Below, piece after piece: positions 1-64,000 of a DNA stretch of 64,000 nucleotides (position 1 is the stretch's first letter; the number at the start of each line of letters is the position of its first letter). A program made the position numbers and the translations under genes. This DNA is from Fimbriosthenelais zetlandica (lineage: Eukaryota): the NCBI GenBank assembly GCA_977030845.1, contig OZ365111.1, positions 15,252,001 through 15,316,000 of the forward strand, given 5' to 3'. The notes below the pieces were generated by a model, which saw nothing but the letters and a program-made list of their open reading frames with translations, ran no database searches and was not told where the DNA came from.

Positions 1-3000
1 ATGAAGCGTCCATATCTTGACTGGACCTGACTTGGACGTACTCAAGCATTGGTTTCCATATAGCGATAGGTCACGGATGGGGCCCCCGAGGACAATACAA
101 AACGTGACATAGAGGCAGGCCTAGCTGCTTGCCTTGGACTTATAGGCTTCCGGCTAGGAGATAGCATCCTGACAAATATCCAAACAGTTAGCTCTCACTG
201 CCGTCACACAAAAACAGACCGTGCGTGAAAAGGAATTTAGCTAAAGGATAAAATACAGGCTTGTCGGGATGTGTGGAACATTTTCTTGAATAATTATTTA
301 CTTTTCCACCAATTTTTGCAGATCATTTTTGATAAAATATTAATAAGTTACTCCATGTTTTGTTGCCAATTAACATGGAATGAACCCAGATTCACAGAGA
401 ATAAAAATAGTGAATGACAAATGAAGGGAGAGGTTTTATGAAAAATTCAATTATTATCAACATCCCTGTATGTATGCCAGTGCATATATAGTCTCCATTA
501 ATACAACTTTAGCTGTGAGTATTTAAAAGTCTTTAAAGGGGATAAAAATGAGTAAAAGTTAGGAATATACTGAACCAAACATGGTCGATGTTCTTGAATC
601 TGCTTGCAAGTTTATCAGATGAATATCAATTTGAAATAGAAAATTTCAATTAAAAATTGTATTTTCAATTCTTAGCAGCATGGGTCGTCTTTAATCTAAA
701 TTTCGCTCGGATTAGACAGTCAACCCTCACGTGAAATGAAAAAGATAATAATGAAATATATAGTTCCCAAAAGTAAATTCGATTGGAGCAATGGGAGAAC
801 TAATTACTAATGGAAAAGCAATTGAGGTTCGGTTCTCTGGTCAGTATGGGAAGCTTGGATGAACTATTTCTATATGTACTGGTTGTAATAGAGCCAGGTG
901 TATTTCAGGCCCATATATCACGACTTTCACTGTGGCATATGATTGATACACTCATTTGACGTGTCCTTGATGCCTGATAATGAATTCACAACAAACCAAC
1001 ACCCCGTGATCGAATACAAACCAAACACCCTGCAGTACAGAGTGCCATGCTCACCCAGTGGGACAACACGGGGCCAGTGGTCGCCACATATATATCCCTT
1101 TCTCACGTCAAGCCACAGCTCGTTGTATCGGGTTTCCTACCAGTTGCAGCCGGGCAATCATCGCACCAACCTCTGTTGAGCACATGTGTACATGGGCGAG
1201 CAGGTCTTGGAGACGACTCGGGAGCAGCTCGCTCACACTGCCATCTGTTCTGAGATGTCTCGAGTTGGCATGATAAGGGGGATTGTGTTTCCAACCCCAC
1301 TGACAATGATTAGCTCGGAGGGGAGATGCCTCGGAAACGGCCAGATTCCGCAATGATAGGGCAGGAAAGGAAGTGTGTTGTTGGGGGAAGATGTTCATAC
1401 AGAAATATGATTGAAAGAGCTTGTGTTCAGGTCAGCTGCAAATCATTGATGTCTTTGAGAGCCATTTTCCATGGCATACTTGCAATAAATATTGCATCAT
1501 TGATGTGTATAATTTAACTAAACATCATTTAATGAATGGCCAAGATTTCCTCTGAGATTCATAAAATGAGGAAACAGTTAATGATTAACTAAAAATGACC
1601 TCCCATTCACACCCTATATAGCCTACTGCAAGGCAAAAAGTATTAGGTTAGAATAAAAGTTTCTTCGGGAACGAGACAAGTGATATTTCTCATCAATATA
1701 AAACCTCCAATATGAAGAGACTTGTTTGATGTTGTTTTCTCAAGATAAATTTCCGAGAGCAGGCTCTCTCTTGCCTTCATCATCAGCTCTAAATTGGACG
1801 CCACCATTCACTATTGTTCCAAGGAATTGAGTTCATTTTCTCTTCCATCTGGACCATTCCTTTGTAGTGAGAAAAAAAACAGTAAGTTATACTTGAGGTG
1901 GTATAACATTATCTGGTATCAAAGCACTCCCTTCTACCTCCGATCCCGTCGCTGAGACAAGTGCAATTTGTAGTTGGTAAAGGTCGTGTCAGGGCCAGTG
2001 ATGAGGCAACGAAAGATGTTACACACACTCCTGCATTTATCATCGTTACTTCTCTCTGCTAGACCCCTCAAACAAAAGCTATAATGTGATGCACTGGCTG
2101 GTGAGAGAACATAATAGAAACTCATTTCATATGTCTGGAATAGAGAGGGTATCCGAAGATAAGCAGAAGTTTATTATGGCTGTTCATTACCTATTTTTAA
2201 TTTTAAAATGATTGATAATGAACTATTGTCGCTAGTTTGATGAATACTACAGCTAGAAGACAGGCTCAGATCCAGATATTTAAAAACATTATTGCCAATG
2301 CTTTTGGGACTCTATATACGGGGGTCTTCATCCGGGCACAATAAATTATAATTAAATGGTTTAGTTTCAATGTTTTGACATTTTACTCTGCAAAAGGGGA
2401 AGGGCACATATAAAAGGGGGAGACATTTATTCTGTGGGTTTGCAAATTAATAACAAAGGGGAAGACATATAAATAAACCATTTCCCCAGAGAAAAAACAT
2501 GCATATGATATTAAGTGCTTGTATGGCTCAATCCTAAACATTAAATGGCATCCAGCCCAGCTTCTCTGATATCTATACCATGTAAAAGACCAGTAGAAAT
2601 GGATTGGTGCGATATCTAATATCTCCAAGCAATCACATTCCATGCTGGAGTGCATAGCAACCGAGATGTGGTATGCTTAAACAACAGTCACGGGCAGAAT
2701 GGAATTCTGCCGCGCTACTGGCTATAATAAAATGATAAGGGTAGTCCTGCAGTGAGGGCAATCCCTGGCAACCATAGGCCACAACGGTAAGAGAATTTGC
2801 TGTTCAGCCATGACCGGTTTGTAAGAGAGTGTAAAGGTGTCGGAGATTTCATCATGTAAAGCGTGTCATCGCTTTTTCCACGCTTAATATAGCTTCAAAG
2901 GCATGGACGGGACCGGGGATAGGTCCTAATCACTCTTTACCACCTGCCCTCTCACCCCAAACCAGGGATGCCCCCTGCTACTGTATGTACTTGAAGTGTG

Positions 3001-3626
3001 GATTCATTCAAAATCTAATGTTGAAGGCTGAAGGCAAGGGAAGAAGGGGACATTCACGGATGTGGTCAAGCCTTGTGGAGGGGGACGATTGGTACGTGTG
3101 TACATAAACATGTCTATGGGGTGATTATAATGGGTTTGAGTTGGTGAGTGAGAAGTCAGGGATGGGAGGTGCTCTGTTAAAGGAAGCCATCAAGGGAGGT
3201 CGATGTCCGGAGAAGAGGTATAATGAGGACATCAAATTAAGTTTATATCAAATCCCGCACCAAACAGTCACTCAGAACATCAATGTCAATTGGGTGTTAA
3301 GATATTAAATATTTCGCCCTCGTGTATAAGATATTTGTTGACATGAAGCGAATGGAAGCCAGTGCATCTAGGATGAGGGTAAATGGATGGGAAGCCCGAG
3401 CTATGTGTCATCGGCCCCTGTCAGCGACCGGCCCAGCAGCGGTGTAACAGATCTAACTTACCCCCCGATCTGATATACCCCCCCGGTCATTTAGACCTGA
3501 GGTTTAAATTACCTCCCCCAGGTTTAAAGTACCCCCCATTATTTCTTTGATAACTTAACTTTGATTCAACTCCTGGGGGTATATTCGGCCTAGGTTTTGT
3601 GTACCCCCGGGATACATGTATATAGG

Positions 3627-4502
3627 TACTGGGGGTACATTCAGCCTAGGTCTAATGTACCCCCCAAGGATACCTTGCAGTTGAGATTCAATGTACTGGG
3701 GGTACATTCAGCCTAGGTCTAATGTACCCCCCGGGGGATACCTTGCAATTGACATTCAATGTACTGGGGGTACATTCAGCCTAGGTCTAATGTACCCCCG
3801 AGGATACCTTGCAGTTGAGATTCAATGTACTGGGGGTACATTCAGCCTAGGTCTAATGTACCCCCAAGGATACCTTGCAATTGAGATTCAATGTACTGGG
3901 GGTACATTCGGCCTAGGTCTAATGTACCCCCCGAGGATACATTGCAATTGAGATTCAATGTACTGGGGGTACATTCGGCCTAGGTCTAATGTACCCCCCG
4001 GGGGATACCTTGCAATTGACATTCAATGTACTGGGGGTACATTCAGCCTAGGTCTAATGTACCCCCGAGGATACCTTGCAGTTGAGATTCAATGTACTGG
4101 GGGTACATTCAGCCTAGGTCTAATGTACCCCCGAGGATACCTTGCAGTTGAGATTCAATGTACTGGGGGTACATTCAGCCTAGGTCTAATGTACCCCCAA
4201 GGATACCTTGCAATTGAGATTCAATGTAATGGGGGTACATTCGGCCTAGGTCTAATGTACCCCCCGAGGATACATTGCAATTGAGATTCAATGTACTGGG
4301 GGTACATTCGGCCTAGGTCTAATGTACCCCCCGGGGGATACCTTGCAATTGAGATTCAATGTACTGGGGGTACATTCGGCCTAGGTCTAATGTACCCCCC
4401 CCCCGCCCGAGGATACCTTGCAATTGAGATTCAATGTACTGGGGGTACATTCAGCCTAGGTATAATGTACCCCCGAGGATACCTTGCAGTTGAGATTCAA
4501 TG
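3627..4502. repeat. Tandem array A, 13 copies of a ~66-68 bp palindromic monomer
   Basis: Monomers start at 3627, 3694, 3762, 3828, 3894, 3961, 4029, 4095, 4161, 4227, 4294, 4362 and 4437. The core is gggggtacatt-cag-cctagg-tct-aatgtaccccc. Confidence 0.95.
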
Positions 4503-5300
4503 TACTGGGGGTATATTCGGCCTAGGTTTAGGGTACCCCCAGGGAATAACTTCAAACATAATGTACATTCATAATGGGGGTATATTCGGCCTAGGTTTAG
4601 TTTACCCCCAGGGAATAACTTCAAACATAATGTACATTCATAAGGGGGGTATATTCGGCCTAGGTTTAGTGTACCCCCAGGGAATAACTTCAAACATAAT
4701 GTACATTCATAATGGGGGTATATTCGGACTAGGTTTAGTGTACCCCCAGGGAATAACTTCAAACATAATGTACATTAATAAGGGGGGTATATTCGGCCTA
4801 GGTTTAGTGTACCCCCAGGGAATAACTTCAAACATAATGTACATTCATAAGGGGGGTATATTCGGCCTAGGTTTAGTTTACCCCCAGGGAATAACTTCAA
4901 ACATAATGTACATTCATAAGGGGGGTATATTCGGCCTAGGTTTAGTGTACCCCCAGGGAATAACTTCAAACATAATGTACATTCATAAGGGGGGTATATT
5001 CGGCCTAGGTTTAGTTTACCCCCAGGGAATAACTTCAAACATAATGTACATTCATAAGGGGGGTATATTCGGCCTAGGTTTAGTGTACCCCCAGGGAATA
5101 ACTTCAAACATAATGTACATTCATAAGGGGGGTATATTCGGCCTAGGTTTAGTGTACCCCCAGGGAATAACTTCAAACATAATGTACATTCATAAGGGGG
5201 GTATATTCGGCCTAGGTTTAGTGTACCCCCAGGGAATAACTTCAAACATAATGTACATTCATAAGGGGGGTATATTCGGCCTAGGTTTAGTGTACCCCCA
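4503..5300. repeat. Tandem array B, ~12 copies of a 69-bp monomer
   Basis: The unit gggggtatattcggcctaggtttagtgtacccccagggaataacttcaaacataatgtacattcataa recurs with a 69-bp period from 4507 to ~5266. Confidence 0.95.
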
Positions 5301-6682
5301 GGGAGTATTACAATTTATTCATATATTGGGGGTATATTGAACCTAGGTCCAATATACCCCCGGGGGTAACTTGAAACTGGCGGGGGTATATTGGAACTAG
5401 GTTTAAAGTACCCCCGGGGGTATATTGCACCCAGGCCAAAGTTACCCCCGGTATCTTAGACCTAGGTTTATTATACCGGGGGGTACATTAGACAGGGGGT
5501 ACGTTAGAACTGGTACACCGGACAGACCCCGTGCTGTCCCAGGAGGCGGATTGGATAGAGTTGAGGAAGAGATCTTATTAAGATAAATCAATTGGCACTT
5601 TATTCCCCGCAGAAGGGTGCACATATTTAGCTCTAGAGATGGTTAGAGGGAGTTGTTCCCCAAGCTGCGGGGAGCCATGTATACTATTGATGTTACAGCG
5701 AATATATATACTCCTCTTGTTGACATTTATATAACGCATTGTGGAATTAAGTTTCCTCAGATTTGCTGCAATTCAGCAATTCATTTTCTTTATATGAGGG
5801 GTTTATCATAAATATAGATTTGGCATTTTCAAATTCTAAATTTGAAAGATATGGCAGTAAGGCTATCTAGCAGACTAATCTATAATGTTAAAGAAAGACC
5901 TCTCATGTCAGTATATACAACTTCAGCATTTATTTACAGCAACACATGTTGATCCCAATCACTGCAATATGGCGGCGTGATACACCTTGACAATAAATCC
6001 ATTGAATAGAGTAGATAAAACTCTATTCTACGAGGTAAATTATTCATACTCTGTTCTATAAAGAATGAGACAGATTGAAACGTCCAAGTCCCAATGGAAA
6101 AATGTGATCGACACAGAGATATCAGTACCAGATAAGACATGTTGTTCTAATCACTGACTGGCTTTGTCATAAAAAAAACTTCTGAGATCTGTGATATTTC
6201 AAAGTGAATGGAAATCTTTGATCTACATTTCTTCAAACGGTTTAGCACGCGTGCTGCAAGTTGTGAAAACTGGCGCTGCTAAAAGTTCAATATTTTATGT
6301 GTCACACTTATTTGGACACAAGCGCAATATATTATCAATAAATATTTTCTCTGATCCATGGATCTATAGGTCTGATATAGTGGCCTATAACAACATACTG
6401 CCTCTGTGTATAGGCTTTAAAGCCTTACATTGATATTTCCAGTAATTTCTGAAGGCCATTTTCGAAGTAATTTTTTTGAAACGGACCCCATATCTGTTAC
6501 TCAGAAATGGTGTAGGACAGTACATTGAATGGAATTCCCACTTCCTTATGCATCACGAGAATTACTGGAAACAACAATTTCAGGTCGAACCCATACAATA
6601 ATATTAGGCCTACATATATACCAAACATGATTAGATGATTATTATTTTATATGACACTTTATACAAATTATCATCTAAAACA

Positions 6683-7626
6683 TCAGCTTTGTAGAGGATG
6701 AGGATACATTGGGGGAGCCACGGTGGGTGGCATAGCAGCGTAATAATTATAACTTTGAGCAGTCATCATGTTATTTTGTCCATATCCTTGACTGTTATAA
6801 CCCCCGTAAGATTGTCCATTCCCCATAGTTCCCATCATAGAAGCGTCGGCGGAACAGGAACTAGCATTCTGCGCCTGCTGCGCTTGCTGCATGGCGGCGC
6901 GGAAGCCTAGAATGTCATTGACGGAATGTGACGAGGGCCAACTGCGCATACTCGCTGCCGTCATGGCCGACATGGACATTGACGTCATGGAAGGCATGGA
7001 CGACATGGATGAGGAAATGGGTGTCGTCTTCCCAGCTGCTCCTAAAGAAATGGACTGCTGACCTCCCAATGGCGACATGTGTGCAGCCGCGGCCGCAGCG
7101 GCATGCACTTGATTGGTTGACGCCGCCATTGCTGAATGCATGGGAGCTGTTGGGCATGTGTACGGCCCATACAGCGACGAATAGAACGCTCTGGCGTCTT
7201 TGGTAGCGTCACCCGTGCCATTCGGATTTGTCCCAATCTTATTCCTCAAAATCCTACTGATGGAACTCACTGAGGGCACGTTGAATTTGTCACAGACGCC
7301 GTCTGAGAGCAGTTTGTCGCGAATTTCCCAAGCGAAAATTCCCGGGTCGCGTTCCTTGTAGAGCTTGATATGTTTGACGACATTGGGCGTGGTGACGCGC
7401 GGCTTGGAGCCGCCAATGGCGCCCGGTAAAACACTTCCGGTCTCGTTGTAACGGGCCAGAATCTTGGAGACGCAGCCGTGGGAGACTCGCAGCTGCCGGG
7501 AGATGTCGCAGGGACGGACGCCAAGCTGAGCTAACTCGATGATCCTCAGCCGGATGGCTGTGGGCAGGGGACGACCATTAACAAACATACCGCCCAGTTG
7601 ATTTACTTCTCCATACGGGGGTTGTT
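6683..7626 (-). CDS. Pax1/9: Pax1/9 exon 2 (paired domain, octapeptide, C-terminus, stop)
   Basis: Acceptor tttctctcgtttcag precedes (E)[21 protein letters not shown]...[14 protein letters not shown]...[13 protein letters not shown]. Octapeptide HSVNDILG is at 6905-6928. There is no homeodomain, as expected for the Pax1/9 class. TGA stop at 6683. Confidence 0.97.
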
Positions 7627-9980
7627 CTGAAACGAGAGAAAATGGGTTCTCATTAAAAACTTGATGGGAAAGGTAGGCCTCACATTGATTTCAAAACATA
7701 AAACAATAGGCCTATATACATGAAGGCCTACTAAAGAAATATCGGCTCAAAAACTTGAAAAAGGTCCACTAAAATCTACGACCCTATAATCTAATACACT
7801 CTGAACACCTCCTAGCTGTGATTCACCATAACCATGCGTTTGCAGAAAGGCAAGAATCCTTACTTAACAATCTCAAAAGCCCAATTCACTTTTCCTTCTT
7901 TTATTGTACCTCTCCATCGTGAGAAAAGTAAACATAAAAATCCACTGCTCCATTATAGGGGACTCCCCTTGTCTCTCACTCTCCGAGATCTGACGATCCA
8001 TTTGATCCCAGGCAATCGATCTAACACATGTTTAAAGCTCGGTCCAAGTTACACCATCATATTCTACTGATCTCGGGGTGGGCCTGCATGGAGGGAGGAC
8101 TGGGAAGGAAGTCCAATATCAAAAGAACCTTAGATTTTTCTGATCCTCGAAATATGAGACGACGGTTTGGGGAAGCAAGCCTAAATGGTTCATTTGAGAA
8201 CCTTTAAAATGAAAATTAGGGTTGAAAGATGGCTGATGAAATAATGGGAACAATCTGTGAGCGTTTGAAATGAGTTGGGAGTAAATTGCGTATATGAACG
8301 TGCATGAATTCATCGGGTTTTTTTTCTTCAGCAACCTCCAGCCCCACTTCACCCAAAATAGTCTATGGTCTGATGTCTAGATTGTTTGATATGGATTTTC
8401 CATCAATCCATACCTCTATCTCGTACATTGATCACAATGTTATTTTGTGTTCAATTGTTTTCTAAATACATTGTCATGGATCCAGACAATAAAAATCTGC
8501 CATTGATTTGTCTGAACCTCGATTTGATTTGTCTGAATACTTTATAAAGAAAAATTAAGACAAATCCATGCTCAATTTCTCTCTACAATAGTGAAATGGA
8601 ACTGCATATTACCAATTCCTATATGGTGGAATTGAAATACTCAAGGGATTTCAGATTTTCTTCTCATGTAAAAAGAGAGGGCAAGTCTGACACGATATGA
8701 ATATCATGGGCGTTGGTATATCATGGACAATCTAAGCCCTACCCTCATGACAGGGAATAATATTAGAGCTGCAAATACCACTCAGCTAGGCCAAGGTAAA
8801 TAAAGCTTTGTTGTCTGACGTTTGTCAAGGGATGTCATGCCCAAGCGAGTGTAGAGGGCCTGGCCATTATATGTGGACGAACTTCCCAACGACCACCACC
8901 CTTAAACATTTGGATCCCTGCCTCTGGATCCCCGGCCACTACTGTTTGTATGCCATCTGGCCTTCCCACCGGTAAAACGCCCCCCCCCCCTACAGGCCGT
9001 GATCGACAGGCAAATAAACAAATAACTTAATCGCTAACTCATATACTACTTGAGATTAAGCAATCGCACTGTCATTTGAAGAGGCCCTTTGGTTTACATT
9101 GTAAGGTGGGGAGTGAGAAGAGAAGAGGGGGCGGAAAAAAGTCCAAGTCAGACTGACAGATCCAGGTATAGTAATGGGTTGGTGGGGTGATCCGTTTCAC
9201 TCTTGTCGTGGGTCTATGATTTCCATGGCACCCAACTGATAATATTCATCTTTTATGAATCTCAAAGAAGGATAGCCTGAGCTGAGGATGTTGGGAATCT
9301 TAGGGCACTCAATATGACAAAATAAGGGTAAAATTCCACACGTTATCTTTATGAAACATACCCTATATGAATTGGTGGTTCCTCTGATGTATACACGTAT
9401 AGGCTATAGTTATCAGTATCAATATAGTGTTGATCAACGTATCCTAAAATAAATTTTGTTTAACTACTAGGAAAAATAATTCCAGTAATATGTCGTTAGG
9501 CAGTTTCTGAAGGTCTAAATTGAATGTAGCATATAGCCATAGTAGTTGTGCACAAGTCACTGTTCATTAAAACCCCTGACATTTTTTTGGGTCATTCCCA
9601 TTGATTCGGGGTCATTTTAAGGATATATGTCACTCAGTATAATACAATAAGTTATCAATGATATCTATTCTATCTTCTCTCCTTGCCAGCTCTCATCTGA
9701 CGCCTGATAATCCACTTATAGAGAGCTATTGATATGGCATGATTATAACCGAGGACTTCATCACTCCGCTCCCACCACCTGTCATCAATTAGACAGAGAG
9801 TGAGCGACCCAACATGAAAAACTCCTTGCAGTTGGCATTCATTTCCATGAGGATTTTCATGTATTAGGCCTCAATGATCAATTTATTTCGCCTTCGTGCA
9901 GGCTTAAAAATATTCCATGCAAATTTAGATTCTGAACACTTTCATGAAATACCTCCTACGTCTCCATCTCATGACTTTAA

Positions 9981-10170
9981 AGCCGGACTCCACTGCTGCG
10001 ATTTTGCTTGCGACAGTACTGCGACATAGGTGATGTTTTTGTCGCTATGAAAAATGTACCAGTATAGAGGACGCTTGGACACTTATATAGGCCTACATTT
10101 CATTGCAACACAAGCATCACCTTTGTCGCAGAAATGTCGCAAGCAAAATCGCAGCAGTGGAGGACGGGCT
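9981..10170. mobile_element. MITE, PIF/Harbinger-like, in the Pax1/9 intron
   Basis: ~60-bp imperfect TIRs: agccggactccactgctgcgattttgcttgcgaca ... tgtcgcaagcaaaatcgcagcagtggaggacgggct. Flanked by taa and tta. Confidence 0.75.
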
Positions 10171-11067
10171 TTATACAGGTGTTTTTGGAGCCAGAAATAA
10201 CTAAAAATCTCCTGCTTGTAACGCCTTATCAGAGCGGGAGCGTGCCAGACGCGACGGCTCCCGTCAAGGAGGGAGATGTGACAGGTTGGAGATGCGGTGA
10301 GAGCCTCCTTCTCTCACTTATATTGATCTATCTCTTCGCCGACGTGATCATTGTCAGAATACTCTCATTCTCACGTCTATATATGGAGCTACATTTCATA
10401 TAGGCCTATATGCAGGGAGATCTGTTCATAAAAGATAAGATATAGGTCTATGCCTAGGATGCAATGATAACCATGGAAGATTTCTGTCATAAGATGGTCC
10501 CCAAAGTCTGTAGGCTATAGGCCTAGTTCTAGGCCTAAATCATGTTTTGTAAATCATGGAGGTTAATTTTCATTAGTTATGAAATATAGCTTAAAGTTGA
10601 ATTCTTAAAATGGAAATTATGCCAACGGAACCCTTTTTATTTCAAAATCGCGCCCAACACCAACTAGGCCTATAGGCTATGGGCTGGCCTAACTCAATGA
10701 TCTAACGGGCATTAGCCCCATCCCCCCGCGTCACGTAATAGGCCTAATTATTTTTTATAACCCCTAGGAAGGGGTTTTGCCTTGGATTAATATTTCAAAT
10801 CAAGATCATCCGCGTGCCTGCAATAGGCTAAGTATGGCATAGGTAGGCCTAGGCTAATAGGCATGATCCAAAATCATAGACAATTTTTTTCTCTTTGCAA
10901 ATTAGCTTAGTAGGCATAGGCCTATATAGAAGTTCTAGGCCTATATATTGATCTATTTTGACTTAGGTTTCATTCTGTTATCGGCCATGAACGCAAATCT
11001 GAAAAGAAGATCCAGCGCTGTAAAATTTCCCCTCGGTAGGCAATTCTCCGCCCGTTTGTTCGTTTAC

Positions 11068-11298
11068 CTGACGGAAGCCATCCACGCGTGGCTCGGGGCG
11101 ACGCGCGGATGGCGGACGGTCTCTAACCCGGCGGAATGGGGAAGCCACCCACCCAGACGGAGGAGTGTGAACCCTGCCCCGGGCCGTGCATCAGGGAGGT
11201 CTGACGGCCTGACCTGCCCTCCACGCGGCCACACATGCCCGCCTAGCCCTGAGGCCTCGACTCGTCTCCAGATGTGAGGGATGAAATATATATTTATA
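11068..11298 (-). promoter_or_regulatory. GC-rich intronic block with TATA box and splice donor (candidate alternative promoter/first exon or enhancer)
   Basis: Minus-strand TATAAATA at 11291-11298, then ~200 bp of GC-rich sequence ending CAG|gtaaac at 11068. Confidence 0.35.
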
Positions 11299-13899
11299 AC
11301 ATCAGAACTCAAGTCCGAACTAAAAATGAAGCTTTCCATGCTGAAATTGCTAAGAAATGACGGAATTTTTAGGTGTGACCTGGGAGATTTATAGGTTAGG
11401 ATATGAATTGAATTCCACTAATCCATATCGGTTACAATTTGGAACTTTCCAATGAATAACCGAGAGATAATCAGGGGTCCATTTCATTAGAATAGATGTG
11501 GCTTACATTATTCAATTCCTAATATACTAGGCCTAAATTAGACCTAGGCTATATGCCTATCTTATCTCTATGAAGGCCATGCCTGGCATAGGCTATAGGC
11601 CTAAGCTAGCGCCTGGTTGGAAGTGCCACTCTGTTTTACAACTTTTATTCTTTGGTTTCGTAATTACAAGAGATTGTTAAGTGCTTAGGATATAGGCTAC
11701 AAAGTCAACTTGTCAGGGTTAGGGTTAAAATTGCATCCAATTTCAATTAGGCATAGCCCTATTTTTGCTATAGACAAATTTTATGCATGTCTGTCTTATC
11801 CTATGAAAGCTAACATTACATTTTTAGACAATTTCATTCTATATGTACAATTTCCCCCCAAGTTCAAACCAAGGTCCTTTTAAGAAAACCTTAAGAAGCC
11901 GAGTCAGGAGCTGGGAAATGACGTTCTAGGCCGTGATCCCTGAAGTCAACAAGATTGCCATGCCAACGGACCAGAGACCTGTTGACATGGATCTTTTGTA
12001 AGGTTTTAAACAAGTCTCTCTTGTCTTGTTCCATCGTGCACAACAAAGTCTGCCTATAGAATCTTTGACAGGCTTTAGAAAACCTGCCTAGTTTTATACA
12101 CATGCACACGTGGGGTCTTGATATAGGGTAGAAGAAGCAAGTTTTTTTTATAATTTCAAGCGTGGCATGATTCAAATGCTTTCATTAAAATTGTATATGC
12201 CTATATCCCTATCAATTGAATAGGCCGACTTAAGACCTATATGGAGTAGGCCTACATTTTTTCGGCCAATATCTCCATGCAGCATTAACATTTTTCGGGG
12301 CAAAAATGGCTGATCTCACTCCAACTTTACCAAAATCCTGGATCCGCCGCTGAATTGTGTAAGTTTTAATTCGCATGGTGTCGTTTACAATTTAGATAAA
12401 AATATTTGTAGGCCTAATGTATTTTTGTTCAGATAATTATTTGCTTGTCATTAGACCATGCGGAGTTATTTTCACTTTATCTGTTCACATGCGTCTGTAA
12501 GTTTGAATGCATCTCTCCAATGTAAGTTTGAATCTAAGTCTGGTATACAGGTGAAGCTCAGGTGTTCTGACGGAAGCTATTGACCTGGGGGGCTGGAGGT
12601 GATAAATGACCAGAGGTGAGAAGATCCGTAAACATTTAGATAGTCACTGTGAACGGGGGCTTCTCTACACCCGGCCTGACGTGTAGACTGGCCCTAACTA
12701 GATAATAGCCACTCTATCTCACCCGGTACTCTACCTCTCTATTCTCTCTCTCTATCTCAATCTCCCTCCGTCTTTTTCTTTCTCTCTCAATTTCTCTCGT
12801 ATTCTCCCCTCCTATACCATGCCTTACTTGGTTTGCCTTTGTTTTTCCGTCTTTGTTTTCTGTGTCAATTTCTCCCTTCATTCGTCCCTATTAGTAGGCC
12901 TACTCCTAATATTTCACTACATGTTTTCTTCCAGCTCCAGCTGTTTTCTTCTCCTCTTTTCTCTCTAACTTTCTCTACTCCTCATTCTCTCCCCCTCTCC
13001 CACCTTTCACTCAAAACTCCCCCTTGCACTCCCCACTGAAACCACCGATCTTTTCTCCCTCTCCTCTCTCTCTCAACTCTCTCTCAGCTGATATATCCCT
13101 GGCGAGTGACAGCATTAATGGCCAGTGGTGGAGATAAAGAGATTTGGATTATCTACAATTGTATTTGCAAATTGGCTTTTAGCAGTAATGGATTCCCTGG
13201 TTTGATCTGGGTTGAATCCTGATACACAACAGATGACCTCACCCATGCAAAACACTTGGTACGTACCAATGAATATTAGCATGGTCAGATTTGTATATCA
13301 ATATCAATGTATGTTCATTTGTATATTATGATATATCTATACATTGATGGGCACTATATGCTACACAATTAGTCCACATCAGTTCTTATTTGAATTGTAC
13401 GGATATGCAGGAAAGATTAACTGTCAATCATAATTGGTTAATCTTATCGCCAATCTGTCAGATCGAAGTGTCTGAGATGTATGAAGGGCACCATTCAACT
13501 ACAATGACAGTTCAGGTATATCAATTTTTTTAATACCTCTGCCCTTCCTATCAGCTACTTTCCGTCCATCCTAAAGGAATTATCACAATTGGAGTACTTT
13601 TATCGTGAACTCTGTGGCCCAAGGCAATTTAATGCTCTACTTTCACGAACCTTTGAGTAATATATGGCATAGAATATTACAGCGAACTAAATGGCCTCAG
13701 AAAATTGTCACGTGAGGTTGTCGCTATGAAAACTGAAACAATTTCCCCCCAAAACTATAACAATATTTGTTTCTGAATTATATCAAAAATTATCGGTATA
13801 AAAGCGGATAAATTATACTGTCTTGAAGTTTTTCAACAATGAACTTAAACAATAAGAATTTTCACTTGGTACATTGGATGCATGAAAATGTCAACTTAC

Positions 13900-13903
13900 C
13901 CAT
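13900..13903 (-). CDS. Pax1/9: Pax1/9 exon 1 coding part (ATG G)
   Basis: The minus strand reads aagagtATGG|gtaagt, a consensus phase-1 donor. It joins exon 2 to give [14 protein letters not shown], the same ATG-G split as in vertebrate Pax9. Intron 7627-13899; protein 315 aa. Confidence 0.85.
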
Positions 13904-14829
13904 ACTCTTAATGGTGTGCCAAGTGTCTGGATAGGCCCAGTAGTCCAATTTATTCTCTTTGAATCCGTGCACATTAGAATACCCCAAACTAAAGGCACAG
14001 TCGTCCTGCTGGCCCTTAAGGGGGCTTCCCACTTTCTCCTCCAGGTTACTCGAGATTCACACTTCAAAACAGGGAAATTACACTGATTCACCACAATGTT
14101 TCTGGTCCTTAAGCTACCTCACTATTGATACCTCCTTCCCTTGAAATAAGTTTTTCTTGCTGAATTGATTTCCTTTTAGTGCAACGAGCGATCAGTGACA
14201 CTTCCTCCACGGTGTCTCTATGTGAGACAACATGTAGATATAAACAATGTCCTCAATTCAATCTTAGAGTAAAATGTTTACTCTAAGATTCAATCCAAAA
14301 TGTCTCGGAAACAAAACAGTCTTTGTCCGAGTTATGCAAAGTAAATGGTGTCTCCAAACAGCAAAGAAGTAGCGAGAGAACCTCTGAATGGAACCGGTAA
14401 TTGATTCAAGAGAAAAGAAATCTTGAGTAATAGTCCTTTGAAGTTAATAATGCTCTTTGGTTATACAGAGTAGAACTTGTACACATATGAGTTATGCCAA
14501 GTTGATGATATATGTAGAAAAGTTGCCAGTGAAGGATGTAATCGGCGGACAAGGGATGATAATGGTGAGAAGGTGTGGGTAGATGTGCACCTGAGCGAGT
14601 CGTGGCGAGAAGTGAGTGTGAGGGAGGTGGAACTTCTTGCCTCATAACCCTGGAGGCTGTGAGATAAGTGTATCTTATATATATGTGTACATGTGTATGT
14701 ATCCCCCTATACTGGTGGTTGTTGTTCTGCCTCTGGTGGGAGGAGTGTGGTGGTGGAGGTGGAGGTTTCGCCCCCTAAGTAAGCCCTCCCTGGTGTCGGT
14801 TAGTGGTGGTGGAGGAAGACCAAGGTTTT

Positions 14830-15010
14830 CTACTCACTCCCTCCCCTTCCTCTCTCTCTCTCTCTCCAGCTCCCCCTGCTTTCCCTCAGCTGCCAATCTC
14901 CGCTGTTACTTGACCGCCCTCTGCAGGTCGCGTTGAAGATTAATACTCCTTCTTGTCTTCTCATTGGTTCACAGTTCTGGCTGACGGTCTTCTTTGATGG
15001 TGTGTGGGCA
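14830..15010 (-). promoter_or_regulatory. Candidate Pax1/9 proximal regulatory region
   Basis: Minus-strand CCAAT near 14965 and a GA/CT-rich tract, ~1 kb upstream of the start codon. The assignment rests on position and composition only. Confidence 0.3.
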
Positions 15011-18000
15011 TGAGGCTCTATACCAATCGTCAAATCAGGGACACGGTTCCATGGACATTTCTTCCTCCAAATTTGGCCTCTTGTCTTGATTCACATGCTT
15101 GATATTGCATACAAATTGACCAGGACGTTTGCCCTTATATTTAGGAAATTAATAGGTTATCGGAGGCTAGATTATAGAAAGAATTGCAATCATTTGGTAC
15201 CCCAAAACATGAAATCGTAAGATGGCAGATTTTGTGCAGTTGCTCGCCCTACTGCATGGTTGTTGGAATTTATGCATTATTGGCACCAAAAGTCCCCCGA
15301 CACTGTACCGTTAGATTTTTGGGAAACATGCTGGTCTCAAAACAATGATGCGCATTAATCAATAAAACATTTGTATTAAACTAAAGTAACTTATGAATAG
15401 CTTAGGCCTACATGTAATATTATAATATGATTTGAGACCATACCAAGTACCATACATTGGGCCCCTGCCCTTTCGCCGGGAAAATGATTATGCATATTTC
15501 CAGGAAGCATTCCTGGGAGTGTTTCATAAAAAAAAACATTTTTATGCTCCCTCCTCCCTCCCCCGTCTGTGATTGGTCTCTTGCTCCTAACTTTTGAGCA
15601 GCTGTCGATGAAGCCTCGCTAATAGAGTGAATCGGACCCCGGAGGGTGGGAGTGGGCTGTGAGCTCTTGGTTAGAGAAAACATGGCTGTTTTAAGCCTGT
15701 ATAGTGATGGGTAAATACACGGAGGCTGGCCGCCACCTATCACACACATGGCCACAGTTTGTTTCCTCAGCTCCCGTCGATAGACTCTGTGACAAGGCAC
15801 TGTAAACCTAACCCAGGTCCAATCAGAGGTCCGTTTTCTCATTATTAAACCCAATATATTAAAGGCAGAAAAATGATAGTTTTAATGGTTTAATATGTTA
15901 TATAGGAAAGATATATGAAAGATGGGTGATATAACAGAAAGGTGACGAAACTTGGATTCACTCATGGAATTTGAAATTGGTATAAGGATACATTTTCATA
16001 GACTGACCATTTCATTCTGATCACTTCCAAGAGCCCTGTCCGAGAGTATCAGAGATGCTGGGCCTTGAAGGGCCACGGATGGAGCAGCAGAGCCAGCCCA
16101 TGATCTGTAAAACATTCATTGCTACAGTGAGCAAAGCCACCCCAGCCTTTGGTCAGTCACCTGCGGAGTTACATGTGAGAAATCTAATGATGGGCTTTAT
16201 TTCTCAGTTGGCTTTTTGTTCACTTTGAACTTTGGAATGGTCATGCAGAGACCATATAACACTGCCGAAAAGATAAAATATATGCTGCATATTTTCTCCA
16301 CATTGGTGCAGGACTGGAGGCTATTCTCAGATATGCTATACGTTAGCAAAATTAATGGTTATTTAGTCTATATTGGCAGGGTCTCACTTTTCTCTTGAAG
16401 CTGATTCCTGAGGACAGTTTGGTTAGAGACAGTAATAGTATAATATTATAATATCGGACCAAACCAAAGTCCAAAGATTTTCCATTTTGGCAACACGTAT
16501 GTAATGTATATCCAATGGGATTTGTGCCCCCGGACTAATTTAAAGGAATCAAACTGGGATTTTGTGATTTTTTACAAATGATCTCTTCTTCAATCCCATA
16601 ATAAGGACACAGGCCTGGGGGCATATAAGGACCCTCATTTCTCTTCATTCTATCGGTTCTAGTCACACTTGACTGCATCTGCATCGGGGTTTGAATTTTA
16701 AAATATTGACCTTGGTTTGGGAACTTTTCAGCTAGCCCTCTCAATGCATGTATGTATATCCCTATAAAAAGGGTTTGGAGAAAGGCACCTGGGAGGGTTT
16801 GCCATAGAGGAACTGCTCTATGTGATCTTCCCTTCTCGCCTTTTGGTCGTTGTCAATAGGATTTGGAACGCTTCAGGCTCGGTTCTCCAGTCCTGCCTTC
16901 GAATTCCTCAGTGGCTTCTTTTCACGTGTCACAGACTTCCTCTGTATGATATAGTCGGGCCTTCACTCTATGAAAAGGCGAGAGGGGAATGCCTTGTTGT
17001 CGTACATGCAGCAGTCAACAAATAAGGCAAACCAAAAGAGTCAACAGCCCGCACAAATAGTCATTTGAGGAGGAACTGAATCGAGGAGAGGACAAAAATC
17101 GCGCCACCAAGCGCATTTTCAAGCCATGTTTTTCATTTCAATACAGCTTTAGAAGCGGGCAAAGACTGGGAAAGTCAATGTTGAGGCCTGGCTCTGTATA
17201 AGAGACGTGCATTGCCACCTTTTGGTAGGCAAACATGGCTGTGCCTCATTTGTCTGTGTTTGAGACACTCCACCATGACAACGACTTGGGTTTCTCAGGG
17301 TCGACTTTGCTCCTTGGATCAGGTCATTGCTGAAACCCTATCCTCCTCCACCTCCTACCATCCTCTCCCTCCTCTCTCCCTCTCTCCATCAGACCTCTTA
17401 CACTGCCGTCTCTTTCTCCCTCAAATTCACTATTTATCTTTCCCACTTTCAGTGCAATTTTATCCCATTCCATATAGATTATGTGAGAAAAGCTATGGAT
17501 ACATTTTCAGATGAGTTATATAGCCTGTAAACTCATTATTGAAGATGGCTCATACTAAAATCAAAAGAAACTTCATGAAGAAAATTCTCTGCGGGGCTCT
17601 GCTTTGCTGTGAGATGGGGACTACCGTTGCTTGGCCCTGATCGGTTCCGCTAAATTTCTTTCTGTAAATAAATATTGTATTCATTTTTGTTGGACTCTGT
17701 GGACATAAGGGCTTAAGCTGAGGGCTCATCTGACAGGAGGGGGTGGCAGGGGGAAGGAGACAGGTGTGTGGCCCTGGACAAGACTCCTCTTTCATGTTCC
17801 TCTTTTCTCCTCTATGCCATACCAGCATGGACAAGAAAGGTGAGAAGATTCTCCCCTCTACACCAATGGTTTATATATGGAAATTAGTTTTATATATGGA
17901 AATCAACTCAATGCAAATGTCATTTAGTCGGCCGTTAGTAACTGATAGCTATCAGCACTGCTCGTCATTTCATGAAAATGTCAATTATTATGCAAATAAC

Positions 18001-20348
18001 CTTGCACTACAATTAAACAGATAAACTTTAAAAACAAAAACATTTTCACTTACACGCAGGGCCATGTTATCTATTAAAAGTAACTCTCAATGAACGTTTT
18101 CTTATAAATGGCTGTGGACAAAAACAAGGATTCTATATGCGTGGGGGTGTTAAAATCAATAAGCTTGCTTTCCATTCTGAACATAACCTCTATAGCTATT
18201 TTTCATTCAAGGATGTCCCCCAAGTTTGATTTATGACATAATAATTCTGCTCTCATATCCAATATGTTGGCTTTGACATTTTTTAACCTGGCTGAGAGAG
18301 TTTGGCTATATACCTGACCCCCGTTCCATTTTAACGCCTTGAAGGCTGTGCTTGCACACCTGCAGGCTTTATATGATATATAGGTGTGTGGTGGTAGTAT
18401 TATATAGTGATGAGTTAACTTCATGCCTCATGGGGAACCATACAGGTGTTCAGATTGCAGCACCCTGATCCTCAGCTTTAAGAGTTTATCTATGGTCTCA
18501 ATCAACACACTGACATGAAAGCATCCACCGTGGTTTGCATACCAAAAATGCACATATTTCCACATATATTTGTCTTTTCCAAGATTGTCTTCAAGATATA
18601 CATTCAATTCCTATGATATATGCTTTACTCATGTAACCAAGCATGCATATATATACTGGCTTTGATCACAACCTTATCACTATTTAATTGTATTAGATTA
18701 TTAGCAGCATCATTTATAATTATTCATCCTTTAATTCAGACAAATTCCAACCTCTTAATTTGAAAGTATACTTTGTTTCTATTGTTATTTCCACACATCC
18801 ACCCACCCACCACCCATCCACAACGAAAAAACAAAAAACCCAAAACCCCTAAATTTGTGAATATGAAAACATATTAAGAAATCTCCTTATAGTCAATATT
18901 GCTATCGACAATATTGCTTTTTTTTCAATATTAATACAACTTTTTTTGCGAATGATATTGATGTTTAAAAAGCATTTCTGGATTTCCTATAATGTTTTTG
19001 TTTCAATTCAAAACCAAATCATTGACATTTATAAAGAGTTTGACTAGTCTCTAATGCAGACCAAGCATGCATACCAACTTTTCAACAGTTATGTCTTTGT
19101 CGGCCGACTACTATTGTGCAGACTCCGCATTCTGTCACGTCCAAGTATCACAATACAAATCAATATTTGGGTTTTAGCCTGTTCAAGAGAGGGCGATGGC
19201 CGCCAATAGGTTTACAATGTCTGTATGTTCAATACACTCTCTGTCCAGTGTCGACGCCATCACTCGACACCAGTTTTTTTCACCCTCTAATGATTGTGGT
19301 TGGTATTACAAGTTTTTGTCTGCTTCACATTCGCACATATCTGTGTGTATGACTGGGGGCTGTGTGCTCTGGGGCTGGGGGCACTTATCATCCTTTTTGG
19401 GATAGGTCCTTCAACTCTTACCAGCCTTTGGAAGATTTGGGAAGCAAAGGTGAAGTGTCGTTCAACCAATCATGCAAGAGTTTGAACTCATAACCTTGCA
19501 GTTAGAAAGGTGGCCGTCCAATCAGTCAACCAAGGTGTTACAGGAGGTATATTTGAGTGACCCCATGGTTCCTTTCTCCACAGAATGAGAAAGAGGAGGG
19601 AGAGAGAGAGGGAGGGAGAGAGAATGAGAGAGGAGGGTTTTACTCAGAAGTGTTTGTAGTATATCACGTATCTATGACAACACGAGCAGGCGGAGCTACT
19701 GGATCTAGATAAACTTGGGATTTGAGTTTTGAAAGAGAATCCATCCCCCGTTTTTTATCGGAGACCTTGTGCATCTTGTTTGTAAAAAAGTGGGAACACC
19801 TTCCCCTCCATGATGAATGCACAATAGAAGAATTATAACCCTGGACTTCTATTTCTGGTGTGCGACAAAAAGTCGGTGAATTGAAGACATATAATCTGAA
19901 GCTCCAGAGCATTCTATATACAGTGCGACAATTTAATATCTGAAATAGAAAAAAAACTTAAAAGAGAGCATTCAATGTCAAACTATTCAAGTTGTTTATT
20001 CATTAAATCCTCGAACATAACTTCTTCAGATCCATTTGAAATCCATGTTCTAAATGCAGATTATACATTTACTATGCATTGCACTATATAAATATACAGG
20101 TCCTTGGCCCTGCACTCTGGGAAATGAGCTGCTCATTGCAATGCTGGGGAGTGAATAAAAAGACTACATGATCACACACTTTTCAGTTTGTCTGTGATTT
20201 ATACTCTACCATTCTAATCTTAACAGATGCAAATAGGGACTGGTAACAGGCACATTGCCTGATACAGGCCTACTCCATTATCTCGATCCCAACTTGATAT
20301 CAATGACATACGTATGACATAGTTCCTTTCCCTGAATTTGTGTCATAT

Positions 20349-20421
20349 CTGGGGCCTGTTTCAGAACAACCATTAGCAATGCTAAGTCTATGGGAAATTT
20401 CTACGCTGAAACAGGCCCCAG
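20349..20421. mobile_element. 73-bp MITE remnant
   Basis: Perfect 16-bp inverted ends ctggggcctgtttcag / ctgaaacaggccccag. Confidence 0.7.
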
Positions 20422-22359
20422 GATTGTCAATAATATTAATCGCTCATTTGATATATGTTGTCTAGGCGGTGCGCGACTTTGGATTGAATACCTCATAATT
20501 ATTCATATCTAGCTATAACAAGCCTGAATATAATCATTACCTTTAATATATCAGGGACACTATAAAGTTTTTATATAATTATCAAAGCAATAGTAATCTA
20601 ACTAAATTAATAATTTAATTTTACTGCACCATTTAATGATTATTGCACTGGTATGTCACATATAGGCCAATAACAAGAAAACAAAACATAGAATCGCTGG
20701 ATTTTACCCAACACCATATTATGGATATATGATTTCCAAGTGTTGGGTATTGTCTTCATATTATATTAAAGACCATAGAGACTTAAAGCATGGTATTGTA
20801 GCGCACACTCCACCGACCATTTATGTGTAAACATGTATGCTCCCGGCCATTTGACCACCTGAAGCAACAAAAGACCACATAATAAGATAGATTCTATCCC
20901 AAACCTAAACAGACATCCTCAAATCTGTGTACCCGACACACCTGAGAGTTTGACAAGAACAATGCGATCATAAGCCCGGCAGAAATGCTGAGGATTCGGA
21001 TGATTCATCATTCTATTGACATACTGCAAGCCAGACTTTCATATATAAGACCTCCGCTGTGTATACGATAGGCATTTTGTGTATGTATTCCCGATATAAA
21101 TGTGCTTCCATTTAAGAGGTTCAAGATTTGAAACTTGTGAGCAGCCATAGTTCTTTCCATGAATATTCAAATAATATGTATTTCCTTAAAAGCATAAAAT
21201 GGAATCATGTAGGCCTACGCTCATTACGCATACTAAAGTAGAAATGATAAAGTAGCCTATAGGCCTATGCATGTGTAATGTTTATCATATCAAAATAATT
21301 AATTAAACACCTTAATTTAAAAAAATCTGAATGTTTAATAAAAAGAAAAAAACTAAACAGTGCCTTCAGTAAGAAACTCCGGGCGCCATTTTCCCCATAT
21401 ACTGTCTCATTAATTCTCGCGCGCTTTTCGCCAGCCGGAACATCCAGAGATTATTTATGGAAAATCCGCACCAATGCGCGTAAAAAATATTTATGAAACA
21501 ACCCCCGGTTTGGATCACAACTTGCGCTCATTGTCCGTCAGATCCCGCTCCCATGCTCCCACCACCTCAACAGCTCGCCACCTAAGAACAAAGGATTTAA
21601 AACACGGGGAAGTCCCAATCCCAGTCTCAAGTGTTTTGGTCTTGTCCTAAGTTGGCTTTTCTCTGAGCCTTTTTGTCGGTAAATGGCCTTCGACCAGGGC
21701 AGCTCAATACAGGTCTTTATTTTTTGCTTTCGTCTATTGTTCCCCCAAAATAATCCCTTAAAAATGATAATGGGAGGAAAGATTCTTCCCAGGTGTCCAA
21801 GAGGGACCTGGCTGACATTGAAGTGTAGACCTATGTTCTTAAAATGATCAACATTCCTCATGGCCTTCTCCCATCCCTGTATATTCTCTATTATAAAAAA
21901 GAGATAATGCAACAGTTATTCCTCAGAATAAAATATAGACCTAGCTAGGACCTATAATATATTATAGGCCTAATTCATGCAAGACATGGCTAATTTATCC
22001 AATACTTTAGGTTATTCCATTTTTAATGTCAAATATGTGAAGACTTTTGCAATAACTAAAATACTATAGGGCCTCCCTATCAAATATATAAATCGTACCT
22101 ATTATGTAAATTGAAAATTGGAGTTAATTGAGACCTTAAGTAGGCCTATAAATCTTTGGTGTATCCATCAGAAAAGAATTTGATGTATAGATAAATGTCA
22201 TTGCTTTGGAAAAGCATGTGATTTAGTTGCGACGCCTTCAAGGAAACCTTCTCTATATGATATTTATATGGGAAAGAGGGAGGGAATTATTGAAAGAGAT
22301 AGTTATAGATCAAGTTTCATTGGTCAAATTGATGCAAATTACTTCTCACTTTGCTCTGG

Positions 22360-22590
22360 TGCATCGCCGTGACGAAAACATGGCCGCTACATCCTCTCTA
22401 CTAGCGACATCAAAAACCAAACATTTGTTTCTCGTGATCGAGGGCCCTTCAAAGGCTAAATGGGAACAGCTTATGCGCCCATCAAGGACCGGGGGAGGAG
22501 ACCGCTCTGGACCGGCCTTCTCGGCGGGAGACCCCGGCCCTTGCCCCGGTCAAAGCTTTGAGGTATTGGCGGAGCGATTGAGCCCCACAG
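22360..22590 (+). promoter_or_regulatory. GC-rich candidate promoter / 5-prime exon of the Roco gene
   Basis: YY1-like aaaacatggccgc at 22376, a GC-rich body, and donor CAG|gtgaag at 22590. It is not in frame with the main CDS. Confidence 0.4.
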
Positions 22591-25095
22591 GTGAAGCTCT
22601 CATCTCTCTTTAGCACACGTGAATGTCAGGCTGGAGGTTAACCATTTTTAATAAAGTAATTGGCTCCCACTTTTATCCCGACTGAATTTGATCAAGGGGA
22701 TATTATTAGTTAATTTTGTTCAACATTTACTGAAGTCTAGGCTATGACTAGGCTATTTTTATGAAACGGCCGATAGATGGGAAATTTACGTAAGAGTGAG
22801 TCGCTTTATTTGCGAATTTGAAGATTAAAATTAAAACCGTTTGCGCAATACATATACAAAATGTAGGCCTAGTATAATTGTAATTTTTTGATTAGGCTAC
22901 ATTGATTAGGCGACTAGGTTCTGAACATGACGTAGTTGAAAATCTCTACATGTATGCAAGCTTATTGCTGCATTATGTTGTAAGATAAATAAGTTCAATA
23001 AAATATTAAAATAGGCATTTATAAATGTTAAAATTAAAGAGAAGGGTAATCCCCCCCCCCCCCCCCCCCCCCCCCCAAGGACCACGATTTACGCTACTAA
23101 AATTCATCAAAATATTTACATGACGTGGACTGGGTTGTAGAAGAAAATAATTGACATTATTTCAGTAAGTACTAACGATGCAGTTTTAATTTGCACTCTA
23201 TTTTCTTTAGTGAACTGAATTTGCACGGCATTTCTTTTTCACATACAACTGCTTTTGAGGGACTACACTTCCATCTATGACATTTTGGCTGGGACGGTAG
23301 CGCCCCCTAGTTTAAGAAAAGTTAAACAACCTAGCCCCTGTAGCATACCTGCGGGCCACCTGGTAGAATTTAGCTGAACTAGGCCTGCTATAGGCCTACC
23401 ACCAAACATGTCTGAACGTGGTAACCAGGTAAACAACAGAGCTATAGGTGGAATGAATGGATTTCCATTTATAACTGTGGATATCATACCTACGGTGTAA
23501 GAAAAATATAGGCTTACCAGTGAATCAATTCTTCCCAAGTGACTCTTCCCTGTTCAAAAGGTGGGTGTCCATGAGGCATTTCTTGATAAATTAATATTTA
23601 CCTGAATGTAGTAGCCTACATCAGGTATGGTATTATTGTAACATTTCATGACAAACTTGCCCCAGTGGTTCAGGGTCAAGTAGGCTATTGCCGGTCAGTG
23701 CATGATGTAGGCCTATGATGAATTGAAAGAAATGGCTGCAACTGGAATTTAGTAATGGTACAGAATTCTACAGGTCTACTCGCTGGTATGATTGATAAAA
23801 TCCACTCAGAAATATATATACCCATATGCACTGGAGAAAGATCATAAATATTGAGATATAGGCCTACTATATATATATGTAGGCCTACAATTTCAGCGAA
23901 TCTCCTTAAAAAGTAATTAAGAATATCATGTTAAAAAGCTACACATTTTTTGCTACTTTCAGATTTCAATACACTTAAACTTAAAAATATCAGTGGGTGT
24001 AACATAATAATTATGTTACCCGGTATGTGCATACAATGTATCCATATACAAGTATAACAATTCTCTATAGATTACATAATACATGTACCGTAATTACTTT
24101 AATATGCCTATGTTTGTCAATACTGGAGTATAATCTATGGAGCATGGAACAGGGCCCAGGGACTATTTCAAAAGAGAGATGCGCACCATGCACTCATCCG
24201 TGACCTACTGTATAATTATGGCAGTTGCATTGCAATATCTTATGAAACGAACCCCCTAGGTTGTAGATTAATATAGAAGGGGATGAGGGTCCAACCAGGC
24301 ATCAATCGATGCCTTTAGACTTAAGTGCTAAAATTTAACAAGCTTTTAACAATTTAACAAGCTAACCCTCCATTTCTTGTTCCCTCTGTCTTTCACACTC
24401 GGAATGATCTTGAATTCATCACTTCCTCCATCGATTCATTCGTTCATTCATCCATTCCTTCGTTCAGGACTTCCTCCCTCCCTTCCTCCCTCACACCCTT
24501 CCTCAATTCATTCATTCATTCATGCATGAATCATTCGCCCTCTCACTGAGCTTACTCTGACGTGCATGCAACTTTGGTTGCGATTTCAATCGATCGCTCG
24601 ATTACCAGCCATCTATACTCCACATACAAGGAAGGCTGGCTTGCTCTCACCTTAAATAATTAACGGGTATTATAACAGCTGACCTACCTTGTATATGTAT
24701 ATAATCTACAGGATTCCAACTTTCTGCAAACCCTTATAAATCAGTTAAAAGAAAAGGAAACTATTTTTTTAAATTCCTAAGTAATATCGGGTACAGTTTT
24801 TAACATGGCTGGAGGGATAATATAACCATTTTTATAATTAGAGTTGATAACTAAGGGAATAGGTTTTTTTATCAACTCTAATTTTTATAATTTAGTATGC
24901 ATAAGAAAAGAAAATTATGAATTACAGTATACAGTATTTTTTTTTATTAATGTTACAAAATGATACTAAGTTGAAAAACATTGTTTTGTGCACTTTTTTC
25001 ATGCTTTTAAAGATAATCTCTATGTCTATTTCATATATATGACCTTGGCTGAACGCATATGAATAGGCAAGAGTTTCTGTATACATCAAATCAGG

Positions 25096-28000
25096 ATGAA
25101 AAAGGCGGCGCCCGCGAAGAAGGGGAAAAAGAAGGCGGCTTCAGTTCTGGAAGAAGTCGCCGCCCCATCTCTCCCAGTCCTAGCAAAGTCATCTGGGTCT
25201 GCCAGCGAGGGTGTCAAGTCCAGGAAGTAATATACATATTAAATATATATATGCAAATAAAATAAATATATATATTTAAGTCACATATGAAAGTAGATTA
25301 AGAACCCTAACCTGGTTCTTTCAAGTTCCATGGTTTGGGGAAATCCTGGGAAAAATGTCCATAGTAGAGAGGAGAAAATGGAAAGTTATGTTGAGCACTG
25401 TATTTATATCTTTTTTTCACATGAAGGCTGAAGGCTCTACCCGATATATCCCCAGGGTCCACACCGAAATTGAAGGCGCCAGCCCCGCCACCACCACCTC
25501 CATATGCACCATCGGTTTCGGAAGCTAAGACGGAAAGGATAGATTTATCATCGTTTAAACAAAACAAGCGTGTGGCTTCATTCACGCTTCCTGTATGTTT
25601 CAATTCCGTTACCTATAAAATTATTTATTTCAGGGGCGGATCTAGGATTTTGCAACTGGGAGAGGGGGTCGATCTATATAAATCTAAGCCCACACATCAT
25701 AAAACTTTTAATTAAGCAATCTTTTCCTGCACTCTAGTAGGATCTTAACCACAGGGGTAAGTCTGTAAAGGTCTGTAAAATTTACAGACAGTGGTTCGGT
25801 CTAATCCCCCTGAGAATATGATAAATGTGTCCTCAAGGCCAGCTGGTATGATTGGGGCTGGGGGGCGTAACTTTGGGGGCATAAGCTCCCACCTGATCCG
25901 CCACTGTATTTTTATAGCCTATATTTAATCTTGCAATTTGTATCTTTTAAGAGAACCACAGATATTTTGTGGATAGATTCTACTATTACGACTTTGTTGA
26001 ATACTATAAACCAAGTTTCACTTGGGTTGTTCCAAACAATATTTTTGTAACTCCTTCAACTATAGTAATTGCCTTATCCTGTGTTTTTTAAAGGATGAAT
26101 CCGGAACGGGTACAAATCTGGTCAGTTCTTTATCTCAATTTGAGCTCCTGGTAAAGATGATAGCATAATTATATAATATAAACAATAATGTTCGGTTACA
26201 GTATTAAGTTTAAAATTAATTTTAAAGGTTAGAAAGTTAAAATATCCCTTTAATAATAATTAACCTTCACGGAAAATGTTCTTGTAACAAACGGTTTAAT
26301 TTGCTTCTTTTCAGAACTTTGATTTTGTCACAGAAGAGGTATGTACATTACCATACTCAACTATAATTTTAAATGTATATAGCTGGCTGTTGGTTTTTGG
26401 AATTCGGTGTACAACAATAAGGACATTTATTTTTGGATTCAATTTAATTTGATGTACACGTCCTCTTTCCAGGCGCAGAAGGAATCAGGCGGGGCACTAA
26501 GTAGGTTCTCCAGACAACTTATTCATACACTTACGTCTATATGACCGTTATTTGCAAGACAAATATAAAGGAATTACCTGTCATGAAATAATATTAGGAA
26601 TTAGAAGGCAATTTATCTTTTAAAATTAAATGAAATTAAAATTTCATTGATTGACTGACCATGGTATAAAATGCTCTAATCTAACAGATGAATGGCTTAC
26701 AAATGAGGAGTTAGTTAAAGGAAAGAAGGCCCTGCGCCAGATGAACACTGGAAAAGCTTCAATAACACGTGAGGAATTCATTTCATGAATATTTTGATTA
26801 CTTTTACTTTTTCATGCAATAATGCATCCATGGCTTCTACATGTATGTATTCTATTATCCATCCCTATACTCCAACACTTTCATTCTTGGATTCATCCAT
26901 TCTTGGATTCATTCATTCATTCATTCATTAATTGGAATAATTATTATCAGTTAATTCGTGCTTTCATTCAGTATATTTTTTTCTCATTAAATTTAAGTAC
27001 CTTTTTGTTCTCAGTTGATCGGGCAGCTTTGTTTGACAAGCATGAAATTTCTACACATTTTCCGTTGGAAAAACTCAAGGTACCGTATACTTCTACATTC
27101 ATTTAAACCACTGCCACTTCCTGATAGCCGTTAGCTTTTACCCTATCATAGATATTTATCATTACATCGTATTTAGAATTTTTTAAGAATTAAAAATGTA
27201 TAATTATTAATAAGAAAAAATACATTTCAGGATATCTTCCTCCACCGCAGTGGGAATGTGACGAAAATCCTGTTGGTAGGAGTGGAGCAGTTGACAGACC
27301 TGTTTTTCATCTACATCGATCAGTTATTTGGGAATGATATCATGAGGAACTACGTCGCCGAGATCATTCTCACGGGCTGCTCTCACATCACTGACCACAG
27401 TCTAGAAATAATTGTTAAACTCTTCCCTAACTTATCCAAGGTAGGCCTATGTTAATTTTACCATCAATCTTGTTTTTTCTTATTCTATCCATCATGTTTA
27501 TTCCTTTTTTAATTTGCTACCTTGGGCATGCAGTAGGGTGTAGGTCTCGGGTTCAATTCCCAGGCCATTCTCCTTATTTGCCAGACAGCGTTTCCTACTT
27601 GTTCAGTTGGAATAGAAAATCTGAGAAAATATTCTTTATTTTTGTGTTACAGATCAATATTGTTGGATGTAAGAATATCACAAACCGTGGCCTAAACCTG
27701 GTACAGGATAAATTGATTAAGATTGCTAACATCAATGTCACAGCGACATCGGTCAGCATTATTCAGCCGCTTGATCACAGCCGGACTAGCGTGGTCATAA
27801 AACTGGCAGGATGTCCTATCATCTCCCCAGCCTTCCTCTCTGACGTGGTTTATAACAATGATACAGCCTCCAAAAACCAATACTTCATAGGTAATAGTGT
27901 ATTCTACCTATTCTGTTCTTTGGTATTAGATGGATAGATTAATGAAAGGTGGGTGGATTAATTGTTCAGCAATTGGATGGATACATCCAAGAGTGGATAG

Positions 28001-31000
28001 ATAGATGATTAGATGGATGGAAAGGTAGATGAGGGAATAAATGGATAGATCAAAGTGTTGATAGATGGATGAGTGAATGGATGAATTTATTAGAGTCTTG
28101 ATAGATGGATGAATTGATCAAAGTATTGATAGATAGATGAATAGATCAAAGTGTTGATAGATGAATGAATAGATCAAAGTATGGATAGATGGGATGGATA
28201 AGTGAATGGATGAATAGATGGATGAGTGAATGGATAGATGGATGAAAGACTGGTTTGTTTTTAAGTGAATGGATGGATACATTACAGTGGATAAGTGGAC
28301 GACTAAATGGATTGATAGGTGGGATGAATAGTGAATGGATTGGTAGGCCTATATTATAGGTTATAAACGTCGATGAGTGAATTGCAATATTCCCTTCTTC
28401 ACTGGGAGACGACTAACTCCTCTCTATATATTCTATTCAGATTTGCTGAATGGACCACAAGTGTTTACATACCGAGCTATGGTGGTAACTAATCCAGACC
28501 TCAACACTAGTCTTATTGACCTGCTAGGAGGGAGTAGTGATAAAAGTAGCGAAAATCTGGCTCCTTTTGCTGTTGGCACTTTCAATGGCAGCGATGGGGC
28601 TGATTACAATCTTATAGAATGCTTACCGGTAAGTCATCATTAATTATTTTTTTCAAGAAATTGTCATGCATTTCAAAGGACCAAATGGACATTTTTCTGA
28701 TATATCTTTTCTGTTTGGGTTCGTTATTGTCGTTTATCAGAAAATTCCTTTTCTTTAATCAGAAAATGCTACCCACATTGATAACACAGAGGACACTTTA
28801 TTTGCTTCCCGTCCCACAAGAGAAGAACTTTATGCATTGCCTCATCCAGACAATCATTGGCATTCTGTTACTGGTAAGATTGCAATGTTTTTATTTCATG
28901 ATACTCTAATATTTTAAGCAATTGCGCTGACCATTTTCTTGTAATACTGGCTCCATTTTGTTCCAATGATATATTTACCATTACCATGAAGGCCAACTAC
29001 TAAGTAAAAATTCCATGTACTACTAACTAAAAATTTACTATTTTCATATACTACTAAGTAAAAATTCACTATTTCCATATACTACTACGAACTTTCAAAA
29101 AAGACATTTCCATATACTACTCATTATATATAAAAAAAATTTATATTTGCAATATAATTTTTTATGATCAGACGTCCGATTCAGACGAAAAGCATTACAA
29201 ATGGTGTTTTAAAATAATTTATTTGATACTCTTCTAGGATCCTTATGCTGTCTTCTGCTTGGTTGGAGTCTCAGCAGATGAAAGCTCCATGAATAACATA
29301 GAGGGCACTAAGGAGCTCATCCTCTCCACCCTCGCCAATGACACCAGGGGATCCTTACTCTTCAACGTCAAGAAAATCTGCAAAGAATCAACCAAGTACG
29401 ATTCCCTCTATATTTTGTTCCTCTATAATATTTGTTGAAATAATAGTTCAGAATTGGAATTGGAATTCATGAATGAAATTCAATACTTTTTATAAAATCC
29501 TTTCTCAATTTCGAACGTGGCACCAGGGAGGTTCAATTTCCCAAGCATTTTCCAAATTTGCTCTAGGCCTAGTTCTTTACCAATCAGTGCTGCTTTCTGG
29601 GTCTTCAAAGGCACTGTCTATGGTGAGAGGCATGAACCATTGCTGCCATTTGGCCGCATGTTTCTTACTCCCTGGGCTGAACGATGTAGAGTTCTCCTCT
29701 GTTGGTCTTGCAGTCATGTGGCTATGTCTATGAAGTCCTTGGATTTTCACATGCAGCGGGTTTGTTCTGATCTTTGGAGACTGAACTCTGCCCTCAGTGA
29801 TGAACTTAGCGGACGGATCCACGTCTGTAGTGTCATGGCCAATCAAAAAGATGTAAGTAGATCGTCAATTTATTTTGTATAAAGTACACGCCAACAGCGT
29901 GTTTCATTCCCATCTTCAAACATTGCTGTTTGATTGGTTTCGTACCATCAGATTCTGTTATCAACACTTGTTATGAAATTCTTAATTTTTTTCACCATAG
30001 GCTGGCTCAGTGATCGAGAAGTGCATGCAGAGTGCGTTGCCAGCTTTGACAGAGAGGAACAAGTCATACTCAGCACTGCCTAAAGATCTTCTCCTCACAA
30101 TGGACGATGTGCCGAAACAGAGAGGTCTTAAACCTGCAGTGGTCATAGCTGAACCTATACGGAAAAAGAAGAGCACAGTGTATGGGACACAGATCAAGAA
30201 TCATACAGCACTGCTGGACACCATGGAAATACTGGTCAGTACTAAATTCTACAACCAAATGTTCAAATTAAGATCTAATTCCAATCAAATTTCAAACATT
30301 GACCGCATTGGATGTAGGCCTAGTACTCTTAATATAATAATGCCTGGCTTGCAAGGACATTACACTTAGAACACAAAATAGGCCTACCGAAGGGAGTCGC
30401 CCCCTTGCACGACCAAATGTCGTCTATGGTAGCTAGGTGCTACCGTATTTGCCGGTGTATAAGCCGCACCTTTTTACCCTGGAAATCGTGACCTGCGGCT
30501 TATACAACGGTGATAAAAGAATTTATTTTTTCAAAGGGTCGTGTAGTGCAGTTGGAATCAGACGGGACGAAGTACACTGTTTCAGACAAGTATTGGCTGG
30601 CTGAGGTTTTGTCCTGTATCCTCTCTTTCCCCACGTCTAAAGTTGGCGAAAAGATCACTCAGGTCCACCCTGACACAGAGGCTATCTACCTACCTGATCT
30701 TCATGAAAAACTCGAGTCCATATTCCACGCAGAGGACGAGGTATAACCATTCGTCCACTATTCTTTCATTAAATTATTTTGACAAATCAGTGCTTTTCCA
30801 ATCGTTGTTCCAGAATTCTGTTTCGGCCCTTAAATATAATTCAAGATTGAGAGCCGCAGATATATAAATATTTCATTGTTACTTTGATCATAAACATGTT
30901 TCCAATGTCCAATTGTTGTGCAGGAATATATATATAATTATTGTATGTTTTGTTTTAGAAAGGGATTGAGGAAATGAAGAAAGGGTTTGAGGTATTAAGA

Positions 31001-34000
31001 CAGACTTTCCAGCTGGGATGGACTGTTGGTGATTGGATGATACTACTCACTAACCTGGCCCCCCAACCTCCTGTTCCTGTGGTGAGTCAGTTTCAAAATT
31101 GAGAAAAATTCAGAAATGTCAGTGGTTATACTATATGGTCAGTTCTCACGAGTTAGCTTCAATGTGGACGTATACAGTGTCCAACAGTGATTAAAAAAAA
31201 ATCTTTTCATATAAGTGGAATTCTCAGAGATAAAATGTATGATCTTGATGCGTCCATGGTGAGAATTGGGTAGCTTAATCTCAAAAACTGTAAAATCTGG
31301 AGATGGCTGAACACAGGAACCTCTAAATTAGTGTTACCGAGCGAACTGCTCAATATTGCTTCATAATGAACGGCAGAACCTGCATTTAAAATTAATGTAT
31401 CAGTATACTTTCTATTTATTATAGGTCAGAGGGCTAGTGTGAAATATATTAGACGCCAAAAATTATATTCCGGTTTCACCTTTTAAATTACAGGGGGATT
31501 GAAAACTATGGTCAATTCCACAGAACATGTTTTTTCTGACTACACTTACTGTCATTTGGGAAAAAGAAGCCTTCTGTTAGGTACATAAGTTTTATATTTA
31601 TATACAATACAGACCACACGATGTGGTACCATGAAATGTATTTGGTCCCACCATTCTATCACCCATTTCCATTAGGTAAGCTCTCAGAATAGCGTGTCGC
31701 TCGGTCACCACTCTGTCGCTCGGTCACCGTTCTGAGCACCACTCTTGATTAAAGCAAATATTGTTACATATGTTTCTTTAAAAAAAGTTTGTTGATCATT
31801 ATTCTATGATACAGACTTATTTTCTGTAGATTACATGGCAAATTTTCCTCAAACACTTGCATTTTCTGTAGGGGCAGAGCTTCATTCATTTCATTAGGCA
31901 TGAGAATGAGATGAAAAATGACCTATATCAAGTTCAATCATTATGTTTAATTACATTGACTATATCAGGGTTATGTTGTATCAAAAAAAGTTTCTACAAA
32001 ACAAGCTTTTTTGTGGATAATCTTACCAGAGAAAAGGTTGTTCGCTCGGTAACACTATGTGATGCCCAGTAACACTATGGGACAATACCAAGGTTAAACT
32101 CTTCTCGTGCCGAAACAAAAATAAGCCCTTGCACTCATCAGATAATACCGCATGTTAAAAATATTCTGAAGAGATTTCAATGATATAATTGCTACTTAAT
32201 TGCTAAGTAATAGCCAAAAAAGTTTGGGAAAAATGAATAATGAAATTTTCTGTGTGAAATTACTTGATAATGTGCCACAGCTTTACGTTCCTCTGTGGAA
32301 ACCTTTAAAAGCATCAGATAACAGATAAACAGTTTTATCTAAAATTTGTAAATCTTTATTTCTTAATCCGTCCGGGTTTTCAGCCAATTAAGGCTGACAA
32401 CGGCACGTAGTCTTCGTCGTCGTTGCTCTCGGCTGTCTGCTCTTCTCCTCTCACTTAATAGGTGACAACGGCATGTCGTCGTCGTTGCTCTCGGCTGTCT
32501 TCTCTTCTCCTCTCACTTGATATAGGTGACAAAGGCATGCATGTCGTCCTCGTTGCTTTCGGCTGTCTGCTCTTCTCCTCACTTGATATAGGTGACAAAG
32601 GCATGTCGTCCTCGTTGCTCTCGGCTGTCTGCTCTTCTCCTCTCACTTGATATAGGTGACAAAGGCATGTCGTCCTCGTTGCTCTCGGCTGTCTGCTCTT
32701 CTCCTCTCACTTGATATAGGTTGACAACGGCACGTCATCGTTGTCGCTCTCGGCTGTCTGCTCCTAACCTCCTTCTTCTCTCATACTCCCTCCTTCAGCT
32801 TCACTATCATTGAGGAGCCTAAACAGGTTGACAGCCCCAGTTTCCACATCCTCCAGCATTATACCAGTGTCTTTCCACCCAAGGCATCATGTGTCATTTT
32901 AACATGCGTCTTGGAAGCTCTGTATACCTGTAAAATAATTGAAGCCCATTTTTTTAAGTTACCCATACAGTTTACCAGCATACTTGTAAATAAGGCTTGC
33001 CACAACACTAAATTTTAATCAATATGTGTCATTTTATAAGTACAATCCCCAAATCTCATGATACCTTCTTCCATTGAGACATCTATCAGAGTTGGGATGT
33101 TATATTGTTGAGGAAAAAGCCATCTCATGATGATTTATACATTGTGCATCCAACTACATTGACTTTTGGAACAAACTTTTCAATTTGTATATACTTGTAC
33201 TAATGTAATGTATTCTTTCAATTATTTTAGTTACCAAGCGAATTTTGGTGGCGAGCAAACAATTCATTCAAAGTTGGCGATAATTCAGTAAAAAATGAAA
33301 GGAGCCCAATGTTTTCAGTCACCCACCATCTTACTTGTAAATAAGTGTTGCCACAGCACTAAATTTTGAATTAATTTTGTACAGAAAACATGACATTCAG
33401 GGTCTATGTTAACCACACTATGACGATGACAATCATTTTGGACATGAAACATGGAAAAACATGTCAGAATATATTAAATAACTTACAATTTGAAGGTTAG
33501 AGGCAAAGTAGAGGCCTTCTATCCACTGCACATGTGCAATGGTTCCTGTAGAGGCCGTCAGATGTGTCCACTGAGTGCTTTTTCCCACCCTCTGTATATG
33601 CGTGTCGCTTGGTCACTCTTGTTCGCTCGGTCACACTAGCCCTTTTGACTTGTGTAAATTCCATAATTTTTTTCAAACATTCATAGTATCACACTATATT
33701 ATACTTTAAACAAAGATGAGTATATGTAGGAAAAATTATTTGCTAATCTGAATCAATACAAATTATACAAGGTATTCTTTGTGTTCGCTCGGTAACGTAA
33801 AAAACTACCCCATTTCATAAAAAACAACGACTTCCTGTTCCATCCAGAATCACTGACAGATTTGATTAATTTCTTATTATTTTCTGTGTAGGCCATATAT
33901 CAAACTATTAATAGCGCTGGGAATTTGAAATATTCAACATAATCTCCTTTCCATATTAGCAAGCTGAAAAGTCATGTCGCTCGGTAACCCTCTTGCTACC

Positions 34001-37000
34001 CGATGCAATCAAATGGCCTAATATCCGTGAGCAGTGACCCAACTGTTTTGTTTCAGCATAAAATTGCATGCAGACAATTGTCCGTCATATTTATTCCACA
34101 ACAGCCCCTGTAATCAAAGTATTTTTTTAATATGTAAGCATGGAAATCTGTTATTTTTAATATTTTAATCATAATTGGGTCTAAAACTGGGTATTATGGG
34201 CCATAACTTCTTTATTTTCGATCGGAGGGCCATAAAACCATGGTGCCTCAGAAAGGACTCGACGAGATCTACCTGATAGAAAATGGTATAGTATTCTAAA
34301 TCAAGATCCCTTCACTCACTGACCCAAAAACTGCATTGAAGCTAACTCGTGAGAACTGACCATATAGTCTGAACACTTGGACGTCGAAGCGGCACAATAA
34401 AGGGATTGAAAGTCGCTGATGGTAAGGTGTAGAGAATGCCGCTCCGACTTCTAGGTGTTCAGACTTAAGCCTGGATTCCACCTATCAGATTATCTGGTCA
34501 AAATTGATCTGATCAGATTTTTGTAGGCCTTTTTTCCTACAAAAAATCTGATCAGATCAATTTTGACCAGATAATCTGATAGGTGGAATCCAGGCTTTAC
34601 CCAAAGATTTTATTTTGTCTTAACTGATGAATCAATAAATAAACTATAAAGTTAAGAGTCCCTTCTAATTTTGGTACCCATAACTCATGAGGGGAAGGAG
34701 TGAGTCTTTGAGTAAGAAAGCTGTGACTTCGGAAATGTCATGGAAATTAGCTCTAGTCTATAGCCCACAAAAGCCTATATAATTATGGTCTTTTAAGACT
34801 AGGTAATAATCACAAATGACGCATTATTAAAATATCATTGACAGGAGCCTTTCCTTGAGACTGATGGAAGCTGTTCTGCATCCATCACATACAACTTTAA
34901 CGTACCCTGCCCGGATCAAGTCGTCAGCCATGTTCTCTACGAACTCCTCCAACTCACCGAACCCTTCCTCGTGTGGAACAAGGGAGCCCTGCTACGATAC
35001 ACTCCAGTTCAAGTTCTCTTGAAATTCTCATCTCAGAAAACAAGTAGGTGACAACAATCATTGTAAGAAACAGAGATAGATTGTAGTTTTTGTGCCTGCA
35101 TTTCCAATTATAATGTACTGCAAGAAAATAATTATAGAATGTCAGAGCATTCTCTTCTATATTCTTTAAAGTGTGGATCCTGATACCCATAACCCCCCCC
35201 CCCCCCCCCTCCACCCCCACTCACCACCCCCAACTAACTCTCGAACCAACCACCCTAGCCGTCACCCCTGCATGTATTTTTATATTGTTTCGTCATTGCA
35301 CCTTTGAAGGAAGTTCATTGAGCTTGTTGTAAAGTCCAGTTTATGAATGTTTCCGTTATAGAGGGACTTTTACCCACTACAAAGGCAGAACTGAAAGTGA
35401 CCGCACCGTCCATGATGCAAGGTTTGAATCAGGTGGATCAAATGATGTATGATCATATTGTGAGGAACAGGGTCATCATGGAATATGTATTCAAACAGTA
35501 TAACCTCAGCTATACTTACAATGACAGCTTCGACTTCAAGGTAATTTAAACAATAGTGTAGATGACCTGATGGATAGATTGATGTGAGAGTTTGTAATCA
35601 CATTCGTTACGTTAGGTCAAAGACTTATACCCAGTCATTTTGTTATTTCATATTTAATATATGATGTATAATTCTTTCAGATGGACCTTGTAGACTTACC
35701 AGAGAATAGTCTTTTCAATGGCGGCGGTGAGTGTTTTTTTCTTTCTTTTAATTTATTTATTTTTGCAGAGTTTCATTGTAAGCATTCTAAATTTAATGTC
35801 TTCTTTTCTTTTTAGGCGATGGAAGAAACTTCCTCTATGGCCATACATATCGTTCTCAGCCAACATGTGAAACGTGTGACGAGAACATGCCATTGCTGAA
35901 ACGATTATGGGTGCGTTTAAAAATCATTTTTTATTAATTTATTTAATATTCATTTGTTTATATATTTAGTATTCAAACTGTTCATTGCTGATAAGTGAAT
36001 TAGATCTTATTGAATTTCATTAAGTTAATAACCCTGGGGAGTCTCAGGAGTTGGTTTTCAGGCAAAACACCAAAATTGTAAATAAACTACAGATGGAATA
36101 ACTATATGCTATGATATAAGTATTATTGATGCTATATTGGAAGACAAATTTACATTCATTATTTACAATTTTTTCAGGAAATGAGCTCAGACATCTGGCC
36201 CTCGTTTGTTGACAAGAATTTGTGTCATCTGAGCAAGCAGGTGAATCAGCAGGGGGCATGGTTTGATATCCCTCCCTCAGCCTCCAGTAAAGGATCAGTC
36301 ACCTGTTCCTTGCCTCTCTCGCCCTATGTCTTTAACAAGGCTGATATCACCATGCTAAATCAGGGACAGACTACGCTCATCAGTGTTACGTGAGTCTCTC
36401 ATTTATTATTTACACTTGCTGGTGTATAAGCCGCGGCCTGCGGTTAATACAACGAAGCGATTTTTATATGGATTTCTATACAAAGCAGCGGTTTATATAT
36501 GGATTTTAACCTGAGCGGTCAGGGGTGCGGTTTATAGTCCGGTGTGGTTTATACACCGGCAAATACGGTAGTTGCAAGGTACACCCCTATTAAGGTCTGT
36601 TAATATTAATTAGGCCCTTTACACATCAATGAGAAATATGTTAAGATAATTCTGTATTCTCGTATCTTACAGAGCGGCTACTGCAAATGGTGGTGAGGAG
36701 AAATATCAGGTTCGAAAAGGAAAGGAAGGAAAAGGAGGAGACGATGGCTTGACTACGTTTGAGCGTATTCGTGACGGCAAGGCTGAGACTATCTCTATGA
36801 CGCCCGGTGATGTTGATCTAGGACGAACTATTCAAATACAGTTGCAAACAAACCAGGAGGTATAATAATCACTTAGTCACAAATCTCTTTTCCGACCTGG
36901 AATACGTTCACCAGGATGGCAAAATGTTTGTAGAAGTGGAAAGTCGAAATGTCTTACAAATGTCTGCTAAGTGGGTATTCAAAGGCCAGTCAAGTCTCCC

Positions 37001-40000
37001 ATTGTCTATGATACATATACAATTTATGCTCTTTTCGTACTTTGTAGAGTAAGCCCAGGTTGGAGTTTATTTCTGGCGGAGAGAAGGTGATGGAAGGCAC
37101 CCTGGATGTACCCAACTGCCATTTACAAGTATCCTCAGAAACCCAGCTCACCTTCCTCCTCAATGCTTCAAAACATCCGGTGGGCATGCACCAATTTCAT
37201 TTCATTTTTTACAATCTTCCTGTGAGTTAAAATTAGTTCATCTGATGTCAAATTTGTACATTATACTTTTACATGTGTTTTAATTTTGGGATCTTTCACA
37301 TTATGTCTTAGGGATCTTCAATAAAAATGGATTGGGAAGTTGGAATGCGACTAGAGGCGACAGACCGCTTGAATCCCAACCTTATCTGTGTGGCGACTGT
37401 CAGTGAGTTTATGGTTCTCCACCATCTGTTATGTTGTTCTTTTTTGAGCCCAAAGTATCATTTTTTGTGACATTCCTATATCAAAATTGTCAGTAATCAT
37501 CTTTGTAAATGAAACAGATGACAAAAAGATGAAAGATGGAGAAGTGTCAGAAATACTGATCCACTTTGATGGATGGACGAACCGGTATGACTTCTGGACA
37601 GAGCCCTCTGCTCATGATCTGCATCCTATTGGTTTTACCCGACAGAAAGGTAGCGAGATAGGTTACAGCAAACTGGAAGCCCCCAAAGGTGAGCACCATC
37701 TAGCAGAAAGTCCATACCTAACATTCAAAATGCCTATTAGTTGCAAACATGAAGTGAATCTTGTGTTCGGTACACTTTATTTCAGGATACAGTAGGGGTA
37801 GGTTTGATTGGAACACATACCTGAATGAGGTGCTCTGCCTGCCAGTGCCATACGACTTATTCAGTGAGGTAAGAAAAAATAGATGTTCAAACAACTAATG
37901 GCTGCAACAGTTGTCTATAAAAATTCACCGGTGCCATGCATGAGCGCGACCGCTTAAATGCTCTGCTCTGTTCCAACCATAATATTTTTGTTTTCTTGCC
38001 CAACAGGAACAAACCAAAGGCTGTGAACCCTTCATAGCAAACTATGACCAGACGCCTGATTATATAGAGGGACAGCAATACATGACTGCACTAAGAAAAT
38101 GCCGGAATGGCCTCAACCCCATTGGTAATTATATCATAAAATTCCCAAAATCCTGGATCCATTGGAGGGTGGTCTATTAGGCTCTCGCTAATCACTCTTA
38201 AACCATCCTTTGTCTTTGAACAGCTACCCTAAAGAAAGGTCTCAACCAAATGAAAAGCACTGATCTCAAATCGTTGGTTGATGAAACTTCACGGGAGACA
38301 AAGAAACATCCCTTCGTTATTCCCTTACCGAAAAACCTTTCTGTGGATGATTTGAAGTATCCGAAGATACCCAACTTTAAGGAGCAAACACTCAATGTCA
38401 TCTGTACAAATAATGGTAAGTTTCTGTGACGTCTTATACAAGCGCTTCTGATTAATTTTGGAACAAGAAAATTACATATAGCGAAAATTTTTGCAAACTC
38501 CTGTTGGAATACACGGTTATAAAAGCTGGGTACATGTATTTTTCTATAGTTCTACTTGTCTTCATTTAGGTTTTCTACATTTCATTGATATGGCTGGTAT
38601 GTCCATGGATGAGGCAGCTCTGGAGACTTTGAAAAATGGTAACACTGGTGCACTGTCAACAGCCTTGGGCAAACTAGTGACACAAGATGTGAGTCCCTCT
38701 TCAGTGTCACAGCAGGTAACAAATATGTAACTGATTAAGTGGAATGACGAAAACTCTTCATTCTTATTTCAGCATATCCTGCCTAAGAAGGTGAAGTCTC
38801 TCATAAAAGAAGCATCTGATATTCCTCTTGAACAGGTCAGCTTTCAGCTTTCTAGTCGTGTGACTTTCAAATTCAAAAGTCCATGATCTATATTAGAACA
38901 TAATTACATTACTTGTTTTCAGCTGGAGACGTTCATGAAGTCATTGTTATTAGACATGATTGTCGTCTTTGGGCATCGTCCACGCGATGACCATTCTAAG
39001 AGTAACAACTATGAACAGGTAATCTTTAAATACATAAACTGATCAACAATTGACTATACGATACAACAATTGAATGCAACTGAATAAAAATCTCCCTTGT
39101 TCAATACAGCTATGCAAGTCAACAGTTGACAGAGGCATGAGGGAACATGATCTGTCAGAGCACCTCAAGGTTGATGAAGACTCAATTTATTGGTGTACTC
39201 CCCACATGAATGCTGCACCTAGATCTGGTCTGACAGAGGTGCCTATGCAACAACTGGAAGACTACCACCATCTCACTACCTGTCTCAAACTCTCACATAA
39301 CTCAATCACAGAACTGCCTGAGAACTTCTTTGAGAATTTACCAGTCCTTCAAGTGTTGGACTTGTCAGAAAATCAAATTTCCAGTCTTCCTAGTTTTGCA
39401 GCTGCGAAACTATTACGGTATGTTTTATCTATTATGTATTTCCTAAATAGCCTGAACATGATCAAACTAAGGATAAATAAACAAAGTACAGATAGGTCTC
39501 TCAGGAATGGATATGATGATTTACCTCTGTTCTGTGTATATTAATATCCGTATTTGTTGCAATGCAGGGAGTTAAACTTGAGCAACAACAAGATCTCCAA
39601 TATCCCTGCTGATATCGCCAGTTGCCCTATACAGGAGTTGAATATCTCAGGGAATGCTCTTAGTGGAATTCCAGGACATGTGTTGGGGATAGGACAACTC
39701 CGATTTTTAGAAGCTGGCAATGTTGGTTTGACAAAGCTAGAAGATTCCATCAAGAAACTGAGCCTCCTAGAAGAGCTAAACATCCAAGGCCATTGTCTGG
39801 AGGTTTTACCGGCAGGTTTGGGTGAGCTGACCAACCTGAAGAAGCTGAACATCTCCGGTATACCATGGTTCAACCAAGACAACAACCGAGCTGTATTGAG
39901 CCGTCAGGCTTTTGATGATTTTATGAACTCTAACCCCATCACTGCAGAAATACCTGATAAGGTAATAAGATTAGATAGGCTACACTGTAGGAGAAATTTC

Positions 40001-41739
40001 ATGTCAGATTGCATCTGGATGTGTTAGTCTTAATGCACGACTTTGAGCAAAGCAAGGAATACTTAATCAAGTAAAATCTGTCCATCTGAAATTTCTTTTC
40101 TAATTTCAGGAGAAGAATACCTTGTTCAATGGTGAAGGTGTAGGTCAGCAAAGTACATTGGATTATAAAGGCATTGTCAAGCTGAACACTAATATCTTCA
40201 TGATGTTTCCAAGACTTGGCAACAACTCTGGAGACAGTGATGATGATCAAAGTGAAAAGACCGAAGGTAAGGCGCGGAAATAACTCCTCGCTCATTCTAA
40301 ACACCTAAACTATCATTCTTTCATTGAACAATATATTATTTCTTTGTAGGTGAAGACATTTTGGCTCCTCTTTTTGGCTTGACCAAGCTGACAGATCTGG
40401 TGATGAATTACCTTGGATTTAAGATAATTTCTGACAAGGTCTCCTCCCTGAAAGAACTACAGCACCTGGATGTGTCCCACAACCCTCGACTGGAAACCAT
40501 CAGTGCTGAAGTCGGAGTTTTAGCTAATGTAAATGGTATGATAGTGTAAAATTGTCTGCTCATTTCGGTTGATTAAAGAAACATAAGAGAGGACCAAGCG
40601 TTCTACCCTGCAGCACTCAATTCAAAATGTATTGAGTAGTTCTGTTCAGTTCTCTACATTGATATGCATAGTTTTACTCATTGTATACTGTCAGTTATAC
40701 TAGTTATCTCAGCTTCCCTTTGTACTACTCAAGCTTATGGAAAAAATTTCTTTGGCAACCATCAAAGGCTTTCTTAAAATCAATGAATGCTCCCTGATAC
40801 TTGGAGTCATAGAATATGGTTTAACAATTGTATTTTTTTCTTTTGTAGCATTACACCTGAAAGATTGCAATTCACTTAAAACACCACCAAAGGAAATAGT
40901 GAGGCGAGGGTATAAAGCCATTATGGGCTATCTACGGCGGCTCCAAATGGGCTCTGTGTCCTGTAAGCGAACAAAGCTAATGATGGTGGGCCTTGGAGGC
41001 GCAGGAAAAACAAGGTTATACTCTTGATATTGATTGAAAATATTTATAATTTACAACCCTGATACAACTTGCCCTTATACTTGTCCTTATATTTTTTCGA
41101 CAGCACGATGAAAGCCCTGATGTCTCACAAACACCAATCAGATGGGGATGCCTTTGTGACAGATGGTATTGACATTTTAACCTGGAAAGTCTGTTATGAC
41201 CAGTCCTCTGACAACAGTGTCACATACAGTGTATGGGATTTTGCTGGCCAAACTGTATACTACAACACACATCAGGTATTTAAAACTATCTTATCAAAAA
41301 CTGCATGGTACTGCATGAAAGTGTGTCCTGCATGGGGCATCAGTGCATTGTACTGTACTTAAAGTATTTAATGCTTGTAATTTTAACATGTATTTGCTTT
41401 TATTTCTCCAGTTCTTTTTATCAAATCGAGCCATCTATTTACTGATGTGGAATGTGAGATTGGGACATGAGCATGCTGGATTGGACTTCTGGCTTAGTTC
41501 TATCGCTTGCCATGCACCTAAAGCCCCCATCCTTGTGATAGGCACACATATAGATCAGGTAGAGAAGTTCTGGCTGCCATCTGAGGAAATACAGAAACGC
41601 TACCCCCAGATATGTGGCTTCTATTCCGTCAGTTCATATACTGGAGACGTAAGTAATGCACCTAGATGTATTCTAAATTGCCAAAAAATGACTTCAAAGT
41701 TGAATGGAAAAAAGCAGATTACAACCATACTGGAATCTG

Positions 41740-41770
<31 letters not shown>

Positions 41771-44700
41771 CCATTGGACCTTTTAAACTTTCTTAACAGG
41801 GGATAGACGGATTGGCCCAGGAGATATATAATGTGGCTCTGAAGGAGAAATATATGGGAGAGAAGATACCTCAAGCTTGGCTCAATTTGGAGGAATCCAT
41901 AGTAAGGTATGGTATACATTATTGGTGTATTTAAGAAGGGTTTGTGTTGCCTTCGCCGGTTGAAAAGTTAACGTTTAAACAATATTGCATCATAAATTAT
42001 GTATGTTTATTTGCAGGCGAAAGAGCGAGAAGTCTGAAAGTCTTCTAGAGTGGCAGGAGATAGAAGCCATTGCTGAGACTGTAGGCATTGTGGAGACCAC
42101 AGAGGTATGGTATATTCAAACACTTCAATTTCTGGCGGATTCCTATGTTTAAATTAGAAACGTTCGGATTTTTATTTGGCAGTATCCTATAATTAAATAA
42201 GAAACTGGCGGATTTTATTTCTTCTACAGGTGATGCAAGCCATCAGGTTTCTACATGACCTTGGAAGTATCCAGCATTTTGACAATGACTTCCTTAGGTC
42301 CAAAGTTGTCATCAACCCTCAGTGGATCGTCAATGTTATGTCATGCGTAGTCAGCGTCCATGAAAATGCCATCAAAGTAAGTTGAACTGGGAGTACTATC
42401 AGACCATAAGCTTGCAATTACTTCCTAGGTATAGTTTTCCTGGCCGCAACTATTACTTAGATTAAGTGCTGGGCTATCGAAGGGCAGCCCTATACTTTCA
42501 ATATATCGATTGCTGCCTCTCATAAGTAAAGTTTAACTGTCTTGGTTGTTGCTGCGACGATACCCCAATCAATACTATTTGATTTCTCCTTTTTTTGTTT
42601 ATTTCATTTGGATGAAGCTTTATTAAAATTATGGTGGCTCTGTTATCAGATCCTGTTGTTTTCTCAGCAACGTATCTTTGTTTTCATTTTGGTTTAATAT
42701 TTTACAGGATGGTAAGCTGCTACACAAGGACATTGCTGTGATCTGGAGGGACTATGACTCAAGCCTACATGAATGGCTGCTGAGACTGACTGAGGAATTT
42801 GATCTGACGTTCCCACTCCACAACGAAAAAGCCAACCTCGTGGCCTGCCTGCTTCAGGACAAGAAACCAGAAGTAAGAACTAGCTTCTGTGACGGAATGT
42901 GACAAAAATGATAAGAGCAATCTGTGGACAAAATTTAAATTTGTTTCCCCATATTTTCATTTTTAGTTTGCATGGCCAGATGTCAGCGATATACCTGGTC
43001 AACACGAGACGAAAATGATCTACAAATTTGATTACCTTCCTGCTGGCCTATTTAACAGAGCTCAGGTAATTCATATGTGTTTATATCTGTTTATTATACA
43101 GTGTATGAATATTTTTCGGGAGGTCCTCAGTTCATTTCCCCAAGCATTCTCCAAATTTCCCATTGACCTTCTCCACCCAGTACTGCTAACTGGGATATCA
43201 AATTCCAACCATGTCTCCCACTATATCATGAGAGGCCTATAAAAGTAGCCTACCATGCATTGTTGCCGTTTGAGAAGAGCAAAAACACTTCCTGCTATAA
43301 CCTACCTTCTCATTGAAAACTCTAAAGTCTTTATAAAATGGTTTTAATACTTTGTATACATAAAAGGTGAGGTTGCACCAGTATTCCGATAACGCCATCC
43401 TATGGAAGAAGGGATCAATACTCAATAAAACGGGTCACAAAGCCCTGATGACTCAGAAGGCGGGAGCCAGGGTGGAAGTCCGGGTACAAGGCCCCTGTCC
43501 TGAAAACTTCCTCTTCCTGGTGCACGAGGTTTATGAGACGCTCATCAGCGAGGCTTACAATGGAGTCTCCTACGACTTCCTCATCCCCTGCTCCGACTGC
43601 ATAAAAGCGGTAAGAAATATATGCGATTTAGGCCTACTTCCGTTACATAAACATTTATGATACATGAAATATGTTAAAACTCTATTATGGACTAACTCAC
43701 TGTGTCTATTTTGGTTATTTTCAGGGCACATATGATCCTTGCATGTTTGAAGCCTCCAAAATCCGACGTGCTACAGAACTAAAAGTGCCATTTTTACAGT
43801 GTGATAAATATTTCCACACCCTATCGCTGACAGAAATCCATGGTAAATAGGTCTACATATACATTCTGCATGCCTACCTATAAATTTAAAGCCTTTGCAT
43901 GTTGATGTTAGCCTGGTTATTTAAATTTAAGAATTTGATGAGACGTTTTAGGATTTTAACATTGCCAATATTTTCAGCCTCAATGCCTCCGGATTCCAGT
44001 TCTGATTTCGATGCACATCTAGAGCGGAGTATCCGGGACCTGAAGGACCTGAGGTCAGATATGGAGACTGACGTCTTCATGTTTTATTGTAATGATGACG
44101 TGCCACAAACCGGTGATGACAAAAAGATCGAGCCACGAACTGTCTACAATGACCTCCTCTCTGAGGGCTTTAAAGTGTAAGTTTAAATGAGATTTCTTTC
44201 ATAAAAGGTTCTTCTTAATTCAGCTCGTTCCGAACACCTGGGATTAATATTTTTTATGTTCTTTGACTTCAGGTGGTTTACTCCTGATCCCAAATCTGTT
44301 AACCTTAAGTCTATTGCAATGACAATGAAAAATTCAGGGGTGAGTATGACTTTTTCTCTTTGGAATAAACTGTTATAGCACCAATTTCAGAAGGTGGAAA
44401 ACCGAGTATAGGCATATAGGTGTGAAATATGTTATAAATGTAGCCTTTTATTCTCAACCTTTTTCCTTCTCTAGATGGTTTTAATTCTGGTGTCTGATAA
44501 GTTTGTTATGGACAATGACTGCTGCAATGTGTTTTACTATGCTAAACACACTCTACACAAGCGCCTACAGATTATCTCACTAGGTGGAAACCAGTGGCCA
44601 AAATCTGACATTGGACTCCAGATTGCCAGTGAGGTAGGCCTACTGAGTTTTTAATCCCATTATCTCTCCTTTTGAAATAGCATTGGAAGTTTCGCCTTTG

Positions 44701-47700
44701 TGAAGACCTTTGGTCTGTTTCGAAATTCCCAAAAGCCTGCAACAGTACCAGTATGCGATTGGCAATATTGTAACCAGCGGTTTCTTTTCAGGTTTATGTG
44801 AAAATGGACGATAAGAAGAGATACACACACAAGAAACCCGAACTGATAAAAGCTTTGGGCTCTAAGACTAAAGCTACAATGGTAGGTTGTTTGCTTATAC
44901 AATCTCACCAATGCAATTGAACTTTCCTGTTACCTCTTTTTTATCTGTAACCATTCCAAAGTTAACCAATACTCTAACTAATAACTTGATTAAATATAAT
45001 AAGTTTTGTATGTAATTTTTCAGACCGCCCAGCCTAAGTGCTTCTTTAGCTACTGTTGGAGTAACTCTCATGATGCCATCAAGAAGGGATCGAGGAAGGT
45101 GGAGGGAGCTCTGGGCTGGGGCGATCCAAGAGACTTCAAAGACTACATAGAGAAAGCTGGGGTCTCCTGCTGGATGGACATTGAACAAGTTGGACAAGTG
45201 AGTATAGCTTTCTCCTGGCCTTAACTAAAAGTTTCATTTTTTTGTGATGTAGCGATTCATCCTGGATGGTATTTTTTGGGTATTGTAGCCTATTTTCATT
45301 TCTCTTTGAACAGGGAGGCTTGTTCGAAGACATTGCGACTGGACTTCGACATGCCAAAGCAATTGTAGCTTGTGTATCAGACGAAGTAAGTCATATAATT
45401 ATTGATCAACACTTTGATTATTAACAGTGAATATTTGAGATATTTTCCTTTCCTGAATGTATGGAAGTGAAATTCTGATAAATAACCATTATGCTTTTGC
45501 CATTGTATTGCAGTATGCCAAGTCTAAAAACTGCCAAATGGAACTGAGATTTGCTGTAACGACATTGAGGTTACCCCTTGTTGTAGTGGTTGTGGGTACG
45601 GGGTATCAGTGGGAAGCTTCAGAGGTAAGTTGCTGGGGTATAAGCCCCTACCTTGAAGTAGCCATACCTCTGGTAGCTGTGGTAAAGACTATAAGCTGCA
45701 GCTTATTCCCAGATGCCTCTTTCTGTGCTGTCCACACTTGGATCCTTCTGAACGTAGTCACTCACTGAGCGAGTGCAACACGTCTTATTATATTAGCCGC
45801 ATTGGTGTATAAGCCGCAGGCTTATCTCAATTTCTCTTGGAATTACTTCTTTGAATTACGAGTTTTCTAATTAAGTGATTGGTTTGCTGATTTGAAGGTG
45901 GGAATGCTGACATTGGGGTCACCAAAAATCAACTGTCAGTATGAGAGTGCCTCGGCCAAGGATAGAATACTCAGCGCTGTCCAGGCTGTCCTGCCCAAAG
46001 ACGATCAGGAAGAAAGTCAAAGTTCACTAGAGAAAAAGAAGAATGATGAGCAACACCAAGCGTATCAGGTAGGCTTCAAAATGAATTACTGTGAAGTTCT
46101 CACAGAGGACCTCTGATTAGAACTATCGGTAACTGAACTGATGGTCAAAATGTCGATTAGTCAGACGCCATATATAACTGTCATATATCCGTCTACTGGA
46201 TTTTATCAGATGCTACATGAAAATATTTGCCACTGTCCATGCATTAACCCCAGCCTTATGTTTTTCATAGGAACTCCTTGAACTCGCCCAGAGAAAGTTC
46301 CTGAGACAGGTCAATGTTTATGCCAATGCCATGGATTGCCAACCTTATCCGCGTCTCTTCTTCCTGGACTTCGCTACAGAGAATGACAAAGTCAATGAAA
46401 GTCAAACCGCTACACAGTGCACTGGAGGTGATAAGGCGAGAGATGGGGAATGTGAGAACGCAATACAGTGCACAGAGGATGCCAAGGGTGATACCAAGGA
46501 AGACTTGTCTGATACCGATCTTCGTAGTGCCAAATATGTTGTCAGAATCCTATGTGAACATGAACAGGTAAAAAGGTCTTCATTTTGCACACTTGTCTGG
46601 GGTTTTCTATAGGTCCAGGTAATCCAGTGCACACAGGCTTATAAAATTTCCCCAATATGCATGTTTCTCCCAATGTGACTTCTATGTTGTGTTACTAATT
46701 GTTTTAGATATTTTTACCTGCAAATTATGACTTATGACTGATATTTTCAGTCTCGACGTATTGGTCCTATAATTGCCTTGTATCCACCATTGCCTTTGGA
46801 GCTTTTAACAGTGTTCATTGAGACTATTGTACATTATGGTTGTTATCTTTCTATAGGGATGGCATGTACCGGGTGCCAGCTTACCTCTACCTACCGTACC
46901 CGTGGGAGGGATAGAGGAGCAACTGGACACTATAGCACCATATGGTGCCAGAATTATGGCCATCCTCAGACATACTCCTCTGGACTTCTCAGTACTGAAC
47001 ACTGACAGAGGCGAGGCCCTCAGAGCTAAGTTTGAGGAGGTGAGAGCTTCTGCCGTATATTTTTGAGCGTGGATATTCGGAGATAATGGTACTTTATGAT
47101 CAGCCAGGATGTCCATTAATTTTAATAATTAACTTAGTTTAAAGAATTCGGGTCTGGATGCAGTTGATCACCAATTTAACGAAAGCGCCCATATCAGATA
47201 ACAGTTTTATTTTTGCGATGATGTTACAAGTAAGTAATTTATAAGTTGTAATCAAAATGTCCTTCAAAAATTCCTTTTGACTCATATACTTAACGTTTGG
47301 GTATATCCTATATGATTGTGGCAATTTTTTTGTTTTCTAGGGATGCTCTTTGGATACTGACTTCCAGCAGGAGTACAGCTATTTTCGCAATCTCCTGATC
47401 CAGTTAGACAAAACCAATACTATGGGCGGTCTCACCAAGTGCCATCTACCTAACGGTATGGTGGTTTGGTTGTGTGAGGAGCATCGTACAGCTGACCCAA
47501 GGATCTCTAAAGTCAGCGAGGGCAGCCGCTCAAGTGGACAAACAGAAATGGCCAGCATCAACCCTGATCAAATTACTAAAAGTAAGTGCCCTATTAGATC
47601 CATGGTTTACTGGGACATATTCAAAATAAATAATATATAGTGATCATTCAGGATAGGTCTGGACTGCTAGTAGTGACAACTGCACTTATCCAACAAAGTA

Positions 47701-47848
47701 GTTAAAGATATTTGTTTTTTTCCCAACAGGTCAGAAGCCCAAACTCCGTGGGAAATTCATTGGAGCTGGGGCTGCGGCTGCGGTTGCAGGGATTTATGAG
47801 CAAAACTCAGGGAAAAACCAACAGAGTGCAACATGCAATGTAATGTGA
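25096..47848 (+). CDS. Giant tandem-Roco protein (LRR-pseudoRoc-COR-MBT-LRR-Roc-COR-TIR-TIR-CaaX), 57 exons, ~2,920 aa
   Basis: Phase-consistent GT-AG exons: 25096-25226, 25427-25592, 26094-26150, 26315-26338, 26473-26500, 26688-26768, 27015-27079, 27231-27440, 27653-27890, 28441-28628, 28763-28873, 29238-29395, 29567-29852, 30001-30234, 30537-30740, 30959-31081, 34845-35043, 35362-35540, 35681-35726, 35816-35910, 36178-36389, 36673-36859, 37048-37179, 37312-37402, 37518-37688, 37786-37868, 38007-38124, 38224-38415, 38570-38715 (or -38688), 38773-38835, 38923-39018, 39110-39417, 39568-39961, 40110-40266, 40350-40535, 40849-41014, 41104-41275, 41412-41648, 41800-41906, 42017-42104, 42230-42376, 42708-42872, 42967-43065, 43367-43609, 43725-43842, 43978-44176, 44273-44339, 44475-44633, 44792-44881, 45024-45197, 45314-45385, 45514-45624, 45898-46068, 46271-46567, 46857-47039, 47341-47581, 47730-47848. 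These sum to 8784 nt in one open frame. The start (MKKAAPAKKGKKK) and the small 5-prime exons are the least certain parts. Confidence 0.8.
25631..25906. mobile_element. hAT-like MITE in a Roco intron
   Basis: Ends caggggcggatc / gatccgccactg form a 12-bp TIR with 1 mismatch. No clean TSD. Confidence 0.55.
27231..27890 (+). other. N-terminal cysteine-containing (F-box/AMN1-type) LRRs
   Basis: IILTGCSHITDHSLEIIVKLFPNLSKINIVGCKNITNRGL fits the LxxLxLxxCxxITD pattern. Confidence 0.8.
27909..28345. repeat. Degenerate (GGAT/GAAT/AGAT)n simple repeat
   Basis: Continuous atgg/atag/gaat-type units in the intron; complementary tracts occur near 24420-24530 and 26880-26930. Confidence 0.85.
28996..29122. 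repeat. Short degenerate minisatellite (~20-32 bp units)
   Basis: Recurrent tactactaagtaaaaatt...ttccata motif. Confidence 0.7.
30443..30512. mobile_element. pogo/Tigger-like MITE fragment
   Basis: Begins ta|ccgtatttgccggtgtataagccgca. The reverse-complement end ...tatacaccggcaaatacgg|ta occurs at 36541-36570, and another fragment lies near 45804. Confidence 0.6.
31130..34368. mobile_element. 3.2-kb non-autonomous DNA transposon with 35-bp perfect TIRs in the largest Roco intron
   Basis: actatatggtcagttctcacgagttagcttcaatg (31130-31164) and its reverse complement (34334-34368). Eight internal TCGCTCGGT(A/C)AC-type motifs; no intact transposase ORF. Confidence 0.8.
32395..32765. repeat. ~6 copies of a 64-68 bp tandem repeat inside the transposon
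   Basis: tgacaa anchors at 32395, 32463, 32527, 32593, 32657 and 32722. The minus strand reads ESNEDDMPLS-like, with frame slips between copies. Confidence 0.9.
34468..34596. mobile_element. 129-bp hairpin MITE, PIF/Harbinger-like
   Basis: ~60-bp near-perfect inverted arms agcctggattccacctatcag...gtagg / cctac...ggaatccaggct with a T-rich loop. Direct TTA target duplication at 34465-34467 and 34597-34599. Confidence 0.9.
36418..36570. mobile_element. pogo/Tigger-like MITE fragment (same family as 30443)
   Basis: ggtgtataagccgc ... ggtttatacaccggcaaatacggta. Confidence 0.6.
37312..37868 (+). other. Single MBT repeat
   Basis: WEVGMRLEATDRLNPNLICVATV...ILIHFDGWTNRYDFW...LHPIGF...FDWNTYL matches the L3MBTL-type MBT pattern. 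Confidence 0.92.
39110..40900 (+). other. Typical LRR solenoid preceding Roc
   Basis: LKLSHNSITELP, LDLSENQISSLP, LNLSNNKISNIP, LNISGNALSGIP and LDVSHNPRLETI, ending with the Roco cap motif LKTPPKEIVRRGYKAIMGYL. Confidence 0.95.
40960..43842 (+). other. Intact Roc GTPase plus COR (second Roco module)
   Basis: G1 GLGGAGKTS, G2 region TDGIDI, G3 WDFAGQTVYYNTHQFFLS, G4 IGTHID. COR motifs AIRFLHDLGSI, PQWI and FDYLPAGLF follow. Confidence 0.95.
44068..46010 (+). other. Two tandem TIR (TIR_2-like) domains
   Basis: TIR1: DVFMFYC...GFKVWF...VLILVSDKF. TIR2: KCFFSYCWSN...GVSCWMDIEQ...IVACVSDEYAKSKNCQMELRFA. Confidence 0.8.
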
Positions 47849-48654
47849 TTCTGTCAGTGGAATTCTGAAGGTATAACGCGTATGTTTTAAAGAACTGTGA
47901 TATAATTATATACATGTAGTTATTATGTGGCTGTCCCACACTCGCACATTGCCTCATCTTTTTGTGGGGTCGTGATATTCATCAGGTTTTGCAGCAGATG
48001 TGACAAAATAATATGTAGTAATGAACTTAGTAACGTGATACCTCATGCTCATTAGATCACAGTAGATTTAAGTATTATACTTCTTTAATGCATAGCTAAG
48101 CTGTGATCTATAGTTTATATTCATTGTTATATAATTGAGAAACCAGTCAGAGATCTTTATATAGTTATTTGTAGTTACATTTGTTTTAATTTCACAGGTG
48201 GCCCTCATATAGGATATTATTTAGGGCCATCATTATGTTATTCCTGTAACGTTTCCTGTGATATGTGCAATCAAACGATAATTTGGGGAAGAAAATAAAG
48301 GACTAAAAAAGAATTTGTTTTCAAACATAGAAAGCTCTACTTTTAACTAGTCTCAAGCAGAGTTTAAGAAGAACGAAACACTCAAAATTTATATTTAGGA
48401 TTTTATTGACATTTTGTACATATTCCTGTTAAAATATTATACTTTATATTTGCTAAAAGTCATGGAGTAATATCTTAATCTGGCAATTCAATATTTTACA
48501 GCATGAAAACTACAGACAAGAACTGCTCTTTATTTGTATTTGGTAAGGAAATTACATAATTTATATACTTTGTTAAGTTTTGACCTAGGTCATCGTTCTG
48601 TTGATTGTTAGAGTTTGTTGTTGGAGTTTTTTTTGTTGTGGTACTGGCAATGAC

Positions 48655-51600
48655 TCAATATGCTGGATAGGGTGAGCTTCTGCGTGCTGGGTTCTGTCCT
48701 GGAACTTGGCTGGAGCTCTGTGACTCGCCATGCATGCCGTTTCTCTCAGGCACGGCTGGAGGTACAGCATTTTGAGGACCAGGGTAGCTTCTCAGCTTCC
48801 TTATCTCGTTCTTTTGACTGCAATGACATGAATGACTTATAAATATTGAGTGGCAATTCCACTGTGCTTTGTAGGCCAAGAAGCTTTACAATTTGAATTA
48901 CAGAGCTCCCTCCACATTTAACTGGCCACCTCCGTATAGAGACCACTTTTGGTTAGTTCCAAAGGTGGACATTCATTACGCTTACATTATAAGCTTCAAT
49001 ATGCTTACAATATACATGCAAGGAAGCATAATTCAAGTTAAAAAGTTGCTGAAATTTTAAGTTCAATTTCATTGTATGAAAATTTGTTAGTGATTGAAGT
49101 TACTCACTTGGAGATATCACTTTGACTTGAGATAAACTTGTTTTTCCACATGTTGCGCTCACTGTTCTGCTTGTACAGCTCGGCTGTCAGATTTTGACAT
49201 CTGATCTGCAAGGTTTTTAGTTCATCTGGAATTATCTGCTCCTGCACTTCAGCCCCCTTCTTCAACTGGCCGTTTTTCAGTCTGTTAAAGAAAACATCAT
49301 AATATTATATTTACTCAATTGTTTATGAGACATTAATTCCAATTAAAAAGCTGCTGAAATTTTAACATCAATTTCAGTATGCATAATGTTAAATAATTTT
49401 GAAACGTCATTTTATGATAAGGCTCCAGTGATTAAAGTTACTCACCTTGAGATCTCACATTCCAGCTTGTGCACCAGGTTCTTGTATTCCTCCTTACGTT
49501 CCCAAACAACTTTTGACTGATCTACTTCATGATCAAGGTCAGCCTCAATACTCATCAACTTTTTTTTCCACCTGTTTCGTTCATTGTTCACCTTGTTCAG
49601 CTCGGCTGTCAGATTTTGACATCTGATCTGCAAGGTTCTTACTTCATCTGGAGTTTTCTGCTGCTGCGTCTTGGTCAGTTCTCTTGATAGGTCTTCAATT
49701 TTGTCCATCAATGTCTTCCGTTCATCTTGCCATTTTGGATGTACTTCAGTCTCCTTCCCCATCTGGCTGTTTTCATTCTCATACTTGGACAACTGTGCGC
49801 TCAGTTCATCACATTTGGCCTGCAAGATTTTGCATTCGCTTTCCACTTTAGCCTGAACTTCAGCTTCCTTCTTCAACTGGCTATTTTTCAGTCTGTTAAA
49901 GAAAACATTATATGATTTACTCAATTGTTTATGAGACATAAATTCCAATTAAAAAGCTGCTGAAATTTTAACATGATCAATTTTAGTGTGCATAATGTTA
50001 ATTTTGAAACGTCATTTCATGATAAGGCTCCAGTGATCTACTCACCTTGAGATCTCACATTCCAGGTTGTGCACCAGGTTCTTGTATTTCTCCTTACGTT
50101 CCCAGACTACTTTTGCCTGATCTTCTTCGTGAGCAAACCTTCTTTTCCAGAAGTAGCGTTCATTGTTCAGCTTGTTCAGCTCGGCTGTCATATTTTGACA
50201 TCTGATCTGCAAGGTTGTTTGTTCTTCTGGAGTTGTCTGGTCCTGCGATTTGGTCAGTTCTCTTGATTGGTCTTCACTTTTGTCCATCAAGGTCTTTCGT
50301 TCATCTTGCCATTTAGCCTGAGCTTCAACCTCCTTCATCAACTGGCTGTTTTCATTCGCATACTTGACGAGATCAGCAGTCATTTTGTCACATTTGGTCT
50401 GCAAGTTTTTGCATTCGTCTTCCACTTTGGCCTGGTTTTCAGCCTCCTTGATCAACTGGCTGTTTTCATTCGCATACTTGGCGAGATCAGCAGTCACTTC
50501 GTCACATTTGGTCTGCAAGATTTTGCATTCGTCTTCCACTTTGGCCTGGTTTTCAGCCTCCTTGATCAACTGGCTGTTTTCATTCTCATACTTGGCGAGA
50601 TCAGCAGTCACTTCGTCACATTTGGTCTGCAACATTTTGCATTCGTCTTCCACTTTGGCCTGTACTTCAACCTCCTTCATCGACTGGCTGTTTTCATTCG
50701 CATACTTGGCGAGATCAGCAGTCATTTCGTCACATTTGGTCTGCAACATTTTGCATTCGTCTTCCACTTTGGCCTGGTTTTCAGCCTCCTTGATCAACTG
50801 GCTGTTTTCATTCGCATACTTGGCGAGATCAGCAGTCACTTCGTCACATTTGGTCTGCAACATTTTGCATTCGTCTTCCACTTTGGCCTGTACTTCAACC
50901 TCCTTCATCAACTGGCTGTTTTCATTCGCATACTTGGCGAGATCAGCAGTCATTTCGTCACATTTGGTCTGCAAGATTTTGCATTCGTCTTCCACTTTGG
51001 CCTGTACTTCAACCTCCTTCATCAACTGGCTGTTTTCATTCGCATACTTGGCGAGATCAGCAGTCATTTCGTCACATTTGGTCTGCAAGATTTTGCATTC
51101 GTCTTCCACTTTGGCCTGTACTTCAACCTCCTTCATCAACTGGCTGTTTTCATTCGCATACTTGGCGAGATCAGCAGTCATTTCGTCACATTTGGTCTGC
51201 AAGTTTTTGCATTCGTCTTCCACTTTGGCCTGTACTTCAACCTCCTTCATCAACTGGCTGTTTTCATTCGCATACTTGGCGAGATCAGCAGTCATTTCGT
51301 CACATTTGGTCTGCAAGATTTTGCATTCGTCTTCCACTTTGGCCTGTACTTCAACCTCCTTCATCAACTGGCTGTTTTCATTCGCATACTTGGCGAGATC
51401 AGCAGTCATTTCGTCACATTTGGTCTGCAAGTTTTTGCATTCGTCTTCCACTTTGGCCTGTACTTCAACCTCCTTCATCAACTGGCTGTTCTCATTCGCA
51501 TACTTGGCGAGATCAGCAGTCATTTCGTCACATTTGGTCTGCAAGATTTTGCATTCGTCTTCCACTTTAGCCTGAGCTTCCACCTTCTTTTTCAATCCAC

Positions 51601-54334
51601 TTTGGTCTTTCTCCAACTTGGCCAGCTCTGATGATAGTTCTTCAGATTTGCCCAGCAAGGTCCTCTTCTCCTCTTCAGAATTAGCCAGCTGTCCGTTCTT
51701 CTCTTCCATGCTTTTCTGGAGTTCACAGCATTCTATTTCCAAACGGAGGTTTTGGTTTTGGACTTGTGAGTAAAGATCATTGTAATGACGGTCTTGCTCT
51801 GCAGTGAAGAATTTCAAGCACCAATGAATTTAATTACCTAAATATGTCATGTATTTCCATTTCAGCATTTCTAGTATCAATTCAGTTTTGTGCAGATACT
51901 CACCAGTGTATCTTTCCTCTATCATCTCCAGTTTGTCTTGAAGGCGCTGTGTGGAGGTGTCGTATAGGTTTTTCTGGTCAATAAACATCTGTTCTTCCAT
52001 GAAGGTGATGGCAGCGTTATGGTCAGCTTGCATCTGGTGCAGGTGCTCAGCCTCGGTGCAGAAGTCATCTGTGGGAAGAGAAAAAAAATTGTCATTGTCA
52101 TATTTTTGTTATGGGAAGAGAGAAGACGGCCTGGGTAACCCATTGTTTGCAAACTACAGGAATGGAATGTCCTTGAAAATCGACGAATATTTGTGAAAAA
52201 TATCAAAGTGGGATTTCTAGACTAAAAATGTACCTAGAAGGATTGTCTTCTCCAGGGTTTCATTGTGCACCTCCCCAAGAACATCGCTGTACTTCTCAAT
52301 CCTGTGTCAATTCAAACAGACAAAATGTGACAACTGAAAACTATTGCTCATTGTCATCATTTGATTATTTTCTTTGGAAAAATTGGGAACATAATGTGTT
52401 ACAAATGTAATGATCTCAGTGTCAAAGAAGATAGTGTGAATAAGATCTTAATGTTCCATCAATCACCTATATGGGTGGGCAAGAGAAAATGAGCAGTGGT
52501 AAACAAAACAGAATGTTGGACTTACACGGACATGATATGGGGCATGATTATTTCGTAGAGCTGATGGGGCGAGTTGGGTGGTTGGAGGGGGAAAGGAGGA
52601 AAACAAACTCAATAATATTTTGGGGGGCAAAATGTTGAAAAACGAAATTAAGATGACCGACTGATAAAGTAAAATATGGATTTAAGGTAAAATGAAAATC
52701 ACTGGTCATAATGCTGTAGATTACAGGGTCAATTAAATAAAATAGATTATTAATAGTTAGATAAAGAAAGATATAAAACTATGGGCAGAGATATTTCATT
52801 ATGTTAAAGAGTTAAATTTGACTACGAGATTTTCCGACATTGCAATCTTATCTATAAATTATATATTTCCGTACCAAATACATCAGATCTTTTTCTTTAA
52901 CATATAGAATTGTCATAGGAAGCATTAGAAGTTTTTTTAGAACAAAAGATAAAACTAACCTCAGACTGGAGAGATACCAACTCCGTGTTTGCAATCATCT
53001 CATTCATCATCTGCAAAATATGAATGAAAGAGTTCTTGACTTTTTTATAGGATGGATTTCCTTGACTTGAGAAAATACATGAGATCAAAGCGAAGTGTTC
53101 CCCGGATGGAGATCTCAACTGGGCATGATCCCGTACTTTTTGGCCAGGTAAGCGAGTCGTATTTTAATTTAACAATTTATGATGTGGTCACCACTCCAGC
53201 ATAATGCAGGAGGTCACCAAGCGGCTCATATTATCCCAATTCCACAAACTGAGAGGAAATATATTTGACCGAGTTATTTATTTTAAGGCATGTAAAATTT
53301 TCTGCAATAAATGTGCACCTTAATTCATAAAAAGAGATTAAGTCTACAGATCTGTACAGTTCTGAACACATCCATGATCATTTAAGATTTTTGCCCATTC
53401 ATTTTGTAAAAGAAAAAACAAAAATATTGGATATAAACCAGCAGACAATTAAGGAGTCTAGCGAAGAGAAAAATTCAAAATCATTAGGTTTTTAGGGAGG
53501 TAGTTTCTGATAATACATGTATAGACATCTAATAGATTATTGGGTACAAATGCACGTTAGGGGCCTGCTGCCCTAATCCAAGATGGTGGCCTGAAGTCTC
53601 GCGAGACAAGGCCCTTAGCAACCGAACAATTTTAAGGGAATAAGAGCAAAATTTGTCATTTTAGGTACCCGGTACTTGTATTTAACCTCACCCTAACCTA
53701 ATCCCTAAAGACATAAACCTGACCTTAGTAACACAGGGGCCCTGATAAAATGAATTCTTAATAAATGACTTTGATAACATTTTTCTAAAGACTCACCAAG
53801 TTGTCCACAGCCAATTCCATGGGTGGCAGTGGGGTCTTCTGCTCTTTCTCTTCTTCTTTCACCTGCTTCTCAATCCCTCTCTTCTCTTTCTCTTTCATCT
53901 TCTCTTTCTTCTCCTTTTTCTCCTTCTTCTTTGCTTTCCTCTTCTCATTTCTACTGTTTATTTTTCTAAACAGTCCGCAGCCTGTCACCTGAGAGAGGAA
54001 ATAAATAAATTAGTTATTGATTTTAAAGGCTGTAAAACTTGCTGCAATAGGCCTATGACATGTGAACACCTTAATAATTAATTCATAAAAAGAGAAAGAC
54101 AGCTTGATAAAATGATTTCTAGATGAAGGAGACAACATCTTGATAGAACTAGCTGCATTTGTTCTAAAATTTACCTGATATATAGTTTCCATGAATGAGT
54201 TTAGATGACAAGATTAGTCTAGCATTAGTCTTAGAAATCTAGGTTCTAGTACTGTAATAAAAGATAATAACAGCTAAGATTTAGTAAAACCCCAGATTAA
54301 TGGAATCCAAACCTACCTCAGAGTCAGACTTCAT
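48655..54334 (-). CDS. Coiled-coil tandem-repeat protein, copy 1 (10 exons, 1021 aa)
   Basis: Phase-consistent exons: 54334-54317 (MKSDSE), 53988-53797, 53010-52960, 52560-52526, 52301-52234, 52068-51904, 51798-50046, 49892-49446, 49281-49108, 48817-48655. Total 3066 nt, open frame. Confidence 0.75.
50321..51574 (-). repeat. 11 x 114-bp coding tandem repeat (copy 1)
   Basis: 38-aa unit QAKVEDECKILQTKCDEMTADLAKYANENSQLMKEVEV. Confidence 0.97.
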
Positions 54335-54963
54335 CGTGGTCGTTGATTAAATGATTTGAATATTCTGAAATTTGTATTCAGAAAGCTGGTGTTAAATAGC
54401 AGTTGTATATAGATATACGGTGGGTTAAAATCTGTAATAACTATAGCTAGACATCATATGCTTCAAGTTCATGAGCATAAAAAAATGTTACTATATTTTT
54501 TATAGTCTAGGTGAGTAGGTCTGCAAATGTGAGCATGATCATCATGATGTTGTCTACTGTTTTTGTAACGAAAAATCAAAATATTGGACAAATATAAACC
54601 ATCTAGATCTAGATCTATACTATAGCAGCAGCTAGACAATTTAGAGATCTAGCGAGGGGCAAATTATTTCTTTAAAATCATATAACAGTTTCAAGTTAAG
54701 TGTTAACCTCGATAATCCTGCAGTGTTTGATGCTCTTCACTTCAGTCTTCACCGATTCTCAACTTACAAAATTAAAACGCTCTTTACAAGAATATCGTAA
54801 CAACTTTCAAAGAAAAATTGTCATTGGCTTTGAAGAACATGTATTCAACCTCAAAAATCCAGATTGTCAAATGTTTATATGAGCTAGGCAATGATTTAGA
54901 GACAAAAGTTTAGGGAGGTGTTGAGACAACATACCTTTTTTTCTGCTTGTAAAACGTGGTCTG

Positions 54964-55005
54964 GTTGCTAAGTTGCTGAAAGGGTGGACCTTAGCAACGG
55001 AAGTG
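54964..55005. promoter_or_regulatory. RFX-like half sites plus ETS site upstream of copy 1 (repeated at ~61673-61714 for copy 2)
   Basis: gttgctaag ... cttagcaac followed by cggaagtg, ~630 bp upstream of the ATG. Confidence 0.5.
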
Positions 55006-55681
55006 CTTAACAAAGAGTGCTCCGCAGTAACTCAAAGCGGCTCCCGTCAAGCGGAATTTTATTAACTGAACGACTATAAATTCATTCACAATTAATTACG
55101 ATTATTATTAACAAAATTGTACATGTACGATAACCATGCAGCATTGCTACCACAGTACCAGGTTTATTTACTTCTTCCCATGGCTCTGATCGACCTGTCA
55201 CCTTGAGTGAATATAAAGAACTAAAATCGGGCGGAGGAGCGGGGTGGTGGGGGTGTAGGGTTTAGAAGGGGGCAAGGCTGTACCCTTCCATAAATGTCTA
55301 CGTCTATGACCCCTCCCATTTCTTAGGGCTGAACCCCAGACCCCTCGCTTTAATAAAAATGAATCTTCATTCTTCATGGTATAATAACTAGTTTCAGGAC
55401 TCCATAGTTCTCACGTCTCAACTCAAGCACAAATTTTAGAGGACACATCCCAAACTCAAAATTTATGTTAATGATTTTATTTGACATTTTTATACATTTT
55501 ATTGTTGCGACAAATTTGCGGAACATTTCTGAACCTCTCAATCAGTAGTTGACCATTGGAGACTCGACCACTGAGCTGAACATTGACTGGTGCTACATAT
55601 AGATGCCTGACTTTGCTGAACGACCTTTAAAATATGTTTGAGCTTGGATGTTTGGCTGTACGTTGTGGTACTGGCAATGAC

Positions 55682-58600
55682 TCAATATGCTGGATAGGGT
55701 GAGCTTCTCCTGCGTGCTGGGTTCTGTCCTGGAACGTGGCTGAAGCTCTGTGTCTCGCCTTGCATGCCGTTTCTCTCAGGCACGGCTGGAGGTACAGCAT
55801 TATGAGGACCAGGGTAGCTTCTCAGCTTCCTTATCTCGTTCTTTTGACTGCAATGACATGAATGACTTATAAATATTGAGTGGCTGTCCTTTCTAGGCCG
55901 AGAAGCTTTACAATTTTGAATTACAGTGCTCCCTCCACATCCCCCCCCCCTCCCCCCCCCCCCCCCCCCCCCACCCTTTTGGTTAGTCCCAAAGGTGGTC
56001 GGTTTAAGTGGGGAGCACTGTACGTTCAATACGCTTACATTATAAGTTTCAATATGCATACAACATACAAGGACACATAAATTCCAGTTAAAAATTGCTG
56101 AAATTTTAACTTCAATTTCATTGTTCATAATTTTAATTTTGAAACGCCATTGTATGAAAAGGTGTTAGTGATTAAAGTTACTTACTTGGAGATATCACTT
56201 TGACTTGAGATAAACTTGTTTTTCCACATTCCACGTTCACTGTTCTGCTTGTACAGCTCGGCTGTCAGATTTTGATATCTGATCTGCAAGGTTCTTACTT
56301 CATCTGGAATTGTATGCTCCTGCGCCTTGGTCAGTTCTCTTGATAGGTCTTCAATTTTCTCCATCAAGTTCTTCCGTTCATCTTGCCATTTAGCCTGTGC
56401 TTCAACTTCTTTGTTCATCTGGCTGTTTCCATTCTCATACATGGACAACTCTGCACTCAGTTCGTCACATTTGGCCTGCAAGACTTTGCATTCGTCTTCC
56501 ACTTTAGCCTGAACTTCAACCTCCTTCTTCAACTGGCTTTTTTTCAGTCTGTTGAAGAAAACATCATATTATTTACTCAATTGTTTATGAGACATTATAT
56601 TCCAATTAAAAAGCTGCTAAAATTATAACATGATCAATTTCAGTGTGCATAATGTTAATTTATTTCATGATAAGGCTCCAGTGATCTACTCACCTTGAGA
56701 TCTCACATTCCAGCTTGTGCACCAGGTTCTTGTATTTCTCCTTACGTTCCCAGACTACTTTTGACTGATCTTCTTCGTGAGCAAGTTGATCCTCAACACG
56801 CATAAACTTTTTTTTCCAGAAGTTGCGTTCATTGTTCAGCTTGTTCAGCTCGGCTGTCATATTTTGACATCTGATCTGCAAGGCTGTTTGTTCATCTGGA
56901 GTTGTATGCTCCTGCGATTTGGTCAGTTCTCTTGATTGGTCTTCATCTTTTTCCATCAAGGTCTTTTGTTCATCTTGCCATTTAGCCTGTGCTTCAACCT
57001 CCTTCATCAACTGGCTGTTTTCATTCGCATAGTTGGCGAGATCAGCAGTCATTTCGTCACATTTGGTCTGCAAGTTTTTGCATTCGTCTTCCACTTTGGC
57101 CTGTACTTCAACCTCCTTCATCAACTGGCTGTTTTCATTCGCATACTTGGCGAGATCAGCAGTCATTTCGTCACATTTGGTCTGCAAGATTTTGCATTCG
57201 TCTTCCACTTTGGCCTGTACTTCAACCTCCTTCATCAACTGGCTGTTTTCATTCGCATACTTGGCGAGATCAGCAGTCATTTCGTCACATTTGGTCTGCA
57301 AGATTTTGCATTCGTCTTCCACTTTGGCCTGTACTTCAACCTCCTTCATCAACTGGCTGTTTTCATTCGCATACTTGGCGAGATCAGCAGTCATTTCGTC
57401 ACATTTGGTCTGCAAGATTTTGCATTCGTCTTCCACTTTGGCCTGTACTTCAACCTCCTTCATCAACTGGCTGTTTTCATTCGCATACTTGGCGAGATCA
57501 GCAGTCATTTCGTCACATTTGGTCTGCAAGATTTTGCATTCGTCTTCCACTTTGGCCTGTACTTCAACCTCCTTCATCAACTGGCTGTTTTCATTCGCAT
57601 ACTTGGCGAGATCAGCAGTCATTTCGTCACATTTGGTCTGCAAGATTTTGCATTCGTCTTCCACTTTGGCCTGTACTTCAACCTCCTTCATCAACTGGCT
57701 GTTTTCATTCGCATACTTGGCGAGATCAGCAGTCATTTCGTCACATTTGGTCTGCAAGATTTTGCATTCGTCTTCCACTTTGGCCTGTTCTTCAACCTCC
57801 TTCATCAACTGGCTGTTCTCATTCGCATACTTGGCGAGATCAGCAGTCATTTCGTCACATTTGGTCTGCAAGATTTTGCATTCGTCTTCCACTTTGGCCT
57901 GTACTTCAACCTCCTTCATCAACTGGCTGTTTTCATTCGCATACTTGGCGAGATCAGCAGTCATTTCGTCACATTTGGTCTGCAAGATTTTGCATTCGTC
58001 TTCCACTTTGGCCTGTACTTCAACCTCCTTCATCAACTGGCTGTTTTCATTCGCATACTTGGCGAGATCAGCAGTCATTTCGTCACATTTGGTCTGCAAG
58101 ATTTTGCATTCGTCTTCCACTTTGGCCTGTTCTTCAACCTCCTTCATCAACTGGCTGTTTTCATTCGCATACTTGGCGAGATCAGCAGTCATTTCGTCAC
58201 ATTTGGTCTGCAAGATTTTGCATTCATCTTCCACTTTAGCCTGAGCTTCCACCTTCTTTTTCAATCCACTTTGGTCTTTCTCCAACTTGGCCAGCTCTGA
58301 TGATAGTTCTTCAGATTTGCCCAGCAAGGTCCTCTTCTCCTCTTCAGAATTAACCAGCTGTCTGTTCTTCTCTTCCATACTTTTCTGGAGTTCACAGCAT
58401 TCTATTTCCAAACGGAGGTTTTGGTTTTGGACTTGTGAGTAAAGATCATTGTAATGACGGTCTTGCTCTGCAGTGAAGAATTTCAAGCACCAATGAATTT
58501 AATTATCTAAATATGTCATGTATTTCCATTTCAGCATTTCTAGTATCAATTCAGTTTTGTGCAGATACTCACCAGTGTATCTTTCCTCCATCATCTCCAG

Positions 58601-61021
58601 TTTGTCTTGAAGGCGCTGTGTGGAGGTGTCGTATAGGTTTTTCTGGTCAATAAACATCTGTTCTTCCATGAAAGTGATGGCAGCGTTATGGTCAGCTTGC
58701 ATCTGGTGCAGGTGCTCAGCCTCGGTGCAGAAGTCATCTGTGGGAAGAGAAAAAAAAAATTTCATTGTCATATTTTTGTTATGGGAGGAGAGAAGACGGC
58801 CTGGGTAACCCATTGTTTGCAAACTACAGGAATGGAATGTCCTTGAAAATCGGCGAAAATTTTTGAAAAATATCAAAGTGGGATTTCTAGACTAAAAATG
58901 TACCTAGAAGGATTGTCTTCTCCAGGGTTTCATGTGTGTGCACCTCCCCAAGAACATCGCTGTACTTCTCAATCCTGTGTCAATTCAAACAGACAAAATG
59001 TGATAACTGAAAACTATTGCTCATTGTCATCATTTGATTATTTTCTTTGGAAAAATTGGGAACATAATGTGTTACAAATGTAATGATCTCAGTGTCAAAG
59101 AAGATAGTGTGAATAAGATCTTAATGTTCCATCAATCACCTATGGGTGGGCAAGAGAAAATGAGTAGTGGTAAACAAAACAGAATGTTGGACTTACACAG
59201 ACATGATATGGGGCATGATTATTTCGTAGAGCTGATGGGGCGAGTTGGGTGGTTGGAGGGGGAAAAGGAGGAAAACAAACTCAATAATATTTTGGGGGAC
59301 AAAATGTTGAAAAACGAAATTAAGATGACCGACTGATAAAGTAAAATATGGATTTAAGGTAAAATGAAAATCACTGGTCATAATGCTGTAGATTACAGGG
59401 TCAATTAAATAAAATAGATTATTAATAGTTAGATAAAGAAAGATATAATACTATGGGCAGAGATATTTCATTATGTTAAAGAGGTAAATTTGACTACGAG
59501 ATTTTCCGACATTGCAATCTTATCTATAAATTGTATATTTCCGTACCAAATATTTCAGATCTTTTTCTTTAACATTTTTCTTTAATTGTCATAGGAAGCA
59601 TTAGAAGTTTTTTTAGAACAAAAGATAAAACTAACCTCAGACTGGAGAGATACCAACTCCGTGTTTGCAATCATCTCATTCATCATCTGCAAAATATGAA
59701 TGAAAGAGTTCTTGACTTTTTTATAGGATGGATTTCCTTGACTTGAGAAAATACATGAGATCAAAGCGAAGTGTTCCCCGGATGGAGATCTCAACTGGGC
59801 ATGATCCCGTACTTTTTGGCCAGGTAAGCGAGTCGTATTTTAATTTAACAATTCATGATGTGGTCACCACTCCAGCATAATGCAGGAGGTCACCAAGCGG
59901 CTCATATTATCCCAATTCCACAAACTGAGAGGAAATATATTTGACCGAGTTATTTATTTTAAGGCATGTAAAATTTTCTGCAATAAATGTGCACCTTAAT
60001 TCATAAAAAGAGATTAAGTCTACAGATCTGCGCAGTTGTGAACACATCCATGATCATCATTTTTGCCCATTCATTTTGTAAAAGAAAAAACAAAAATATT
60101 GGATATAAACCAGCTAGATCAGCAGACAATTAAGGAGTGTAGCGAAGAAAACAATTCAAAATCATTAGGTTTTTAGGGAGGTAGTTTCTGATAATACATA
60201 AACATCTAATAGATTATTGGGTACAAATGCACGTTAGGGGCCTGCTGCCCTAATCCAAGATGGTGGCCTGAAGTCTCGCGAGACAAGGCCCTTAGCAACG
60301 GAACATTTTTAAGGGAATAAGATCTAAATTTGTCATTTTAGGTACCCGGTACTTGTATTTAACCTCACCCTAGCCTAATCCCTCAAATATAGACCTAAAT
60401 TTAACCTAACCTAATCCCTAAAGACATAAACCTGACCTTAGTAACACAGGGGCCCTGATAAAATGAATTCTTAATAAATGACTTTGATAACATTTTTCTA
60501 AAGACTCACCAAGTTGTCCACAGCCAATTCCATGGGTGGCAGTGGGGTCTTCTGCTCTTTCTCTTCTTCTTTCACCTGCTTCTCAATCCCTCTCTTCTCT
60601 TTCTCTTTCATCTTCTCTTTCTTCTCCTTTTTCTCCTTCTTCTTTGCTTTCCTCTTCTCATTTCTACTGTTTATTTTTCTAAACAGTCCGCAGCCTGTCA
60701 CCTGAGAGAGGAAATAAATAAATTAGTTATTGATTTTAAAGTTTGTAAAACTTGCTGCAATAGGCCTATGACATAATTCATAAAAAGAGAAAGACAGCTT
60801 GATAAAATGATTTCTAGATGAAGGAGACAACATCTTGATAGAACTATAGCTGCATTAGATAATTTACCTGATATATATAGTTTAGATGACAAGATTAGTC
60901 TAGCATTAGTCTTAGAAATCTAGATTCTAGTACTGTAATAAAAGATAATAACACTAACAGCTAATATTTAGTAAAACCACAGATTAATGGAATCCAAACC
61001 TACCTCAGAGTCAGACTTCAT
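55682..61021 (-). CDS. Coiled-coil tandem-repeat protein, copy 2 (9 exons, 944 aa)
   Basis: Exons: 61021-61004, 60701-60510, 59686-59636, 59231-59197, 58974-58904, 58737-58573, 58467-56694, 56548-56186, 55847-55682. Total 2835 nt, open frame. Coding indels relative to copy 1 preserve frame (+3, +21, +3). Confidence 0.75.
56990..58243 (-). repeat. 11 x 114-bp coding tandem repeat (copy 2)
   Basis: Same 38-aa unit, with near-identical copies. Confidence 0.97.
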
Positions 61022-62533
61022 CGTGGTCGTTGATTAAATGATTTGAATATTCTGAAATTTGTATTCAAAAAGCTGGTGTTAAATAGCAGTTGTATATAGA
61101 TATACGGTGGGTTAAAATCTGTAATAACTGTAGCTAGACATCATATGCTTCAAGTTCATGAGCTAAAAAAATGTCTACTCGAGTAGGCCTACTACTAGGT
61201 GAGTAGGTCTGTAAATCTGAGCATGATCATCATGTCATTCATGATGTTGTCTACTGTCACTACTGCTTTTGTAACGAAAAATCAAAATATTGGACAAATA
61301 TAAACCATCTAGATCTAGATCTATACTATAGCAGCAGCTAGACAATCTAGAGATCTAGCGAGGGGCAAATTATTTCTTGAAAATCATTTAACAGTTTCAA
61401 GTTAAGTTATGTTAACCTCGATAATCCTGCCGTGTTTGATGCTCTTCACTTCAGTCTTCACCGATTCTCAACTTACAAAATTAAAACGCTCTTTACAAGA
61501 ATATCGTAACAACTTTCAAAGAAAAATTGTCATTGGCTTTGAAGAACATGTATTCAACCTCAAAAATACAGATTGTCAAATGTTTATATGAGCTAGGCAA
61601 TGATTTAGAGACAAAAGTTTAGGGAGGTGTTGAGACAACATACCTTTTTTTCTGCTTGTAAAACGTGGTCTGGTTGCTAAGTTGTTGTAAGGGTGGACCT
61701 TAGCAACGGAAGTGCTTAACAAAGAGTGCTCCGCAGTAACTCAAAGCGGCTTTGTTAAGCCGTCAAGCGGAATTTTATTAACTGAACTAGAAGATCTAGA
61801 CTAAAAGTTCATTCACAATTAATTACGATTATTATTAACAAAATTATACATGTGCGATAACCATGCTACCACAGCACCAGGCTTATTTACCTCTTCCCAT
61901 GGCTCTGATCGACCTGCCACCTTGAGTGAATATAAAGAACTAAAATCGGGCGGGGGAGCGGGGTGGTGGGGGTGTAGGGTTTAGAAGGGGGGCAAGGCTG
62001 TACCCTTACATAAATGTCTACGTCTATGACCCCTCCCATTTCTTAGGACTCAGACCCCTTGCTTTAATAAAACTGAATCTTCATTCTTCATGGTATAATA
62101 ACTAGTTTCGGGACTCCATAGTTCTCACGTCTCAACTCAAGCACAAATTTTAGAGGACACATCCCAAACTCAAAATTTATGTTAATGATTTTATTTGACA
62201 TTTTTTACATTTTAAAATACATTTTATTGTTGCGACAAATTTAATACTGGTATGATATTTTGACAATTAAATATTTCACAGCAAGAACTGCAGTACAGAA
62301 CTGCTCATTATGATATATCATGTATTTGTTCCAGACAAAGGTCCTTTGATTCTAAAAATTTAATTAGGCTTGGAACATTTCCGAGCCCCTCAATCAGTAG
62401 TTGACCATTGGAGACTCGACGACTGAACTGAACATTGACTGGTGCTACATATAGATGCCTGACTTTGCTGAACGACCTTTAAAATATGTTTGAGCTTGGA
62501 TGTTTGGCTGTACGTTGTGGTACTGGCTATGAC

Positions 62534-64000
62534 TCAAAATGCTGGATAGGGTGAGCTTCTCCTGCGTGCTGGGTTCTGTCCTGGAACGTGGCTGAAGCTC
62601 TGTGGCTCGCCTTGCTTGCCGTTTCTATCAGGCACGGCTGGAGGTACAGCATTATGAGGACCAGGGTAGCTTCTCAGCTTCCTTATCTCGTTCTTTTGAC
62701 TGCAATGACATGAATGACTTATAAATATTGAGTGGCAATTCCACTGTCCTTTCTAGGCCGAGAAGCTTTACAATTTTGAATTACAGTGCTTCCTCCACAT
62801 CCGACCACCCCCACCCCCCACCCCCTAAACCAACCACCCCTTTCAACCGACCATGATCCTCTGGTCCTATTTGCTTTCTTTTTTGCCTAACATACCCTCT
62901 TAACTGACCATCTCCTTATAGAGATCTTTTTGTTAGTCACAAAGGTAGTCGGTTTAAGTGGGGAACACTGTACGTTCAATACGCTTACATTATAAGTTTC
63001 AATATGCATACAACATACAAGGACACATAAGTTCCAGTTAAAAATTGCTGAAATTTTAACTTCAATTTCATTGTTCATAATTTTAATTTTGAAACGGCAT
63101 TGTATGAAAAGGTGTTAGTGATTAAAGTTACTTACTTGGAGATATCACTTTGACTTGAGATAAACTTGTTTTTCCACATTCCACGTTCACTGTTCTGCTT
63201 GTACAGCTCGGCTGTCAGATTTTGACATCTGATCTGCAAGGTTCTTACTTCATCTGGAATTGTATGCTCATGCGCCTTGGTCAGTTCTCTTGATAGGTCT
63301 TCAATTTTCTCCATCAAGTTCTTCCGTTCATCTTGCCATTTAGCCTGTGCTTCAACTTCTTTGTTCATCTGGCTGTTTCCATTCTCATACATGGACAACT
63401 CTGCACTCAGTTCATCACATTTGGCCTGCAAGACTTTGCATTCGTCTTCCACTTTAGCCTGAACTTCAACCTCCTTCTTCAACTGGCTTTTTTTCAGTCT
63501 GTTAAAGAAAACATCATATTATTTACTCAATTGTTCATGAAACATAAATTCCAATTAAGAAGCTGCTGAAATTATAACATGATCAATTTCAGTGTGCATA
63601 ATGTTAATTTTGAAACGTCATTTCATGATAAGGCTCCAGTGATCTACTCACCTTGAGATCTCACATTCCAGCTTGTGCACCAGGTTCTTGTATTTCTCCT
63701 TACGTTCCCAGACTACTTTTGACTGATCTTCTTCGTGAGCAAGTTGATCCTCAACACGCATAAACTTTTTTTTCCAGAAGTTGCGTTCATTGTTCAGCTT
63801 GTTCAGCTCGACTGTCATCTGATCTGCAAGGCTGTTTGTTCATCTGGAGTTGTATGCTCCTGCGATTTGGTCAGCTCTCTTGATTGGTTTTCATCTTTTT
63901 CCATCAAGGTCTTTTGTTCATCTTGCCATTTAGCCTGTGCTTCAGCCTCCTTCATCAACTGGCTGTTTTCATTTGCATACTTGGTAAGATCAGCAGTCAG
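62534..64000 (-). pseudogene. Coiled-coil tandem-repeat gene, copy 3 (3-prime part only; frameshifted)
   Basis: Exons 62699-62534 and 63498-63136 are intact. The large exon (from 63652 upward) lacks 10 nt (attttgacat) present in copy 2, giving an in-frame TGA at 63815-63817. The gene runs off the window end. Confidence 0.65.

What the first reader, a model, noticed from the sequence alone, without database searches (positions are those of the whole stretch)
28441..35043. First Roc domain looks catalytically dead: a possible built-in pseudo-dimer partner
Seen: the first module aligns by eye with the second, but G1 GLGGAGKTS is replaced by TNPDLNTS, G3 WDFAG by IECLP and G4 GTHID by GVSAD, while COR motifs persist. 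Known: Roco GTPases are regulated through COR-mediated dimerisation. Inference: an inactive Roc-COR in cis could form an intramolecular pseudo-dimer that tunes the active Roc.
Basis: partly seen in the sequence, partly recalled or inferred. Interest (0 to 1): 0.7.

Follow-up and report, generated by a model that had tools for sequence, protein, structure and literature searches.

The report
Dead Roc-COR copy in doubled Roco gene
An animal ("worm") gene of the LRRK2-type Roco GTPase family carries, upstream of its normal GTPase unit, a second and very diverged copy that has lost every GTP-binding motif yet is kept under selection. This is a likely natural "pseudo-GTPase" partner, but its fold, its RNA and any pairing remain untested.

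Summary
Window 28441-35043 holds clean, phase-compatible exons; both ends of the finding are true exon ends. Spliced, they give about 511 aa that align collinearly with the canonical Roc-COR at 40.9-43.8 kb (Smith-Waterman z 5.8, 0 of 500 shuffles). Support lies mainly in the COR-A and COR-B parts. The Roc part alone is not significant against module 2 (z about 2), but its second half also aligns with a canonical paralogue (z 3.7).

Three consecutive exons are conserved, and only the exons, in another species: 52% aa identity, same splice sites, pN 0.30 against a saturated pS 0.78. So the module is functional coding sequence, and it is single-copy in its own genome.

The only Walker A motif on the + strand of the 64-kb window belongs to module 2. 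Four automated alignments place G3 at VGTFNGS rather than IECLP. G1 has three possible registers, all dead.

Pfam, PDB sequence searches and a paralogue HMM do not recognise module 1. I could not fold it, because a spliced sequence has no reference here. No RNA run was listed, so "one polypeptide" rests on an ab initio exon chain. The pseudo-dimer idea stays an untested inference.

The parts
27653..27890 (+). Preceding exon. It holds the end of a Cys-type LRR and then ...SDVVYNNDTASKNQYFI. It may carry beta1 and the P-loop remnant of the degenerate G domain (register NNDTASKNQ).
   Evidence: Exon chain. MAFFT, three modes, aligns NNDTASKNQ under GLGGAGKTS.
28441..28628 (+). Exon A: (D)LLNGPQVFTYRAMVVTNPDLNTSLIDLLGGSSDKSSENLAPFAVGTFNGSDGADYNLIECLP. 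It holds the candidate dead G1 and G3 positions.
   Evidence: Acceptor ttcag|, donor |gtaagt. DP score 11.8. SW aligns DKSSENLAPFAVGTFNGS with DQSSDNSVTYSVWDFAGQ.
28763..28873 (+). Exon A2: KMLPTLITQRTLYLLPVPQEKNFMHCLIQTIIGILLL (beta4 and alpha3 equivalent). The acceptor could instead lie at 28679.
   Evidence: RTLYLL aligns with RAIYLL of module 2 and of L009. Splice sites; the DP chose 28679.
29238..29395 (+). Exon B: DPYAVFCLVGVSADESS... (beta5 plus the dead G4, VSAD in place of THxD). It ends in phase 2.
   Evidence: The G4 register is reproduced.
29714..29852 (+). Exon B2: (N)HVAMSMKSLDFHMQRVCSDLWRLNSALSDELSGRIHVCSVMANQKD, an insertion followed by a beta6/G5 equivalent. It restores the frame between exons B and C.
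   Evidence: Found by the DP. 50% aa identity to the orthologue contig L003:137-268 with the same acceptor phase.
30001..30234 (+). Exon C: alpha5 of the G domain and the start of the COR-A-like region (..DDVPKQ.. / ..ALLDTMEIL).
   Evidence: 49% aa identity, 78/78 residues ungapped, to L003:517-750. Aligns with module 2, L009 and L006.
30537..30740 (+). Exon D: COR-A winged-helix motif GRVVQLESDGTKYTVSDKYWLAEVLSCILS.
   Evidence: 57% aa identity to P0002/L003:839-1042. Same motif as module 2, LGSIQHFDNDFLRSKVVINPQWIVNVMSCVVS. 33 of 100 ESM-Atlas feature hits are COR-A clusters, score 0.93.
30959..31081 (+). Exon E: end of the COR-A-like part (..WMILLTNLAPQPPVPV).
   Evidence: Splice sites. 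Collinear with ..LVACLLQDKKPE of module 2.
34845..35043 (+). Exon F: start of the COR-B-like part (ITYNFNVPCPDQ...FLVWNKGALL).
   Evidence: Splice sites. COR-B part SW z 4.6, 1/1000 shuffles.
35362..35540 (+). Exon G: continuation of the COR-B-like part. The acceptor could instead lie at 35335.
35816..35910 (+). Possible COR-B tail exon with CxxC (SQPTCETCDEN). Weak.
   Evidence: DP score only 0.7. By eye it resembles module 2 LIPCSDCIKA and the CxxC pairs of paralogues L008, L009 and L011.
40713..43842 (+). Module 2, given for comparison: a canonical Roc-COR in ten exons, with G1 GLGGAGKTS, G3 WDFAGQ and G4 GTHID.
   Evidence: Pfam Roc, COR-A and COR-B hit its exons. LRRK1, LRRK2, MbRoco2 and CtRoco appear in the PDB search. 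It is the best Pfam COR-B match in the genome.

Best explanation
Window 27.65-35.9 kb encodes a real, single-copy protein module of about 510-590 aa under purifying selection. It is a strongly diverged copy of a Roc-COR tandem.

Its COR-A and COR-B parts are still recognisable. Its G domain has lost the P-loop, the DxxG Asp and the N/T-K of G4, keeping only the G4 Asp. It therefore cannot bind or hydrolyse GTP in the canonical way: it is a pseudo-GTPase.

The module lies 5' of an MBT repeat, an LRR block, a canonical Roc-COR, two regions that look TIR-like by eye (Pfam found no TIR on single exons) and a C-terminal CNVM box. It is most likely in the same reading chain as all of these.

The mechanism I consider most likely is inferred, not shown. 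The dead module acts as a nucleotide-independent structural partner of the live Roc-COR, using its retained COR-B-like half. That half is the dimerising part in bacterial Roco and in LRRK2. On this reading the protein would carry an asymmetric Roc-COR pair, instead of depending on GTP-cycle-linked homodimerisation.

Shown here: the exons, the motif loss, the conservation, and collinear similarity to Roc-COR. Inferred: the G-domain fold, a single transcript, and any COR1-COR2 contact. The 0.55 below is for the identity claim, namely a conserved, motif-less Roc-COR-derived module in this gene. I put the pairing mechanism at about 0.25.
For: (1) Gene structure. There are nine exons with canonical AG/GT sites and compatible phases. 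Exon 29714-29852 resolves the only phase clash and is conserved in the orthologue.

(2) Homology.
- SW of module 1 against module 2 gives z 5.8, 0/500 shuffles, over 289 x 269 collinear residues.
- COR-A and COR-B are each significant on their own: 4/1000 and 1/1000 shuffles.
- Among 28 Roc-COR sequences of the genome, module 2 is the best hit.
- Canonical paralogues L009 and L006 give collinear alignments at z 3.7 and 3.6. The L009 alignment covers beta4, G4 and beta6 of Roc and runs into COR-A.
- Every profile method places its best local alignment on the same COR-A motif.
- Protein-language-model neighbours of exon D are COR-A clusters, 33 of 100, score 0.93.

(3) Selection. In a second species (Logan contigs L003 and L004, runs ERR14368248/9), exons B2, C and D are 50, 49 and 57% identical at protein level. 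They have no gaps and the same splice positions, and only the exons align at DNA level. Over these 190 codons pN is 0.30 and pS is 0.78, which is saturated.

(4) Dead G domain. The only [AG]x4GK[ST] on the + strand of the window is module 2's. G3 reads TFNG or ECLP, and G4 reads VSAD.

(5) Live neighbour. Module 2 passes Pfam Roc, COR-A and COR-B, and hits LRRK1 at E 4.7e-10.

(6) Literature. [quoted passage not shown]
Against: - Pfam finds no Roc or COR on any module-1 exon at E <= 0.1, nor genome-wide at E <= 10.
- PDB sequence searches with exons A, B, D and F return nothing relevant.
- HMMs built from 27 or from 9 paralogues score module 1 no better than the top 2% or so of shuffles. hhalign gives P 0.16.
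- The Roc part alone is not significant against module 2 (z 1.9-2.2), nor against a six-sequence Roc HMM (rank 86 of 2001).
- The G1 register is ambiguous.
- No orthologue sequence was found for exons A, A2 and B, the part that carries the dead motifs.
- There is no structure prediction and no RNA evidence.
- The exons linking module 1 to the MBT repeat include two weak ones, with DP scores 4.6 and 0.7. A stop at 35935, an AATAAA near 36082 and an ATG at 36181 would allow two genes.
Confidence: 0.55

Rival explanations
1. There are two adjacent genes. An upstream gene encodes a stand-alone LRR plus dead Roc-COR protein ending near 35.9 kb. A downstream gene encodes MBT, LRR, Roc-COR, TIR-like regions and the CaaX box. 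Any partnership would then be in trans.
For: If the donor at 35911 is not used, the frame stops at 35935. An AATAAA lies near 36082, and the next exon begins ..cag|GAA ATG.. at 36178-36183. The two exons just after exon G are the weakest in the chain, with DP scores 4.6 and 0.7. No RNA run was listed.
Against: All six linking exons have strong acceptors and gtgagt-type donors and stay in phase. The putative intergenic gap would be only about 250 bp. Exon 36178 is preceded by a strong polypyrimidine acceptor, as an internal exon would be.
Confidence: 0.25
2. Only the COR-like part is homologous. The roughly 215 residues in front of it are not a G-domain remnant but some other alpha/beta or disordered region.
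For: The Roc part alone gives z 1.9-2.2 against module 2. There are no Pfam, PDB or ESM-Atlas hits for exons A and B. Three G1 registers compete.
Against: SW against canonical paralogue L009 aligns beta4, alpha3, beta5, G4 and beta6 collinearly and runs into COR-A (z 3.7). MAFFT in three modes gives the same G3, beta4 and G4 register. The spacing from the candidate P-loop Gln of DLLNGPQVF to G4 is 104 residues, as in module 2 (my own count on the sequences). From general knowledge, COR is only known directly after Roc.
Confidence: 0.1
3. The resemblance to Roc-COR is chance or compositional. The exons encode an unrelated conserved domain.
For: All family-level profile tools fail. The best shuffle reached 63 against the observed 67.
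Against: Three sub-regions score independently in the expected order. Collinear hits to three different Roc-COR sequences exist. ESM features independently point to COR-A.
Confidence: 0.07
4. The exons are decaying relics of a duplicated Roc-COR, no longer translated.
For: Catalytic motifs are lost and divergence is extreme.
Against: All nine exons have open frames and intact splice sites. Conservation with saturated synonymous sites is limited to exons, and exon boundaries are identical in another species.
Confidence: 0.03

Closest known systems
Roco family GTPases without a kinase domain (MFHAS1/MASL1-type LRR-Roc-COR) and LRRK1/LRRK2
   Same: Module 2 has LRR-Roc-COR with intact G1, G3 and G4, and passes Pfam Roc, COR-A and COR-B. 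Its Roc exon hits LRRK1 (8e04, E 4.7e-10), MbRoco2 (4wnr), LRRK2 and CtRoco. Module 1 aligns collinearly with it.
   Different: As far as I know, and in the review read here (PMC6337361), described Roco proteins carry one Roc-COR per chain. Here a second, motif-less copy precedes it. There are also an MBT repeat (Pfam E 3e-9), no kinase, regions that look TIR-like by eye only, and a CaaX-like end.
Bacterial CtRoco and LRRK2 Roc-COR homodimers (the GAD-like model)
   Same: [quoted passage not shown] Module 1 keeps a COR-B-like half.
   Different: Those are symmetric homodimers of two live G domains. This would be an asymmetric live/dead pair, possibly within one chain. It was not tested.
PseudoGTPases and tandem pseudoenzyme-enzyme pairs such as JAK JH2-JH1 (from general knowledge)
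   Same: A catalytically dead paralogous domain is retained next to the live one under purifying selection.
   Different: No such case was found in the held paper library for Roc-COR: zero papers combine Roco or 'COR domain' with pseudoGTPase. The G fold of module 1 is unverified.
Another P-loop-less ROCO-like gene noted by this scan in the same genome (s1-228818)
   Same: It too is a Roco-like scaffold whose G domain lacks nucleotide motifs, in a genome with a large Roco expansion (58 exon-level COR-A matches).
   Different: It lies at a different locus, is split by SPRY-like inserts, and is not a tandem with a live Roc-COR. No paralogue of module-1 exons C and D exists in the genome.

Membership tests
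Roco (Roc-COR) family - module 1 | Roc G domain recognised by the family profile (Pfam PF08477) | tested here: not met
   No Pfam hit on exons A or B at E <= 0.1. A six-sequence Roc HMM ranks module 1 86th of 2001. This is an exon-by-exon test only, because the spliced domain could not be scanned.
Roco (Roc-COR) family - module 1 | G1-G4 nucleotide-binding motifs | tested here: not met
   No GxxxxGK[ST] in any register, and none elsewhere on the + strand of the window apart from module 2. G3 is TFNG or ECLP; G4 is VSAD.
Roco (Roc-COR) family - module 1 | COR-A directly C-terminal of Roc (Pfam PF16095) | tested here: inconclusive
   The Pfam profile misses it. Against that, SW of the COR-A part gives z 4.2, all profile methods pick the same winged-helix motif, alignment to L006 is collinear at z 3.6, and ESM features point to COR-A clusters.
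Roco (Roc-COR) family - module 1 | COR-B after COR-A (Pfam PF25497) | tested here: inconclusive
   The Pfam profile misses it and there is no ESM hit. Pairwise SW against module 2 COR-B gives z 4.6, 1/1000 shuffles.
Roco (Roc-COR) family - module 2 and the gene as a whole | Roc, COR-A and COR-B in tandem, with intact G motifs | tested here: met
   Pfam Roc, COR-A and COR-B hit the exons. PDB hits to LRRK1, LRRK2 and bacterial/archaeal Roco. Motifs GLGGAGKTS, WDFAGQ and GTHID.
PseudoGTPase | Ras-like G-domain fold | not testable with these tools
   The spliced protein has no reference.
PseudoGTPase | Loss of nucleotide-binding or catalytic motifs together with evolutionary retention | tested here: met
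   Motif loss. Retention is shown only for exons B2, C and D: pN 0.30 against saturated pS. No orthologue data exist for the motif-bearing exons A and B.

The most novel reading that the evidence does not exclude
This is a single-chain asymmetric Roco. A dead Roc-COR permanently occupies the COR-B and Roc dimer surface of the live Roc-COR in the same polypeptide. The GTPase would then work as a built-in live/dead heterodimer, uncoupled from the homodimer-monomer cycle proposed for LRRK2 and CtRoco. It would be a natural experiment on how Roco dimerisation controls GTP turnover.
Probability: 0.2. Interest if true: 0.75.

Novelty: new variant of a known kind. Interest (0 to 1): 0.5.

Why it matters
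How dimerisation through COR controls the Roc GTPase is a central open question for LRRK2 and Parkinson's disease biology. A natural protein that pairs one live and one dead Roc-COR would give a defined asymmetric system in which to test whether one active site suffices, and what the partner contributes structurally. It would also add Roc-COR to the list of enzyme and pseudo-enzyme tandems. At present this is a sequence-level candidate in an unannotated invertebrate genome, seen in only two species, without RNA or structural support.

Tried and rejected
- Exon-level Pfam scans of module 1 found nothing relevant.
- PDB phmmer searches with exons A, B, D and F found nothing relevant.
- Own-genome searches with exons C and D and with three linker exons returned only themselves, so there is no paralogue.
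- The 1.84-billion-protein HMMER search with exon D gave one true hit, the 94-aa Logan fragment P0002. The other three hits are repeat-protein artefacts.
- The word-indexed protein search with pieces of exons A, B and D found nothing. P0002 is a singleton cluster.
- Paralogue-family HMMs (27 and 9 sequences) and hhalign do not detect module 1 beyond the COR-A motif.
- ESM Atlas gave no usable hit for exons A and F.
- For sequencing runs, none was listed for either stretch.
- Complex prediction was not used. The domains that should touch are split over several exons and cannot be given as single chains.
- My ab initio chain also placed three exons in the 3.7-kb intron 31082-34844 (31872-32058, 32526-32604, 32799-32985). 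I rejected them as over-prediction: they score low and overlap a tandem repeat, and exon E joins exon F directly in phase 0.
- I first took 29714-29852 for a repeat-derived false exon. The orthologue showed it is real.
- Shared intron positions between the two modules are only approximate: three phase-0 introns lie within 0-4 residues of each other. I do not count this as evidence.


Full report
**What the window is.** There are no long ORFs. The + strand from about 27 kb to 47.8 kb holds many short open segments flanked by AG/GT, as in an intron-rich animal gene. The window is G000:C11:15252001-15316000 of a 447-Mb, 79-contig assembly. Other notes of this scan call the animal a worm.

**Gene model.** I read the splice sites by hand. 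I also ran a small dynamic-programming exon chainer, using a codon log-odds model trained on the obvious exons plus generic splice matrices. The exons of module 1 are:
- A, 28441-28628
- A2, 28763-28873 (the DP chose acceptor 28679)
- B, 29238-29395
- B2, 29714-29852
- C, 30001-30234
- D, 30537-30740
- E, 30959-31081
- F, 34845-35043
- G, 35362-35540 (or acceptor 35335)

Exon B ends in phase 2 and exon C must start in phase 0.

Spliced, the module is 511 aa. A possible further exon, 35816-35910, carries a CxxC that by eye resembles the one after COR-B in module 2 and in paralogues.

Module 2 is ten exons, 40713-43842. It has GLGGAGKTS, VWDFAGQ and VIGTHIDQ. Pfam Roc, COR-A and COR-B hit its exons, and its Roc exon hits LRRK1, MbRoco2, LRRK2 and CtRoco in the PDB. 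It is the best Pfam COR-B match in the whole genome.

**Is module 1 real coding sequence?** Yes.
- An exhaustive HMMER search of 1.84 billion proteins with exon D found one genuine relative, the 94-aa fragment P0002 at 57% identity. The other three hits are internally repeated proteins with inflated scores.
- P0002 lies on two 1.2-kb Logan contigs, L003 and L004, from runs ERR14368248/9.
- Those contigs also contain exon C (49% identity, 78/78 residues ungapped) and exon B2 (50%). The acceptor and donor positions are the same.
- At DNA level only the three exons align, at 68-71% identity.
- Over these 190 codons pN is 0.30 and pS is 0.78, which is saturated. This indicates purifying selection on the protein.
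- The module has no paralogue in its own genome.

**Is it Roc-COR-derived?** The evidence is real but modest.

In favour:
- SW of module 1 against module 2 scores 67, against 37.3 +/- 5.1 for 500 shuffles (z 5.8). The alignment runs collinearly from the G5 region through COR-A into COR-B.
- Split by position, COR-A gives z 4.2 (4/1000) and COR-B gives z 4.6 (1/1000).
- The genome holds a large Roco expansion, with 58 exon-level COR-A matches, many of them on contig C11. Among the 27 long ORFs I took from it, plus module 2, module 1's best partner is module 2.
- Next come the canonical paralogues L009 (z 3.7) and L006 (z 3.6), both collinear. The L009 alignment covers beta4, alpha3, beta5, G4 and beta6 of Roc and runs into COR-A.
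- Protein-language-model neighbours of exon D are dominated by COR-A clusters: 33 of 100, score 0.93.

Against:
- Pfam sees nothing on module-1 exons.
- PDB sequence searches see nothing.
- Family HMMs and hhalign recover only the COR-A winged-helix motif, at non-significant scores.
- The Roc part alone is not significant against module 2 (z 1.9-2.2).
- ESM features give nothing for exons A and F.

My estimate is about 85-90% that the region contains a COR-derived part. It is about 80% that the roughly 215 residues in front of it are a degenerate G domain.

**The motif claims.**
- G4: GVSAD under GTHID is reproduced by every automated alignment. Only the Asp survives.
- G3: SW, the end-gap-free global alignment and MAFFT (three modes) all align VGTFNGS with VWDFAGQ. 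IECLP then falls in an extended switch II. Either way the Asp is gone.
- With the second G1 register, the distance from G1 to G4 is 104 residues, as in module 2 (my own count on the sequences).

No register has a Walker A. The only [AG]x4GK[ST] on the + strand of the 64-kb window is module 2's. 'Catalytically dead' is thus robust, on the condition that the fold really is a G domain. The domain probably begins before 28441.

**One polypeptide or two?** The chainer links exon G to the MBT repeat (Pfam E 3e-9) through these exons: 35681-35726, 35816-35910, 36178-36389, 36673-36859 and 37048-37221. All are in phase, and most have consensus sites. The first two are weak. A stop at 35935, an AATAAA near 36082 and an ATG at 36181 would allow a two-gene reading. 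The linker exons have no paralogues. For sequencing runs, none was listed. I put one gene at about 70%.

[quoted passage not shown] Module 1 keeps a COR-B-like half but has no nucleotide site. The most economical reading is a nucleotide-independent partner of the live Roc-COR, in cis or, failing that, in trans. I could not test it, and I give it about 25%.

**Novelty.** The paper library holds no paper combining Roco or 'COR domain' with pseudoGTPase. The review describes one Roc-COR per protein. I class the finding as a new variant of a known kind. It is moderately interesting, limited by the lack of fold and RNA evidence.

**Left out.** Structure prediction, fold search and Pfam on the spliced module were not run. 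A spliced sequence has no reference in these tools, and long sequences may not be typed.

Noticed in passing
G000 genome-wide; loci L005-L034, many on contig C11 at 0.78-2.1 Mb: There is a large Roco expansion: 58 exon-level Pfam COR-A matches, mostly genes with a single 400-450-aa COR exon. Only 5 places match Pfam COR-B.
   Followed up: partly
L011 (G000:C11:16873129-16876584): This paralogue has an open frame of more than 1100 aa holding LRR, Roc and COR. G1 is GESHSGKS, no DxxG is present, and G4 reads THAE. Its C-terminal domain resembles the window gene's C-terminus (..RWLCDAHYE against ..VVWLCEEHR). It is a partly degenerate Roc 1.6 Mb away.
   Followed up: no
window 47730-47848: The predicted last exon ends ...SATCNVM followed by a stop, a CaaX-like box. 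This suggests prenylation of the giant protein.
   Followed up: no
window 37312-37868: A single MBT repeat lies between the two Roc-COR modules (Pfam PF02820, E 3.2e-9 on exon 37449-37688).
   Followed up: partly
window 43978-45624: Two regions look TIR-like by eye (DVFMFYCNDD... and KCFFSYCWSN...). Pfam gave no TIR hit on the single exons.
   Followed up: no
window about 27540-27600, 29477-29700 and 43109-43240: A short interspersed repeat occurs in three introns of the gene (translated ..RSRVQFPGHSP.. / ..QAFSKF..). It produced the top spurious hits in the module 1 against module 2 blastp.
   Followed up: no
window 32398-32711: A tandem repeat of about 65 bp units lies inside the 3.7-kb intron between exons E and F. 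It reads open in several frames and attracted false exons in the ab initio chain.
   Followed up: no
window 3685-5337: A long open + strand frame is made of tandem units of about 23 aa (..GGIFGLGLVYPQGITSNIMYIHK..). This is probably a minisatellite rather than a gene.
   Followed up: no
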